DNA from: Bacillus phage vB_BspP_Dartukuta
Length of the DNA: 60,862 nucleotides
Reading direction: 5' to 3' (one strand)
Sequence record: MW749009.1
In this document: in pieces, positions 1 to 60,862 of the stretch
How positions within the stretch are numbered: the first letter of the stretch is position 1
How the letters are laid out: the number at the start of each line of letters is the position of its first letter
Made by a program: the position numbers and the translations under genes
Notes under the pieces: generated by a model
Databases searched by the model: none
Seen by the model: only the letters and a program-made list of their open reading frames with translations
Told to the model about the DNA's origin: nothing

Positions 1-101
1 AGTTGCTTCATTCGGTTGTACTCGTCTATCTGTGGATGACTTGGTGCTATACCGGTGCTACATTTAGCACTTCTCAAATCTGTTTTAGCACCGGTGATGG
101 C

Positions 102-1205
102 ATGGGATCTATTTATACTAGGAAAAATCAGGATGGCACTAACAAGTTCACAGCGCAAATACGCATTAAGAGAAAGCAAAAAGTAGTCTATCAAGAGTCG
201 CAAACTTTTAATAAGAAGACAGTCGCGCAAGCATGGATGAAGAAGCGCGAAGCTGAGCTAGCTCTGCCAGGCGCACTGGACGCTATCATAAACAAGTCTG
301 ACGTAAATATCGCACAGATTATCGAGCGCTATTTAGATGAGTATGAAGCCGTCAGGCCGCTAGGTAGAACCAAGCGAGCAACACTGAAAGCAATCGCAAG
401 CACACCACTAGGCGAGGTCATGGCTGAGGACCTTACATCGCAGATCATAGTCGAGTACGCGCAGCACCGAATGAAGAACGATGGAGTGCAGGCCCAAACT
501 ATCGGCAACGACTTGGCGCACCTTGGCGCAGTGCTATCAGTAGCAAGGCCTGCATGGGGTTATGCGATTGACGGTATCGCAATGAAGGACGCCAGAACAG
601 TGCTAAAAAAGATGAACTTAATATCAAGTAGCAAAGAAAGGGACCGCAGACCAACCATCGAAGAGCTTGAGCTGATACTGAGCCATTATGACGACATGAA
701 AAAAAGGCGCAATCAAGAAATCGATATGTTTAAGATTGTTGGTTTTGCGCTATTCTCGACACGTCGCATGGATGAGATAACTCGGATCAAATGGGATCTG
801 GTAGATGAGGAGGGGCAAAGGGTTCTCATAAAGGATATGAAAAACCCCGGCAATAAATGGGGGAATGATATCTGGTGCTACGTGCCTGATGAGGCTTGGG
901 CAATTATGCAGTCGATACCTAGAAGCAAAGAAGGGCCGTTCCCGTACAATTCAAAATCTATTAGCTCGTCATTCACAAGGGCGTGCAAGTTTCTTCAGAT
1001 TGAAAACCTGCACTTCCATGACTTGAGGCATGAGGGTGTCACTAGATTATTCGAAATGGGCTGGGATATACCCAAAGTTGCTTCGGTATCAGGGCATCGC
1101 GACTGGAACTCAATGCGCAGATATACGCACTTGAGGGGCGTAGGTGATAGGTACGAGGGGTGGGAGTGGGTTAATCGGATGGTAGAAAGTAAGAGTATAC
1201 TCTAA
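102..1205 (+). CDS. int: Tyrosine-type site-specific recombinase (phage integrase)
   Basis: ORF track 3..1205; most plausible ATG at 102 (MGSIYTRK...). C-terminal catalytic signature HFHDLRHEG...GHRDWNSMRRYTHL (R/H-x-x-R...Y of tyrosine recombinases). Confidence 0.9.
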   Translation: MGSIYTRKNQDGTNKFTAQIRIKRKQKVVYQESQTFNKKTVAQAWMKKREAELALPGALDAIINKSDVNIAQIIERYLDEYEAVRPLGRTKRATLKAIASTPLGEVMAEDLTSQIIVEYAQHRMKNDGVQAQTIGNDLAHLGAVLSVARPAWGYAIDGIAMKDARTVLKKMNLISSSKERDRRPTIEELELILSHYDDMKKRRNQEIDMFKIVGFALFSTRRMDEITRIKWDLVDEEGQRVLIKDMKNPGNKWGNDIWCYVPDEAWAIMQSIPRSKEGPFPYNSKSISSSFTRACKFLQIENLHFHDLRHEGVTRLFEMGWDIPKVASVSGHRDWNSMRRYTHLRGVGDRYEGWEWVNRMVESKSIL

Positions 1206-1474
1206 GCGCGTTTTCTACCCCATAGACGTTCATGATCATCCTTAGCTGACTGGTGCTGCTTATCTAGGTAGGCGGCAAGATCACGAACATGCACGCCGCG
1301 CGCGGCCTGCCTGCTGCTATCCATCTGCACTAAAGGCAAGTCTATTTTGCCGTGCGCAATGTTTTGCCGCAGATTCTTTGGTGATAAGTGGCTGAAGTAG
1401 TCAGCACAAACAGTATCAACAGGAATGATTGCCTGGCCGTTGTATTGGGCCATTAGTAAAAACAAAGTATTCAT
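1202..1474 (-). CDS. PrtN-like small DNA-binding protein (possible excision or regulatory factor)
   Basis: 90-aa ORF abutting the int stop; N-terminus MNTLFLLMAQY... matches my memory of the PrtN (pyocin activator) family that often sits beside phage integrases. Not searched. Confidence 0.55.
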   Translation of the reverse strand: MNTLFLLMAQYNGQAIIPVDTVCADYFSHLSPKNLRQNIAHGKIDLPLVQMDSSRQAARGVHVRDLAAYLDKQHQSAKDDHERLWGRKRA

Positions 1475-1598
1475 TGGTTGCCTTTTTTAGTTAGTCTCTG
1501 CCGTTCAAGTAGCGCGCCGCATCGTTTGCACTGCTGCTTTTCAGTGGCGCACTGGTCGTTAGGCCGCCGCGTTTTGCGACAGATTACCTTGGTATTCA

Positions 1599-2360
1599 TT
1601 AAGACCCTGTGCTTCCAAAACCACTAGATCCGCGCTCTGTATCGCTAAGGTCTTTGCTCTCTTCAAAAAAAACACGCACCACAGGCTGTATGGCTGCCTG
1701 AGCAATGCGCTCACCTTTCTCTATCTCAAAGCCTGAGCTGCTTGAGTCAGTAACCAGCAAGACTTTAACTTCGCCTCGGTAGTCGTGGTCAATAGTCCCA
1801 GAAAAGGCATGCACACCATGATTGAAAGCCAAGCCTGATCGCGGGCGAATAACCATTTCATAACCTGGTGGAATCTCAACGGATATACCGGTGCTAACTA
1901 TTGCTCGACCGTAAAAACTTTGAGTATCTTCAAGAGCATATAGATCAAAGCAAGCCGCGCCGGCACTGCCGTATGTCGGAGTTTTAGCGTCTGGGTGTAA
2001 TTTCTTTAATTTGATTATCACTTTGCCACCTTGTTTTTCAGTTTCATTTTGTCTAGCAATTTGTCTAGCAATATCGTCGTAGACCTTCCCATCATTGCCG
2101 TTTTGCATTATCGGAATCATTCTTTCGTCTGCTGACGCCGGCCAGTTGCCCTGCCATGCTTCTGTTTCCAATGGCTTCTTTACTTCATCCATGATCTCGG
2201 AGAACTCGACCAGCGGTCTAACAAAGTGCTGCCCGAGCTCGTTGTGGTAAACAACAAAGCTGTCGTCACCACTGGTATTCAGCGATCCGCTGCCTCTTGC
2301 AATTGCATGGATGCGATACGATCCACCTTTACGTTTGTGTTTAAATTGTTTTGTTTGCAT
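1599..2360 (-). CDS. dut: dUTP diphosphatase (dUTPase) with ~110-aa N-terminal extension
   Basis: Motifs AGAACFDLYA, RPRSGLA and GTIDHDYRGEV in the C-terminal ~145 aa; the N-terminal ~110 aa is unassigned. Confidence 0.85.
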   Translation of the reverse strand: MQTKQFKHKRKGGSYRIHAIARGSGSLNTSGDDSFVVYHNELGQHFVRPLVEFSEIMDEVKKPLETEAWQGNWPASADERMIPIMQNGNDGKVYDDIARQIARQNETEKQGGKVIIKLKKLHPDAKTPTYGSAGAACFDLYALEDTQSFYGRAIVSTGISVEIPPGYEMVIRPRSGLAFNHGVHAFSGTIDHDYRGEVKVLLVTDSSSSGFEIEKGERIAQAAIQPVVRVFFEESKDLSDTERGSSGFGSTGS

Positions 2361-2661
2361 TGCTCACCTCAATATCTCGCAAGTGCATCTCTAGCAGCGC
2401 AATCGCGTTCCATGCTTCATGCGCCAGGTGACTTAACCCTGAGTCGGCATCTACTTTCTCAATCGCGCCAAGCAGCATGTGCCTTCCTTTGGCGTCCCGA
2501 TAGCGCTTTTCTTTATCAGCAACTAAAAGCCAATTATCGTCATCGTATTTTTCAGCGCCAAACGCTGCCACCTTTGAGACTTCAAGCATTGCTCGCGCCA
2601 TTGCGCTGAAAATCAGATCAGGGCGCGGCTTACCTTGGTCGTGCTTAACGCCCTTGCTCAT
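2341..2661 (-). CDS. Conserved small phage protein, nucleotide-diphosphohydrolase-like (tentative)
   Basis: 106 aa; pattern DQGKPRPDLI...FGAEKY..NW...SGLSHLAHEAWNAIALLE resembles a small phage domain family I recall as dATP/dGTP diphosphohydrolase N-terminal-like. Family assignment unverified. Confidence 0.35.
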   Translation of the reverse strand: MSKGVKHDQGKPRPDLIFSAMARAMLEVSKVAAFGAEKYDDDNWLLVADKEKRYRDAKGRHMLLGAIEKVDADSGLSHLAHEAWNAIALLEMHLRDIEVSNANKTI

Positions 2662-2885
2662 AGCCCATGCTCCAGCAGATCAGCAATGGCCGCCGTCGAT
2701 TGATCTGGCTCACCAAGCTTAATTAGCGTTATCACCCGATCCATTCGGATCAAGTATTCGACTGCATTATCGATAGCCCCACCAATAAGTTTTGGATCGG
2801 GCATAACGTGCGTATTAACGTCGCTTTTATCGCGACGCCATAAGTTATAGGCAGCAAGAAGCTCTGCCGTTTGCTTGGCGTTCAT
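2658..2885 (-). CDS. Hypothetical protein (75 aa)
   Basis: ORF in the same minus-strand operon, start overlapping the upstream gene stop; no recognisable motif. Confidence 0.4.
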   Translation of the reverse strand: MNAKQTAELLAAYNLWRRDKSDVNTHVMPDPKLIGGAIDNAVEYLIRMDRVITLIKLGEPDQSTAAIADLLEHGL

Positions 2886-2933
2886 AATTCACCACTTACC
2901 GTATTTGTTTGAGCGTGACGCGAGCGCGTGACG

Positions 2934-3179
2934 TTATGAGAAAATTGTTTGTTTCTGCTCTGGCGTTAAGAACTTTGCACCATGGATCAGTCGAGTGATC
3001 ACGTCTTGCGGCTCGTCGATGCCAGTCTCGATCAAGAGCTGATCAAGAGCCTCGTTAGTGCTGTGAAAAAGCTGCAGCTTGATTGTCTTGGCTAGCAGTA
3101 CTGCCAGCCTTTCTTCTTCGCGCAGCTTGTCGCGCGCACGCTTTTCACGCATGCGCTCAGCTGCTGTTTTAGCTGCCAT
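2934..3179 (-). CDS. Hypothetical protein (81 aa), charged/helical
   Basis: ORF track; operon context only. Confidence 0.4.
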   Translation of the reverse strand: MAAKTAAERMREKRARDKLREEERLAVLLAKTIKLQLFHSTNEALDQLLIETGIDEPQDVITRLIHGAKFLTPEQKQTIFS

Positions 3180-3450
3180 GTTTTACAGCCTTGATTTTCA
3201 TGTAGACCCTGCGCCAAAAGACCTCTTTTCTATAGTGAAAACCGTATTTGTTATACAATAGAAATGCTCTGAGCGGTCCGACTACTTTGCTGAAGTCTAT
3301 AATATCAGTACCTGGCGGCATAAAGTTCCGAGCATCGTCCATATCCAAAGCCATGAGCCCTGTGTACCGCTGAATATGAAAACCAGATTGCATTTGCGAG
3401 CCAGATTTTTTAGTTAAAAAAATCCTAAAAAAATCCATTGGTATGGTCAT
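3169..3450 (-). CDS. Hypothetical protein (93 aa)
   Basis: ORF track; its ATG overlaps the stop of the small upstream ORF (ATGA). Confidence 0.4.
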   Translation of the reverse strand: MTIPMDFFRIFLTKKSGSQMQSGFHIQRYTGLMALDMDDARNFMPPGTDIIDFSKVVGPLRAFLLYNKYGFHYRKEVFWRRVYMKIKAVKHGS

Positions 3451-3569
3451 TTTTTAAAAACCTCGATAGTTCCAATTACTACAGCTGCAACAACCAAAAC
3501 TAAAGCTGGCTTTTTCTTGTCGTTTGCATCGTAAATTGCCGCAATTGCTAGCATGTAAAAAAACAGCAT
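3447..3569 (-). CDS. Small hydrophobic protein (40 aa), likely membrane peptide
   Basis: Below the 60-aa track cutoff. Translation MLFFYMLAIAAIYDANDKKKPALVLVVAAVVIGTIEVFKK; AGAGG Shine-Dalgarno 6 nt upstream of the ATG; stop overlaps the start of the next gene. Confidence 0.4.
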   Translation of the reverse strand: MLFFYMLAIAAIYDANDKKKPALVLVVAAVVIGTIEVFKK

Positions 3570-3621
3570 AGATACCTCTTACGCATGCGCTCAGCTACTG
3601 TTTTGTGTTTCATTGCTCTAC

Positions 3622-4131
3622 CTAAATAAGAAGCGCTCGTTTACCGCGGTATGGGTTATCGAACGGAATATCATCATCAAAGCTATCGTAATTAGGCTCT
3701 TGCTGCCCGCCCGCTTGAGCGTTAGCTTTAGGAGCAGGGCTACGCGCTGGCTGTTGAGTTCGCTGAGCGGGCGCGTCTGTATTGTCACTACGGCTATCAA
3801 GCATCTGCATAGTGCCGCCCATATCCACAATAACTTCCGTTGTGTAGCGCTTCACGCCGTCCTTTTCCCATTCACGGGTTTGTAATCGGCCCTCGATGTA
3901 AACCTTTGAGCCTTTGACAAGATACTGCCCAGCAATCTCTGCGATCTTCCCGAAAAGGGAAACACGGTGCCATTCGGTACGCTCCTGCATTTGACCGGAC
4001 TGTTTATCTTTCCAGCTATCGCTAGTGGCTAGCGTTAGGCTTGTAACTGCGTTGCCATTCGGCATGTAGCGGACTTCAGGATCACCGCCAACATTGCCAA
4101 TTAGAATTACTTTGTTTATTCCGCGCGCCAT
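3622..4131 (-). CDS. ssb: Single-stranded DNA-binding protein
   Basis: N-terminus [40 protein letters not shown] (OB fold), Gly/Gln-rich linker, acidic C-terminal tail DDDIPF. Confidence 0.95.
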
Positions 4132-4430
4132 TATTCAGCCCTTTGTTTGTGGTATGCAGATAGCGCTGAGCAGATATGGTCGTACAGCGTTTCTGACCGA
4201 CTAACGTGATTTGGAACCCATATCGTATCTGCGATTGCCGGATCGTCCGATTCAAGTACAGTCTTTACGACTTCTAGCGCGCTCTCTAGCTGAGCGGCTT
4301 GGGCTTGCATAACTTCGCAGTCTGCAATCAAATCAAGAATCATCTGCGCTCGCGGGTTTAGGCCGCCTTTTTCCGATGCTTCGCGTTTTAGCTCTTGCAT
4401 GCTGTCGCGCAATAACTGGTACTTGCTCAT
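4131..4430 (-). CDS. Hypothetical protein (99 aa)
   Basis: ORF track; operon context. Confidence 0.45.
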
Positions 4431-5005
4431 ACATCACCGCCATGTTTTCGATAGTCGGCAATAGCTGCCCTAGCTTTATCAAAATCCTCTCCAGTTGGCG
4501 TTGGGTTGACCATGAATAACTCAAGAACCTCCAGCAGCTTCGCAACTTCAGTCGCTTGCTGCGGGTGAGCATAGAGCGGGGTGGTTGACCCAGGGCTTAG
4601 CTGCTCGCAAAACTCAGCTACATCTTTGTTAGTAATCACATCTCCGCAAAATGTTTTTTCTCTAACGAGCCACGCCGTAGGCTCTACCAGTTTCGTAACG
4701 TCATCAGCTGGATTCTCAGGCTCAACTGGCAGCACTTTGTAATTACATTTATATCCACAATCTGGATCCCAGTAGTCGCCTGCCTCGTCGCGGCCGTCCT
4801 CATCAATTTCACCATCAGGAAAAACCTGATCGCACATCTTGGCTCTATGTGTTATTTTTCCAACACAAACACTGGTCACTTCCTCGCTCCAACCGTCCAC
4901 CAAATATTCTTGTGTCCACTCGCTGGCTTCATCTAGCGCCTCATCTAGAGTTTCAAAACAATCAAAACCACTCTCATTGCAATACACGAAAAATCGATCT
5001 TTCAT
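4427..5005 (-). CDS. Hypothetical acidic protein (192 aa)
   Basis: ORF track; acidic, Cys-containing; no recognisable family. Confidence 0.45.
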   Translation of the reverse strand: MKDRFFVYCNESGFDCFETLDEALDEASEWTQEYLVDGWSEEVTSVCVGKITHRAKMCDQVFPDGEIDEDGRDEAGDYWDPDCGYKCNYKVLPVEPENPADDVTKLVEPTAWLVREKTFCGDVITNKDVAEFCEQLSPGSTTPLYAHPQQATEVAKLLEVLELFMVNPTPTGEDFDKARAAIADYRKHGGDV

Positions 5006-5014
5006 ACTTAATCC

Positions 5015-5449
5015 CTACAATTGAAACTCCAGTTGCACTTCTTCTGAATGCAGCTGGCGCTTTACTTGGGTTTGCTTGCGTACCGCTTCATAGCCACGCT
5101 TGACGCCTGGCAGCGCAAAGCTGCTTTGCTCGACTTCAGAAATAAACTTCTCAGCGGCATCTTTTGCTGAGAAGTAGCGCATGTACAGCTCGTGGCGCTG
5201 CAGCTTCTCAGGTCTGAAAAGATGCTCAGAACAACGACACCCAAGCGGGCAAGTGCTTTTACAGCCGAATGGCTCGTTGCCGTTTGGTATCAGCTTGTTG
5301 AACTCTGCTCGTGCGAATTGGAAAGCATTTTTATCAATACGGTGGCCGCTGCTTGCCAGCCGCTCTAGCGTTTCAACTTGCTGGCCAGCTAGCGCCAAGC
5401 GCTCTTTTAGCTGGCGCTGTTTCTCTAAAAGAACTTCATCATCCATCAT
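5015..5449 (-). CDS. Hypothetical protein with Cys cluster (144 aa)
   Basis: ORF track; motif FGCKSTCPLGCRCSEH suggests a possible metal-binding site. Confidence 0.45.
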   Translation of the reverse strand: MMDDEVLLEKQRQLKERLALAGQQVETLERLASSGHRIDKNAFQFARAEFNKLIPNGNEPFGCKSTCPLGCRCSEHLFRPEKLQRHELYMRYFSAKDAAEKFISEVEQSSFALPGVKRGYEAVRKQTQVKRQLHSEEVQLEFQL

Positions 5450-5460
5450 GAAACCCGCCC

Positions 5461-5838
5461 TTAATTATTCAGCGCAATACCAATACTTTCAGCAATGCGA
5501 ATCACTGACGGCGCTCGCATTTTGTAGCCGCGCTGACGCATAGCTTTTGCAACTTCAGTCGCTGATCTGCGTATTGTTACGCCTTCAATTTCAATTGTTG
5601 ATAGATCTCGTACTAGGCTAGCGATCTCCTCGCGAGCAACACCGACCTGTTTAGCTTTTGTTTGCGACACGTTGATTGCAGAGTTAAAAGCGGGGCGCTC
5701 GTAGCGCGGCACAGTGCGAGTTTCTAGCACAGTGATCTCGTTGGATTTAAGGAACTCATCCATTTTGCTTTGCAGCTCATTGCGCACCGCATCGCGCATT
5801 ACAATTTCTGCTGTATAGACTGATATATACGACTGCAT
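5461..5838 (-). CDS. Hypothetical protein (125 aa)
   Basis: ORF track; operon context. Confidence 0.45.
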   Translation of the reverse strand: MQSYISVYTAEIVMRDAVRNELQSKMDEFLKSNEITVLETRTVPRYERPAFNSAINVSQTKAKQVGVAREEIASLVRDLSTIEIEGVTIRRSATEVAKAMRQRGYKMRAPSVIRIAESIGIALNN

Positions 5839-5913
5839 TTATCAGCTCCATCTAATAAGTAAAAATTAGCGCCCAGCTTGCTGAGCGCATGCTAAAACAG
5901 AGTTGGCTAGGCG

Positions 5914-7518
5914 CTAAGCGGCTTCGAGCAGGCTCATGGCGTATGAATATCCAGACCAATTATCAACACCTGCATTTTCAAGCGCTGTTAGCTTTGCTAA
6001 AGCGTCAAGCAGCTCCCTGTACTCTGCTTTTGTGATTGTGATGAGCTCAGGCGCGGCATTGGCTGTCACTGCTAGATCTTGATCTGACGCTTGCTCTGCA
6101 AAAGTTTCATGTTTCACTTCAGCGGCGGGCTTGGCGCGAGCATTTTCCTCTGCCAGTTTTTGTTTTTTGCTCTCAGCATCACGCTCAGCCTTTGCTTGTT
6201 CTTCAGCGCGAATACGCAAGCGCTCAGCTTCGATGCGCTTTTCCTCTGTCGCCTTGTGGTCAGAAATGCGCAATCTAACCAATGAACAAAAATCATCATT
6301 CGACTTACTGATAAAGCCTTGTATGTCTGAAAACAGAAACTCAAAACCGGAGGCAAGCTCTTTATAACTGTCAATGTTTGTGCTGATGATCTCTGCCTGC
6401 GCATTGATCTCAATTTTGGCGCGAGCAAGCTCAGAGTCTGCTGCATCCTGCAGGCTTGCGATAGTGCGCTTACCTTTCATTGCACCTGCAAAATCAGCAC
6501 GGAAGCTTGGTATTTGAAACGATCCAAGACGCTTATTGATTGCCGCAACATGATCATTTAACGCAGCGGCAGCATTGTTAAGAATCTCAGCGCGGCGATT
6601 GTCCTTCATAGCCTTGACCAGCTTGTCGAGGTTTAGGCGAGTGGTGCGCGTTTCCTCGCCAATATCGTCTAAGGTGCGAAACAACTCTTCAATGCTGGCT
6701 GTCTGGCTTAGCGCGTGCTGCTTGGCTGCTTGAATGCGACCCTCAACGTCCTTACACCATTTGACTGTTTGCTCTGCATCAGCAAAGTCTTGATCTGTTA
6801 CCAGGTCACGATTGATTGAGCCGATAACGCTTAGCGCATGCGACTTAAACAACGCAAGGTTGCTTGCAGTCACCATGCCGGTTACTTCGATACGCAAGGC
6901 TGGCAGCGAATCAGGCGCTTTACCTGCTGCCTCAACCTGCTTAGGCGCAGGCGCAACAAACTCAGCAAGGTCTTGCTCGAATTGCTTCCAGCCGGCAACA
7001 AGCTGCTCAGCACGACCAGGTACAGCCCGGTATTCCATGTGGACCATATTTTCTTCTGTGCCATCGGAGCACACGAAAATCACATACTCAGCACCACTAA
7101 CAAGCAGCTGCTGCTCAAGCTGCCAATAATAAGCTGGGGAAAGATCGCCAGCTTTAACCTGCTCAACAAGCTCAGCATTCCACAGCTTGTGCTCAAAGAT
7201 AACGTCACCGAGCATGCTTAGGCCATCCATGCTTGCTAGGTACTGGTCCTTAGTACAAACGACCGGATAAAGTTCTTCGCCAATCATTTGTTCAACAATT
7301 GGCCGGGCCAGCGCTTCAGTAACATGGCCGCGATCAAAGTTCTTTTGAGTGAATGCGTCGATTTCAGGCGTAAGGCCAGTTTTTTTCTGTGCCAGCAACT
7401 CGGTGCGCGACTGGTATTTAGAGCAGCCCATCATAGCCGGCGCTTCAGAAGCGGTAAAATACTCGGCTCGCAAAGCAAGCCATTCTGGTGTTCCCTGCTC
7501 TACAGTATGAACTTTCAT
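5914..7518 (-). CDS. YqaJ-type phage exonuclease (recombination exonuclease) with long C-terminal coiled-coil region
   Basis: N-terminus QGTPEWLALRAEYFTASEAPAMMGCSKYQSRTELLAQKKTG ... FEHKLWN is typical of YqaJ/lambda-Exo-like PD-(D/E)XK nucleases; it sits directly upstream of RecT. Confidence 0.8.
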   Translation of the reverse strand: MKVHTVEQGTPEWLALRAEYFTASEAPAMMGCSKYQSRTELLAQKKTGLTPEIDAFTQKNFDRGHVTEALARPIVEQMIGEELYPVVCTKDQYLASMDGLSMLGDVIFEHKLWNAELVEQVKAGDLSPAYYWQLEQQLLVSGAEYVIFVCSDGTEENMVHMEYRAVPGRAEQLVAGWKQFEQDLAEFVAPAPKQVEAAGKAPDSLPALRIEVTGMVTASNLALFKSHALSVIGSINRDLVTDQDFADAEQTVKWCKDVEGRIQAAKQHALSQTASIEELFRTLDDIGEETRTTRLNLDKLVKAMKDNRRAEILNNAAAALNDHVAAINKRLGSFQIPSFRADFAGAMKGKRTIASLQDAADSELARAKIEINAQAEIISTNIDSYKELASGFEFLFSDIQGFISKSNDDFCSLVRLRISDHKATEEKRIEAERLRIRAEEQAKAERDAESKKQKLAEENARAKPAAEVKHETFAEQASDQDLAVTANAAPELITITKAEYRELLDALAKLTALENAGVDNWSGYSYAMSLLEAA

Positions 7519-7522
7519 TGCT

Positions 7523-8290
7523 TTACTCCTGACTTGATTCGATGGCTGGATCTGCTTTGATGTTTAGGATTATTTCGCGCTGCTCATCGCTAAGCGTGTG
7601 CTTTGACTCGATCATTGAAACGATGCGCTCAGGTGTAGTTTTGCCGATACCTACGGCCGCTTCCCACTTGGGCAGGTTGGTTGCTAGGCTTTCATCGCAA
7701 TACGCTGGCAGCGACTCAATGCGCTCTGCTGCTGGGGTCGCCGCCCGATTAATGTCACCCATGTCCTTAGTAGGCGTATCCATTAGCTCTTCAGCTACCG
7801 GCATGCCGCGCAGCACATCGGGGAACACATCACGCAAAGCAAAGGCACGCGCTCGCATTTGACGCATACGCTTCGGGTATTGCGACCAGGGTCCCTGCTT
7901 TCCAGACAAGCCAGCAGCTTTAGCATCGGTCATGCTGAAAGTTCGCACTTGTTCTTCTTCGCCGCGACGCTTAACCCGGCAGGTTGCCGTTTCGCCGTCG
8001 TCTGTTTCGTAAATGTGCTCGCACAGTGGCGAGCCTCGAACAATACCGATAACAGCGTCACCCCATAGGGATGGCCGGCCATTGATTACTGCGATGTTTT
8101 GCATGGCCTGCATCGGCTGCAAGCCAAGCTCTAAGCCCCACTGGATAGCAACTAGGATATTGCCAGAGTTGCCCTTGAAGTCTTTGGGCACAATGTCAGA
8201 CTTCGATAAAATCTCAGCAAACCGGATTGCTTCATCAAGTGATTGCGGCGTCAGACTGAAGCCTGGCTTTTGTTCTGTTAAAGCATTCAT
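7523..8290 (-). CDS. recT: RecT-family single-strand annealing recombinase
   Basis: ATG at 8290 (MNALTEQ...) with GGAG 7 nt upstream. Pattern DIVPKDFKGN..ILVAIQWGLELGL.P....NIAVINGRPSLWGDA matches RecT as I remember it; paired with the exonuclease. Confidence 0.8.
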   Translation of the reverse strand: MNALTEQKPGFSLTPQSLDEAIRFAEILSKSDIVPKDFKGNSGNILVAIQWGLELGLQPMQAMQNIAVINGRPSLWGDAVIGIVRGSPLCEHIYETDDGETATCRVKRRGEEEQVRTFSMTDAKAAGLSGKQGPWSQYPKRMRQMRARAFALRDVFPDVLRGMPVAEELMDTPTKDMGDINRAATPAAERIESLPAYCDESLATNLPKWEAAVGIGKTTPERIVSMIESKHTLSDEQREIILNIKADPAIESSQE

Positions 8291-8367
8291 GTTTTTCTCC
8301 ACGCAAATGCAAGCCATCGCAACTTGCGATTGCTAAAAAAAATGATTTAAAAGTTGGTTGTTGCAGA

Positions 8368-8763
8368 TTAGAGCGTTAAATGCAGCTCAATAGCGCCGCT
8401 GATGATTAGTAGATCTTTGGCTAAGCCTTCCAGTCCGTCAGCGCCTACAAGACGCTTGGCGACTGTTTGGGCGCCGCTTGCTCCGTTGCAAGCCATGATA
8501 ATTAGATCAATTTGCGCACTATCCTGGTCTTCGTCCCACTCAAGGCATGAAAGATGCTCGCTAATGTGCGCACGAAACTGGGACTGAGTAATAAAGTCGC
8601 TATCAAATCCCGCTGCCAGCGCTACGGCTTGGCCGTGCAACCAGTTCGAGCCTTCGGTGCTTTCCAGAAACCGATCAACAGCCGATACCGGGTTAAAATC
8701 TTCTTCGTGCAAATTGTCATAATGGAGCTGGGCAGCAGACATGCGCTGAGTATTAGTTTTCAT
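8368..8763 (-). CDS. Hypothetical protein (131 aa)
   Basis: ORF track; no recognisable motif. Confidence 0.45.
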   Translation of the reverse strand: MKTNTQRMSAAQLHYDNLHEEDFNPVSAVDRFLESTEGSNWLHGQAVALAAGFDSDFITQSQFRAHISEHLSCLEWDEDQDSAQIDLIIMACNGASGAQTVAKRLVGADGLEGLAKDLLIISGAIELHLTL

Positions 8764-8805
8764 AAAAGCCTTCCCTTTAGTTCGTTAGGGCGCAGCGTTA
8801 CGCGC

Positions 8806-8994
8806 TCAATAGCCAAGCATCTTTAAATGGCGCTCAGTATCCATACGCTCCTGATCTTCTTTACTCAGGAAGGTAGCGGTCCATAACTGGCTTGAAACGT
8901 GAACCTTTAGCGGGTTACGCAAGCCAAGGCGTGATACCAGCGCTTCAAGCGAGGCACGACTTTTCGCAACGACTTCGACTCTTTGAGTGGTCAT
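8806..8994 (-). CDS. Hypothetical protein (62 aa)
   Basis: ORF track only. Confidence 0.3.
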   Translation of the reverse strand: MTTQRVEVVAKSRASLEALVSRLGLRNPLKVHVSSQLWTATFLSKEDQERMDTERHLKMLGY

Positions 8995-9126
8995 ATCAAT
9001 TCCTTCTTTTCAAAATTAGGGCAGCTGCACACGCCGGCGCTGCGGGGCCGGTTGAATGGGCATTACGTTAAGTAATTGCAGGTGCGCTCTGCGGTATCAG
9101 CCCGAGCGGGCTAAATTTGAATGCTG

Positions 9127-17244: not shown

Positions 17245-18516
17245 ATGCAGATCAGCTTAAACCTGCAGATACCGCACAAGCTCGCACCGCTTTACGAGCC
17301 GAAGCGATACAAAGTTATGCACGGTGGTCGTGGTGGTGGTAAGTCGCATTCTGTGGCTCAGGTGCTGCTTGACCTTGGTGCTCGGCAGCAGCTGCGTATC
17401 TTGTGTGCGCGTGAAATCCAGAAGTCAATGCGTGACTCAGTTCACCGCTTGCTCAAGGACTACATCATCAAGCTCGGGTTGACTGCATTTTATGAGATTA
17501 CTGATACCGAAATACGCGGCGTAAATGGCACGCTGTTCTTGTTCGCTGGCCTACAGGCGCACACAGTTGACTCAATCAAGTCATTCGAGGGTGTTGATAT
17601 TGTCTGGGTTGAAGAGGCGCACAGTGTTAGTAAGAAGTCGTGGGACGTACTAACACCGACCATTCGTAAAGAAGGTAGCGAAATATGGATGACGCTAAAC
17701 CCTGACATGGAGACGGACGAAACTTACGTTAGGTTTGTTGCTGCTGGCACCACTTCTGATACATGGGTTGCGGAAATCAACTGGCGCGATAACCCGTGGT
17801 TCCCAGTCGTACTGAATGAAGAGCGCAAGAAAGCCAAGCGCGAAATGAGTGCTGAAGACTACGAGCATATTTGGGAAGGAAAGGCGCGCACAGTTGCAGC
17901 CGGTGCCATATACCGTCACGAAATCATTGAGCTTGTTGCAGGTAAGCGGTTGCAGCGCATTCCGTATGACCCGCTTATGCCTGTTCACACTGTTTGGGAT
18001 TTAGGTTGGAACGACAGCATGACAATCCTGTTCGCGCAGAAAGGCCCAGCTGATATACGCATCATTGATTACATAGAGGAAAGCCATCGGACATTGGATT
18101 GGTACGTTCAACAGATAGAAAAAAGGCCATACAGATGGGGAGTTGACTATATCCCGCACGATGGGCGGACTAAAAACTTTCAAACAGGAAAAAGCACTGA
18201 AGAGCTGTTAAGGCAGATGGGCAGAAATCCTTTTGTACTCGCAGCAACTGGCATTGAAGAGGGCATTAAGGCAGTACGCATGATGTTTCCGCGCTGCTAC
18301 TTCGATGAAGACAAAACAAAACGGTTGGTTGAGTGTTTAAAGCGCTACAGCAGGCGCATACATGAAAAAACAGGCGAGCCAATGGGCCCATTGCATGATG
18401 AATACTCGCACGGCGCGGACGTGTTTAGATATTTAGGGCAAGCAGTGGAGTTGATGCGCAATGACATTGGACATACAGACTATCAAGAAGCACCCGCTGT
18501 GGACTGGCGCTTGTGA
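17245..18516 (+). CDS. Terminase large subunit (PBSX-type)
   Basis: Walker A HGGRGGGKSHSVAQ near the N-terminus, ...IVWVEEAHSVSKKSWDVLTPTIR... ATPase core; directly downstream of TerS. Confidence 0.9.
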   Translation: MQISLNLQIPHKLAPLYEPKRYKVMHGGRGGGKSHSVAQVLLDLGARQQLRILCAREIQKSMRDSVHRLLKDYIIKLGLTAFYEITDTEIRGVNGTLFLFAGLQAHTVDSIKSFEGVDIVWVEEAHSVSKKSWDVLTPTIRKEGSEIWMTLNPDMETDETYVRFVAAGTTSDTWVAEINWRDNPWFPVVLNEERKKAKREMSAEDYEHIWEGKARTVAAGAIYRHEIIELVAGKRLQRIPYDPLMPVHTVWDLGWNDSMTILFAQKGPADIRIIDYIEESHRTLDWYVQQIEKRPYRWGVDYIPHDGRTKNFQTGKSTEELLRQMGRNPFVLAATGIEEGIKAVRMMFPRCYFDEDKTKRLVECLKRYSRRIHEKTGEPMGPLHDEYSHGADVFRYLGQAVELMRNDIGHTDYQEAPAVDWRL

Positions 18517-18526
18517 GGACTAGACC

Positions 18527-20803
18527 ATGCAAAAACAAGAGCTAAGCAAAGAAGAATACGACGAGATCTTTGAGGAGATCGAGAATCAGCCGCGCTGGCG
18601 AGCCATAGCAGATAAGGAATCGGACTATGCAGACGGTAATCAACTTGATAGCGAACTGCTCAAGCGGCAGCAAGAGCTGGGTATTCCTCCGGCAGTTGAG
18701 GATTTGATTGGTCCAGCACTGCTATCAATTCAAGGTTACGAGGCAACGATACGAACAGACTGGCGCGTGACGCCTAACGGTGATCCAGGCGGCCAAGATG
18801 TAGCTGATGCAATCAACTTTAAGCTGAATCAGGCTGAGCGTGAATCGAAGGCTGACCGCGCATGCAGTGCTGCTTTCAAGTCGCAAATCACATGCGGTAT
18901 CGGATGGGTTGAGGTTGCGCGTGACTCCGATCCGTTTAAGTTTCCGTATCGCTGCAAGACGATCCACAGAAACGAAATCCACTGGGATATGAAGGCCACT
19001 GAGCCGGATTTGAGTGACGCTAGATGGTTACGCAGACAGCGTTGGTTGTCTCCAGAGCGCATTGCGTTAGTGTTTCCTGAGAAAAAGGAGCTGATTCTCG
19101 CAGCAGGTAAACATGGCTCGCAGTGGTGGCAAGATGAAACGCTCACATTTGAAGGCGGCGACGGTACTGGCCTCGAAAACGCATGGAATGAAGGCCGCTC
19201 ATGGACGATGCATGAAGACCGTTGGTACAACCCTCGCAGTAAAGAGCTGTGTGTCGCTGAGTTATGGTACCGCCGATGGGTACGAGTGCCTGTTATTAAG
19301 ACGCCCAACGGCAGGGTCGTTGAGTTTGATGAGTCAAACCTACAGCATGCCATTGCAGTCGCGAGCGGCACAGCTGAAGTAACGCAAGCAACTATCGCTA
19401 GAGTACGCCGTGCCTACTGGCTTGGACCACACAAACTGCATGACGGCCCGACACCTTACGCACACCGCCACTTCCCGTATGTGCCGTTCTTTGGATTCAT
19501 AGAAGACGCCACAGGCATTCCATACGGCTACGTGCGCTCAATGAAGTACGCGCAAGACTCGCTGAACAGTGGTCTATCAAAGCTGCGATGGGGCATGAGC
19601 GTTGTGCGTGCCGAGCGCACAAAAGGCGCAGTCGCCATGACTGATTCACAGTTTCGCAAACAGATTGCTCGACCAGATGCGGATATTGTCTTGGATGCGG
19701 CGCACATGCAGCAGCCTGGTGCGCGCTTTGAAATAAAACGAGACTACCAGCTGACTGACCAGCACTATCAAATGCTGAACGATAACCGAGCAAGCATTGA
19801 GCGCGTATCGAATATCACGGCAGGTTTTACCGGCAGGTCCGGCACAGCAACAAGCGGACTGCAAGAGCAGACTCAAGTCGAGCAGTCGAATCAATCACTC
19901 GCTAGCATCATGGATAACTTCAGAGAGGCACGTTCGCAAGTTGGCGAACTGCTTATGAGCATGATTATCCGTGACATTGGCGAGAAGCAAACTGAGGTGG
20001 TGATTGAGGGCGATGCAATCACTGCGGATCGTACTGTAACGCTCAACGCGCCTGAAACTGACCCCGCAACTGGCGTGGCATACCTATCAAACGACATTAA
20101 CCGCACTCGACTCATGGTGTCGCTCGAAGACGTACCAAGCACTAACAGCTACAGATCGCAGCAGTTACAGGCGTTGACAGAAGCAATCAAGCCACTGCCA
20201 GCCGAGTACCTGAGCGCAGCTATTCCGTTCTTAACGCAGTTGATGGACGTGCCGTTCAAACGTGACCTGATTGAAGCGTTCCGCGCAGTCGGTGAGACGC
20301 CAAGCCCTGAGCAGATCGAAGAACAAACGCAGCAGGCGGTACAGCAGGCGCTGAAGGACGCAGGCAACGAACTGAAGCAGCGTGAACTTGAAATCAAAGA
20401 GCGCAAAGCCGACAGCGAAGTGAAGAACTTGGATGCCAAAGCAGTTCAGGTGGGCGTACAAGCAGCTTTCGCAGCAATGCAGGCGGGTGCTCAGATAGCA
20501 CAGATGCCAATGATTGCGCCTATTGCCGACACAATTATGCAGGGTGCCGGTTACCAGAGGCCAAACCCAATGGGTGACGATCCAGACTTTCCGACACCAC
20601 AGCAGGCAGCCGCTACAGATATCCGTAATCCTTATGTGCAAGGTGAGGGCGCTCAACTAGGTAGCGAGCAGGTTGCCGAATTGTCGCAAGTTAACCAGAA
20701 CACCAGCCCACAATTTCCACCGGTACCTAGCGATGGCCAGTCAGCCATGCAAGGTATTGAAACAACCGATACAGCAGACAACCTGCTAGGAGGCATGCAA
20801 TGA
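18527..20803 (+). CDS. Portal protein (758 aa), inferred
   Basis: Large ORF immediately after TerL with a Gln/Ala-rich helical C-terminal region; assignment by position and size. Confidence 0.6.
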   Translation: MQKQELSKEEYDEIFEEIENQPRWRAIADKESDYADGNQLDSELLKRQQELGIPPAVEDLIGPALLSIQGYEATIRTDWRVTPNGDPGGQDVADAINFKLNQAERESKADRACSAAFKSQITCGIGWVEVARDSDPFKFPYRCKTIHRNEIHWDMKATEPDLSDARWLRRQRWLSPERIALVFPEKKELILAAGKHGSQWWQDETLTFEGGDGTGLENAWNEGRSWTMHEDRWYNPRSKELCVAELWYRRWVRVPVIKTPNGRVVEFDESNLQHAIAVASGTAEVTQATIARVRRAYWLGPHKLHDGPTPYAHRHFPYVPFFGFIEDATGIPYGYVRSMKYAQDSLNSGLSKLRWGMSVVRAERTKGAVAMTDSQFRKQIARPDADIVLDAAHMQQPGARFEIKRDYQLTDQHYQMLNDNRASIERVSNITAGFTGRSGTATSGLQEQTQVEQSNQSLASIMDNFREARSQVGELLMSMIIRDIGEKQTEVVIEGDAITADRTVTLNAPETDPATGVAYLSNDINRTRLMVSLEDVPSTNSYRSQQLQALTEAIKPLPAEYLSAAIPFLTQLMDVPFKRDLIEAFRAVGETPSPEQIEEQTQQAVQQALKDAGNELKQRELEIKERKADSEVKNLDAKAVQVGVQAAFAAMQAGAQIAQMPMIAPIADTIMQGAGYQRPNPMGDDPDFPTPQQAAATDIRNPYVQGEGAQLGSEQVAELSQVNQNTSPQFPPVPSDGQSAMQGIETTDTADNLLGGMQ

Positions 20804-20982
20804 CAGATGATTGCACCGATTGCGGCACATTCGCACGATCAGCGCCCGCTGATTACGACTACAGTAAGGCGCTTGACCTGCTTAATGAGCGTGTAGATAT
20901 GACTGACGAACAGCGCGATCTAGCAAAGGCATACCTAGACAAGGTGCGTGATAGTCAATTTAAAGAAGGTGAACAGCAATGA
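20800..20982 (+). CDS. Hypothetical small protein (60 aa)
   Basis: ORF track; start overlaps the portal stop. Confidence 0.4.
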   Translation: MTDDCTDCGTFARSAPADYDYSKALDLLNERVDMTDEQRDLAKAYLDKVRDSQFKEGEQQ

Positions 20983-21284
20983 GTAGAACAGAAGGCGGCA
21001 AAGTAACCGAGATTATTATCAGCGTTATGGGCCAAGCAGCCGTTTGCGACATTGTTGATACTGAGCAGCATCGTCAGGCTAATGTATATCTGCCACAGAA
21101 CGGTGGTGCCGCATTGTTTGCAATGTTTGACACAGGCACCGATGACGAGACAATCCGACAAGCGCTGATCCCAGTATTGCGTGGTGACCCGCTAGAGGTA
21201 GACATTGAGATCACAGACCAAGTAGCCGGTAGTTTGTTTGCTGGAACAATCGCACGACCAGTAGTTAACCTTCAACGTGCATAG
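20979..21284 (+). CDS. Hypothetical protein (101 aa)
   Basis: ORF track; start overlaps the upstream stop. Confidence 0.4.
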   Translation: MSRTEGGKVTEIIISVMGQAAVCDIVDTEQHRQANVYLPQNGGAALFAMFDTGTDDETIRQALIPVLRGDPLEVDIEITDQVAGSLFAGTIARPVVNLQRA

Positions 21285-21302
21285 CTACAAGGAATCAATC
21301 AG

Positions 21303-21327
21303 ACCCGCCATTGTGCGGGTTTTTTTG
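21303..21327 (+). terminator. Intrinsic terminator
   Basis: CCCGC-cattgt-GCGGG followed by T7 (21320..21326). Confidence 0.6.
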
Positions 21328-21343
21328 TGCCTGCAATAAAGCC

Positions 21344-21365
21344 AGCCCCCTGTAGGTTTTGAATG
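21344..21365 (+). promoter_or_regulatory. Conserved late motif, copy 2 (AGCCCCCTGTAGGTTTTGAATG)
   Basis: Just downstream of the terminator and ~110 bp upstream of the scaffold/capsid module. Confidence 0.35.
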
Positions 21366-21473
21366 CAAGCAAGCAATTAGCAACACTGCCTACCAAGCTG
21401 TGAAAGCAGCGATACATGGGCGCAAGCCCTTTGCGTAACCCTTGCGGCTACGGCGATATGTGGCGGGAAAGGC

Positions 21474-22472
21474 ATGAGTATTAATAACGAGTTAAACCAG
21501 TCGAACGATGGCGACCTAACACCTGATCAGCTTAATCGATTACTTGCGGGTGAAGATTACGAGGGCGATACCGAGGCGCAAGCTACGGAAACGGGAGGCC
21601 AGCCCGAAGCCTCCAGCGGTGATGATGAAGGCGAACCAAAGAACGAAGCAGAGTTAAGCGCTGATAACGCAGTGGTAATGGCGCGTGATAACAAACACAC
21701 CATTCCATTCGAGAAGCTGGAAGAAGCACGTGAGGGCCAGAAGCATTGGCGCGCACAGGCTGAAGCAGCACAGCAAGAGCTTGAAGCATTAAAAGCACAG
21801 GCGCAGGCGAGAGCTGACGCGGGTATTGCACCTACTCGAACAGATGAGTTGGTCGAGCAGGCTGCAGAAGCTATTGAGCAAGGTGCTGACATTAGTTTAT
21901 TCGGTGATTTCTCCGAAGAAGACTTGTCGAGCGGTATTGATAAAAAGTTCGACCAAAAAAGCGCGCCGCTTTTAGAGCGTATCGCACAACTGGAAGCAAC
22001 CTTGAAGCAAACGCTTGGGCCTATTCAAGAGAAGCAGGCAGTTGAGGCGTCAAATGCACATTACGACGCCATCCGCGCAGCGCATCCAGACGCTGACTCA
22101 GTAGTGCAATCACAGGAGCTGGCCGAATGGATTGACTCACAGCCTACTTTTGTTCGCGGATCAATGAATGCCGTGATTCAAAAAGGTAGCACTGATGAAG
22201 TTATTGAGCTGTTTAGCGCTTTCAAATCTGCAACTGGTACGACTCAAGCAGCAGGCAATCACACGGCGGAAGCTGTCCGGTCAGCTGCAAAACAAAAAAT
22301 AGCTAACGTAAAAAGTGATGTGCCTGCAAGCCTGTCGGATTTCCCAGCAGGTCGAGCAGGTGCGGGATCACGCAGCGAAGCTATGCAAGAAATGGCAGGA
22401 ATCGAGCTGCTAGATGCCATGGACTCCATGACTCCACAGCAGATCGAAGATTTCCTAAATAGAACTGTGTAA
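21474..22472 (+). CDS. Putative scaffolding protein (332 aa)
   Basis: Acidic, Ala/Glu/Gln-rich helical protein between portal and capsid; assignment by position and composition. Confidence 0.4.
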   Translation: MSINNELNQSNDGDLTPDQLNRLLAGEDYEGDTEAQATETGGQPEASSGDDEGEPKNEAELSADNAVVMARDNKHTIPFEKLEEAREGQKHWRAQAEAAQQELEALKAQAQARADAGIAPTRTDELVEQAAEAIEQGADISLFGDFSEEDLSSGIDKKFDQKSAPLLERIAQLEATLKQTLGPIQEKQAVEASNAHYDAIRAAHPDADSVVQSQELAEWIDSQPTFVRGSMNAVIQKGSTDEVIELFSAFKSATGTTQAAGNHTAEAVRSAAKQKIANVKSDVPASLSDFPAGRAGAGSRSEAMQEMAGIELLDAMDSMTPQQIEDFLNRTV

Positions 22473-22483
22473 CAGGAGGCAAC

Positions 22484-23767
22484 ATGCCCAGCCAGAACTC
22501 ACATGCGCCGTATGGTGATAAGCACAACATGAAGCAGCAGGCCGCTGGCTTGTTTGCTACCCACTTAAAACGCAACAACAAGCTATCGCACATGATCGGC
22601 AAAATGCCTAAAGGCGAAGCGGGTGCGATTGAAACAATTAAGCGCCAAACATCTTCACACCTACCATTTGTGCGTTGCATGGACTTAGGTAAAGGCACCG
22701 GTGACGAGATTACGTTTGACCTAGTAAATCCATTCGGTGCCGTGCCAATTATGGGCGGCGAAGTCGCTGAAGGTCGAGGTACCGGTTTAAGCCTAAGTCA
22801 AGACCGTTTACGAGTGAATCAGGCGCGTATCCCGATCAATTTGGGCGACACGATGACTACCATTCGCTCACCTGCTGACTTCCGTAAGTTGGGACGCCCA
22901 GTTGCTCAGGCAACAATGGACCGCTACATGGACCAATCACTTATCGTTCATGCAGCCGGTGCGCGTGGTTCTGTAAATAACTTTACCTGGTCAATCCCAC
23001 TCGAAAGCGACTCACGCTTTAACGATGTAATGGTAAACCCTGTGCGCGCCCCGACCAAAAACCGTCACTTCATGGCATCGGGCGGTTACGTTGAAGGCTT
23101 CAATCAGTCTGGTGGTGAGATGACCATTGCCAGCACAGACGTATTGAGCATGGGCGTTATCGATTCAATGCGCGCAGTGATGGATGAAATGATCCTACCG
23201 CCACCAATCGTTAAGTTTGACGGTGACTCTGCAGCAGATGACGAGCCTTTGCGCGTCATGCTGGTTACGCCAATGCAGTACAACCAGCTAGCAGCTGATC
23301 CTGAGTTCCGAAAAATTCAGATGGCGGCGCATACCCGTGCAAGTAGTAGCCAGCACCCGATCTTTAAAGGTGAAGTCGGTATCTGGAACAACTTCTTAAT
23401 CGTTAAGCAGCAGATCCCGATTCGATTCTTTGCTGGTGACAACATTAAGTATTGTGCTGATCACACTGGCGCTGAAAGCACCACAACCGTTCCTCAAGCG
23501 CTTGCAGCCGCTAAGTGCGCAGTTGATCGAGCAATCATCCTTGGTGGTCAGGCTGTTGGTGAAGGTATGGCCAAGTCTGACAAGTCAACGGTGCCGTTCT
23601 TCTGGTCTGAGAAAGAAATGGACCATGGCGACAAGGTTGAGTTGTTGATTGGCGCTATTCGCGGTGTAAGTAAATTCCGCTTTAACGTGAACACTGGCGA
23701 CCGTGTGGAAGCTACCGACTATGGCGTATGCATTCTGGACACTGTGGTTCCGCTGAACAAGGTTTAA
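22484..23767 (+). CDS. Putative major capsid protein (427 aa)
   Basis: Strong AGGAGG Shine-Dalgarno; size and position (after the scaffold) typical of a major capsid protein; no fold motif verified. Confidence 0.5.
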   Translation: MPSQNSHAPYGDKHNMKQQAAGLFATHLKRNNKLSHMIGKMPKGEAGAIETIKRQTSSHLPFVRCMDLGKGTGDEITFDLVNPFGAVPIMGGEVAEGRGTGLSLSQDRLRVNQARIPINLGDTMTTIRSPADFRKLGRPVAQATMDRYMDQSLIVHAAGARGSVNNFTWSIPLESDSRFNDVMVNPVRAPTKNRHFMASGGYVEGFNQSGGEMTIASTDVLSMGVIDSMRAVMDEMILPPPIVKFDGDSAADDEPLRVMLVTPMQYNQLAADPEFRKIQMAAHTRASSSQHPIFKGEVGIWNNFLIVKQQIPIRFFAGDNIKYCADHTGAESTTTVPQALAAAKCAVDRAIILGGQAVGEGMAKSDKSTVPFFWSEKEMDHGDKVELLIGAIRGVSKFRFNVNTGDRVEATDYGVCILDTVVPLNKV

Positions 23768-23843
23768 CTCAGCGTAACAACACAGCGTAACGGTGGGCGC
23801 TAAATCAGCGCTCACTGATTCAGATAAAAATTGGAGGCCAACC

Positions 23844-24320
23844 ATGGCTACAGTAAAAGTTAAATCCCAAGCATATCGCCAGTTCGGTATGACCGTGCCT
23901 TACGGCAACACGACCACTCTTGCTTATGGCTTAAAAACCAATGCAACGGGCGCAGTAATTAATTCCGACGCGACTGCTGCTTTAGCTGTCGGTGATGTTG
24001 TTGATCTTGGTCCATTGCCAGAAGGCATGCGTCTTGATGATGCGTTATTGGTCGTCACTGCTGGCATGACCGCAACTGTTACCGGCTCATTAGGTTTCGC
24101 TTATGAAGACGGCGCAGATAGTACAGATGTACCGCAGGATGCTGCTTACTTTGGTGCTGATCTTGACCTTGCTACAGCAGGACGCGTGCGCTCCACAGGT
24201 TCCAAGCTGGTCAAGCTACCAAAACCTGCACGACTCACATTAACCACTGCAGCAGCAGCTAACGCTAAAGCGAGTGACATTAATGTTCTAGTTACCGGTG
24301 AGTTACTAGGCGCGCTATAA
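23844..24320 (+). CDS. Hypothetical virion protein (158 aa)
   Basis: ORF track 23793..24320; ATG at 23844 with GGAGG upstream; Ala/Thr/Gly-rich. Confidence 0.4.
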   Translation: MATVKVKSQAYRQFGMTVPYGNTTTLAYGLKTNATGAVINSDATAALAVGDVVDLGPLPEGMRLDDALLVVTAGMTATVTGSLGFAYEDGADSTDVPQDAAYFGADLDLATAGRVRSTGSKLVKLPKPARLTLTTAAAANAKASDINVLVTGELLGAL

Positions 24321-24372
24321 GCGGTCAGGGCTGGCTGGTATTACCGGCTAGCCCGTTACTGGAGTGAGTGAC

Positions 24373-25191
24373 ATGAAAGTTCTTATTATCGGTATTGCTC
24401 AAGTAGCGCACGCTATTAATGCCGCATATTGCAAAGCGCTTGGTGATGATACTCAAGTCGATTGGGCTAACGCACCTGAATGGCAGCAGAAGTCTGCTAT
24501 CGCTGGCGTAGAAATGCACTTGGCAAACCCCGATGCTACGCCTGAGCAGTCACATGAGTCGTGGCTAAAACAGAAGCTCGATGAAGGCTGGGTATACGGC
24601 GAAACGAAAGATGTAGAAGCCAAGCAGCACCCGTGCTGTGTTCCTTACGCTGATTTGCCAGCAGAACAAAAGGCCAAAGACTACATTTTTCGCGCAGCTG
24701 TTCATGCGGCAAAGACACTAGCTGACTCTATGCCTAAGCCGACACAAGTTAAGCCGGTTGAAGTCGCCGCGCCTACAGGTTTCTCTGGCAAGGTTATCAA
24801 CGTGCAATATGTTGGTGTGCGCGAAGAATGGCTAGACCATACCTACAGCACAGGTCTGCACTTCACAAAAGGACAGGTTCGAGCGATCCCTGTAGTGATA
24901 GCCAATAAGCTATTGCGCCATGCTGATATCTTCCAGCAAGCCGAAGATTTGCACTCACAGGATGATGAAGAAACTCTAATCCTGATTGACCAAGCACAGG
25001 ATAAAGCAGCCGAAGAGGAGGCTAGCAAGCAACGTCACTACGATATTCTGCACGAAGTATCAAAGATGAACCGTGACGGTTTGGTTCAGTTCGCAGCTGA
25101 ACGCTACCAAGTGAAGCTGAATGGCCGCGGCAAAGCTGATGATTTGCGTGAAGAAGTTAATCAGCTAGTTAATCAGTACGGTGTCGTATGA
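24373..25191 (+). CDS. RyR (ryanodine-receptor-like) domain protein
   Basis: Motif HESWLKQKLDEGWVYGETKDVEAKQHPCCVPYADLPAEQKAKDY matches the bacterial/phage RyR domain signature (W..GW.YG...D...K.HP.LVPY..LP.E.K..D). Confidence 0.55.
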   Translation: MKVLIIGIAQVAHAINAAYCKALGDDTQVDWANAPEWQQKSAIAGVEMHLANPDATPEQSHESWLKQKLDEGWVYGETKDVEAKQHPCCVPYADLPAEQKAKDYIFRAAVHAAKTLADSMPKPTQVKPVEVAAPTGFSGKVINVQYVGVREEWLDHTYSTGLHFTKGQVRAIPVVIANKLLRHADIFQQAEDLHSQDDEETLILIDQAQDKAAEEEASKQRHYDILHEVSKMNRDGLVQFAAERYQVKLNGRGKADDLREEVNQLVNQYGVV

Positions 25192-25865
25192 CTCTTCAGG
25201 GCTTAATTGCGGCATTCCGCGTACAGGCTAACGATAAGGTTGAGCCTTACTTTTGGTCTGACGAGGAAGTCACGGGCTACCTGAACAGCGCTCAAAGCGA
25301 GGCGGCTATTCGTGCGCGCCTGATCTATGAAGTTGCCGATGTAGACGTGTGCAGTATTGACGTGATTAAAGACCAGTCAATCTACAACCTCAATCCACTG
25401 CTGTACGAGTTGTCGCATGTCTCATTCAAGGCGGACGGCGAGAAGCAAGGTAACCGTATTTCAATCATGTCGCCCGAAGATATGAGCGGCCTTTGCGCTG
25501 GCGATTGGCGTGAGCGCACAGGCAAGCCGCGATTCGCTGTACAGGCCGACAAGTGGTTAAGGCTTGCGCCTACGCCTGATTCCGACGGGCTGCTGTTCAT
25601 TGAAGGCTACCGCGTACCTAAGCCGATGGATCTAGTCGATGCAGATACTGCGGCGCCTGAAATATCAGAGCTACACCATGAGCATCTGGTCAACTGGGCG
25701 TTACATAAAGCTTTCAGTATTCCCGATGCAGAAGGTTTTGATCCGCAGCGCGCACAAGATGCTGAGCGAGACTTTACCGAATACTTTGGCATACGCCCTG
25801 ATTCAGACTTACGGCGCATTACTCGCGAAGATGTGCCGCATACCGTGGAGGCATTCTGGGTATGA
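25188..25865 (+). CDS. Hypothetical virion protein (225 aa)
   Basis: ORF track; start overlaps the upstream stop. Confidence 0.45.
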   Translation: MTLQGLIAAFRVQANDKVEPYFWSDEEVTGYLNSAQSEAAIRARLIYEVADVDVCSIDVIKDQSIYNLNPLLYELSHVSFKADGEKQGNRISIMSPEDMSGLCAGDWRERTGKPRFAVQADKWLRLAPTPDSDGLLFIEGYRVPKPMDLVDADTAAPEISELHHEHLVNWALHKAFSIPDAEGFDPQRAQDAERDFTEYFGIRPDSDLRRITREDVPHTVEAFWV

Positions 25866-26056
25866 ACAAGCTAGCAATTGACCTGAAGGTTGGCGAAACG
25901 CTAATAATCGGAACGTCATCTATCCGGCTTGAAAAGAAATCAGGCCAGTTGGCGCGCCTAGTAATCCAAGCAGATAACAACACGCCAATCACAACACCTA
26001 AAACAGCGCGCATGAGTGTGCTCCAAGAAACATCGGAGAGTACACATCATGGCTAA
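25862..26056 (+). CDS. Hypothetical small protein (64 aa)
   Basis: ORF track only. Confidence 0.3.
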   Translation: MNKLAIDLKVGETLIIGTSSIRLEKKSGQLARLVIQADNNTPITTPKTARMSVLQETSESTHHG

Positions 26057-26456
26057 CACGCTATTCGACTTCGCACGTCAACGCTTCCTTGAGGCCCAGC
26101 TGAACTGGATGACCGACACCATCAAGGTGATCTTGGTCGATACCGGCGCATACACACCACAGACAGCAGTTCACCAATACCTAGCTGATATTCCTATCTC
26201 TGCGCGTATTGCTGGGCCAGTGACGCTAACCAGTAAAACCACTACAGGCGGTGCGGCAGATGCTGCGGACGTGACATTTACCAGTGTCACAGGCGCATCC
26301 ATTGAGTCGATCATCATCTATTCAGATAGCGGTACTGAATCGACAAGCCCGTTGATTGCCTACATTGATACAGCAACCGGCTTGCCCATCACGCCCAACG
26401 GCGGTGACATTATCGTTACATGGGATAACGGCACCAACAAAATCTTTAAAGTTTAA
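26049..26456 (+). CDS. Hypothetical virion protein (135 aa)
   Basis: ORF track 26016..26456; likely ATG at 26049 (MANTLFDF). Confidence 0.45.
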   Translation: MANTLFDFARQRFLEAQLNWMTDTIKVILVDTGAYTPQTAVHQYLADIPISARIAGPVTLTSKTTTGGAADAADVTFTSVTGASIESIIIYSDSGTESTSPLIAYIDTATGLPITPNGGDIIVTWDNGTNKIFKV

Positions 26457-26479
26457 TGCGCAGCGCGCAGGAGTGCGGC

Positions 26480-26782
26480 ATGACAAAAGCCACAAAGCCA
26501 CCAACACAAGTCGCAGGCGTAGAAGGTATTGCGCCTAAGCCTATCGTGCTCACGCCTGAGTCAAGCAAGATTGATTGGGCGAGAATTATCCAATTGCCGC
26601 CATTCCAAATGTTTGCCGTCGAGCGCGCGCGCAAGTCTGCCGCCGACGTGATGGCATGGATGCCGGCATGGGCGCGCGAGCACGAGAGCGAACAGGCGCT
26701 GTTCGACGACTACTGCCAGTGGCACAAAGAAAAGGGCTACTGGCCAGCAGAGACGCCAATGGGCGAATTGATCGAGCCGTAA
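26480..26782 (+). CDS. Hypothetical protein (100 aa)
   Basis: ORF track 26456..26782; likely ATG at 26480 (MTKATKPP). Confidence 0.4.
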   Translation: MTKATKPPTQVAGVEGIAPKPIVLTPESSKIDWARIIQLPPFQMFAVERARKSAADVMAWMPAWAREHESEQALFDDYCQWHKEKGYWPAETPMGELIEP

Positions 26783-26796
26783 CGAGAGGTTATTTC

Positions 26797-28683
26797 ATGC
26801 CACACATGCCAGGAAATGGCGCCATTTTCGGCGTTATCAGCGAGGACGGTCTAGCAAAGACTGGCTTCCCCGTGAGCCTTGTTGATAGAACCACGGGTAA
26901 ACTGGTGAGCCGACAACTGTCTGACGGAAACGGCGCGTTCGCCTTTAACGGCCTCAACCAGAACACCAATGACTATCAAGTGATTGGGCAGGACGAAGAC
27001 GGCGAAACGTACAAGAATGCGGTGATTCGTGACCGCATCCAGCCAGTGCCCGGATACCAAGGCGCAAGCTACTGGGGCAACTGGCGCTACGCTGCAATCC
27101 AGTACGGCGTCCACTCTTTCTATGACGGGCAGTTGGCCCACAACTATCTGGAAGACACCCAGTCTGGGACTGTGCCGTCGTACTCGGCGGGACAAGCACC
27201 GCGATTCCGATATTCTCCTAATAACTCGACAGGAACAGTAACGAAGCCAGTCATGGATGTTTCCATCACACAGGGAGACCCGAGCATTCCGGCCACTACG
27301 TTTGATTTGAGCACAATGACGGCCTACGGGATGACAAACCCCGCAGGAACCGTAGAGATCGACGCATTTGGAAGTCCTGCAAAGACCGCGCTAGAGCTGG
27401 TTGCTGACTTTTCTACACTTTCTTCGGAGTCTGGGTGGGCATCTTTCACTCATTCGTTATCGCACGAAAACGAAGACCCGAACACTGGAACCAATGTACC
27501 CCATGTAATTGGCCTTTACTACAACATCTCCGGGAAATACCTTCGCATTCAGGTTAACAACACCGGCGATTACCATCTACGGGCTGAACATAGAGTAAAC
27601 GTCGGCGACTTCTCAATGGAGGAGTATCAAGGCGTACATCATGTAGTGGCCTCCGCTGTGTTCGGCGAGGCGCTTAATTTGTACATCGACGGCGTTCTCG
27701 CTCATACGTTTTCTATGGTCGGAATGTCAGCCGCTTTGCGTTATAGAAACAACTCCGCTTATGGTCGAGTAGGCGGAACCCACATCCATGGGGAATACAA
27801 CCAAACCTCTAGCTCTAATCAAGGCATACATATCGCGCGTGGAATTTCTGGAAAGGTGGCTCTTCTCGCTTGGTATTCCAATGCGCTGGATGACGTTCAA
27901 GTTTTGGACTTACACCAAAGCCTAATGGTCGGGGCTGAGCCGAAGCTAACAGGCTTCGCTAAGGAAGTTTTCGCGGACCACCCCACCTTTTACGTCCGGC
28001 TGAACGAGCCAACTGGAACGACTTTCGTTCGGGACATGCTGCGCGGCCATACATCCGACGTTTTTGCCGGAAGGGTCTACGGCGAGACGCTCATGTTGCA
28101 GCCCTCCATCGTCGTTGGCGGCAACACCTTTGGGTTTAACGGTTCGTCATCCGTGCGCTTTAACTACAGCTCCCCGTCACTCTATAACTCCCAAGGGTTC
28201 ACGGTGCTGTGCGTCTTAAAGCCGGAGTTGGAAACTCCAGCTGCGACCGAGACACTGCTTAGATGCACAAACACTAGCGAGGCATACAATCACGGTGTAA
28301 TACTACAAAGGCTGGTCAATGGATGTTTAGGACTGATCTACCGCGCAGGCGGTTTGAACGAACAGATTGATTTCACTGTCCCTATTGGCACGGAGTCCAT
28401 GTGCTTAGCTGCCATTGCGATTGACAAAGTTGCCTTAACTGCCTCGCTTTTCATAAATGGCGAGTTAGCTGAGCAGCAGGTTATTGTTGGATCGTACATC
28501 GACCGACCGCCAAGCAGGGTATCTAACGCCATGTACTATCAGGCGATGATTGGAGGGATCACATCGGATACTGGGGGCATAACATCCCCTTACAGAGGAC
28601 TTCTCGGCGAACTTGCTGTCCTGCAAAACCCTATCACCGCTCAGCGGGCCAAGCAGATCTTCGACGCCACGCAGGTGGTGTAA
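26797..28683 (+). CDS. Tail-associated protein with two LamG/ConA-like lectin-type regions (628 aa), inferred
   Basis: ORF track 26575..28683; ATG at 26797 with GAGAGG upstream. Beta-rich N-terminus; two segments reminiscent of concanavalin-like lectin domains. Fold unverified. Confidence 0.45.
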   Translation: MPHMPGNGAIFGVISEDGLAKTGFPVSLVDRTTGKLVSRQLSDGNGAFAFNGLNQNTNDYQVIGQDEDGETYKNAVIRDRIQPVPGYQGASYWGNWRYAAIQYGVHSFYDGQLAHNYLEDTQSGTVPSYSAGQAPRFRYSPNNSTGTVTKPVMDVSITQGDPSIPATTFDLSTMTAYGMTNPAGTVEIDAFGSPAKTALELVADFSTLSSESGWASFTHSLSHENEDPNTGTNVPHVIGLYYNISGKYLRIQVNNTGDYHLRAEHRVNVGDFSMEEYQGVHHVVASAVFGEALNLYIDGVLAHTFSMVGMSAALRYRNNSAYGRVGGTHIHGEYNQTSSSNQGIHIARGISGKVALLAWYSNALDDVQVLDLHQSLMVGAEPKLTGFAKEVFADHPTFYVRLNEPTGTTFVRDMLRGHTSDVFAGRVYGETLMLQPSIVVGGNTFGFNGSSSVRFNYSSPSLYNSQGFTVLCVLKPELETPAATETLLRCTNTSEAYNHGVILQRLVNGCLGLIYRAGGLNEQIDFTVPIGTESMCLAAIAIDKVALTASLFINGELAEQQVIVGSYIDRPPSRVSNAMYYQAMIGGITSDTGGITSPYRGLLGELAVLQNPITAQRAKQIFDATQVV

Positions 28684-31600
28684 ATGACATTCCTCATCAC
28701 CGGCGTCACGCTGGGCGATGTCAGCGCGACAGGTGATGATTCTTACGTCAGCAATGCCGCTGACTTAGTTCTTGTGGCGTCATGGGATAGTGCGGCTATA
28801 CCTGCTCCCGTGGTGTCACCAGACGTCTCAGGCGCTTTGGTTTCGCTGGATCTCTCTGAATCCTACAAGTCGCCCGCTGGCTCTGCAGTTTCACTGACGC
28901 TCTCAGGAGCGCCATTTGTCTACGCTGGCGCTGTGGATTCCGCGCGATTCGGCATTCCTACCGCAGGCAATGCTGCGCAGGCCGCATATCCCGTAGGATG
29001 GGAGTCTTTTGCGTATGGGTTTACCACTCGCGCGACATTTGATCTGAGTTCGCGCGAGCTGCCGCTTAGCATCGAGGGCGCCTACACCTCGCCGACTGCG
29101 CTCAACGTGGGGCTGTATCTGGACGGCAAGCCGTTAGTGTCGGCTGCCTCCATTGGTGATCAGACGGAGTTCGGCTCTGCTTCGGTGGAATCGCCATTGT
29201 CGGCGCGTCCATTTGGCTTTGATGCCTCCGACCACTCTATTCCGCGCGTCCACCGAGGCGAGACGGGCGCGCGGGTAGAGCTGAGGCTGGATGCTCACTA
29301 TCAATCCCTTCATGGGTCATCGGTCAGCCTGCCGCTATCCGGTGCGCCGCTGGTGCTGGCATCTGCAGGTCTTCAGCAGTTGTTCGGCCTGCCGTCGGTG
29401 GCCAACGCATCGCAAGCATTCTACCCCTTCGGGTTCGACTCTACTGGCTTTGGCTATCGCACACGCGCGTTTCGATCTGACTTAGATAGTGGAAACCTGT
29501 CTCTCAGTTTGGAGGGCAACTACGCCCCTCCTAACGCTGCGGCCATTCAGCTGCTTTGGGCGAGCGAGTCAAAGACGCTTTCGCCCTTCGGCTTCACGGG
29601 CTTGCAGCTCGGTGAGCCTATTGTTCGGGTTGCTCAGCTCTTTCTTGAGGGGATACAGCCGCCTGCGGATGCGGTACCGGCTCCGAGCCTCAAGAACCTC
29701 AATCGCACCGTCTCACCACTGGGCACCGACTTTCTTGAGTCTGGCGCCCACCACTCGGTTGCCAATAGCGGTGTGGCGGTTCGCCCAACTGGGATTTCGC
29801 ACCCTGGACTTGGCGCTCATCGAATCTGGAACTGGCGTCAATACCGCAACATGCAGGGCTTCAACACGGCTCTGTATGGGCGCCCATACCTCCAAGGTGG
29901 TGTTAAGTACATCACGCCAAGTGGTGTCAGCACGACTGTCTATGGTCGCCCGTCTGTCGTCAATACTACAGCCGATCAGTTTGTCAGCCTTGCTGGTCGG
30001 ATAGCTCCTCCATGGGCTGGTAGGCCCGCTGTATCTCCGCGCACTGTGTTCCCCTATGGCGTACTGGGCGCTACATTCGGATCAGCGTTCGTACAGTTCC
30101 CGCCAAGGCCGGTAGGTTGGTTATCAAGCGCGTTTGGCTATCCGGTTATTGAGGATAAGACCAAGTATCTAGCTGCTGGAGGGATAGGTGCTGATGACCA
30201 GTACGGCTATCCAGTAGTTTTCGATCCAACAATTAAGGTTCTTGTTTCGTCCGTTATTCAGTCGGGCGTGTTTGGTGACACGGCAGTTAAGAACAACCGC
30301 TTTGTTCTGAATGCTGAGGGCATTGATAGCGCAAGCGTTTCGCCTTGGGCAACGCTTAGGAACACCAGAAGACTTACCTATGCGAGCGGCTGGCGCTCAC
30401 TTGATTTTGGCGAGAGCAGTGTTACCAATAAAACGCCAAGCATTGCACCAGTAGGCTTTGATGCGCTAAGACTGCCGAACCCAGCAGAAATAGGTATCAG
30501 CTACGCAGTTAGGTTGATCTACACAAGCGGGATCAACAAAGGCGGCATAGGTGTCGCGACTCTAACCAAGACGCCAGAGATTGCACCGAAAGGCATAGCT
30601 GCGCCTACTTTGGGTTTGACGACTGTATGGCACAGAGTAAGAACACTAGAAGTTCGTGGCGCAGACGCATACAAGTCCGGCAGTGCAGATGTTTGGTTTA
30701 GGTATCGCTTCGTACAGCTACAAGATCGCGGCTGGAACGGCTCAGCATACGGCGCGCCAAGGCTAGAACACGAACACAGGGCTATCAATGGTCTAGGAGC
30801 AGACAGCCTAAGATCAGGCACGCCTTATATCGGGCTGAGAAATAGAACGATTGCGCCTGAATCAGCGTGGGAAGACTTTGCTACAGGCCACATGGTTGGT
30901 GGTCTACGGTTCTTGCGCCCAGTTGGATATGAGGCTACGCGCTGGGGTACGCGGATCATTCCTGAAATAACTCAGGTCTATGTAAGAGGGTTTTCAAACA
31001 GCTACGGCATACCCACGCTGAGGAACAATACTAATCTTATCCTTCCGGCAGGTATCACGACAACGCCTGATCCAGTAGATCAATGGGGAACCGCAAAACT
31101 CCACAACAGCAGGCAGTTCGTGTCAATGTTCTATGACGTTGATAGCGAATTAAACCCTCCTAAGTGGTCGCAGTGGACGCTGATTGAGAACAGGAATAAA
31201 TACTTAGCTACTACTGGCAACGAGATGTTGCGTATCGGTAGATCAGTAGTCGCCAATGCTGCTACAGCAGTTATCCCCTCCGCAATACTTGCGCCGGAGT
31301 GGAGTAAGGCGAGTGCTTCAGGGATGGTCGCGTTCCGTATAAGACCGCTAAACCTTGACTCTATCGAGCCGCCATACTTCAGCGGGTGGCTAAATATATA
31401 CAACGATGCCCCTGTGCTTGGATCTAAAGGTTTCAATGCAGAGAGCTTCGGCGTATCAGTTGTTGAAAATACGCGCAGGACATTTAAGTTCCAAGGCTTT
31501 GATAGTGCATGGTTCGGCTACCCAATGGTTGCGTTCAGGATCCGGCACATTAAGTTTGAGGGTCGCTACACGATTGCGCCACCGCCTATCAGGATGCAAG

Positions 31601-33066
31601 AGGTCAAGCTGTACACACGCTACCTAGATCCTATTGGGTACGAGACTTACGGTTCTGGCGCTCAGTCGCTAAGTATCCACTGGACGCTAATCACACCACG
31701 ATGGACTCATCAAGACCTGTTTGGAGAACCTAGAGTTCATAACGTAACACCTGAAGTGAAAACGCGAGGCAGGGTATCCGAAGAGTTCGGTAATGCTTTC
31801 GTGCGCCTTGAATGGAGAGAACTAATCACTCATGAAGCATTCACGCAGATCATCCCTAAGCCTATCGTGGCTTTCAGGGATCGCGCTATCGAAGTGAATG
31901 GCATCCGGTCAATGGTATTCGGTGACAAGCTAAAGGTAACGAAAACAGGCGCGCCACCTTACTCAGACCAGCTAATCATTCTTGCTAATGCTGACGTTAC
32001 TAAGAACGGTTACGGGATTGAGGTGCCTAAAGATCAGGTTCCTAAACCAATCATGAATCAACAGGTTCTATACCATCGCTCTGATTCAGTGATGACAAAA
32101 TTCGGATCACTTAGAATTACTGCCAACATGATTCGTGTTGAGCCAGGATTCCAAGAGCTTAGCGTAGGTGAGCCTATGGTTAGCTTGAAGATTAGAACCG
32201 TTGAGGTTAAAGAGTTTCCAGGAGATCAGATTTTTCAGCCATCAAAGCCGCGCCTGTCACCTCATACAATCTGGGCTGTGAAAGAAGCGCCTGCGCAAGC
32301 TAAGGTAAATCACACCTCTTCTTCATTGCACTATGTTGATGAATATCCTGGCAGTGGATGGAGAAAGGGATTTGGCAGGCCATCCGTGTTTCTTTATACC
32401 GGACTTGTTAATACAAGAGGGGCAAACCATGCTGCTGTAGGTAAGCCCAGTGCTTATAACGCCTTGTCTTATATCAGGCCGAAAGGCATAAAATTAGACC
32501 GTTATGGGTGGCACACAGTACCTGGCGAGCAAATATCTGAGCAGATCAATTCATCCGATACAATGGTATTTGGTATTACAAAAGTTGGCAGGCCGCCTTA
32601 TGTTGGGCCACAAACAATAGCTGCGAAGGGTTTATCTGCTATTTTTTGGGGAGCTAGCGACATACAGCTATTACACAGGCAAATCTACCCTAGAGGGCAC
32701 TTGTCTATGGCAATGGGTACAAGACGTGGAGGAGATAGTCCGTATATGTGGCAAGGGTTGAGAATAGGCGAGCTGATGCCGACCATACCTGAAGGTTTTT
32801 CAGCTGAGCTAATCGGTGAGCCTTGGCTTTCATTTAGAGTTCGCGAAGTTAATCCCGATGGGTACGATGCGTTTATATCTGATTACGACCTAACTGCTTT
32901 CTCTAGGCGCATGAAAGTATTCCGTAAAGAAGTACCTAGCAGCGTAGATCACATAAAACCTGAAGGCTTTGATGCTTTTGCTTCGAGTGCTTCTGACGTT
33001 AAACCATTAGCGCACTTTATCCGGCCTGATGGAAACAGCGACCAATATCGTAAAGGAGCCTTCTAA
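28684..33066 (+). CDS. Large repetitive virion protein (1460 aa) with >20 F/Y-G-x-P motifs
   Basis: Recurrent FGYPVI, YGRPYL, FGEPRV, FGRPSV, YGIPTL motifs at ~30-60 aa spacing; start overlaps the upstream stop (TAAATG). Confidence 0.55.
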   Translation: MTFLITGVTLGDVSATGDDSYVSNAADLVLVASWDSAAIPAPVVSPDVSGALVSLDLSESYKSPAGSAVSLTLSGAPFVYAGAVDSARFGIPTAGNAAQAAYPVGWESFAYGFTTRATFDLSSRELPLSIEGAYTSPTALNVGLYLDGKPLVSAASIGDQTEFGSASVESPLSARPFGFDASDHSIPRVHRGETGARVELRLDAHYQSLHGSSVSLPLSGAPLVLASAGLQQLFGLPSVANASQAFYPFGFDSTGFGYRTRAFRSDLDSGNLSLSLEGNYAPPNAAAIQLLWASESKTLSPFGFTGLQLGEPIVRVAQLFLEGIQPPADAVPAPSLKNLNRTVSPLGTDFLESGAHHSVANSGVAVRPTGISHPGLGAHRIWNWRQYRNMQGFNTALYGRPYLQGGVKYITPSGVSTTVYGRPSVVNTTADQFVSLAGRIAPPWAGRPAVSPRTVFPYGVLGATFGSAFVQFPPRPVGWLSSAFGYPVIEDKTKYLAAGGIGADDQYGYPVVFDPTIKVLVSSVIQSGVFGDTAVKNNRFVLNAEGIDSASVSPWATLRNTRRLTYASGWRSLDFGESSVTNKTPSIAPVGFDALRLPNPAEIGISYAVRLIYTSGINKGGIGVATLTKTPEIAPKGIAAPTLGLTTVWHRVRTLEVRGADAYKSGSADVWFRYRFVQLQDRGWNGSAYGAPRLEHEHRAINGLGADSLRSGTPYIGLRNRTIAPESAWEDFATGHMVGGLRFLRPVGYEATRWGTRIIPEITQVYVRGFSNSYGIPTLRNNTNLILPAGITTTPDPVDQWGTAKLHNSRQFVSMFYDVDSELNPPKWSQWTLIENRNKYLATTGNEMLRIGRSVVANAATAVIPSAILAPEWSKASASGMVAFRIRPLNLDSIEPPYFSGWLNIYNDAPVLGSKGFNAESFGVSVVENTRRTFKFQGFDSAWFGYPMVAFRIRHIKFEGRYTIAPPPIRMQEVKLYTRYLDPIGYETYGSGAQSLSIHWTLITPRWTHQDLFGEPRVHNVTPEVKTRGRVSEEFGNAFVRLEWRELITHEAFTQIIPKPIVAFRDRAIEVNGIRSMVFGDKLKVTKTGAPPYSDQLIILANADVTKNGYGIEVPKDQVPKPIMNQQVLYHRSDSVMTKFGSLRITANMIRVEPGFQELSVGEPMVSLKIRTVEVKEFPGDQIFQPSKPRLSPHTIWAVKEAPAQAKVNHTSSSLHYVDEYPGSGWRKGFGRPSVFLYTGLVNTRGANHAAVGKPSAYNALSYIRPKGIKLDRYGWHTVPGEQISEQINSSDTMVFGITKVGRPPYVGPQTIAAKGLSAIFWGASDIQLLHRQIYPRGHLSMAMGTRRGGDSPYMWQGLRIGELMPTIPEGFSAELIGEPWLSFRVREVNPDGYDAFISDYDLTAFSRRMKVFRKEVPSSVDHIKPEGFDAFASSASDVKPLAHFIRPDGNSDQYRKGAF

Positions 33067-34256
33067 TGGCAGATTTACCACTGATGCCGCTTGCCGGTAT
33101 GAACAATGTAGCTGAAGAAGCAGCCTTAATGCGTGGCGGCGACTCGCCAGCAGTGTTTGCGCGAGACGTTGTGAATATCAATGTGTCGCCAGCAGGAAAG
33201 GCAATGCTAAGAGACTGCGCGCACCGCGTTAGCACGCTGAAGATCAGGGAGCTATGGCAAAGCCCGTTACATCGAGAGTCGTTCGGTGCGGTTGGTGACG
33301 AGTGGGGAAAGGTTGGCGCATTAAGCTGGTCGTTTGATCCTATGGTCAGTATCGGTAACGGTCCAGTGTCGCATGAAGTGTTGAACAACCTTGTTTGCGT
33401 GGCTGGCGACTCCGGCATATTTACCTATGACGGCAGAACTTCTCAAAAGCTAACGATTGAAAACCCACCCGCACCACTCGTGATAACTGGAAGCGGCTCA
33501 ATGGTTGCTGGTATGTACGGCGTGTCGGTGGCATGGCTTAGGGGGGCTACCGAGTCAGCACCTTCTGCAATCGCGTTTACGGACGTTCCTGATGAAGGCG
33601 GTATGCAAATTATTCTGCCGATGTGCCTTGATGACAGCGTGACAGGTGTGCGGCTGTACATGACACGCCAAAACGGTGGAGAGCTTGCAAGAGTCGGTGA
33701 TTACCAGATTGACGCAACAACCGTTGATATTCCGGCTTTGCCTAAACTTGGCGCGCCACCGCAGTTTCTTAATAAGTCGCCAATGCCTACAGGTAAGTAT
33801 CTGAAGTATTGGCGAGGCCGTCTGCTTACTTCCCGCGCCAATGTGCTTCGCTTTTCTGAGTCTATGGCCTATCACTTGCACGATGAGCGCCACGGGTTCG
33901 TACAGATGCCACAGCGCATAACCTTTGTTGAGCCTGTGGATGGCGGGATATGGATTGGCCAAGTCGATCACGTTGCCTTCCTCGAAGGCGCAACACCTGA
34001 CGAGCTTGTCATGCAAAGAAAGACCGCTTGCGCACCAGTGGCCGGTAGTTCAATTCAAGTGCTGGCCGACACGATTGGTGGCGAGCTTTCACAGGGCGGA
34101 TCTGCCACTGTGTTATGGCTCGCAGAGAATGGTTATGTAGCTGGCACAGCAAGCGGCCAAGTGGTTGAAATGCAGACAGGCGTTATGAAAGGTATCACCG
34201 CAGAAAACGGCACTTCTGTAGTGCTGGATCGCAGAGTGCTTACCGCTGTAACCTAG
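33066..34256 (+). CDS. Hypothetical virion protein (396 aa)
   Basis: ORF track; overlapping start (TAATG) with the upstream gene. Confidence 0.45.
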   Translation: MADLPLMPLAGMNNVAEEAALMRGGDSPAVFARDVVNINVSPAGKAMLRDCAHRVSTLKIRELWQSPLHRESFGAVGDEWGKVGALSWSFDPMVSIGNGPVSHEVLNNLVCVAGDSGIFTYDGRTSQKLTIENPPAPLVITGSGSMVAGMYGVSVAWLRGATESAPSAIAFTDVPDEGGMQIILPMCLDDSVTGVRLYMTRQNGGELARVGDYQIDATTVDIPALPKLGAPPQFLNKSPMPTGKYLKYWRGRLLTSRANVLRFSESMAYHLHDERHGFVQMPQRITFVEPVDGGIWIGQVDHVAFLEGATPDELVMQRKTACAPVAGSSIQVLADTIGGELSQGGSATVLWLAENGYVAGTASGQVVEMQTGVMKGITAENGTSVVLDRRVLTAVT

Positions 34257-34325
34257 AACAAGTTGGCGTAAAGCCTTTTTTTAACGCTGCGCAAGAGTGC
34301 GGCATAGGAACTAATGGAGTCTCCT

Positions 34326-34862
34326 ATGACCATGCACGAAAAAAATGATCAACATGAAGCAGCGTTTGCCGGCGCATTGGCCGCAGGTGAATACTACGAC
34401 CGAGTGAACGGTGGCGAATGGGTGCTCAATCGCAACCTGCTGCCCACTGAAGGTCTTTCGCATATTCTCAACGTAGCGCTTGGAACCACGGCAAAACCTG
34501 CAAGCTATCACCTTGCCTTGTTTAGCGGTAGCGCTGCGCCTGCTCCTAACTGGACAGCTGCAAACTTTGCCTCGGTTGCCTCGGAAATTGTCAGCATGAC
34601 CGAAGGCTACACAAGCCCAACACGCCCAGCATGGACGCCAGTGAACACTGCTACAGGCTCGATTGACAACATGGTCACTGTGGCATCGGTAACTATTGCA
34701 ACTACGTCACAGCTAAACGTGACTGGTGCGGCATTGCTGACTAACAGCACTAAAGGCGGCACTACTGGCGCGCTAATTTCAGCAAGCAAGTATGCAGCGC
34801 CTCGCGTGTTCCAAGATGGTGACTTGTACGAGATTGGTTACCGCGTGAGCTTAACGGTCTAA
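34326..34862 (+). CDS. Hypothetical virion protein (~178 aa)
   Basis: ORF track 34314..34862; ATG at 34326 has a better-spaced GGAG. Confidence 0.45.
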   Translation: MTMHEKNDQHEAAFAGALAAGEYYDRVNGGEWVLNRNLLPTEGLSHILNVALGTTAKPASYHLALFSGSAAPAPNWTAANFASVASEIVSMTEGYTSPTRPAWTPVNTATGSIDNMVTVASVTIATTSQLNVTGAALLTNSTKGGTTGALISASKYAAPRVFQDGDLYEIGYRVSLTV

Positions 34863-34865
34863 GCC

Positions 34866-37472
34866 ATGCACGAACCACGCCCTCACGGCCTAGCGGCTGT
34901 GGGCGGCGAGCCAACAGAAGAAGACTCTGCAGCGGTAGAGCTTCTGGCGCGCCGTCTAACAAACCTACGAAATCTATCAGGCGTTGACAGCTTGAGGATG
35001 GTTCGTGAGTTACCGAGTGGCGGTTACGTTATCGCTCAAAACATGGGCGGAGTTTTCAAGGCGATCACACATAAGCCAGAAACACCACCAGAACCAGAAC
35101 CGTTTGACGGCATTGCTAAAGATTACATACCGATGCTGTTTAGCGGCGTTGTTACTAAGGCTGTTCTTCGTGACGATGAAGGTCTTGGCATAAAGCTGAC
35201 TGAGCAGTGTAGACGGCGTATCGCTGGATACAAATCTAAAAACTTACCGGCAAAACAAGTTGAGCTGAAGCGCTTTAGTATCGAATATCACACAATGTGT
35301 GATGAATTAAAGCCTTTGAACCTTGGTCCTTTCAAGTACACGCAGTATGTTGCACAGAGGCCAACATGGTACAGCGGTGCTATGGCAGAGGTAATGCAGA
35401 TCGTTGGTGGCTATGGCAGGCAGGATCTGGAAGATCTGCCAGACAGTCGGATTGAGAGATCTAGGCTTGCACTGCCTAATAAAGTACAACGGAAAATTGC
35501 ACTCGACCTTGGGAATTTAAGACTACCAGGGTATACCGGATTACCTGACAAAAAGGGTCAGTTCAGGTACGACTACAAGTTCAACAATACAAATGGAGTT
35601 GGCTTTGACGAGCTGGGCAAGCCTTGGCTGCTTAGAGTTAGTTCTTCTGGCGTACATGCGATGCCGCTACCAATAGTTCCAGCAACAATCACTAACGCGT
35701 TCAGAGAGTGGATTGAAGAAGTTGGGGACGATGAGATTCTGAAGATTCTTGACCGTTTTGGCGGGATGCCAAGCGGAGAGGGTTTTCCTATCTTATCTAA
35801 AGACTTTGAGGCATGGCGCAGAGCTGGTGTGATTATTAAGGTGTGCGATACATCGGACTTCTATCAACACATCATGTATTCGAGCGCTATAGGCTGGTCT
35901 TTCAATAGCGAAGGATCTGAAGGCTATAACACTTGTTACGACTACTACGATGAAGAAGGCTTAGGTTACGGCCTTGCCTACAAAATGAGCCTTACGCTTG
36001 GTTCTGCAAAGAACAGTGGGAAATTGCCGCCATCATTCGACCTTGATTCATCGGAGGAGGCAAGAAGACTTGATGCGTACCTTAGCGGTCTTTACAGGCA
36101 GATGGGTGACAACGATTCTGAGCACTTGGCGATCAAGTATAAGTTAAGGCGAGTGCCCGTGTCCGAGATATTGGCGCGCGCTCGTGAGGGCGTTTCAGGT
36201 AAAGCCGAGCTTGATTACTGGAATCGAAAAGAACTTGATCCAATAGCTGTTCATTCAGGAAGTGTCTCAGAAGTGTCTAGGGGTTATCTGTATAACGGCG
36301 CAAAGTTCATGTTTCAGCCGCAGATAAAATACCCTGAGCCTTTCGCTGGCGGTTGCGTATCCCATGACTTCCTACCACTAATCAACGGGCGCTATAAAGA
36401 GTCGTACCCGAACAGTGACACAATAATGTTCGGCTACTACGCTGGCGATGAGTTAAAGGTTGTTAAGTATTTCAGAGAGCGCGGAAGCTACAAAAAAGAA
36501 GTTGATAGTGATTTTGAAGAGTGTATGACCGTTGGCTCATGGACTGAAGTAGTTACCCAAGGTAGCACGCAAATACTAGGCAATTTCTACACAAGCGACA
36601 TTGATGAGAGGCAAGAGGTCGCAGACACCACTACTACTACCAAGATAAGAGGCATAGACAAGGGTTACGACAGGGAGCCTGCTTTTTCTTTTGACGCTTT
36701 CTTCTCGATGTGCGGCTCTATGTGGCGGAATAGGTACTTTGAGCGCCAAACTGAGACGTTCAGGACAGAAGGCAACTGGCTAGAAGTAGCGGTTTGTATC
36801 CCGTATCTCGATAGGAATGCGCTAATACATGCTAAGCGTTCAGGAATAACAGGATCGCTGAAAACAACGGGTAACAGCCTGCTATCAGTAAGGGACCCTA
36901 ATAGTTATAGGTATTTCACTTACGATTTTGTTATGCACTGGGTAGGTTGTAGCACAGAGGGCAATGCTGGCTACGCCCCTAACGTCAATCCGTACCCTAG
37001 AGACGGTAACCCTGTTTGGGTGACTGGGTATAACTATAATCCTGGTGGTTGCTCCGACTTTGCTGATCAGGGCGACTGGGTAGGAGGGCTTCCTTCTGAC
37101 TACACATGGCTTATTCATCCTAACCGTAATGAGTGGCGCTTTAGTGGAGGTGGTGGCGCACCAGTAATTAAAAGGTACTCGACAAGCGTAAAAGGGGAGG
37201 CGAAAACCGAAGGCGACTTGAAGTATAGCGGCGCTTCCTCTGAGCAGCTAATAAACAAGGAAATCCCAAATAATATGTATTTCCTTGGATCACCCGATCC
37301 TTACGTTGGTGTGTTCTACCGCGATGGCTGCAAGAACCAGTTTGGCGACTCTGAATACGCAAACATTTCGGAACCTGAGTCTGCTGGTAGCCCATACAGA
37401 AAGCGCTGGGGGCATAGCTCGTTGGTCGATAACAAGTCAGCGCACCACTTTATAGGAGTTATCAATGAGTAG
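34866..37472 (+). CDS. Large virion protein (868 aa), aromatic/Gly-rich
   Basis: ORF track; in-line with the structural module; no family recognised. Confidence 0.5.
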   Translation: MHEPRPHGLAAVGGEPTEEDSAAVELLARRLTNLRNLSGVDSLRMVRELPSGGYVIAQNMGGVFKAITHKPETPPEPEPFDGIAKDYIPMLFSGVVTKAVLRDDEGLGIKLTEQCRRRIAGYKSKNLPAKQVELKRFSIEYHTMCDELKPLNLGPFKYTQYVAQRPTWYSGAMAEVMQIVGGYGRQDLEDLPDSRIERSRLALPNKVQRKIALDLGNLRLPGYTGLPDKKGQFRYDYKFNNTNGVGFDELGKPWLLRVSSSGVHAMPLPIVPATITNAFREWIEEVGDDEILKILDRFGGMPSGEGFPILSKDFEAWRRAGVIIKVCDTSDFYQHIMYSSAIGWSFNSEGSEGYNTCYDYYDEEGLGYGLAYKMSLTLGSAKNSGKLPPSFDLDSSEEARRLDAYLSGLYRQMGDNDSEHLAIKYKLRRVPVSEILARAREGVSGKAELDYWNRKELDPIAVHSGSVSEVSRGYLYNGAKFMFQPQIKYPEPFAGGCVSHDFLPLINGRYKESYPNSDTIMFGYYAGDELKVVKYFRERGSYKKEVDSDFEECMTVGSWTEVVTQGSTQILGNFYTSDIDERQEVADTTTTTKIRGIDKGYDREPAFSFDAFFSMCGSMWRNRYFERQTETFRTEGNWLEVAVCIPYLDRNALIHAKRSGITGSLKTTGNSLLSVRDPNSYRYFTYDFVMHWVGCSTEGNAGYAPNVNPYPRDGNPVWVTGYNYNPGGCSDFADQGDWVGGLPSDYTWLIHPNRNEWRFSGGGGAPVIKRYSTSVKGEAKTEGDLKYSGASSEQLINKEIPNNMYFLGSPDPYVGVFYRDGCKNQFGDSEYANISEPESAGSPYRKRWGHSSLVDNKSAHHFIGVINE

Positions 37473-38622
37473 TTATCGCGATGATTCGCATGATATAGCG
37501 GTTGCAAGCGACAGCACATGGGTAGGCTTGACCAGTATTATTGAAGATACGGCTCAGGCAGTTGCTACGATGATCGTGTGCATCGGTGTTTTGCACGCTG
37601 ATAGCGCGGTGGCTAGTGACCAGGTTATTGACCGTTCAAGTCACATGATTGTCGAGCAGGCGCAAGCAAGCGATACCGTCACCGATCACCTTTTAAGTAA
37701 GCAGCTTGTTATCGAAAAGGCAAAGGTAAAGGACGGCGCGACAGGTAGGCTTCGCACACTGCTAGAAGATTCTGCGGTCGCTTCAGATCTTGTGTTTGAC
37801 AAGCAGCTCAACATCATCGTCGAGAGAGCTACGGCATCGGACGAGGTGACTGGCCAGCGGCGCGCTAAGTCTCTAGTCGTTGATAAGGCTCGCGCATTCG
37901 ACACATTGGTCAACCGTTCAAGCGTGCTTATTGAAGACGCTGCCACTGCTAACGACTGGGCAGTCGGAAAGCTAAAACGCAAAGACCTTATTGCTGAAAT
38001 CGCTACGGCTGGTGATTTGGTTGTCGATGACCATCACGCTATTGCACCAGTTATTGTTGATCGTGCTCGCACCAGCGATGAAGTAGTTGATCGACTTTAC
38101 GCCAAAGACCTGATCAAAGAAGTCGTTGTGGTCGAGGACGAAGCCTTGTCTATCGGTGGCGACTACGGCCAGGCATGGACGGCAAACGCTGGCAACTGGG
38201 CAATGAGCCGCTATGCGCCTTACTCTTTCCGGCGCTTGGCGGTTGTCGATGGCGTTCTCTACGGGCTTGCTGATGATGGCGTATACGCGCTATCTGGTGG
38301 CGTAGAAGAGATCCAAGGCAGCGTGACTACAGGGAAACTTGACGTTGGCGGTGGTGGCTTGGTTCATCCTGTATCTGCCTACCTTGAGTACGAGCTTGAA
38401 GGCACTGCAGAAATGGACGTTACCACTACGCAATCAGGCTTGGCGCAGACATTCACCTACCCACTCGCTGCAGAGGTTGCAAACGAATTGACCAATGGCC
38501 GGTTTATCTTCGGTCGTGGCTTGCGTGGCCGGCACTTTAGCTTCACCTTGCGAATCAAGGGGCTTGCCGGCTACATAAACGATTTAAGCGTGACTTCCAC
38601 GCCTACGAAAAGGAGAGTGTGA
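37465..38622 (+). CDS. Internally repetitive protein (385 aa)
   Basis: Degenerate ~22-aa repeats of the form [IV]-[IV]-[ED]-x-A-x-A-S-D-x-V-x-D (e.g. IVEQAQASDTVTD, IVERATASDEVTG, IVDRARTSDEVVD). Confidence 0.5.
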   Translation: MSSYRDDSHDIAVASDSTWVGLTSIIEDTAQAVATMIVCIGVLHADSAVASDQVIDRSSHMIVEQAQASDTVTDHLLSKQLVIEKAKVKDGATGRLRTLLEDSAVASDLVFDKQLNIIVERATASDEVTGQRRAKSLVVDKARAFDTLVNRSSVLIEDAATANDWAVGKLKRKDLIAEIATAGDLVVDDHHAIAPVIVDRARTSDEVVDRLYAKDLIKEVVVVEDEALSIGGDYGQAWTANAGNWAMSRYAPYSFRRLAVVDGVLYGLADDGVYALSGGVEEIQGSVTTGKLDVGGGGLVHPVSAYLEYELEGTAEMDVTTTQSGLAQTFTYPLAAEVANELTNGRFIFGRGLRGRHFSFTLRIKGLAGYINDLSVTSTPTKRRV

Positions 38623-40514
38623 TGGGTATCGCACCGGATAGTATTCTTGGGGTGGCGGTTGATACCGTCACTAGCAAGATCAATGACCTAGATACGCTTG
38701 GCAGCAAGTACAGTTCGCTATTACAGAAGTCACTTGTAGATATTGGCAAAATAAAGGTTGCTGATGTTGAGGCCCCGCTAAGGCTTCAGCCGCCAGAAGC
38801 AGCACCGCCACCTGTGACACTTGGACCAATACCTGATTACAATCCACCGCCTTTAGCGCTGCCAGCTATGCCGGATGGGTTTAGTATTGATGACCTGTTA
38901 TCCGGCCTTGATATTGGCGACATGGATGCCATGCCGGACGCGCCCGTAGCAATACCGATAAACATACCTGACGCGCCTGATATGGCTGCAATTCCAGCAC
39001 CAGATCGACCAACAATAGATACGAATGTCGAAATACCGGACGCACCAAACATTGTCATGCCGGAAATGGAGGCGCTTGAGCAGATCAATATCCCTGATTT
39101 TGTTTTCCCTGAGCTACCTACGTTTGATGCTACGCCTCCAGACGCCAGCACTATAAGGGTGCCTGATGTTTTTATTAACTGGTCTGAGCCGGTCTATGCG
39201 TCAGAGGTTTTAGACGATCTAACGGCTAAAGTTAAAACCATGATGGCTGGCGGTACTGGCTTGCCGGCTGCCATCGAAGATGCTTTGTTCTCAAGGGCAC
39301 GCGAGCGTGACAGCGCAGAAACAACAAGGTCAGTTCAAGAAGCGGTTGATACATGGGCTGGACGTAACTTTTCTATGCCACCAGGCATGCTAGTGAAAGC
39401 TACCGATGTAGCGAGAGAGCAAGGACGACTCAAGGCAGCTGAACTTAACCGTGACATTCTGGTTGAGGCCGCTAAGTGGGAGATTGAGAGCATCCGCTTT
39501 GCCGTTGAGCAAGGTATGGCGCTTGAGCAGCTAACCCAGAACCTATACAACAACATGGCTAATCGCTTGTTTGAAGTGGCTAAGTTCCAAGCTGAAGCGC
39601 AGATCCGCGTATTCGATGCGCAGATAAGTCTTTTCAATGCTCAAAACGAAGCATTCAAAACGCTTGGCGATGTGTATCGGGTTAAGCTGGACGGTGCTAT
39701 AGCCAAACTTACGGCCTACAAAACTGCTATCGAAGGTCAAGTTGCGCTTGGCCAGATCAACCAGCAGCGTGTTGATGTATTTAAAGCCAAGCTCGATGCT
39801 GTTCAGTCAAACGTAGAAGTCTACAAGGCCATGATGCAAGGCGCTCAGGTTCGGGCAGATACCATTAAAACCCAATTTGATGCGTACAAGGCAGACGTTC
39901 AGGCATTCGCAGAACAGATCAACGCAGAGAAGGTTAAGTTTGACGCCTATGAAAGTCGGATCAAGGGCGAGCAGGCCAAGGCCGGAGTCTATGACTCACA
40001 GGCACGCGCTTACGCCTCAACTATTCAGGGGCTTGCAAGCAAGGCAGACGTTAAAGTAAAAGGCGCACAGCTCAAGATGGAGGCCGCGCGAGTTAAGGTT
40101 TCCAAGTTTCTTGCTGATGTGGATGCCTACAAGGCGCAGCTTCAAGCAAACCTTGGTGAGGTGCAATATGTGACAACAGCTTTCACCGCTCAAGTGGACG
40201 CATGGAAGTCACAAGCAAGCGCCAACGTAGCTGATGCTGAAATGCAAAGCCGCTTTGCCGATATGAATACGCGCACCGCAATTGCTTACTCTGAAATGCA
40301 GATGAGCGAGTACACGGCCAAGATGACGAACGCGGTACAGCAGGCGCAGATTGCACTTGATGCTGCAAAGGCTTTAGGTCAGTACACCGCTCAACTGGCA
40401 GCAGGCGCAATGTCTGCAGCTCATGTGTCGGCAAGTATCAGCGGCAGTGGATCTGCAAGCTCAAGCGACTCAAGAAGCACTAGCACTTCGACGAGCCATA
40501 ACTACAGCTATTAA
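38619..40514 (+). CDS. Coiled-coil-rich virion protein (631 aa), possible internal/ejection protein
   Basis: Pro-rich N-terminal third, long Ala/Gln/Lys-rich helical C-terminal half, Ser-rich tail. Confidence 0.5.
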   Translation: MMGIAPDSILGVAVDTVTSKINDLDTLGSKYSSLLQKSLVDIGKIKVADVEAPLRLQPPEAAPPPVTLGPIPDYNPPPLALPAMPDGFSIDDLLSGLDIGDMDAMPDAPVAIPINIPDAPDMAAIPAPDRPTIDTNVEIPDAPNIVMPEMEALEQINIPDFVFPELPTFDATPPDASTIRVPDVFINWSEPVYASEVLDDLTAKVKTMMAGGTGLPAAIEDALFSRARERDSAETTRSVQEAVDTWAGRNFSMPPGMLVKATDVAREQGRLKAAELNRDILVEAAKWEIESIRFAVEQGMALEQLTQNLYNNMANRLFEVAKFQAEAQIRVFDAQISLFNAQNEAFKTLGDVYRVKLDGAIAKLTAYKTAIEGQVALGQINQQRVDVFKAKLDAVQSNVEVYKAMMQGAQVRADTIKTQFDAYKADVQAFAEQINAEKVKFDAYESRIKGEQAKAGVYDSQARAYASTIQGLASKADVKVKGAQLKMEAARVKVSKFLADVDAYKAQLQANLGEVQYVTTAFTAQVDAWKSQASANVADAEMQSRFADMNTRTAIAYSEMQMSEYTAKMTNAVQQAQIALDAAKALGQYTAQLAAGAMSAAHVSASISGSGSASSSDSRSTSTSTSHNYSY

Positions 40515-40534
40515 CCAGCAATAATCCTGCAGGT

Positions 40535-40558
40535 TAACACCCTGTAGGATTCGCAACC
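40535..40558 (+). promoter_or_regulatory. Conserved late motif, copy 3 (TAACACCCTGTAGGATTCGCAACC)
   Basis: Between the 631-aa and 662-aa genes, followed by an inverted repeat (40564..40603) that overlaps the Shine-Dalgarno of the next gene. Confidence 0.35.
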
Positions 40559-40607
40559 AAGTTCCGTAGCAGACAACATTAAGCGCAACAGCTAATGCTA
40601 CGGAGTC

Positions 40608-42596
40608 ATGGTTATGCAGGGTTTTAAGCCTCGTGATCAGCGAGATAATCAGTCAAAAAAACAATCAAAACAAAAGAAAGCAAATCTTGGCTTTGCGAAT
40701 GGCGGCATGATTCGCGGCCCCGGCACGGGCACGTCTGATGATATTGAAGCCGAGATGCCTGCTGGCTCTTACGTTATGCCTGCTGATTCAACCGAGCAAA
40801 TCGGTGAAGAAGGTTTAGCCAGCATGGGATCGCCAGCTGATGTACGCGTATCTAATGGCGAATACCAGTTACCACCTGAGCAGGTTCACGCTATAGGCGT
40901 GCAAGCACTTGACCAGATGAAGGACGCTACGCATACACCAGTAGCGCAAGGCTTTAACCCTCAAGTCAATCGTGATGGTGAGCAGTTCTTTAATCAGGGC
41001 GGTGTCACGCTTGGTGATGAAGAAGCCAAGCGAAAGGCAGCGCAGATGCAAAACCAGTCACCGATTGCACCGCCGCCTCAATCATCTTCACCAGCAGCAA
41101 GCACTGAACAACTGAATGCCGAAAGAGCCAATAGATTAGGCGCGCAGAAAGAAGCTGACACAGCTATGCGCTCAGAGCAGAGAAAGGCAGGCGCGAGAGC
41201 TATTGAGAACACTAAAAGCAATGTATCAGCAGCGGTTGATTCTATTGGGGGTTTTGTTGGCGATACATATAAGAACGTCCTTAACGCTGCGACAGTTGTA
41301 CCAAGGACAGCTTATGGCATAGCCACTGGAGGGATAGACCCTCACCAGCCTGCTAGGCACCCAGGCGCAGATATTGTTGATGCTAACAAAGCAAAACTAG
41401 CCGAGCAGGCAGCTTTGTCGCAGCAGCGTAACCAGCAGTTTAGCGCCACAATGGGCGGTGCTCAATCACAGATGGATGCAGTATCTGGTTTATTCCCAAA
41501 TCAAAAACCAGCAGCTTCTGGTACGCCAATGCAGGCGCTTGAAGCCAGCCAACCTGTAGCTGAAACTGGCACGCCAATAGCGCAAGAACAGTCAGGCCAA
41601 CAACCAGCAAGCGAGCAGTCTGCAGCACAACAGTCAGTAACAAGCCAAGAGCCATTACAGCCGCAGAACGCTGGCTTTCAGGCTGAGCTAAACAACGTAA
41701 CCAGAGACGGCAATAGCTTCAGCGGTGGAATTGTTCGCCCCGGCTACACGATAAACGGCCAAGCTCAAGGTGGCGTAAACGTCATGCCAGCAGAGCAAAG
41801 CGCACAGAACAAACAGGCTGTTGCAAATCTATTTGAGCGCACGCCAGAGTTCGGCACCGGCACAGCCCCGATACAGCAACAAGCACAAGGCTTTACTCCT
41901 AACGGTGGTGGTGGCCAACGATTCACAGTTGTTGGTGACAACTCACGGCAGGATGCTGATTACAGAAAAGCATTCAATGCCGCAAGCACTGCGCACCGTG
42001 GCGCTCAAAACGGCCAGCTAACAGCAGCGCAGTTAAGGTCAATGGAAGGCTTAACCAAAAACAAATACGGCACGGCAGACGCAAATCAAAGCAACGCAAC
42101 TTCGCGTGCAAACAGTGATAGCACCAACTCGGCAAATATCCTTCAGACAAATATGCGTGAGGCAGGATCAGACCGTAGAGCCTCAGCTACCAACAACCTT
42201 GATAACCGCAGGCTGGATCAAGCCGAAAGACTTTCAGCGCCACAGATTCAGGCGGCAGAAGAAAAGCAGAGTCTCTACAAGCGCTTTAATGAGGCTGAAA
42301 CAGAAGAGCAGAAAAGTGAAATCCTTAACCAAATGAGAATACTCAACGGCTCTGGTGGCTCACAAGAAAACCTAAGAAACAACTTCATGCAGCTTGGCGG
42401 CGGGCAAGAAATGGTAGACGGCGTACTGCGTAATGTTCCTCAGCGACTCATTGATCTTAGAACAGGTCAAGAAGTTCTAGGGGGCCAGCAAGAGCAAAAG
42501 CCAGACACGAAACGCTTTGAGAAAAACAAGATTTACCGCGACAAGAGCGGGACTCGATTCATGTGGGATGGTGAAAAGGCTGTTCCAGTTAACTAA
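40608..42596 (+). CDS. Low-complexity Gln/Ala/Gly/Asn-rich virion protein (662 aa)
   Basis: ORF track; compositionally biased; directly upstream of the giant gene. Confidence 0.5.
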   Translation: MVMQGFKPRDQRDNQSKKQSKQKKANLGFANGGMIRGPGTGTSDDIEAEMPAGSYVMPADSTEQIGEEGLASMGSPADVRVSNGEYQLPPEQVHAIGVQALDQMKDATHTPVAQGFNPQVNRDGEQFFNQGGVTLGDEEAKRKAAQMQNQSPIAPPPQSSSPAASTEQLNAERANRLGAQKEADTAMRSEQRKAGARAIENTKSNVSAAVDSIGGFVGDTYKNVLNAATVVPRTAYGIATGGIDPHQPARHPGADIVDANKAKLAEQAALSQQRNQQFSATMGGAQSQMDAVSGLFPNQKPAASGTPMQALEASQPVAETGTPIAQEQSGQQPASEQSAAQQSVTSQEPLQPQNAGFQAELNNVTRDGNSFSGGIVRPGYTINGQAQGGVNVMPAEQSAQNKQAVANLFERTPEFGTGTAPIQQQAQGFTPNGGGGQRFTVVGDNSRQDADYRKAFNAASTAHRGAQNGQLTAAQLRSMEGLTKNKYGTADANQSNATSRANSDSTNSANILQTNMREAGSDRRASATNNLDNRRLDQAERLSAPQIQAAEEKQSLYKRFNEAETEEQKSEILNQMRILNGSGGSQENLRNNFMQLGGGQEMVDGVLRNVPQRLIDLRTGQEVLGGQQEQKPDTKRFEKNKIYRDKSGTRFMWDGEKAVPVN

Positions 42597-42616
42597 TTGC
42601 CGATAGGTATTAAATA

Positions 42617-45600
42617 ATGAGCTTTGAAGTTGATTTAGACAGCGCTGTTCTTGAGGGTGATTATTATGGAGATGATACTAGGGTCAAGCCTGAGAGCAGC
42701 AGTTCAGGCTTTAGCCCTGAAGCAGGTCCCGCAAAGCAGCCAGCTCCCTTTAGCGTTGACCTAGAAAGCGCTGAGCTAGACGAAAAAGCCAACCAGGGCT
42801 TTATTGGAACATTAGCTGACGGTGCAAAATCGGCAGGTAGAGCCATTAGCTCTACTTACAATACTTATACTGGCGATGGTCAAGCAGTTGTTGATAACGC
42901 CAAGGCTCAAGAACTGGCCAATGAAGATAAAAGCCAAGACATTAAAAACTTCCAGTCTGACTGGGCGGCAAATACGGGCGCAGGTACTGATGACGAAGTA
43001 GGCTTATGGGGTGCTATCAAAGGCACTGGAAAGGCAATTATTGATAACCCTCGTGGTGCCGCCCTTTCAGTAGTTGAGCAATTCCCTAATTCAGTTCCAG
43101 CACTGGCCGCAGGCTGGGCAGGCGCTAAAGGCGGCGCAATGGCAGGGGGCGCAGTCGGCTCGGCTTTTGGTGGTGTCGGCGCTGGGCCTGGCGCTTTAAT
43201 TGGTGGCGCCGCGGGGTTTGTTGGCGGCATGTTCCTCGGTAATACGTTGACCGAAACGGGCCATAAGGCGCAAGAGTACGCTGCCGATGGTGAGTTCACG
43301 CCAGATGAGCAGTCAGCAGCTATTACCGAGGGCGCGAAAAAAGCCGGTGTTATTACAGCCGTAGATGCGCTTACCTTTGCTGTCGGTGGCAAGGTTTCTG
43401 GATACTATCGGAAAACAGCAGAGTCAACAGTTGAGGCAGCTACTCGCAAAACACTGCTTGACGCTGGTGTTGATATTAGCGATACAGCAGCGCTTACTGC
43501 GGCAAGAGGTAGCCCACAAATTGCAAGCCAAGTTGTTGAAGCGCAGAAAAATGCGGCAAAGATTGCAGACAATCTACGCAAGCGCGCAGGCGAGGCAGGC
43601 GCGCTACTTACAATGGAAACAGTCGGCGAAGGCTTAGGTGAATACTTAGGCGAACTGGCAGCGACTGGACAAGCAAGCGTAGCAGAGGCCGTGCTAGAGA
43701 GCTTCTTGTCGCTAGGTCAGTCTGGCGTTCAGTCGATGTTTAACTTTGCCAAGGCGCGAGAGCGTTCGCTCACTGACCAAGAATGGATTGATGCGTCAAA
43801 CGGTATTGCGCCAGAAGGTATGGCACCAGAGCAAATGCCGGTTGCTGATGGTATATGGGATAAGCCAACTCCAGAAGCCAAGATCGACATGGGGCAGATG
43901 CAGGGTGGCGGCGTAACACCGACACCTGTATTTGACCCGCAAGACATTGATCGCAACCTTGCACCGACACCATCGCAGCAAATGGGAATTAACCCTGATG
44001 CTGGCCCACTTTCTGCTGCTGCAGCGCAGTCAGTTGATAGTGGCTTGTTTACAGGCGGGTTTACCCCACAAGCCGGAATTAACCAATCGGCACTTGAGCG
44101 CGAGGGCGTAACGCCGCCGCCAGTATTAGATACTGACCAGATTGACCGCAACTTAGGAAGTATTGATCCATTAACAGGTGAGTACATGCCTGCACCTGAG
44201 CAGTTAGGTCAGTCGAGTCAAGCGGGAGGCGCCGGTAATTATGAGTATGACCAATGGGGCAACCTAAGCAGCGTTGATGGCCGCACAGTAGATGGTTACG
44301 GTCAAAACCAACCACGCCTTGGTTTTAATAGTAAAGCCGAGCGCAGCACCGCGCCGTTATATGAAGTTGGGCCTGATGGTGTGGCGCGTCCATCTTCAGG
44401 AGAGGCGGCGCGGAGTAGAAAAGAACGTATTGACCTATCATCGCTGAAAGGTAGACAGCAAACCCAAGCGCAAAAACAGCCTGCTGCTATGCCAGAGCAG
44501 CGTAGTCCTGAACAGCAAGCGCAATCTATCTGGGATTCAATGAATACCTTTGAGCGTAACGCTGCAGCAGCAAATGTTCTTGGTATGCGCGGCGTACCGG
44601 CTAAGAATGCAGCCACAAAAGCATGGGATAAGCTAAGCTCTGAACAGCAGGCCAAGCTCGTAACTGGACTTGAGAGCCAGCAAGGGAAACGCTGGATAGA
44701 CCCTAATCAGAAAGTGACTGACCAAACTGGCCCTGTGCTACAAAACCGCGACCGCACAAGCCAAGACTCAATCAATCAGATGCGAAGCATCTCAAACAAT
44801 CCAGACTACAGCAGGTTAAAAACATCAGGCTTCTTGTCTGACGGTGCGCCTGTTGTTGTTGATGAGAATATTCAAATACCAGCGTCACAGATGGGCGTTA
44901 CTGATACTGCTTCTGCAGGAAACGAGCGCTTTAACGTGCAGTACGCAGTAGTTGAAGCCGACCAGTTAATGACCAGTAACAGCATTGACGGTACCACTAA
45001 CGCTGAATACCAGACAGGGGCTGCAGGTAAGGCTAGAGCAATTGCAGGTAATGGACGAATCACTGGCTTGCAATCAGCATGGGCTAAAGGCAACGCCAGC
45101 CAATACAAAGCCGATATGGCAGCCGATAGAATGCACGGCATTGACCCGGCCGTTATTGAAGGCATGCGCAATCCTGTTTTAGTCCGCTTATTGCCGCAGG
45201 ATCAGGTCACTGACAATATTGGCGACCTAAGCAACAGAGACGAGAAAGGCAGACTTTCGCCGGTCGAGCAAGCCAAAACAGATATGGGCCGCATTGACCT
45301 TGATAGCCTAAAGTTTACTGCTGAAGGTGCTATCGGTGGCGAAGCGATCCACCAGTTCCGCATGGCTCAACCTGCAGCTGAGCGCGTGAGTGAGGCAGAG
45401 GCACGGAAGCGACTGACTTCTGCTGTCTTCCAAAAGGCATACGGAAACGATCAGCTTACAGAAATCCAGTCTGGTGAAAGTGACGATGCCAAATCAATCT
45501 TATCAGCACTGGCACAAGCAGCCCCAAGCATGTCACGTCTTGAAGGAGCTGGTGAGTTTGATATTCGCCCACTAATCACGCAGGCAGGCATTGCGGCTGT

Positions 45601-48600
45601 AAACGCAGCGCGTAGAGGCACTAAACTTGCTGATTATGTTCAGCAGTCAGAAATGGGTATTGATCCAATGGTATACCCAATTCTGGAAATGATGCTGAAC
45701 GAGAATGGCAATATCCGTAGTAGCAAATACATCGGCGAACAGCTAACCAATATGGCAAAGTTGGCTTATGATGAAGCCAACTCACCTAGCTCAGATATGT
45801 TTGGCGAAAAACCCAAGCGTACAGCTGAGCAGGTTATTCAAGACGCGCTTACTGGAGTACAAGGTTATGGCCAAATCAATGACGGAAGAGGGCAAGAAAG
45901 TCTGGGGCAGCGAGGGCGGTCAGAACCTGATGCGCAAATGGTTGAAGGGCCAGAAGGCGGACGAGAGCGACCAGCAGACACTAGACAAACTGCACCAACT
46001 CAACCAGAAGCAGAGCAAGAACAACCCGCAGCAGTAGAAAGCAATGCGCCTGAAACATGGCGCAGTAACTACATTCAAGCCGCCAAGATTGCACGCGAAA
46101 AAGGCATTAATCCTAAGCAGCATAAAAAACTCGCTGACTTGGTTGAAGCTATTGATGCGTCAAACACTAAACCTGAAGCTCAAACACAGCTAACAGCACA
46201 ACAGAAGCAGGCTTCAGGCAGTGTAGATGGTGCAAAAGTCCATCTTAACAACAGCATTGACCTAACCAGCGCATTAGCTGCAATCGCACGCGGCGCACAA
46301 TTAAGCACCGAGCCAAACGGTGACGTTATTCTTAGTGGCACCAAGATAATTACGCTTCCAAAGCCGCCAACTTCTATTGATGAAGTTATTGCCCCGTTAG
46401 CCACAGCCTTACTAGAACAAATGCGAGCAGATGGCGTTTCTATGCCTGGCAACCCAGCGGACATGACGCGGGATCAGTTTGCTATTGCCTATCACTTTGC
46501 AAACATAATTCCAGAGTTTGAAATCAGCGGAGCAGATATTGGTGGCGTAGTCCAAGGATCAAGCCGTGGCTTAACAGTAGACTCAGACAAGCTATACGAC
46601 AAGATCATCGAGCAAGCCAAAGAGCAGGCTAAACCAGCCTTGGAGCTTAACCAGCAAACCGAAGAATCCTTAGCTAAAGATGCCAAACGATTAGAGCAGC
46701 TGCAGAAAGAAGAAGCTGCGCAGAAAGTCGCGCAGAAAGCTGCAGAAAGGAAACAGCGTGAGCGTGACGCAGACAAGGCCAGAGCGGACGAAGTGGTTGA
46801 TGACTTCCAGTTGGGGCAGTCTGCAGAAGAAGTAATGTCTGGCATGGGTGATATTTTTGCGACTGAGAGCAAGCCAGCAGATAAAGGCATTGCGTCTCAA
46901 GCCGATGACAGCCATGTCACAGTTGTTGATAACCAATACAACCCAAACCCTACAGAAGCGCAGAAGCAGGCTGGCAACTACAAGAAGGCTCACGTTAAAT
47001 TCCAAGGCCTTGATATCACAGTAGAGAATCCAGTCGGATCAGTGCGCAGTGGCGTAGATCCTGACGGCAATACTTGGTCAAATACTATAAAGCATGATTA
47101 CGGATACATTAAGCGCACTAAGGGCGCTGACGGCGACCATGTTGATGTGTTTATAGGTAAAGATACCGAAAGCGATAAGGTATTTGTAATTGATCAGCCG
47201 CACAAAAACGGTAAGTTCGACGAACACAAAATCATGCTCGGCTTTAAAGACCAGACGCAGGCCGTAGAAGCGTACAAAGGCAACTATCAGAAAGACTGGA
47301 AAGTTGGCTCTGTCACTGAAATGACTGTGGGCGAATTTAAGCAGTGGCTTAGCAATGGTGATACCACCAAACCGGTTGAGCCAGTCGCGAAGCCAGCAGC
47401 GCAAACAAAGCCAAGCCAAGCCATTGAGGACTTTGGTGAGAGGCTGGAAGGCGCACGCAAGGATTACGCCAGCAAACTATCTGACGCTAAAGAGGTAGAC
47501 ATTGCGACTGAGCCACTATCAAAGTCTTGGCCAGAGCCGAATTATCAGAAGTTGATTGACGGAGGAATGCCGCTAGAAACAGCAAGTATTGTTCGTGCTA
47601 TTCGTGATGAGATTCCAGTGAAGCCGCGCGCATCATGGCGACTGAAAGGATGGGTGCGACAAGTAAGCGAAATGCGTGATTTAGCCTTGAATTTGATGGG
47701 GGAAACAGCTACAGCTAAAGTGATTGTAGAGCAGATAAAATCTAATAAATCTTTATCAGACATAGTGAATCGTGCAGACCTGTACTCGGCAGTTGGGCAC
47801 GATAAAAGCCTAAAAGATATTAGTTTAAAACAAAGCTCTTACTCGTTGATTGATGGTGTTAAATACTCGCCACCGAAAGAGCTCTGGACGGTTGAAAGGC
47901 CGATTAAAAGCAGCGTAATAAGCAACATGCCCAGACGTATTGCGACAGCTGAAACAAGAGAGCAAGCGATTGCCAAATTCAAAAATGCGTATGCAACATT
48001 GGACGAAAGCAAACGTGTCAAGAACAAAGCAGTTGAGTTTGGGGTTTATACAGACAGAACCACAAAAGATGTTTTCATTGGCCGGAAGGTTGGCAAAAGT
48101 ATTGCTCGCGTAAAAACTGGATTCGAAACTGCTAAAGATGCAATTGCACACCTAAAGGAAAACTATGCTGCTCTTGAAGAGCGGTTTAACAAGATGAAGG
48201 ATACGCCCGATCATCGTAAGGCTGAAAACTCACCTAGAGTTGGCGTTGATCACCGAAATGGCGCGGATGTAACACCGGAGCAGTTCTCTGATACGTTCGG
48301 GTTCAGAGGGGTGCAGTTCGGTAACTATGTAGAGCAAGGACGTAGGCAGCAGGATCTAAATGAAGCCTATGATGCGCTTATGGACATGGCTGGCGTGTTA
48401 GGTATTCCAGCAAAATCTCTATCTTTAAATGGTGAGCTTGGACTAGCGTTTGGTGCTCGTGGTAAGGGTGGAAAACAAGCAGCTAAAGCGCATTATGAGC
48501 CAGATCAAATTGTTATTAACTTAACTAAGAAAAATGGCGCAGGCAGCCTTGCTCACGAATGGTGGCATGCGCTTGATAACTATTTTGGCCGCGAGCGTGG

Positions 48601-51600
48601 CGGTAAAAGCAATGAAATGTATGCCTCAGACAATCGAGCTCACGCGACAGTCAGACCTGAAATGGCAAAGGCTTATCGTGATATTGCAAGCGCAGTAAGC
48701 CGAACCAAGCTGAAGTTTCGTTCAGACAAGCTCGATAGAATGCGCACAAAACCATACTGGGGTACCGGTATAGAAATGACTGCGCGATCTTTCGAGAGCT
48801 ACGTTATTGAGAAGCTGCGTGATAGCGAGTTATCTAATGATTATTTAGCCAATATTGTTGGCGAAGATTACTGGAATGCTGCGGCAGCACTGGGCATTGA
48901 AAAGGATGGTACTTATCCGTATCCAGAGGCGGCTGAGATACCGGAAATCCGCGCTGCGTATGATAACTTTTTTAACACTCTAGAAACAAAGGAGGGTGAA
49001 GATGGCAATGTCCTGCTTTTTAGCTTTGCAGGCAAGACTGCTCGTGGCGCTGATCTTATGGCGCTGGATCAGGCTCAGTTGCGCATTGCTTCTGGTGACA
49101 ACGCCGAGACTGTACGCCAAGAAACAGGTTGGCACCGTGGCGATGATGGAAAGTGGCGCTTTGAGATCAGCGATGATCAAGCCAAGCTGCGCGTAGCTGG
49201 TAAAAATGCAGGTGAGCTTATTGACTCAGCCGCGCTTGACGCGATCACCGGTGGCCGCAAGTTCCCAGTGACTTCTGACCTGATCGACCACGCTCAACTA
49301 TTTGTTGCCTATCCTAAACTAAGCAATATCAAAGTAGAGAAAATGCCAGAAGGCGGTACCGCTCTAGCGCGATTAAAGCGCAGAGCTACAGGCTTCACTA
49401 TCCAGTTGCGCGATAACTTGCCACGCGAGAAAGTGGCGTCTGCAATCTTGCATGAGCTACAGCACGGCATTCAGGTTTACGAAGGCTTTGCCGTAGGCGG
49501 CTCTAAGAATATGGTCTTCAGTGATCTTGATATGAGTGGAGCCAAGGCGTATCGCGCACTTGCCGGTGAAGTGGAAGCGAGAAATACCCAAACACGCCAC
49601 TCTATGACGCCAGCTTTGCGCCGCAACATTGCGCCTGAGCTGACTCAGGACACGCCAAGTGCAGACGTGATCGTCACGTTCAACGGTAAGGACATTACCA
49701 ACAAGGCAATTCCTAATAACGTCAATAACGCGCCGATAACTGATGCCTCGCTGGTGCGAGCGTTCGATGTACAGTTCCCTCGGTTAACTAAAGCTGTGCG
49801 CACCATGCTTGCCCGTGGTAATAAGGGCGAGCGTGGTGGTGTGGTCGTGATTGATAGCGCTGATCCATTGATGATTGCCCGTGCGTTCGCCAAGAAAACA
49901 GGCAAGCCAATATCGCAGTCGGTGCAAATGTTCTCAGACGCTGGTGTGATCAATGGCTTCTTTGATCCTAAGTCTGGCCTTACCTTCCTTGTTGGTCCGA
50001 ACTTGAATCCAGTCACCGGCACAGCTGTTTTGCTTCACGAAATGATCCACGGTCAACAGCGCCAGAAGATCGACAAGGCCGCACTTGCCATGCTGATGAA
50101 TCGCGGCAAAGAGAAAAACGCAGAAACACGAGCGTTCCTTGATCGCGTAGCTGCTCGCATGGATGATGCTGGCGAAACAGCGAACGCACAAGAGGCAGGC
50201 GCTTACATTGTTGAGCAGGCCGTAATGGAAGGTAAGAGCGCTGGTTATGGCACTGCAGACAGCCGATTCCTTTCATGGGTAGACCAACATATTGGTAAGA
50301 CGGTAGGTGACTTCTTACGCTCGTTCATCGGTAATTTGCGCAGCTGGGCGCTGCGTAACGGCTTGCCTATTGGTCCGATTACTGTGGACGATCTTGTTAG
50401 CTACGCAATGGCAGGTATGAAGCAGGCTGGTCGCGGTAATGTTGATGGCGGTGCCGCTGGGTTCAGTCGTGACGCAACAGCTAGCCTAGAGGATGCTCTA
50501 GCGAAACTTGATGCGCTCGGCCTGAAGCATCGGATCAGCGAGCGCAACGATGTTATTACTGTGAGCAAGATTGAGGTGCCCGAGGGCGCTAGAGGTCAGG
50601 GCGCTGGATCATCGGCAATGCAAGCCCTGATCGACTACGCGGACGCCACTGGTAAGCACATTGCTTTAACACCAACAGCCGATTTTGGTGGTAACAAAGC
50701 AAGGCTTAAGGAGTTCTATCAGCGCTTTGGATTCAAGGAAAATAAGGGTAAAAACAAAGTTTACGAAGTCTCAGAAGGAATGGTTCGCGAAAATCCGAAT
50801 GGGCGCACCCTATATTCAAAGGGCATCACTGAAGATCTAGCAGAAGGCCAGCGGCAGTTTGCACAAACAGAAAATGCTTACGGTGGTCGTGCAGCCTACG
50901 ATCAGGCAAAATCAGAGGGCAAGACCAAGCTGAACTATCAGCAGTGGGTGCAGGTACGTACGCCTGCTTTTAAAAACTGGTTTGGGGATTGGGAAAATGA
51001 ATCAGAAAGAGTTGAGCGAAAAACAGAAAGAGTTCAGGAGGTGGCTGGACGAAACACTGCCAAACCCAACGCCAGAGCAACTCAGCCAGCTGGACGAGCG
51101 TGGCGACTGGATCCAGAAACCGGAGAGCCAAGAATCTTCTATCACGGAACCAAAGACAGCTTCACCGTCTTCGACCTAGATCACCAGAACAGAAAGGATC
51201 ACGGCTGGTTAGGTACAGGTATTTACACTGGAAGCGATAAACTTTTAGCAGAGTCATACGCAAGGCTGAAAGATGGCTCAGGTGAGCCGCGAGTTATGGA
51301 GTTTTTTGCAAATGTAAGGAACCCATATAAGGCTACTATAGAAGATAAGCAGCGGGGAAGATTTGCTGATAGAGCTTACGCCGACAGAGTTACAGAAAAG
51401 TTAAAAGAAGCTGGATACGACGGTGTAGTACTTCCGTTCGCAGATGGCAGTGTCGAGCTGGTGGCGTTTGATAAGCCGCAGATCAAATCAGCCACCGGCA
51501 ACGTCGGTACGTTTAGTGCAGACAATGATGATATACGATTTAGCTTTGCCGGCCAAAGGTCAGGAACAGCCGACCACTACTCATTAGGGTCAGCGCAGCA

Positions 51601-54600
51601 GCGCATTGAATCCGGCGAAAATGCAGAAGCGGTGCGTCAAGACACGGGCTGGCACAAAGGCATTGATGGCAAGTGGCGCTACGAAATTAGCGACCATGAC
51701 GCAAAACTACGCAAGCCATTTCCATCTAAGGGCCAGCTTTGGGGTGGAGTTTACGAAAGTGTCAACCAGTCCAAGGTGCAAAGAGGCGAGGGATACGGTA
51801 TCAGCCTAGGCGAAATACTGGATCACCCTGCACTATTTGCGGCATACCCGCATCTTGCAAGCCTATCTGTAAGCACGCAAAAGGGTAGCGGTGCGTCATA
51901 CGAGTCCGGCAGCCCTTCCAGTCCGGCATCTATCAGTATCGGCACCGATGTGCCAATGTATGACGTGCCAAGCAAGCTGCTGCACGAAATCCAGCACGGC
52001 ATTCAGAATATTGAAGGGTTTGCGCGTGGCGGCACTTTAGAAACGGGCGCTGGTTTGAGCAACCTTCATGCTCTACTTGAAAAGCAGAAGAATGAATTTG
52101 AAAACGAGCACGGGTTCAACGACTGGATTTTTGAACTAATACTGGAGCAGCCAAAACGACATAAAGCCTTGATGGACGAGGGCGCAAAAGATGGGTATTC
52201 ACTCCGTTCGCTATATCAGTCTTTTGCTAGTGAGAAGCTATCAGAAGAAGATCGCGGATATTTCGTATCGAGGATGCTGGGTTATGAAGATAAACTAAGA
52301 AAAGTCGCGCTTTCAAAGCACATAACTCCGAGCGAGTTCTATCAACGATTAGCAGGCGAAGTTGAAGCCCGCAACACCCAGATCCGCCATAAGATGACGG
52401 CTGAACAGCGCAAAAGCACACCGCCAAGCGCAACGCAAGATGTATCCGATGCCGATGCCATTGTCATGTTCAACGGAACGGAAATGCACAACGCGCCCGC
52501 ACCGGCAAACACCGGCACAAGCGACATTCGCTTCAGCCGCTCAGCTAACCCAGCTTCAATAAGCGCGGCACCAAACGGAATGGCAGCTTGGGATAGCCCT
52601 TCGGCATCGAAGTTCGATGACTTTGTTTACAAGATGCAAGATAAGCACGTTGATACAAAGCGCGTGATTGAAGCTATCCGCGACACAGGTAAGGCAATCA
52701 GCGATGACCTAGACGTATACCTGCAAGAAACATTGTTTCATGGGCGAGCAGCTAAGCGCACGCAAGACTTCTTAAACAAGGAAGTAAACCCGCTTATTGA
52801 GTACATGCAAAGCGCCAAGGTTGAAATGAGCGATCTTGAAGAGTTCTTGCACGCACGACACGCACAGGAAGCTAACGCGCTGATTGCTAAGCGCGATCCT
52901 AATATGCCTGATGGTGGGTCAGGTATGACAAACGCTGAGGCCGCAAAATACCTTAATTCGCTAAATGGCGTTCGACGTAAGCAATTAGAGAACGCTGCAA
53001 AGTTTGTCGATAAGATTATCGGTGGAACACGAGAAACCATTGTTAGCTATGGCCTTGAAAGCCAAGAAACGGTTGATGGCTGGACAGCCGGATTCAAGCA
53101 TTACATTCCGCTGCAGCGTGAAGATAAAGACGGCCAGATGGGTATTGGCCAAGGCTTCAGCGTTAAAGGAAAAGAGACTAAAGGACGCACAGGCTCAACA
53201 CGTAAGGTTGTTGATATTCTGGCCAACGTGATGATGCAGCGTGAGCGCGCCATTGTTCGTGGTGAGAAAAACCGAGTAGCAGTTGCATTGCTAGGACTCG
53301 CTAAAGATAACCCGCTACCTGAGTTCTGGCAGGTTGATAAAGTTCCGACAACACGGGTGCTTGATAAAGTAACAGGCTTGGTACGCAACCAAGCGGACCC
53401 TATGTACAAGAGTAGAGACAACGCTATTGTAGCTAAGGTAAACGGCCAAGAGCATGCGATCCTGATGAACGAAGACGACCCACGCGCAATGCGCATGGCC
53501 GAGGCTTTAAAGAATCTTGATGCGGCACATCTGGAAGGGTTGTTAGGTGCTACAGCCACTGCGACACGATACTTTGCAGCAGTGAATACGCAGTACAACC
53601 CGATATTTGGCGTAACAAACTTTGTTCGCGATATTCAAGAAGCCATGCTTCACTTACAAAGCACGCCACTAGCAGGGCAGCAGTCGCGCTTGTTCAAAAA
53701 TACATTCACCGCAGTTGGCGCGGTAATGAAAGCAGAGCGCGACGGCAGAAAAGGAAATAATGCAACAGGGAAGTGGGGCGTTTTATGGGAAGACTTTCAG
53801 AATACCGGTGGGCAGACTGGCTTCAGGGATCAGTTCAGCAATAGCGCAGATCGCGGCAAAGAGATCCAGCGAGCTTTAACACCGGATGGCTGGGCGGAAA
53901 CAGGCTTAGGCAAGTTCTTTACCGCCAATGGAGCACTTAAAGCACCGCTCGAAGTAGTGCGCAAAAAAGCGGCATGGCTGTTTGATCTGCTATCTGATTA
54001 CAACACGGCAATGGAAAACGGCGTGCGATTATCTGCTTATGAGACTGGGATTAACGCTGGCATGAGCAAAGAGCAGGCGGCAGCACTGGCCAAGGGATTG
54101 ACCGTTAACTTTAATCGAAAAGGCCAAGTTACCCAGCAAGTCGGCGCGCTCTATGCGTTCTTCAATGCGAGCGTGCAAGGTACTGCTCGATTAGGTCAGT
54201 CGCTGTTTGATATGGATGCTGGCAAGCCTAAAACGCTACGCCTATCGTCTCTAGGGAAGAAAATCGTATCAGGCGGCGTTATGCTGGGCGCGTCTCAGGC
54301 TGTACTGCTAGCGATGGCTGGCTTTGATGATGAAGAGCCGCCTGAGTTTATCCGTGAGCGCAACATCATCATACCGACGGGCGGAAAAACCTATATCAGC
54401 ATACCAATGCCGCTTGGCTATCACGTTATCGCAAACCTTGGCCGTATACCGATGGAGTTTGTTCTTGGTGGTGGAAAAGATGGCGCTAAGCACCTGTTTA
54501 ACCTAATGGACGTAATGGCAGACATTTACAATCCAATCGGTAACTCAGGCTTATCCATGCAAACAATCGCGCCTACTGTGCTCGATCCGCTTGCTGGCCT

Positions 54601-55228
54601 TGCAGAGAATAAAGACTTCTCAGGTCGTGCGATTGCAAAAGAAAGCTTTAACCGCCAGACGCCAGGTCATGCGCTCGCAAGAGATACGGCATCACTGCCG
54701 GCAACATGGCTGGCTGAATTAGTCAACTATGCAACAGGCGGAACTGAGTTTACCCGTGGCGAGTTATCACCAACACCTGATCAAATTGATTACCTTGTTG
54801 GTCAGCTAACCGGTGGTGTAGGCCGAGAAACCACTAAGTTTATGAAGTCGATTCAGGCGACTGCCACCGGTGATGATTTGCCTTGGCACAACATTCCGTT
54901 AGTCGGCAGGTTTTTTGGTGACGCAGACAGCGACGGAGCCAAGCAGTCAGCCTTTTACAACAGCATGGACAAGGTGCGTAAGCATGCTGAGGAAGTGAAA
55001 GGTTTGCGCGCCTCAGGAAGATCAGGCGAGGCAGTCGAGTACGCCAACAAGCACCCTCATGCCAAGCTTCATCTAGCAGCCAGAGCAGCAGAAAAGCAAG
55101 TGAAGGATATGCGCGATCGTAAGCGTGATCTTGAGCAGGCAGGCGCGCCACGGGAAGAAATACGCGCACTAGAGAAGCGGATGGTTGAGCGCATGGAGCA
55201 ATTTGTTGAGCTGGCCAAGGCGCAGTAA
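42617..55228 (+). CDS. Giant multidomain (polyvalent-type) protein, 4203 aa
   Basis: Single uninterrupted ORF. By eye: Gly-rich hydrophobic segment (aa ~145-215), pyrophosphatase-like DYGYIKRTKGADGDHVDVFIG (~aa 1505), HExxH sites at aa ~1980, 2279, 2474 and 3123, a duplicated ~200-aa module (GWHRGDDGKWRFEISD / GWHKGIDGKWRYEISD), GNAT-like RGQGAGS...FYQRFGF (~aa 2660), ART-like YHGT...GIYTG...VELVAF (~aa 2840-2950), hydrophobic C-terminal region. Confidence 0.7.
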   Translation: MSFEVDLDSAVLEGDYYGDDTRVKPESSSSGFSPEAGPAKQPAPFSVDLESAELDEKANQGFIGTLADGAKSAGRAISSTYNTYTGDGQAVVDNAKAQELANEDKSQDIKNFQSDWAANTGAGTDDEVGLWGAIKGTGKAIIDNPRGAALSVVEQFPNSVPALAAGWAGAKGGAMAGGAVGSAFGGVGAGPGALIGGAAGFVGGMFLGNTLTETGHKAQEYAADGEFTPDEQSAAITEGAKKAGVITAVDALTFAVGGKVSGYYRKTAESTVEAATRKTLLDAGVDISDTAALTAARGSPQIASQVVEAQKNAAKIADNLRKRAGEAGALLTMETVGEGLGEYLGELAATGQASVAEAVLESFLSLGQSGVQSMFNFAKARERSLTDQEWIDASNGIAPEGMAPEQMPVADGIWDKPTPEAKIDMGQMQGGGVTPTPVFDPQDIDRNLAPTPSQQMGINPDAGPLSAAAAQSVDSGLFTGGFTPQAGINQSALEREGVTPPPVLDTDQIDRNLGSIDPLTGEYMPAPEQLGQSSQAGGAGNYEYDQWGNLSSVDGRTVDGYGQNQPRLGFNSKAERSTAPLYEVGPDGVARPSSGEAARSRKERIDLSSLKGRQQTQAQKQPAAMPEQRSPEQQAQSIWDSMNTFERNAAAANVLGMRGVPAKNAATKAWDKLSSEQQAKLVTGLESQQGKRWIDPNQKVTDQTGPVLQNRDRTSQDSINQMRSISNNPDYSRLKTSGFLSDGAPVVVDENIQIPASQMGVTDTASAGNERFNVQYAVVEADQLMTSNSIDGTTNAEYQTGAAGKARAIAGNGRITGLQSAWAKGNASQYKADMAADRMHGIDPAVIEGMRNPVLVRLLPQDQVTDNIGDLSNRDEKGRLSPVEQAKTDMGRIDLDSLKFTAEGAIGGEAIHQFRMAQPAAERVSEAEARKRLTSAVFQKAYGNDQLTEIQSGESDDAKSILSALAQAAPSMSRLEGAGEFDIRPLITQAGIAAVNAARRGTKLADYVQQSEMGIDPMVYPILEMMLNENGNIRSSKYIGEQLTNMAKLAYDEANSPSSDMFGEKPKRTAEQVIQDALTGVQGYGQINDGRGQESLGQRGRSEPDAQMVEGPEGGRERPADTRQTAPTQPEAEQEQPAAVESNAPETWRSNYIQAAKIAREKGINPKQHKKLADLVEAIDASNTKPEAQTQLTAQQKQASGSVDGAKVHLNNSIDLTSALAAIARGAQLSTEPNGDVILSGTKIITLPKPPTSIDEVIAPLATALLEQMRADGVSMPGNPADMTRDQFAIAYHFANIIPEFEISGADIGGVVQGSSRGLTVDSDKLYDKIIEQAKEQAKPALELNQQTEESLAKDAKRLEQLQKEEAAQKVAQKAAERKQRERDADKARADEVVDDFQLGQSAEEVMSGMGDIFATESKPADKGIASQADDSHVTVVDNQYNPNPTEAQKQAGNYKKAHVKFQGLDITVENPVGSVRSGVDPDGNTWSNTIKHDYGYIKRTKGADGDHVDVFIGKDTESDKVFVIDQPHKNGKFDEHKIMLGFKDQTQAVEAYKGNYQKDWKVGSVTEMTVGEFKQWLSNGDTTKPVEPVAKPAAQTKPSQAIEDFGERLEGARKDYASKLSDAKEVDIATEPLSKSWPEPNYQKLIDGGMPLETASIVRAIRDEIPVKPRASWRLKGWVRQVSEMRDLALNLMGETATAKVIVEQIKSNKSLSDIVNRADLYSAVGHDKSLKDISLKQSSYSLIDGVKYSPPKELWTVERPIKSSVISNMPRRIATAETREQAIAKFKNAYATLDESKRVKNKAVEFGVYTDRTTKDVFIGRKVGKSIARVKTGFETAKDAIAHLKENYAALEERFNKMKDTPDHRKAENSPRVGVDHRNGADVTPEQFSDTFGFRGVQFGNYVEQGRRQQDLNEAYDALMDMAGVLGIPAKSLSLNGELGLAFGARGKGGKQAAKAHYEPDQIVINLTKKNGAGSLAHEWWHALDNYFGRERGGKSNEMYASDNRAHATVRPEMAKAYRDIASAVSRTKLKFRSDKLDRMRTKPYWGTGIEMTARSFESYVIEKLRDSELSNDYLANIVGEDYWNAAAALGIEKDGTYPYPEAAEIPEIRAAYDNFFNTLETKEGEDGNVLLFSFAGKTARGADLMALDQAQLRIASGDNAETVRQETGWHRGDDGKWRFEISDDQAKLRVAGKNAGELIDSAALDAITGGRKFPVTSDLIDHAQLFVAYPKLSNIKVEKMPEGGTALARLKRRATGFTIQLRDNLPREKVASAILHELQHGIQVYEGFAVGGSKNMVFSDLDMSGAKAYRALAGEVEARNTQTRHSMTPALRRNIAPELTQDTPSADVIVTFNGKDITNKAIPNNVNNAPITDASLVRAFDVQFPRLTKAVRTMLARGNKGERGGVVVIDSADPLMIARAFAKKTGKPISQSVQMFSDAGVINGFFDPKSGLTFLVGPNLNPVTGTAVLLHEMIHGQQRQKIDKAALAMLMNRGKEKNAETRAFLDRVAARMDDAGETANAQEAGAYIVEQAVMEGKSAGYGTADSRFLSWVDQHIGKTVGDFLRSFIGNLRSWALRNGLPIGPITVDDLVSYAMAGMKQAGRGNVDGGAAGFSRDATASLEDALAKLDALGLKHRISERNDVITVSKIEVPEGARGQGAGSSAMQALIDYADATGKHIALTPTADFGGNKARLKEFYQRFGFKENKGKNKVYEVSEGMVRENPNGRTLYSKGITEDLAEGQRQFAQTENAYGGRAAYDQAKSEGKTKLNYQQWVQVRTPAFKNWFGDWENESERVERKTERVQEVAGRNTAKPNARATQPAGRAWRLDPETGEPRIFYHGTKDSFTVFDLDHQNRKDHGWLGTGIYTGSDKLLAESYARLKDGSGEPRVMEFFANVRNPYKATIEDKQRGRFADRAYADRVTEKLKEAGYDGVVLPFADGSVELVAFDKPQIKSATGNVGTFSADNDDIRFSFAGQRSGTADHYSLGSAQQRIESGENAEAVRQDTGWHKGIDGKWRYEISDHDAKLRKPFPSKGQLWGGVYESVNQSKVQRGEGYGISLGEILDHPALFAAYPHLASLSVSTQKGSGASYESGSPSSPASISIGTDVPMYDVPSKLLHEIQHGIQNIEGFARGGTLETGAGLSNLHALLEKQKNEFENEHGFNDWIFELILEQPKRHKALMDEGAKDGYSLRSLYQSFASEKLSEEDRGYFVSRMLGYEDKLRKVALSKHITPSEFYQRLAGEVEARNTQIRHKMTAEQRKSTPPSATQDVSDADAIVMFNGTEMHNAPAPANTGTSDIRFSRSANPASISAAPNGMAAWDSPSASKFDDFVYKMQDKHVDTKRVIEAIRDTGKAISDDLDVYLQETLFHGRAAKRTQDFLNKEVNPLIEYMQSAKVEMSDLEEFLHARHAQEANALIAKRDPNMPDGGSGMTNAEAAKYLNSLNGVRRKQLENAAKFVDKIIGGTRETIVSYGLESQETVDGWTAGFKHYIPLQREDKDGQMGIGQGFSVKGKETKGRTGSTRKVVDILANVMMQRERAIVRGEKNRVAVALLGLAKDNPLPEFWQVDKVPTTRVLDKVTGLVRNQADPMYKSRDNAIVAKVNGQEHAILMNEDDPRAMRMAEALKNLDAAHLEGLLGATATATRYFAAVNTQYNPIFGVTNFVRDIQEAMLHLQSTPLAGQQSRLFKNTFTAVGAVMKAERDGRKGNNATGKWGVLWEDFQNTGGQTGFRDQFSNSADRGKEIQRALTPDGWAETGLGKFFTANGALKAPLEVVRKKAAWLFDLLSDYNTAMENGVRLSAYETGINAGMSKEQAAALAKGLTVNFNRKGQVTQQVGALYAFFNASVQGTARLGQSLFDMDAGKPKTLRLSSLGKKIVSGGVMLGASQAVLLAMAGFDDEEPPEFIRERNIIIPTGGKTYISIPMPLGYHVIANLGRIPMEFVLGGGKDGAKHLFNLMDVMADIYNPIGNSGLSMQTIAPTVLDPLAGLAENKDFSGRAIAKESFNRQTPGHALARDTASLPATWLAELVNYATGGTEFTRGELSPTPDQIDYLVGQLTGGVGRETTKFMKSIQATATGDDLPWHNIPLVGRFFGDADSDGAKQSAFYNSMDKVRKHAEEVKGLRASGRSGEAVEYANKHPHAKLHLAARAAEKQVKDMRDRKRDLEQAGAPREEIRALEKRMVERMEQFVELAKAQ

Positions 55229-55237
55229 CATTTTGAT

Positions 55238-55274
55238 CGCCTCGCCCTCAGCAATGAAGGCGAGGTTTAATGTT
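55238..55274. terminator. Stem-loop terminator between the convergent giant gene and antirepressor
   Basis: CCTCGCC (55240..55246), 12-nt loop, GGCGAGG (55259..55265), then TTTAATGTT. Confidence 0.45.
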
Positions 55275-55301
55275 AAGTTACGCCTGAAAATGCACAGCTG
55301 C

Positions 55302-56174
55302 TTACTGCCCTACACAGCTGTAATGATTAATCCGAAGCTTGCGCTGGTAGTCGTCTAAGGCTTGCGCGTAGGTTTTGACTAGCTGGTTTGCATGGCGGTT
55401 ACCATCCAGAATATGGTCAATCATTTCAATGCCAGCACGTGAGCCTAGGGCTTTCAGTGATTCATACATATTGTACTTGTTAAAAATATCGTACAGATGA
55501 TTCATGTGATTGCTCAGCAGGTAAACCTTATACAGGTCGTCTTCGGTCATGACGCCGTTAGGTTCCTCTTTGCCAAGAAACTCACCCTCAAGAGTTATGC
55601 GAGCCACTAAGCTGACTGCATCACTAAATTGGTCTGACTCAATCTCTTTGTATGAGCAACCAAACTTGGATTTGAGTGCTGACCAGCAAGTGATGGCTGC
55701 TTTGGCCTGTTTGCTTGGTGGCAGAGTTTCAACACGGGACTTTACTAAATCTTTGATGATGGATTGCTGCTCGATGGTGAGTGGAGTTCGGAGTGTTTTT
55801 TGAGCACGATGGTTAACAGCTTCGCCTTGCTGCCAGTAGTTGGCCAAGACCTGATAGCACTCACGCTTGTACTGAATCAGCGCAGGCCGGATCTCTTCGC
55901 GACAACGGCTCACATCAATGCCGAACAGCCAGCCGTTTAGGTATTCGAGTGGGAGACAGAGAAGTTCACGCTGTTTATTATCTTCGGCAACTGTATTCAT
56001 CATGAATACGGTTGAGCCTAAAACCTCGTCACGCATGATTCGGTTACGCTGTGAGCCCCACGCCAAACCGATGCCTTCGCAAACTGGACGCATAGCAACG
56101 AGCTGCTGATTATTATGGGTTATGACAGTAAGAGTGTGGTTGTGAAACTGGACTGAAGCAACTTGAGTTTTCAT
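55302..56174 (-). CDS. Phage antirepressor (Ant-like N-terminal domain)
   Basis: ORF track 55302..56183 begins on GTG; ATG at 56174. N-terminus VQFHNHTLTVITHNNQQLVAMRPVCEGIGLAWGSQ resembles the P22 Ant N-terminal domain (from memory). Confidence 0.6.
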   Translation of the reverse strand: MKTQVASVQFHNHTLTVITHNNQQLVAMRPVCEGIGLAWGSQRNRIMRDEVLGSTVFMMNTVAEDNKQRELLCLPLEYLNGWLFGIDVSRCREEIRPALIQYKRECYQVLANYWQQGEAVNHRAQKTLRTPLTIEQQSIIKDLVKSRVETLPPSKQAKAAITCWSALKSKFGCSYKEIESDQFSDAVSLVARITLEGEFLGKEEPNGVMTEDDLYKVYLLSNHMNHLYDIFNKYNMYESLKALGSRAGIEMIDHILDGNRHANQLVKTYAQALDDYQRKLRINHYSCVGQ

Positions 56175-56194
56175 AGTGAGCACCTTTCAGATTT

Positions 56195-56420
56195 GAGAGG
56201 TTCACCACCGAAGCGACCAAGCAAGGGTGGCGAACTGTACGCAGGTTGGTCGACCGGGCGAAAGGACCCCGGCACACCCGAAGGTGTCCCACGCACAGCC
56301 CGCCATAACGCGGGCACAAAAAAACCGCTGATGCGGCGTTGTGCGCCTTTCAAGTTCCGGGCGACCAAACCCGTATCGCTGAATTTGCAGCGACGCGGGA
56401 AAGGTAGCCTGAAAATAGCA
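56195..56420. ncRNA. GC-rich structured non-coding region; candidate regulatory RNA upstream of ant
   Basis: Several short GC stems with 4-nt loops (CCGGG..CCCGG, ACACC-CGAA-GGTGT, GCCCGC-cataac-GCGGGC); only short overlapping ORFs in several frames on both strands; GC visibly higher than the flanks. Strand and family undetermined. Confidence 0.3.
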
Positions 56421-56523
56421 AAGCGTCAAATAGAAAGTGATTTTATGTATTAAGTGGCTTACTTGACTAGAAGTGATGGCGTGCTAACTTAACTAATTCT
56501 TATGTTCAAAGGATGGAATCATC

Positions 56524-56886
56524 GTGGTAAACACTAAAGCGCTTGTATGCGCAGCAATTATGTCTACAGGGTTATTATTACCAGCCACTGGTAGTGCCTA
56601 TACAGGTAATGATTTAGATATGTGGTTATCTTCACATGCTAGGGTAGTTAGTGGTACAGGAAATGCTAAGGACTTAGAAAACTTAGATTTTCTTACGGGG
56701 TATGTGGCTGGCACGTATGACGCACTTGATGTGACAGGGAATCTGTGCGCGCCAAATAATGTGACTTTATCTCAGATGATAGCGGCGGTGAGTAAAGAGC
56801 ATAAGAACAGCCCTGAAAAGTGGACTGAAAATGCTCGCGGTATTGTGATTGTCGGCTTGGTCAGATCTTTCCCCTGTGGTAAATGA
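56524..56886 (+). CDS. Secreted hypothetical protein (120 aa) with N-terminal signal peptide
   Basis: GTG start with AAGGA upstream; hydrophobic N-terminus ALVCAAIMSTGLLLPATGSA, then Cys-containing mature region. Confidence 0.5.
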   Translation: MVNTKALVCAAIMSTGLLLPATGSAYTGNDLDMWLSSHARVVSGTGNAKDLENLDFLTGYVAGTYDALDVTGNLCAPNNVTLSQMIAAVSKEHKNSPEKWTENARGIVIVGLVRSFPCGK

Positions 56887-56998
56887 TGCTTACTGAAGCG
56901 GTTTACTCACTGGCATGGCTCTGTGAGAAATGCTCTGAAAACCTTAGAGTTCAGACTTGAGTTGAGCTCTAAGGCTAAAGCGAACAGCATTTGTTTGC

Positions 56999-57820
56999 TT
57001 ATTGAATTGAAGAAACGCACTGGCCTTTGATGTAAACGAATAGTGATCGACCGTCATTTAAGCTGTACACCCATTGCTCTGTGCCGACTATCAGCGAGTT
57101 AACTGATGATGGGGAGCCAATAGCGCTTCGCACCTCGCTACTGGTCATACCTTGCCATATTTCTTTTTGGCCTATTCTCACTATTCCTCGTTTGGGCTTT
57201 CGAGCAGTGCAAGCTTCGCGGCTACCATCTTGTGGGCGCGGGTCATTCATCTTGTTCTCGATTTGCTTGAGTCGTCTGTCGAGAGGGCTCTGGTTAGGAT
57301 TGTAATGCACTTCGCGATCATTTATTTCAGGAAGAGCATAATCAGGCTGGGAAGAAGTTGTCGCCCTTGGTGATGAAGTTAGGCCAACTTCTCTGGCTTC
57401 ACGGCGCAGGCGAACAGCGCGAGCTGCTTGGCTTTCGCGGCTTGAATCGTGAACTACCGTCACACCGCTAGGGTTTTCCTTACGTTTCCTGGCTATAGCT
57501 TCTTCCTTTTCCCGCAAGCGGCGGTTGATTAGGCCGCCAAGGGTAGAAGGGTCTTCTGCACGAGGATCTGGCACGACAGTGACCTTCATTGTTGAGCTAG
57601 AAGGATTGCTGCGAGCATATTCAATTTCTCTGACCTGCTCTGGAGTCGCGAATGTTCCTATCTGATTGGTTTGAGTGTTAACTATCTCGGACACACCTTC
57701 AGGTGTTGTACAAGGCACGTTTGCGAAGCTCACTTTTCCGTCAGGGCTTATGCACTTATAGACTTGACTATAGGCGAGTACTGGGGTCATAAAAACAGCA
57801 AGCATGACGTAATTCCACAT
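56999..57820 (-). CDS. Secreted protein with DUF4124-like N-terminal domain (~274 aa)
   Basis: ORF track 56999..57868; ATG at 57820 with AGGAG upstream; signal peptide MWNYVMLAVFMTPVLAYS then QVYKCISPDGKVSFANVPC; Ser/Arg-rich middle. Confidence 0.5.
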   Translation of the reverse strand: MWNYVMLAVFMTPVLAYSQVYKCISPDGKVSFANVPCTTPEGVSEIVNTQTNQIGTFATPEQVREIEYARSNPSSSTMKVTVVPDPRAEDPSTLGGLINRRLREKEEAIARKRKENPSGVTVVHDSSRESQAARAVRLRREAREVGLTSSPRATTSSQPDYALPEINDREVHYNPNQSPLDRRLKQIENKMNDPRPQDGSREACTARKPKRGIVRIGQKEIWQGMTSSEVRSAIGSPSSVNSLIVGTEQWVYSLNDGRSLFVYIKGQCVSSIQ

Positions 57821-57908
57821 AGCATTTCTCCTGAAAATTCCTTGTGTTGTTTTATAAGCTGCAAGCAAAAAACCTAATATATCAAAGCATCCGGCAGATT
57901 ACCTTAGT

Positions 57909-57931
57909 GCCACCCTGTAGAGTTTCACACG
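57909..57931 (+). promoter_or_regulatory. Conserved late motif, copy 4 (GCCACCCTGTAGAGTTTCACACG)
   Basis: ~50 bp upstream of the holin ATG; followed by a 9-bp inverted repeat (57936..57944 / 57970..57978) that includes the GGAAG ribosome-binding site. Confidence 0.4.
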
Positions 57932-57981
57932 CCATGTAACTTCCTAAAGAATACCCAAAAACGGTATTTGGAAGTTACGTT

Positions 57982-58293
57982 ATGTCTGACGATGTTAAGA
58001 ACGCTATAGGCCAGTTTGCAGCGTGGTTTGCTGGTGCTATCGGAGTCATCAGCCTTGAAATGTGGCTGGCAATCGCAGGTCTTGTCATCTCAGGCTTTAT
58101 GGCTTGGACCAATTACAGGTCGCGAGAGATTCAAGATCGCTTATTGCTCGAAGAAGCGATGCGCAGCGTAGAGTTGCATGACCTTGAAATGCGGCGTATC
58201 AGGGCAGCGATAGATATTCCGCCAGCGGTAAATCGACCAGTTGTAAAAGAGCTTGTAAAAGAATCTGCAACAGCGAAGTGCCGTGATGAGTAA
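57982..58293 (+). CDS. Putative holin / pinholin (103 aa, two TM segments)
   Basis: Two hydrophobic helices (FAAWFAGAIGVISL, WLAIAGLVISGFMAW) and a charged C-terminus; immediately upstream of the SAR endolysin. Confidence 0.5.
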   Translation: MSDDVKNAIGQFAAWFAGAIGVISLEMWLAIAGLVISGFMAWTNYRSREIQDRLLLEEAMRSVELHDLEMRRIRAAIDIPPAVNRPVVKELVKESATAKCRDE

Positions 58294-58828
58294 GCGCGCC
58301 AGAGCATCGGTTATGGCGCTGGTGATTAGCGCCGCAGGTTTTTCTGCTTGGATGACCTCGGAAGGCTTCAGTCCTACGCCATACATTCCCACCAAAAACG
58401 ATGTGCCAACAATCGGTCACGGTTCAACTCGGTACGAAGATGGCTCACCAGTAAAGCTCACAGATAAACCGATCACCAAGCAGCGGGCAGAGCAGCTAGC
58501 TCGAAACCTTATGAGCACTGATGAAGCACGCTTTCGCGCAACAATACCCAACGTCACGCTTTACCAAGAAGAGTACGACTTATACCTAGACTTTGTTGGC
58601 CAGTACGGTATTGGCAACTGGCGCTCATCATCCATGCGCCGGCATCTACTGACAGGCGAATACGCGAATGCTTGCGGGGCATTGCTGCGGTATCGCTTTG
58701 CTGGTGGCTACGACTGCTCAACTATGATCAACGGCAAGCCTAACAACAGATGCTGGGGTGTCTGGGTAAGGCAGCTAGAGCGCCATGACAAATGTATGAA
58801 GGCGCAAGCGTACGGTGATGACGAATGA
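58283..58828 (+). CDS. SAR endolysin (T4-type lysozyme, GH24)
   Basis: N-terminal signal-anchor-release segment MALVISAAGFSAWMTS, then catalytic region SEGFSPTPYIPTKNDVPTIGHGST and RYRFAGG, matching the phage P21 R-type lysozyme pattern. Confidence 0.85.
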   Translation: MMSKRARASVMALVISAAGFSAWMTSEGFSPTPYIPTKNDVPTIGHGSTRYEDGSPVKLTDKPITKQRAEQLARNLMSTDEARFRATIPNVTLYQEEYDLYLDFVGQYGIGNWRSSSMRRHLLTGEYANACGALLRYRFAGGYDCSTMINGKPNNRCWGVWVRQLERHDKCMKAQAYGDDE

Positions 58829-58921
58829 TACAGAAAGCATTGAAGTTGTTTTTTAACGGACTCAGCGCAGAGGCTCGCATCATCCAGCTTAACGCTGCAG
58901 TGAAACAGAGGACGGGATTAA

Positions 58922-59431
58922 GTGAATACAGAACTACGGCAAACACTATTCATGCTGATAGCACTAGCGGTAACAGGACTGGCAGTGTTTGGTATGGGAT
59001 ACGCGCTCGGCAGCAAGGCACCAGCGTTAAAACTCGAAGAGTTAAGAGGCCAAGTAAGTCGGCAGTCAGCGCAGGCAAAAGAAACTCTTGATCAGCTGAC
59101 CAAAGAGCGAGACGAAAAGCAGGCGCTGCTTGATGCCCAGGCAAAACAACAGGAGGAAAACGACAATGCTGCGAAACTTGAAATTGCTCGCCTTGCTGAC
59201 GAGCTTGCAAGTCGGCCTATTCGGGTGCGCGTCATCGCCGCAAGTGGGGCATGTAGTGGTAGCGCCGCTGGTGACACCAGCACCGGTACCGAAACTGGTA
59301 CAGGAAACGATGCCGCGACCAGTGGGCTATTACCAGAACCTAATTCTCGACGCCTTAGAGCAGCAATAGCAGAGGTTGAAACGCTGAGTGCTGCGTACAG
59401 TTCGTGCAGAAAACGATTGTTTAGCCATTGA
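58922..59431 (+). CDS. i-spanin (Rz-like)
   Basis: N-terminal TM helix LFMLIALAVTGLAVFGMGYALG, then coiled-coil periplasmic domain; contains the o-spanin ORF in another frame. Confidence 0.7.
   Translation: MNTELRQTLFMLIALAVTGLAVFGMGYALGSKAPALKLEELRGQVSRQSAQAKETLDQLTKERDEKQALLDAQAKQQEENDNAAKLEIARLADELASRPIRVRVIAASGACSGSAAGDTSTGTETGTGNDAATSGLLPEPNSRRLRAAIAEVETLSAAYSSCRKRLFSH
59166..59369 (+). CDS. o-spanin (Rz1-like lipoprotein), embedded in the i-spanin gene
   Basis: ORF track 59130..59369; ATG at 59166 gives MLRNLKLLALLTSLQVGLFGCASS with an LFGC lipobox and a Pro-rich mature region. Confidence 0.6.
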   Translation: MLRNLKLLALLTSLQVGLFGCASSPQVGHVVVAPLVTPAPVPKLVQETMPRPVGYYQNLILDALEQQ

Positions 59432-59432
59432 C

Positions 59433-60625
59433 ATCCTCCCCGACCTAAAGGACGGGGATTCCTACTGCTAGACGGCCATGCCCGACCGCGAGAATGTTAC
59501 GTGCCGCGTTTACATCGCGATCGTGAGTGACACCGCACTCACACGTCCATTCTCTTATTCCAAGCCCTGCGATACCTTTCGGCCTGCTATCGGGCAGTGC
59601 GCCACAACAGCTACAGGTTTGGGTGGTGTATGCCTCGTTCACTTCCTTAAAAACAATGCCTGCGTGAGCGCATTTATAGTCCAACATTGTTTTTAATTGG
59701 CCCCAGCCAGCATCTAACACTGACTTGGCCATCTTGGTTTTAACGAGTTTTAAACTACTGACATTGCCCACATAGATCTCACCGCAGCGGTTGACCAGCG
59801 TGCGACTGAACTTGTGCAGCGTATCTTTTCTACGGTTAGCAATCTTGGCGTGAATGGTTTTGACTTGAGTTTTATTTCTAGCCCGTTGCGCTATGGCTAA
59901 TTTCTCTTCAAGGCCACGGTAGAAACGACCGGCTTCCAGCTTTGTGCCATCTGAGCAGGTGGCCGTATCCGTTAAGCCTAGATCAATACCGATGCGGTCT
60001 TGTCCGACTGGGATCTCTGACTGCACATCCACCACCACATTAAAGTACCAGCGGCCACGCGCATCCTCATTGAAACTGGCAGTACGAAAACGGTGTTGGC
60101 CAAGGCCGTAGCTGTCCCACACTCCAAAGTATTGGCCGTTGAAATAGACTTGCCCGCTTTTCCACTGTGCTGCACCGGTGTTTACCGGAATCCAGCCTAA
60201 TGAGCGGCGTACGCCGCCTGACTTGCGCCAGTTCAGCCTGGTCTTGTTAAACTGTTTGCGGCGAGTCACGTACTCACCAGCAATGCACTGCAAGGTTTGG
60301 CTGTGCAAGCCCAGTTCCTTGCCTGCACCTTTCGTATAGGGATGCATATCGTAAGCTGATAGAAACACACTGCGCTCTTTGATCGAGCGCTGGCTTAATT
60401 CATTCACAAAGTTCCAGACGAAGTTCACGGCCATGGCTTGCTTGCGCAGCAATGAAATGTGCTTATCCTTGATACGAACTTTGAGTGTTTTGGTGTGCTT
60501 AATCATGCTGTATACAATACCAGTACTTACCCTTAGCGCCAATACTTTAGCAGTCTATTAAGGGGCGGCTTGCGCCGCCCTCGCTATCCATCCTCGCACT
60601 AAAAGTACGAGGTCTTTCGCGAAAC
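59433..60625 (-). mobile_element. IS200/IS605-family TnpB-only insertion element (ends approximate)
   Basis: tnpB flanked by similar subterminal hairpins: CATCC-TCCCCG-loop-CGGGGA at 59433..59458 and CCATC-CTCG-loop-CGAGG at 60588..60612, plus GGGCGGC-ttgc-GCCGCCC at 60563..60580. No tnpA ORF in the window. Confidence 0.6.
59445..60506 (-). CDS. tnpB: TnpB (RuvC-like RNA-guided endonuclease of IS200/IS605-type elements)
   Basis: RuvC-I IGIDLGLTDTATCSDG, zinc finger CSCCG...CECG, RuvC-III THDRDVNAARNI. ORF track 59445..60542 begins on TTG; first ATG at 60506 (MIKHTKTL). Confidence 0.9.
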   Translation of the reverse strand: MIKHTKTLKVRIKDKHISLLRKQAMAVNFVWNFVNELSQRSIKERSVFLSAYDMHPYTKGAGKELGLHSQTLQCIAGEYVTRRKQFNKTRLNWRKSGGVRRSLGWIPVNTGAAQWKSGQVYFNGQYFGVWDSYGLGQHRFRTASFNEDARGRWYFNVVVDVQSEIPVGQDRIGIDLGLTDTATCSDGTKLEAGRFYRGLEEKLAIAQRARNKTQVKTIHAKIANRRKDTLHKFSRTLVNRCGEIYVGNVSSLKLVKTKMAKSVLDAGWGQLKTMLDYKCAHAGIVFKEVNEAYTTQTCSCCGALPDSRPKGIAGLGIREWTCECGVTHDRDVNAARNILAVGHGRLAVGIPVL

Positions 60626-60862
60626 TGATAAAAATTAACATACGAACAATTCTAGAAGCCCTTATCTGGGGCGACTTTATGACTCTAATTACTCAGCGAT
60701 GCTACAAAAGTGCTAAAGCACTGGCTAGGTATTGCGTAAGTCATTGATTTATATTGGATTATTTTAACTGTGGTGCCGATCCATCATAGGGGCCACCGCA
60801 AACACCGAAGCCCAGACCTGCGGGACTTAGGCAGTAACTGCGAGGGATTCGGTGCATTTTCA

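Follow-up and report, generated by a model that had tools for sequence, protein, structure and literature searches.

A P1-type C4 regulatory RNA and its two sets of target sites precede the antirepressor gene of Bacillus phage vB_BspP_Dartukuta

The window analysed here is a 60,862-nt stretch of DNA from Bacillus phage vB_BspP_Dartukuta (MW749009.1). Its minus strand carries ant (55302..56174; ATG at 56174), an antirepressor gene of 290 aa whose product has a P22_AR_N domain (Pfam, E = 5e-38). No exact Ant protein is on record, and the best relative from a genome, that of Oceanospirillum sediminis, is 49% identical. The phage also encodes an integrase alongside a CI/LexA-type repressor with HTH_3 and Peptidase_S24 domains (Pfam; 11639..12277, minus strand), which is the presumed target of Ant. 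Upstream of ant lies a stretch (56195-56420) that a sequence-only reading had described as richer in GC than its flanks and as holding solely short overlapping ORFs on both strands. Both descriptions are borne out. The GC content is 60%, rising to 70% in the C4 core (56225-56304), against 46% and 38% in the two flanks and 50% in the window overall. This places the stretch at the 98.9th percentile of all 226-nt windows, a level that is reached by six separate regions. The overlapping ORFs are of 34 and 96 aa on the plus strand and of 65, 68 and 75 aa on the minus strand.

Three Rfam families match the stretch above their gathering thresholds. All three are on the ant strand, where a1b1/isrK comes first, followed by C4 and then by ant. 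The C4 antisense RNA (RF01695) matches at 56223..56310 over the whole of its model (positions 1-87 of 87) with 72.7 bits against a gathering threshold of 45 (E = 1e-13), and lies upstream of the antirepressor gene on the same strand. Further upstream are full-model matches to the c4-a1b1 motif (RF03163; 56354..56407, 52.6 bits against 46.7, E = 9e-12) and to an isrK-type short RNA (RF01394; 56318..56394, 54.9 bits against 50). The element of phage P1 itself scores 68.8 bits for C4, 51.0 for a1b1 and 35.1 for isrK, so that all three scores in the window equal or exceed those of an experimentally defined element. On the plus strand Rfam returns a CRISPR-DR33 match at 16.6 bits (gathering threshold 39, E = 7), which is noise. 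The sequence-only reading had proposed a c4-like RNA of the P1/P7 type upstream of ant, to be checked by an Rfam covariance search and by complementarity to the ribosome-binding region. The full-length C4 match supports the proposal, as does the pairing of a C4 loop with the ant Shine-Dalgarno sequence described below. The stretch is a phage P1-type C4 regulatory RNA with two sets of target sites. The term 'antisense' does not mean here that C4 comes from the opposite strand: it lies on the ant strand, would be co-transcribed with ant and finds its complementary partners in short segments of that transcript.

Alignment to the annotated 77-nt c4 of P1 predicts a mature C4 of ~79 nt (56304..56226, minus strand). 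Its tRNA-like end features, U|G at 56305/56304 for the 5' end and GCCACC at 56231..56226 for the 3' end, are both nearly invariant in the family alignment. The minimum-free-energy fold of C4 is the Rfam consensus fold, in which a long outer stem surrounds a single-stranded junction and two hairpins, the first capped by a tetraloop and the second by a large loop. Hairpin 1 (56274..56287) is the ACACC-UUCG-GGUGU tetraloop that had been picked out beforehand on the ant strand, and it is real (56287..56274 as read on the minus strand). Hairpin 2 (56273..56253) has a 9-nt loop containing the segment b' (CCUUUC, 56260..56265), and the segment a' (CGACCAA, 56246..56252) occupies the junction. Folding is strand specific. 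The 88-nt C4 stretch reaches -47.6 kcal/mol on the minus strand (z = -3.9; an equally good fold in 1 of 200 shuffles) and only -31 kcal/mol on the plus strand (z = -0.1). The 271-nt leader as a whole folds with z = -5.2. RNAalifold recovers the same C4 fold from 29 sequences including that of P1, with compensatory changes in 12 of 25 pairs; one pair of hairpin 1 is changed from G-C to C-G in 11 of the 29.

Each of the segments a' and b' has exactly two complementary sites, forming one pair upstream and one pair downstream of C4. All of these features are on the minus strand. The upstream pair is embedded in the c4-a1b1 motif, which has two hairpins (56394..56375 and 56373..56358). The a1 site (UUGGUCG, 56362..56368) is in the loop of the second and is complementary to a', and the b1 site (GAAAGG, 56346..56351), complementary to b', follows 10 nt after a1. 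The assignment to the motif thus joins a score above gathering with complementarity to the adjacent C4. The isrK-type RNA spans the two hairpins and b1 and closes at its 3' end with a Rho-independent terminator, which consists of a terminator-like hairpin (56337..56324) followed by seven T and ends at 56318. The stretch also contains an upstream a1/b1 module, a putative decoy target, with its own terminator, a component that is absent from the sequence-only reading. Downstream of C4, the ant leader contains a2 (UUGGUCG, 56214..56220) and b2 (GAAAGG, 56183..56188). The b2 site, 8 nt ahead of the ATG, is itself the Shine-Dalgarno sequence of ant, and so the C4 loop CCUUUC is complementary to the ribosome-binding site. 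The a' segment makes seven Watson-Crick pairs with a1 and likewise seven with a2. The predicted 3' end of C4 is about 51-52 nt from the ant ATG, with no ORF between, and a2 is only 37 nt from the ATG.

In the whole 60.9-kb window the pattern TTGGTCG-N(10-40)-GAAAGG has just two occurrences, a1b1 and a2b2, against a chance expectation of 0.11. Taken singly, the a and b duplexes are short (6-7 bp, roughly -9 to -11 kcal/mol) and no stronger than those formed with random 60-nt windows of the same sequence. Duplex energy alone was rejected as a pointer to the a and b sites, as GC-rich probes reach like energies elsewhere. Because it is uninformative, the case for C4 targeting rests on the co-occurrence of the two sites and on their covariation.

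Covariation was assessed by comparing cognate with non-cognate pairing in 52 non-identical related loci (123 parsed instances, about 70 loop/junction combinations). The 120 comparison loci were retrieved with a pattern that fixes C4 hairpin 1, and so come from a single subfamily and do not count as independent. The loop and target sequences vary among the 52 loci yet remain complementary to their own partners. Pairing of at least 6 bp with b2 is found in 98% of cognate and 11% of non-cognate combinations; for b1 the values are 87% and 10%, and cognate a1 complementarity of at least 6 bp is present in 100% of the loci. The longest Watson-Crick run at b1, b2, a1 and a2 averages 7.0, 7.7, 7.0 and 6.3 bp for cognate pairs and 4.7, 4.5, 4.7 and 4.7 bp for non-cognate pairs. 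No part of the family varies more than the hairpin 2 loop of C4, which in every case matches the b1 and b2 of its own locus. The a2 site keeps a fixed position across loci, +68 to +75 nt when counted from where hairpin 1 of C4 starts, and b2 lies 5-12 nt before the start codon in 50 of the 52 loci, that is, in all of those with a start codon found. At many other loci C4 is followed by small ORFs of 48-119 aa. The Icd model of NCBIfam matches the Icd of P1 and none of three such post-C4 ORFs tested from other loci.

A probable operon promoter is placed by positional homology at 56401..56429 (minus strand), with a -35 hexamer TTGACG (56429..56424), a 17-nt spacer and a -10 hexamer TACCTT (56406..56401). 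It predicts a transcription start near 56394. The positional homologue in P1 is the annotated promoter P1c4/P51b (TTGACC-17-TATAGT), and the equivalent sites of Pseudomonas phage loci read TTGACG-17-CATATT, TTGACA-17-CATAGT and TTGACG-17-TACCTT. A consensus promoter scan does not call the Dartukuta site, the -10 hexamer of which is weak. The consensus scan gives a second promoter-like site (TAGTCA-18-TAAAAT; 56440..56469, minus strand) 40 bp upstream of the first, and the two c4 promoters of P1 are 41 bp apart; the second site may be a chance occurrence. No C1-type operator was found at the promoter, nor any operator-like sequence that the c4-ant promoter region shares with the remainder of the window. 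A shared repressor operator was rejected, as the window search gave no common word of at least 13 nt and the shorter matches are all inside genes. The interval first proposed for the regulatory stretch, 56195-56420, captures the stretch itself but not its ends: b2, the Shine-Dalgarno sequence (56188..56183), lies just beyond the low-coordinate end and the -35 hexamer just beyond the high-coordinate end.

The minus strand very probably carries an antirepressor operon RNA control region of the P1 immI type, with C4 covering the ant ribosome-binding site and, most likely, keeping ant off in this way. In the mechanism that we propose, a sigma-70-type promoter (56429..56401) would start a transcript near 56394. 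The first ~77 nt would form the IsrK-type RNA, with its two hairpins displaying a1 and b1, and would end at the intrinsic terminator (56337..56318). Transcripts that read through the terminator would carry C4. By analogy with P1, RNase P would excise C4 at its tRNA-like end (U|GGCGGG ... GCCACC) to yield a stable RNA of ~79 nt (56304..56226). The exposed b' in the loop and a' in the junction would then pair with b2 (56188..56183) and a2 (56220..56214), and this pairing would block ribosome binding because b2 is the ant Shine-Dalgarno sequence. With no Ant made, the CI/LexA-type repressor would remain active, and lysogeny and immunity would be maintained. The upstream a1/b1 pair would offer these C4 loops another place to bind. 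It is most likely a competitor, in the form of a short terminated RNA that titrates C4, a site of C4-modulated termination, or both. Such a role would render the system self-regulating.

The immI region of P1 and P7 has the same components in the same order on one strand, namely a promoter, a1, b1, a terminator-like hairpin, c4, a2, b2 and the regulated gene. The C4 folds share the outer stem, the U|G...GCCACC end, the UUCG hairpin, the b' loop and the a' junction. In both cases b2 overlies the first gene's ribosome-binding site and the end product is an antirepressor. The P1 record annotates a1, b1, c4, a2 and b2, with b2 at the ribosome-binding site of icd, and describes 'repression of icd ant translation'. 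The recognition sequences differ, a and b being UUGACAG and GUUAGUGA in P1 and UUGGUCG and GAAAGG in Dartukuta. The gene order also differs, in that P1 has icd (c4-icd-ant) and Dartukuta does not, a difference that the sequence-only reading had not anticipated; the Dartukuta element is thus a member of the C4 family and not a three-gene immI operon. In P1 immI, icd is translationally coupled to ant and Rho-dependent polarity is involved. Because no icd intervenes in Dartukuta, C4 would act directly on ant and not via translational coupling, and the P1 mechanism of coupling and polarity is not transferable unchanged. The main repressors differ as well (a CI/LexA-type S24 protein in Dartukuta, a C1-type protein in P1).

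An RNA-level brake on the synthesis of a P22_AR-type antirepressor is known from the immI region of P22. There the opposite strand gives rise to sar, an RNA that spans the ant ribosome-binding site with full complementarity. In contrast, the regulator of Dartukuta is on the ant strand, and the plus strand has no excess structure (z = -0.1). The C4 RNA of P1 and P7 is listed as an RNase P substrate (PMC2190699). The CI RNA of satellite phage P4, with its seqA and seqC sites, is likewise a small RNA cut from the leader of its own operon and has target sites on both sides (PMC4825925). It differs in acting by transcription termination and in controlling replication genes, with no antirepressor involved, and Rfam gives no P4-type match in the window.

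The closest relative with an experimental study is the isrK/STnc1160('orf45')/anrP locus of the Salmonella prophage Gifsy-1. It has the three Rfam elements in identical order (isrK 79 bits, C4 69 bits) and the same direct layout without icd, and its b2, UCACCGGAGG, lies over the anrP Shine-Dalgarno sequence. The a and b sequences of Gifsy-1 are different (AUUGGCGU and UCACCG). A short terminated IsrK, read-through transcripts and a stable processed RNA of ~80 nt at the position of C4 have been described (PMC4825925). The anrP gene is transcribed yet untranslated, and extra IsrK activates its translation 139-fold (PMC4825925). Gifsy-1 is the one locus for which accumulation of IsrK as a short RNA, its binding to Hfq and its activation of antirepressor translation in trans are known (PMC4825925). 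The residues G28 and G31, which are required for activation by IsrK, map inside a1. The published model, which does not mention c4, invokes a translated orf45 and alternative folds of the mRNA (PMC4825925). According to our mapping, 'orf45' would coincide with the C4 RNA, and the reported G28:C162 and G31:C159 would be the a1:a' pairing. Mutations of a1 in cis raised anrP expression (PMC4825925), an effect that a pure a1/b1 decoy model does not predict. A broader reading is tentative, and we rate its chances at a little below even: the module could be a three-part RNA switch and not a simple repressor. The short terminated a1/b1 RNA of the IsrK type would then be a phage-encoded sponge for C4, and Ant synthesis would depend on how often transcripts terminate at 56318 relative to reading through. 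By the same mapping, the IsrK system of Gifsy-1 and P1 immI would be one widespread device. If true, this device is found interchangeably with four or more unrelated families of antirepressor, and sRNA-Xcc1 would represent another, divergent branch.

Other readings of the stretch have to be weighed against translational control by C4. It might code for a small protein or several, such as an 'orf45'-like leader peptide coupled to ant, with the RNA structure being incidental. Short ORFs are indeed present on both strands, PAShipCat1 has a 'hypothetical protein' CDS over the homologous region, and in the Gifsy-1 study the frame that opens at a conserved AUGG was treated as orf45, translated and coupled to anrP. 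The matching frame has only 34 codons in Dartukuta and stops 27 nt before the ant ATG, and is therefore not translationally coupled to ant. The AUGG has no Shine-Dalgarno sequence before it, and high GC by itself yields spurious ORFs. A conserved coding frame in homologues, which the sequence-only reading had named as evidence against a regulatory RNA, was looked for and is not there: among 40 related loci the AUGG frame ranges from 14 to more than 100 codons and stops at unrelated positions, and 11 of 39 loci lack an open frame spanning the region in all six phases. Substitutions instead track base pairing, with 12 of the 25 pairs compensatory. We regard a coding function of this kind as very improbable. 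Only slightly better is the prospect that the leader acts purely in cis, as an attenuator or a set of alternative hairpins, with no diffusible trans-acting RNA. An intrinsic terminator is located within the leader. The minimum-free-energy fold of the leader contains an alternative hairpin whose loop holds a2 and whose two arms are GGUGGUGAAC (56200..56209, minus strand) and GUUCGCCACC (56235..56226), the latter being the 3' strand of C4. In the same fold a weak hairpin sequesters the ant Shine-Dalgarno sequence. The alternative helix is conserved and covaries in 40 loci (longest run averaging 8.6 bp for cognate and 6.4 bp for non-cognate strands), and the Gifsy-1 study described two alternative conformations of the long transcript. 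Such cis structure is, however, compatible with a trans-acting product. Homologous RNAs are released in P1/P7, as the trans-acting c4 RNA (PMC8546580), and in Gifsy-1, as the ~80-nt processed species. The near-invariant tRNA-like U|G...GCCACC end would be needless for a purely cis-acting element, and we consider this reading quite unlikely.

A stronger rival, although still an unlikely one, is that C4, like the CI RNA of P4, acts chiefly by terminating transcription, so that pairing with a1/b1 and a2/b2 leads to premature termination and not to a translational block. A terminator directly follows the upstream target pair, and the Gifsy-1 authors themselves raised the idea and likened IsrK to seqA of P4. 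Biere, Citron and Schuster reportedly found in 1992 that translational repression in P1 secondarily causes termination. Selection for termination alone does not explain why b2 is on the Shine-Dalgarno sequence in the window and 5-12 nt before the start codon in 50 of 52 loci. There is no terminator-like hairpin between a2/b2 and ant, and in Gifsy-1 extra IsrK changes transcription 8-fold but translation 139-fold.

The nearest relatives of the RNA region are in temperate phages of Pseudomonas aeruginosa of the PAJU2 / YMC11/02/R656 / PAShipCat1 type, with 84-87% identity over about 200 nt. These phages also have a1b1/isrK followed by C4 and directly by ant, in the same neighbourhood as in Dartukuta, with a divergent endolysin cassette. 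They differ in recognition sequences (b = GGUAAGG, a' = CGGCCAA) and in Ant, which has a Bro-N domain where that of Dartukuta has P22_AR_N. A 1.2-kb query with ant and its leader finds no near match in phage records outside the ~200-nt RNA stretch, the flanking ant and promoter included. That only this stretch has a near phage match points to exchange of the RNA cassette between phages. For 30000-54000, the only phage matches are about 550 nt long and come from F116-like Pseudomonas phages (72-75%), and 54000-60862 has no megablast match in E. coli genomes. Among 100,044 representative genomes, none contains the exact 30-mer of the C4 loops. Two short Logan contigs, found via the neighbouring Rap1a protein, are 98.6% (L128) and 99.8% (L129) identical to Dartukuta. 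L128 has 0 mismatches in the RNA leader and 21 in ant. The identity of the leader is not counted as purifying selection because the ant mismatches are concentrated in the 3' half, which suggests a recombination boundary.

Dartukuta is an uncharacterised temperate phage, and its C4 module adds one more example of a known device, one that has its own distinct recognition specificity. The finding is useful and unsurprising, since the known principle is unchanged. The comparison points to a C4 cassette that is passed on as one unit among phages with distant hosts. It precedes unrelated types of antirepressor. For phage annotation, an unannotated GC-rich gap with spurious ORFs becomes a defined immunity element. 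It has a predicted recognition code (a = UUGGUCG, b = GAAAGG), and in the P1/P7 paradigm it is this code that decides which related phages are heteroimmune.

The DNA directly upstream of the antirepressor gene ant in the Dartukuta phage carries a member of the C4 antisense RNA family. Searching Rfam with 55000-58000, and with the full window at gathering thresholds, returned three matches that pass the curated cut-offs, all on the minus strand. C4 antisense RNA (RF01695) was matched over its full model at 56310..56223 with 72.7 bits (gathering threshold 45), isrK (RF01394) at 56394..56318 with 54.9 bits (threshold 50) and c4-a1b1 (RF03163) at 56407..56354 with 52.6 bits (threshold 46.7). The experimentally defined element of phage P1 scored 68.8, 35.1 and 51.0 bits for C4, isrK and c4-a1b1 in the same search, so the fit of the Dartukuta element to the models equals or exceeds that of the prototype. 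The ant gene (55302..56174, minus strand) lies directly downstream and encodes a P22_AR_N antirepressor domain (E = 5e-38). The sequence-only reading had proposed an RNA analogous to c4 at this position and a covariance search as its check; the C4 match and the complementarity described below support the proposal.

The interval 56195-56420 is 60% GC, compared to 50% in the whole window and 46% and 38% in the flanks, which places it at the 98.9th percentile among all 226-nt windows; its core (56225-56304) reaches 70%. Only short overlapping ORFs are present, in several frames and on both strands. The ACACC-UUCG-GGUGU hairpin (56287..56274) is on the minus strand, as is the antirepressor gene. 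The 88-nt core folds on this strand with -47.6 kcal/mol (z = -3.9) and on the plus strand with -31 kcal/mol (z = -0.1). The structure exceeds chance and is strand-specific, and the GC-richness, short ORFs and GC stems noticed without database searches were all borne out.

Read along the minus strand, the upstream leader contains a1 (UUGGUCG, 56368..56362) in the loop of a hairpin, followed by b1 (GAAAGG, 56351..56346) and a terminator composed of a hairpin and U7 (56337..56318), which ends the isrK-type RNA. Within C4, b' (CCUUUC, 56265..56260) occupies the 9-nt loop of hairpin 2 and a' (CGACCAA, 56252..56246) lies in the junction. The ant leader repeats the target sites as a2 (UUGGUCG, 56220..56214) and b2 (GAAAGG, 56188..56183). 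The b2 site is the ant Shine-Dalgarno, 8 nt before the ATG at 56174, and the complementarity to the ribosome-binding region that the earlier reading had suggested looking for is thus that of b' to b2. The 60.9-kb window contains the pattern TTGGTCG-N(10-40)-GAAAGG at exactly two places, a1b1 and a2b2, against an expectation of 0.11. Taken singly, the a/b duplexes are short (approximately -9 to -11 kcal/mol) and unexceptional relative to random windows.

Alignment to P1 predicts a mature C4 of approximately 79 nt (56304..56226). A U|G junction marks the start of the predicted RNA and GCCACC its 3' end, and both are nearly invariant in the family alignment. These features resemble a tRNA acceptor end, in keeping with the known role of P1/P7 C4 as an RNase P substrate (PMC2190699). 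A putative promoter, TTGACG-17-TACCTT (56429..56401), is placed by its position relative to P1 P51b and by the equivalents in related phages. Its -10 is weak, and a second promoter-like site lies 40 bp upstream. Two further helices were observed. In one (56235..56200, minus strand), the C4 3' strand GUUCGCCACC pairs with the downstream GGUGGUGAAC and leaves a2 in the loop; this alternative helix is conserved and covaries at the same position in 40 related loci, and before the transcript is processed it is a competitor of the C4 outer stem. In the other, an AGCUCC...GGAGCU hairpin whose loop and 3' arm contain b2 sequesters the Shine-Dalgarno in most relatives.

The P1 GenBank record lists, on one strand, the promoters, a1, b1, c4 (77 nt), a2, b2, icd and ant, with a2 and b2 annotated as C4 RNA binding sites for translational repression. 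In the P1 sequence a is UUGACAG and b is GUUAGUGA/C, matched by a' (CUGUCAA) in the junction and b' (UCACUAAC) in the hairpin 2 loop. The Dartukuta element follows the P1 plan with different recognition letters. It differs in the absence of icd; the predicted C4 3' end is only 51 nt from the ant ATG. In P1 the blocked translation of icd abolishes its coupling to ant and leads to Rho-dependent termination. This chain of events cannot be transferred unchanged to a phage without icd, and it is simpler to expect that C4 covers the ant ribosome-binding site directly.

A BLAST search of the region against phage records matched the RNA part only, approximately 200 nt with 84-87% identity. The best matches were Pseudomonas phages of the PAJU2, YMC11/02/R656 and PAShipCat1 types, with weaker matches in other Pseudomonas phages. 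All of the matched phages contain a1b1/isrK and C4. Among the five annotated records, four have the cassette directly upstream of an annotated antirepressor or homologue, beside a divergent endolysin cassette; phiAH14b is the single exception. On visual comparison, the loops and junctions of the matched phages differ in sequence from those of Dartukuta and from one another, and each fits its own a1/b1 and a2/b2.

This correspondence was measured with 120 viral contigs fetched by a pattern fixed on C4 hairpin 1. The loop and junction could be parsed in 123 instances with approximately 70 distinct combinations; the set represents one subfamily picked by a fixed hairpin, and its related sequences are not independent. 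The pair CGACCAA and CCUUUC is unique to Dartukuta among the 123 instances, and a' alone is common to one other locus. Cognate and non-cognate pairings were compared in 52 non-identical loci with full flanks. The mean longest Watson-Crick run was 7.0 cognate versus 4.7 non-cognate for b1, 7.7 versus 4.5 for b2, 7.0 versus 4.7 for a1 and 6.3 versus 4.7 for a2. Runs of at least 6 bp were found in 87% versus 10% (b1), 98% versus 11% (b2), 100% versus 9% (a1) and 75% versus 18% (a2). The distances of a2 and b2 from hairpin 1 are fixed across loci, and b2 lies 5-12 nt before a start codon. RNAalifold reproduces the Rfam fold from 29 sequences, P1 among them, and 12 of the 25 pairs show compensatory changes.

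A small protein encoded by the stretch is contradicted by this base-pair covariation and by the frames themselves. Eleven of 39 loci have no open frame across the region, and the frame from the conserved AUGG runs for 14 codons in some loci and over 100 in others. The conserved coding frame in homologous phages that might have undone the RNA proposal was therefore not found. In PAShipCat1 (2471..2704) a 'hypothetical protein' CDS (WVW38027.1) is annotated over a1b1/isrK and C4, and probably represents an erroneous gene prediction over GC-rich RNA sequence.

Relatives provide the experimental support for the mechanism proposed below, and Gifsy-1 is the closer of those studied experimentally. 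Its record (NC_010392) contains a C4 match of 69 bits between isrK (79 bits) and the start of anrP, with a = AUUGGCGU and b = UCACCG, and its b2 extends into the anrP Shine-Dalgarno. The direct layout without icd is common to Dartukuta, Gifsy-1 and PAJU2-like phages. A stable RNA of approximately 80 nt (STnc1160) is processed from read-through transcripts at the C4 position, and anrP is transcribed and untranslated (PMC4825925). Extra IsrK activates anrP translation 139-fold and requires G28 and G31, and cis mutations in a1 raised expression (PMC4825925). On mapping, a1 contains G28 and G31, and a' contains C162 and C159, with which they are reported to pair; the published compensatory pairs G28:C162 and G31:C159 thereby map onto the a1:a' pairing UUGGCGU/ACGCCAA. 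The Gifsy-1 module spans 34316..34076 (minus strand) and its C4 (34214..34131) is the exact place of the published translated 'orf45' and of STnc1160, with the orf45 start at the conserved AUGG of C4 (34210). The paper presenting the Gifsy-1 model mentions neither phage P1 nor c4 (PMC4825925).

Taken as a whole, the window represents a temperate phage, encoding an integrase, a CI/LexA-type repressor with HTH and S24 domains (11639..12277), structural genes and a lysis cassette. Family membership, the fold, the covarying two-site complementarity and the overlap of b2 with the ribosome-binding site are established here from sequence. We infer that transcription from the promoter would first yield an IsrK-type a1/b1 RNA ending at the intrinsic terminator, and that C4 would be carried on read-through transcripts and then excised. 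Base-pairing of its b' and a' to b2 and a2 in the leader of ant would then cover the ribosome-binding site. Synthesis of Ant would be prevented and the CI-type repressor, the presumed target of Ant, would stay active. The role of the upstream a1/b1 is the least certain step; this copy may act as a sponge, as a site of C4-promoted termination, or both. A competitor role would fit the Gifsy-1 data in trans, and termination promoted by C4 binding would fit the cis a1 mutations better.

Some of these features, namely the terminator, the conserved alternative helix and the weak Shine-Dalgarno hairpin, would also suit a purely cis-acting leader, but such a leader leaves unexplained the invariant tRNA-like ends and the released RNAs of relatives. 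A termination mechanism like that of P4 CI may form a second layer, although it does not account for the constant position of b2 on the ribosome-binding site. The excised C4 RNA remains the preferred reading.

Layouts with and without a small ORF after C4 are both represented in the family. Across the 52 loci C4 lies directly before either a small ORF of 48-119 aa or an antirepressor, whose N-terminal domain belongs to one of four unrelated types (P22_AR_N, Bro-N, ORF6N, AntA). The small ORFs tested did not match the Icd model, which P1 Icd matches; a DUF6124 protein is among those following the cassette. With a 1.2-kb query of ant plus leader, the cassette alone (56213..56392) was shared with the matched Pseudomonas aeruginosa phages, and the phage collection contained nothing close to ant or the promoter region. 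The Ant domain is P22_AR_N in Dartukuta versus Bro-N in those phages. Identity confined to the cassette, together with differing antirepressors, suggests that the RNA module is exchanged as a unit. Two near-identical relatives, L128 and L129 (Logan runs ERR14847265 and ERR14847264), are 98.6% and 99.8% identical to the window. In L128 all 21 ant mismatches fall in the 3' two-thirds, with none in the RNA leader, and the genes beyond ant differ from the 4203-aa gene of Dartukuta, which points to a recombination junction within ant or shortly after it.

The closest genome-encoded Ant relative (49% identity) is in Oceanospirillum sediminis D5 (L130), where sRNA-Xcc1 (RF02221, 62 bits) takes the place of C4 in the stretch 2770..3003 preceding the gene. 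Rfam places sRNA-Xcc1 outside the C4 clan. It shares the architecture of an outer stem, two hairpins, a single-stranded junction and a CACC-type tail. Its junction UUCUCA matches UGAGAA upstream and downstream, its loop CUUGUAU matches AUACAAG upstream and at the Shine-Dalgarno, and the upstream sites are separated from the RNA by a terminator.

Several other features were observed. A 120-aa protein with a Rap1a immunity-protein domain (56524..56886, plus strand; E = 6e-13) is divergent from the c4-ant operon and adjoins a 289-aa DUF4124/BamE-like protein (56999..57868, minus strand); situated between the lysis cassette and the tail/virion genes, the two may represent lysogenic-conversion cargo. 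The single 4203-aa ORF (42617..55228, plus strand) is a 'polyvalent' protein with ddrB-ParB, InPase, LPD1/5/23/38 and ADP-ribosyltransferase (ART-PolyVal) domains and a weak GNAT match. A 365-aa TnpB-type protein (59445..60542, minus strand) with OrfB_IS605 and a Cas12f1-like TNB domain lies at the phage end, after the lysis genes. The early region contains a tRNA-Arg (anticodon TCT; 9883..9959, minus strand), and Gifsy-1 too has a tRNA-Arg near its isrK/anrP locus (33093..33171). Pseudomonas phage Phipami28 encodes an int-alpA RNA (RF02996, 54 bits, 1060..1127) approximately 1.3 kb upstream of its own a1b1/C4 module.

The Dartukuta element is soundly annotated as a further member of the known C4/c4-a1b1/IsrK module with its own recognition code, an annotation of modest interest. 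Beyond the window, the coincidence of orf45 with C4 in Gifsy-1, the alternative helix, the mobility of the cassette among antirepressor families and hosts and the likeness of sRNA-Xcc1 in position and logic merit a specialist's look.

What the first reader, a model, noticed from the sequence alone, without database searches (positions are those of the whole stretch)
59433..60625. TnpB-only IS200/IS605-type element inserted at the 3' end of the lysis cassette, with both end hairpins visible
The TnpB ORF has complete RuvC and zinc-finger motifs and is flanked by two similar subterminal hairpins, each preceded by CATCC (59433..59458 and 60588..60612). No Y1 tnpA fits in the window. The downstream end hairpin overlaps the tnpB stop and lies 2 bp after the i-spanin stop (59431), so the guide-proximal flank of the predicted omega RNA would fall in the spanin 3' end. 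The element may have replaced the native lysis-operon terminator or altered the spanin C-terminus.
Basis: partly seen in the sequence, partly recalled or inferred. Interest (0 to 1): 0.55.

Follow-up and report, generated by a model that had tools for sequence, protein, structure and literature searches.

The report
TnpB-only insertion sequence in a phage spanin
A 1.2-kb mobile element of a well-known kind (IS200/IS605, carrying only the RNA-guided nuclease gene tnpB) recently landed inside the last codon of a temperate phage's lysis gene, and the element's own end supplies a new stop codon, so the gene changes by only one amino acid; it is a clean textbook case, not a new system.

Summary
Window 59428..60627 (minus strand, 1200 bp) is a non-autonomous IS200/IS605 element. 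It carries one intact tnpB (59445..60506), two subterminal hairpins and a structured omega-RNA-like 3' region.

- **Ends.** They are fixed to the base by 22 left ends and 33 right ends of other copies, and by three 94-95% identical phages that lack the element.
- **Insertion site.** The element sits 3' of TTAT, inside the last codon of the i-spanin. CA|A TAA became CA|T TGA, giving Q169H at unchanged length, and the stop codon is now element DNA.
- **Recent arrival.** A 97.9% identical copy lies at another site in the Denitrificimonas caeni chromosome.
- **End architecture.** It follows IS608: TCAA right cleavage site 10 nt past the hairpin, with a 4-nt guide 5' of each hairpin foot that covaries with the target (TTAT/AAGA, TTAC/AAAG).
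- **Catalytic site.** The RuvC site is not canonical. The motif II Glu is replaced (G247-N248), and E291 is invariant together with D175 and D331. This is the published "RuvC-II rearranged" class.
- **No tnpA.** The window has none; some relatives carry one.

It is a new member of a known kind, of modest interest.

The parts
59428..60627 (-). The whole insertion sequence (1200 bp). On the top (minus) strand it reads CAGTTTCGCG...GGAGGATGTCAA.
   Evidence: The ends come from 22 left-end and 33 right-end copies, from the 97.9% identical copy L022 with different flanks, and from element-free phages L075, L076 and L078.
60628..60631 (-). Target / TAM tetranucleotide TTAT (ATAA on the + strand). 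The element is inserted 3' of it.
   Evidence: All 22 copies have TTAT or TTAC directly 5' of the left end. Element-free relatives have TTAC at this spot (GTAA on +).
60592..60612 (-). Left-end subterminal hairpin. The 4 nt 5' of its foot, AAGA (60613..60616), are the predicted left guide sequence.
   Evidence: DNA fold. Conserved in 22 copies. AAGA goes with TTAT targets and AAAG with TTAC targets. The IS608 rule is taken from PMC3201880.
60563..60582 (-). G+C-rich stem-loop between the left-end hairpin and the tnpB start (GGGCGGCGCAAGCCGCCC). Its role is unknown.
   Evidence: Seen in the sequence. Conserved in L001-L003 with changes that keep the stem.
59445..60506 (-). tnpB, 353 aa plus stop. 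Features: D175; G247-N248 at canonical RuvC-II; E291 (alternative Glu); zinc-finger cysteines C298, C301, C322, C324; D331.
   Evidence: AlphaFold2 model with pLDDT 91. Best structural matches are ISFba1 and ISDra2 TnpB.
59428..59554 (-). Predicted omega-RNA scaffold. It overlaps the last 110 nt of tnpB and ends at the element's right end.
   Evidence: Rfam HgcC match at 59415..59544, 37 bits (below the gathering score of 50), E 2e-6, full model length. Consensus fold over 24 copies has 36 pairs, 96.9% of cells paired, 7 pairs with compensatory changes, and 0-1 of 500 shuffles reach the observed measures.
59438..59457 (-). Right-end subterminal hairpin, with the tnpB stop codon TAG in its loop. 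It is preceded by GAAT (59458..59461) and followed by 10 nt that end in the cleavage site TCAA (59428..59431).
   Evidence: Stem covariation. IS608 geometry from PMC3201880.
59408..59427 (-). Predicted guide segment of the omega RNA (TGGCTAAACAATCGTTTTCT). It is antisense to spanin codons 162-168 and the first two bases of codon 169.
   Evidence: Position directly 3' of the right end. The guide role and its length are inferred from the IS605 TnpB precedent (PMC8612924, listed) and were not measured.
58922..59431 (+). i-spanin (Rz-like), 169 aa. The third base of its last codon and its stop codon (59428..59431, TTGA) are element DNA.
   Evidence: PHROG Rz-like spanin. Relatives end ...RLFSQ* with CAG TAA, whereas the window ends ...RLFSH* with CAT TGA.
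59166..59369 (+). Embedded o-spanin (MLRNLKLLALLTSLQVGLFGCASS lipobox). The insertion does not touch it.
   Evidence: ORF and lipobox read. Conserved in L006 and L074. No PHROG hit.

Best explanation
This is a recent, simple insertion of a non-autonomous IS200/IS605 element with IS608-like ends into a temperate phage or prophage of a Denitrificimonas-like host.

**Shown.**
- The element is 1200 bp, at 59428..60627, with its top strand on the window's minus strand.
- It inserted 3' of TTAT with no duplication or deletion.
- The site lies between the 2nd and 3rd base of the last i-spanin codon. The element's terminal TCAA, read on the other strand as T-TGA, replaces A-TAA, so the spanin keeps 169 aa with Q169H.

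**Inferred.**
- The element was mobilised in trans by a host-encoded Y1 TnpA acting on single-stranded DNA (peel and paste). TnpA would recognise the two hairpins and pair the 4-nt guides (AAGA, GAAT) with the cleavage sites (TTAT, TCAA).
- tnpB and an overlapping roughly 127-nt omega RNA are expressed from the minus strand. The RNA runs past the right end and so acquires a guide of about 16-20 nt equal to the flank.
- The TnpB-RNA complex would cut any phage or host copy carrying the uninterrupted site (TTAT + TGGCTAAACAATCG...). Recombination with an occupied copy would then restore the element, which is selfish retention or homing.
- The nuclease uses D175, E291 and D331, with E291 standing in for the missing motif II glutamate.
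For: **Identity of the protein.** Pfam and PDB sequence matches. The model has pLDDT 91, and its best folds are ISFba1 and ISDra2 TnpB (TM 0.72-0.78).

**Ends.** Four-copy alignments and the 22 left / 33 right ends.

**Element-free alleles.** L075, L076 and L078 are 94-95% identical across the lysis genes and read ...AGCCA|GTAAAAATTAAC. The window reads ...AGCCA[element]ATAAAAATTAAC.

**Recent mobility.**
- L022 in Denitrificimonas caeni is 97.9% identical over 1208 bp with unrelated flanks.
- Several genomes carry many copies.

**Autonomous relatives.** A divergent Y1 tnpA is present in L015, L016, L019, L023, L036, L038 and L046, and none is found in the window.

**IS608-like rules.**
- TCAA ends 10 nt 3' of the hairpin foot.
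- The target tetranucleotide covaries with the 4 nt 5' of the left hairpin (against PMC3201880).

**RNA.** HgcC match, and covariation that includes a codon second position paired with a wobble position.

**Catalytic site.** D175, E291 and D331 are invariant in 73 sequences down to 36% identity. E291 follows strand 285-289, as described for rearranged TnpBs (PMC10691335).
Against: - No expression or cleavage data exist for this element. I found no experimental test of bacterial RuvC-II-rearranged TnpBs in the papers read.
- I could not measure distances in the model, so the placement of E291 at the active site rests on conservation, its position after strand 285-289, and the published description.
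- The Rfam match is below the gathering score.
- No TnpA source was identified in the host, because only the loci fetched were searched.
- The simple scan found no sigma-70-like promoter in the region.
- The three element-free relatives carry TTAC rather than TTAT and have 1-2 guide mismatches (positions 9 and 11), so they may not be good targets for this copy.
Confidence: 0.85

Rival explanations
1. The TnpB is a nuclease-dead, domesticated regulator (TldR-like). It would use its guide to bind and repress, or otherwise tune, the end of the lysis operon rather than to cut DNA.
For: The canonical RuvC-II glutamate is missing. The guide is antisense to the spanin 3' end and the gene is convergent with the lysis operon.
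Against: - E291 is invariant together with D175 and D331 across the family, which fits the published active rearranged class.
- The protein is full length with an intact zinc finger.
- The same element, 98% identical, sits at an unrelated chromosomal site.
- The family is multi-copy and carries intact transposon ends.
- 94-95% identical phages lack it.

All of this points to a recent passenger, not a fixed, exapted gene.
Confidence: 0.04
2. The element benefits the phage. TnpB with its guide cuts competing, closely related phages or prophages that carry the uninterrupted spanin end, giving exclusion or gene-drive-like spread during co-infection.
For: The guide equals the uninterrupted phage allele by construction. 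Related element-free phages exist in the same kind of samples. Relatives of this TnpB with the same right end occur in cultured phages.
Against: - This is the default consequence of any IS605-type insertion, and no phage-specific adaptation is visible.
- The sampled relatives have TTAC, not TTAT, and 1-2 mismatches in the TAM-proximal 12 nt.
- No data exist on expression during infection.
Confidence: 0.15
3. The copy is a decaying relic: a stranded passenger with no TnpA available and no TnpB activity, kept only because the insertion is nearly neutral.
For: There is no tnpA in the window. The insertion costs the spanin only one residue, so there is little selection against it.
Against: - The ORF is intact and 99% identical in protein to the chromosomal copy.
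- Both ends and all predicted RNA helices are intact.
- Divergence from L022 is only 2%.
Confidence: 0.12

Closest known systems
IS608 (Helicobacter pylori), IS200/IS605 family
   Same: - Subterminal imperfect hairpins at both ends, with no inverted terminal repeats and no target duplication.
- Insertion 3' of a tetranucleotide (TTAC in IS608; TTAT or TTAC here).
- Right cleavage site TCAA lying 10 nt 3' of the hairpin foot.
- A 4-nt guide 5' of each hairpin foot. IS608 uses AAAG for TTAC, and the TTAC-targeting copies of this family also carry AAAG.
   Different: - This copy has no tnpA.
- The left cleavage site lies 15 nt from the hairpin foot, not 19.
- The TnpB belongs to a different, RuvC-II-rearranged lineage.
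- The hosts are Pseudomonadales and other Gammaproteobacteria.
ISDra2 TnpB-omega RNA (Deinococcus radiodurans)
   Same: - Same fold (TM 0.78 to 8h1j).
- Same domain order and zinc finger.
- The omega RNA overlaps the tnpB 3' end and its guide is taken from the flank.
- The presumed homing role is the same.
   Different: - About 22% identity in the structural alignment.
- The ISDra2 E278 position is G/N here, with E291 as the likely substitute.
- The TAM is TTAY rather than TTGAT (the ISDra2 TAM is from my own knowledge).
RuvC-II-rearranged TnpB clades (Altae-Tran et al. 2023, PMC10691335), e.g. RIIr-5
   Same: - The motif II glutamate is replaced: G247 is nearly invariant here, and the paper reports glycine in RIIr-5.
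- A conserved alternative glutamate lies after the next strand.
- These TnpBs are mobile and sit in Y1-type transposon ends.
   Different: I could not place this protein on their tree, so assignment to a named branch is untested.
Phage-borne relatives: Ralstonia phages Hyacinthe, Dimitile and Heva; Acinetobacter phage HFM1; Salmonella phage LPSTLL
   Same: - 54-57% protein identity.
- HFM1 and LPSTLL show the same right end GGGGAGGATGTCAA.
- In LPSTLL the gene also sits next to lysis genes.
   Different: - The phages and insertion sites differ.
- None shares DNA identity with the window at megablast level.
- Their left ends were not analysed.
HgcC RNA family (Rfam RF00062) and sotRNAs of IS1341-type tnpB genes
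   Same: Full-length, sub-threshold match over the tnpB 3' end and right end. HgcC has been linked to tnpB 3' ends and right-end-like tetraloops (PMC4615843).
   Different: The score is 37 bits against a gathering score of 50. HgcC was defined in archaea. Membership is not claimed.

Membership tests
IS200/IS605 insertion sequences | Subterminal imperfect palindromes (hairpins) at both ends, with no terminal inverted repeats | tested here: met
   Hairpins at 60592..60612 and 59438..59457 fold as ssDNA and are conserved with compensatory changes in 22 and 33 copies.
IS200/IS605 insertion sequences | Insertion 3' of a specific tetra- or pentanucleotide, without target-site duplication | tested here: met
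   TTAT or TTAC lies 5' of every left end. The element-free alleles L075, L076 and L078 show flanks joined with no gain or loss.
IS200/IS605 insertion sequences | Cleavage sites recognised by 4-nt guide sequences 5' of each hairpin foot (shown for IS608) | tested here: met
   Sequence-level test only. AAGA goes with TTAT in 13 of 15 copies and AAAG with TTAC in 4 of 6. TCAA ends 10 nt 3' of the right hairpin, as in IS608. No biochemistry was done.
IS200/IS605 insertion sequences | Y1 HUH transposase TnpA | tested here: not met
   tblastn with IS608 and IS200 TnpA sequences, which I recalled from memory, finds nothing in the window at E <= 1. It finds tnpA next to tnpB in 7 related loci. This copy is therefore a non-autonomous derivative, a recognised state of the family (PMC10691335).
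TnpB RNA-guided nucleases | Domain architecture: OrfB_IS605 RuvC-like core plus a zinc-ribbon TNB domain | tested here: met
   PF01385 and PF07282 are both above their cut-offs. C298, C301, C322 and C324 are conserved. The fold matches 8iaz and 8h1j.
TnpB RNA-guided nucleases | Canonical RuvC D-E-D triad | tested here: not met
   D175 and D331 are present, but ISDra2 E278 aligns to N248, next to the nearly invariant G247.
RuvC-II-rearranged TnpBs | Loss of the motif II glutamate, compensated by a conserved glutamate after the following strand | tested here: met
   E291 is invariant in 73 sequences and lies just after strand 285-289, matching the description in PMC10691335. Its 3D proximity to D175 and D331 was not measured.
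TnpB RNA-guided nucleases | Omega RNA encoded at the tnpB 3' end and right end, with its guide from the flank | tested here: inconclusive
   A structured region is supported by covariation and by a sub-threshold HgcC match. The transcript, its processing and the guide length cannot be tested here.
TnpB RNA-guided nucleases | RNA-guided, TAM-dependent DNA cleavage | not testable with these tools
   Needs a cleavage or interference assay.
TldR (nuclease-dead TnpB-like repressors) | Loss of catalytic residues, loss of transposon ends, and fixed association with a regulated gene | tested here: not met
   The D175/E291/D331 set is conserved. Both transposon ends are intact and the element is mobile. 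It is absent from close phage relatives.

The most novel reading that the evidence does not exclude
The end sequences of this IS family may be tuned for harmless landing on stop codons. The target TTAY is the complement of R-TAA, and the right end TCAA is the complement of T-TGA. An insertion at a convergent gene's TAA stop therefore hands that gene a new stop at the same position. This would let the element sit inside compact genomes such as phages and, through TnpB homing, spread among co-infecting phages like a gene drive. In 31 distinct copies, the frame closed by the element's TGA is open for at least 60 codons in 9, against 4 and 3 in the two control frames.
Probability: 0.2. Interest if true: 0.45.

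Novelty: new member of a known kind. Interest (0 to 1): 0.3.

Why it matters
This is a base-exact example of an IS605-type TnpB element caught shortly after entering a phage. Occupied and empty alleles and a near-identical chromosomal donor-type copy are all available.

- That makes it a convenient natural system for testing whether TnpB homing operates between phage genomes.
- It also allows a test of whether a bacterial RuvC-II-rearranged TnpB (D175/E291/D331) is an active nuclease with a TTAY TAM.
- For annotation, the spanin stop codon is element-derived, and the spanin should be called intact (Q169H).

It does not reveal a new kind of system.

Tried and rejected
**Searches that found nothing.**
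1. Megablast of the region against the phage collection and against E. coli genomes.
2. Exact-pattern scans of viral contigs for the spanin 3' flank and for a gapped empty-site pattern.

**Empty-site reconstructions I rejected.** I first considered two boundaries.
- Boundary after TTATCA would give a native spanin ending ...SHDKN*. The more distant phage L006 ends ...LHDFR*, which seemed to favour this.
- Boundary after TTATC would give a long read-through.

Both were rejected once the 94-95% identical element-free phages showed the junction is after TTAY. The TTAT/AAGA and TTAC/AAAG covariation agrees.

**Less informative comparators.** L006/L072/L073 and L074 lack the element, but their spanin ends differ too much to fix the junction.

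**Other leads dropped.**
- The relatives' downstream sequence looked like a tRNA 3' end (possible att site), but ARAGORN finds no tRNA there.
- The promoter and terminator scan found no promoter-like site. The one terminator-like hit lies inside tnpB and is no more than the shuffles give.
- I could not read model coordinates, so no distances between E291, D175 and D331 were computed.

Full report
**What is there.**
The minus strand of window 59445..60506 encodes a 353-aa protein starting MIKHTKTLKV. It matches Pfam OrfB_IS605 and Cas12f1-like_TNB above their cut-offs. It also matches ISDra2 TnpB and an AI-designed TnpB-like nuclease in the PDB at E about 1e-22.

An AlphaFold2 model built on a 73-sequence alignment has mean pLDDT 91. 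Its best solved-structure matches are ISFba1 TnpB and ISDra2 TnpB, with TM 0.72-0.78.

The genes upstream on the + strand are a lysis cassette:
- holin, 57982..58293;
- endolysin, 58283..58828;
- Rz-like i-spanin, 58922..59431;
- an embedded lipobox o-spanin, 59166..59369.

An integrase at 3..1205 marks the window as a temperate phage or prophage.

**Exact ends.**
The protein has thousands of relatives, the closest in Denitrificimonas, Thiopseudomonas and other Pseudomonadales. I fetched independent copies and aligned both ends.

- On the element's top strand (the window's minus strand), similarity stops abruptly after ...GGAGGATGTCAA. The next base is variable in 33 copies.
- Similarity starts at C(A/G)..., directly after a flanking TTAT or TTAC, in 22 copies.
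- One copy, L022 in the Denitrificimonas caeni chromosome, is 97.9% identical to window 59427..60634 and has unrelated flanks.

The decisive evidence came from looking up the exact holin protein. It returned contigs of phages 94-95% identical across the lysis genes that lack the element.

| Allele | Sequence at the site |
|---|---|
| L075, L076, L078 (element-free) | ...TTTAGCCA\|GTAAAAATTAAC... |
| Window (occupied) | ...TTTAGCCA[1200 bp]ATAAAAATTAAC... |

The element is therefore 59428..60627. It is inserted 3' of TTAT (60628..60631 on the minus strand), with no duplication or deletion.

**Effect on the phage.**
The relatives' i-spanin ends AGC CAG TAA (...RLFSQ*, 169 aa). In the window it ends AGC CA|T TGA (...RLFSH*, 169 aa). 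The T and the TGA are the reverse complement of the element's terminal TCAA.

The insertion lies inside the last sense codon. It changes one residue (Q169H) and swaps the stop codon for one carried by the element. The o-spanin is untouched.

The right flank continues to match the relatives for about 25 nt.

**Transposon-end architecture.**
Both hairpins fold as single-stranded DNA with z-scores of -2.7 and -3.2.

- The right hairpin (59438..59457) is preceded by GAAT and followed by 10 nt ending in TCAA.
- The left hairpin (60592..60612) is preceded by AAGA and lies 15 nt from the cleavage point.
- Across copies, TTAT targets go with AAGA and TTAC targets go with AAAG.

This is the IS608 scheme. 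[quoted passage not shown] That IS608's right guide is GAAT is my recollection; I did not verify it in that paper.

**No transposase here.**
A tblastn search with IS608 and IS200 TnpA sequences, which I wrote from memory, finds no Y1 transposase anywhere in the window. It does find a divergently oriented tnpA directly upstream of tnpB in seven related loci. The family therefore has autonomous members, and this copy is a TnpB-only derivative that must be mobilised in trans.

**Catalytic site.**

- In the alignments to ISDra2 TnpB, E278 falls on N248 in the motif I-Y-V-G-N-V-S.
- In 73 family members down to 36% identity, G247 is nearly invariant and N248 is variable.
- D175, E291 and D331 are invariant.
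- E291 lies just after strand 285-289.

This matches the RuvC-II-rearranged TnpBs of Altae-Tran et al. 2023. In those, the motif II glutamate is replaced (by glycine in the largest clade), an alternative glutamate from the next strand faces the active site, and the clades are as mobile as canonical ones (PMC10691335). I could not measure distances in the model, and I did not place the protein on their tree.

**Omega RNA.**
Rfam's HgcC model matches 59415..59544 on the minus strand over its full length, at 37 bits (below the gathering score of 50) and E 2e-6. HgcC has been linked to tnpB 3' ends (PMC4615843).

A consensus fold of the last 140 nt of 24 distinct copies gives 36 pairs in 7 helices. 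Of all cells, 96.9% form standard pairs and 7 pairs show compensatory changes. No more than 1 of 500 shuffles reaches any observed measure, and all slid controls score far lower.

One pair links the second base of codon 323 (E, G or A) to the wobble base of the Thr327 codon (AU 8, GC 8, CG 3). Protein coding alone would not produce this pattern.

The guide would be the flank directly 3' of 59428, TGGCTAAACAATCGTTTTCT. Expression, processing and guide length remain inferred.

**Mechanism.**
- *Shown:* a recent, precise, nearly neutral insertion of a mobile, multi-copy IS.
- *Inferred from IS608 and ISDra2 precedents:* TnpA-mediated single-strand peel-and-paste into TTAT. The TnpB-RNA complex would then cut the uninterrupted allele (TTAT plus guide match), and recombination would restore the element.

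The sampled element-free phages carry TTAC and have 1-2 guide mismatches at positions 9 and 11, so they may be poor targets for this copy.

**Rivals.**
- A nuclease-dead regulator is unlikely, given the invariant D175/E291/D331 set, the intact ends, the 98% identical copy elsewhere and the element's absence from sibling phages.
- A phage-beneficial exclusion role or a stranded relic cannot be excluded without experiments.

**Novelty.**
Relatives at 54-57% identity are already present in cultured phages: Ralstonia phages, Acinetobacter phage HFM1 and Salmonella phage LPSTLL. HFM1 and LPSTLL share the right end GGGGAGGATGTCAA. This is a new member of a known kind, and its value is as a clean natural test case.

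**Side observation.**
TTAY is the complement of R-TAA, and TCAA is the complement of T-TGA. Landing on a convergent TAA stop therefore regenerates a stop at the same position.

In 31 distinct copies, the frame closed by the element's TGA is open for at least 60 codons in 9, against 4 and 3 in the two control frames. This is suggestive only, because G+C-rich genomes inflate open frames and I did not check gene calls.

Noticed in passing
window 59428-59431 and 60628-60631; loci L023, L033, L034, L047, L049, L053, L065, L070: The target TTAY is the complement of R-TAA, and the right end TCAA is the complement of T-TGA. Insertion at a convergent gene's TAA stop therefore regenerates a stop at the same place. 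In 31 distinct copies, the frame closed by the element's TGA is open for at least 60 codons in 9, against 4 and 3 in the control frames.
   Followed up: partly
window 59503-59518 (codons 323-327 of tnpB); alignment A5 columns 32/45: The second base of codon 323 (Glu, Gly or Ala) covaries with the wobble base of the Thr327 codon to keep an RNA helix (AU 8, GC 8, CG 3). An amino-acid choice in the zinc finger is thus coupled to omega-RNA structure.
   Followed up: partly
L015, L016, L019, L023, L036, L038, L046 (about 50-480 nt upstream of tnpB, opposite strand): Autonomous relatives carry a divergently oriented Y1 tnpA. Pseudomonas putida II-2, Oceanospirillum beijerinckii and MAG DTU037 each hold many copies or fragments.
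   Followed up: partly
window 60563-60582: A G+C-rich stem-loop (GGGCGGCGCAAGCCGCCC on the top strand) lies between the left hairpin and the tnpB start. It is conserved with stem-preserving changes in L001-L003. Its role is unknown.
   Followed up: no
window 42617-55228: A single 4203-aa ORF. Its ortholog in L076 (4102 residues) carries Pfam ddrB-ParB, LPD1/5/23/38 and ART-PolyVal hits, so it is a 'polyvalent protein' of the kind found on phages and conjugative elements.
   Followed up: no
window 3-1205 and 9883-9959: A tyrosine integrase lies at the left edge (PHROG integrase, E 4e-41), and a tRNA-Arg(TCT) gene lies inside the phage.
   Followed up: no
window 60655-60862 versus L075, L076, L078 downstream of the spanin: About 25 nt past the insertion site the window stops matching its 94-95% identical relatives. 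This is either a mosaic boundary or a different integration site. The relatives' sequence ends in a CGCACCA-like motif, but ARAGORN finds no tRNA.
   Followed up: partly
L083 (Salmonella phage LPSTLL, record 26646-27737): The TnpB relative is annotated in GenBank record MN737551.1 as 'putative head morphogenesis protein'. The RefSeq copy calls it a transposase. It lies directly upstream of that phage's lysozyme, lysin and holin genes.
   Followed up: no
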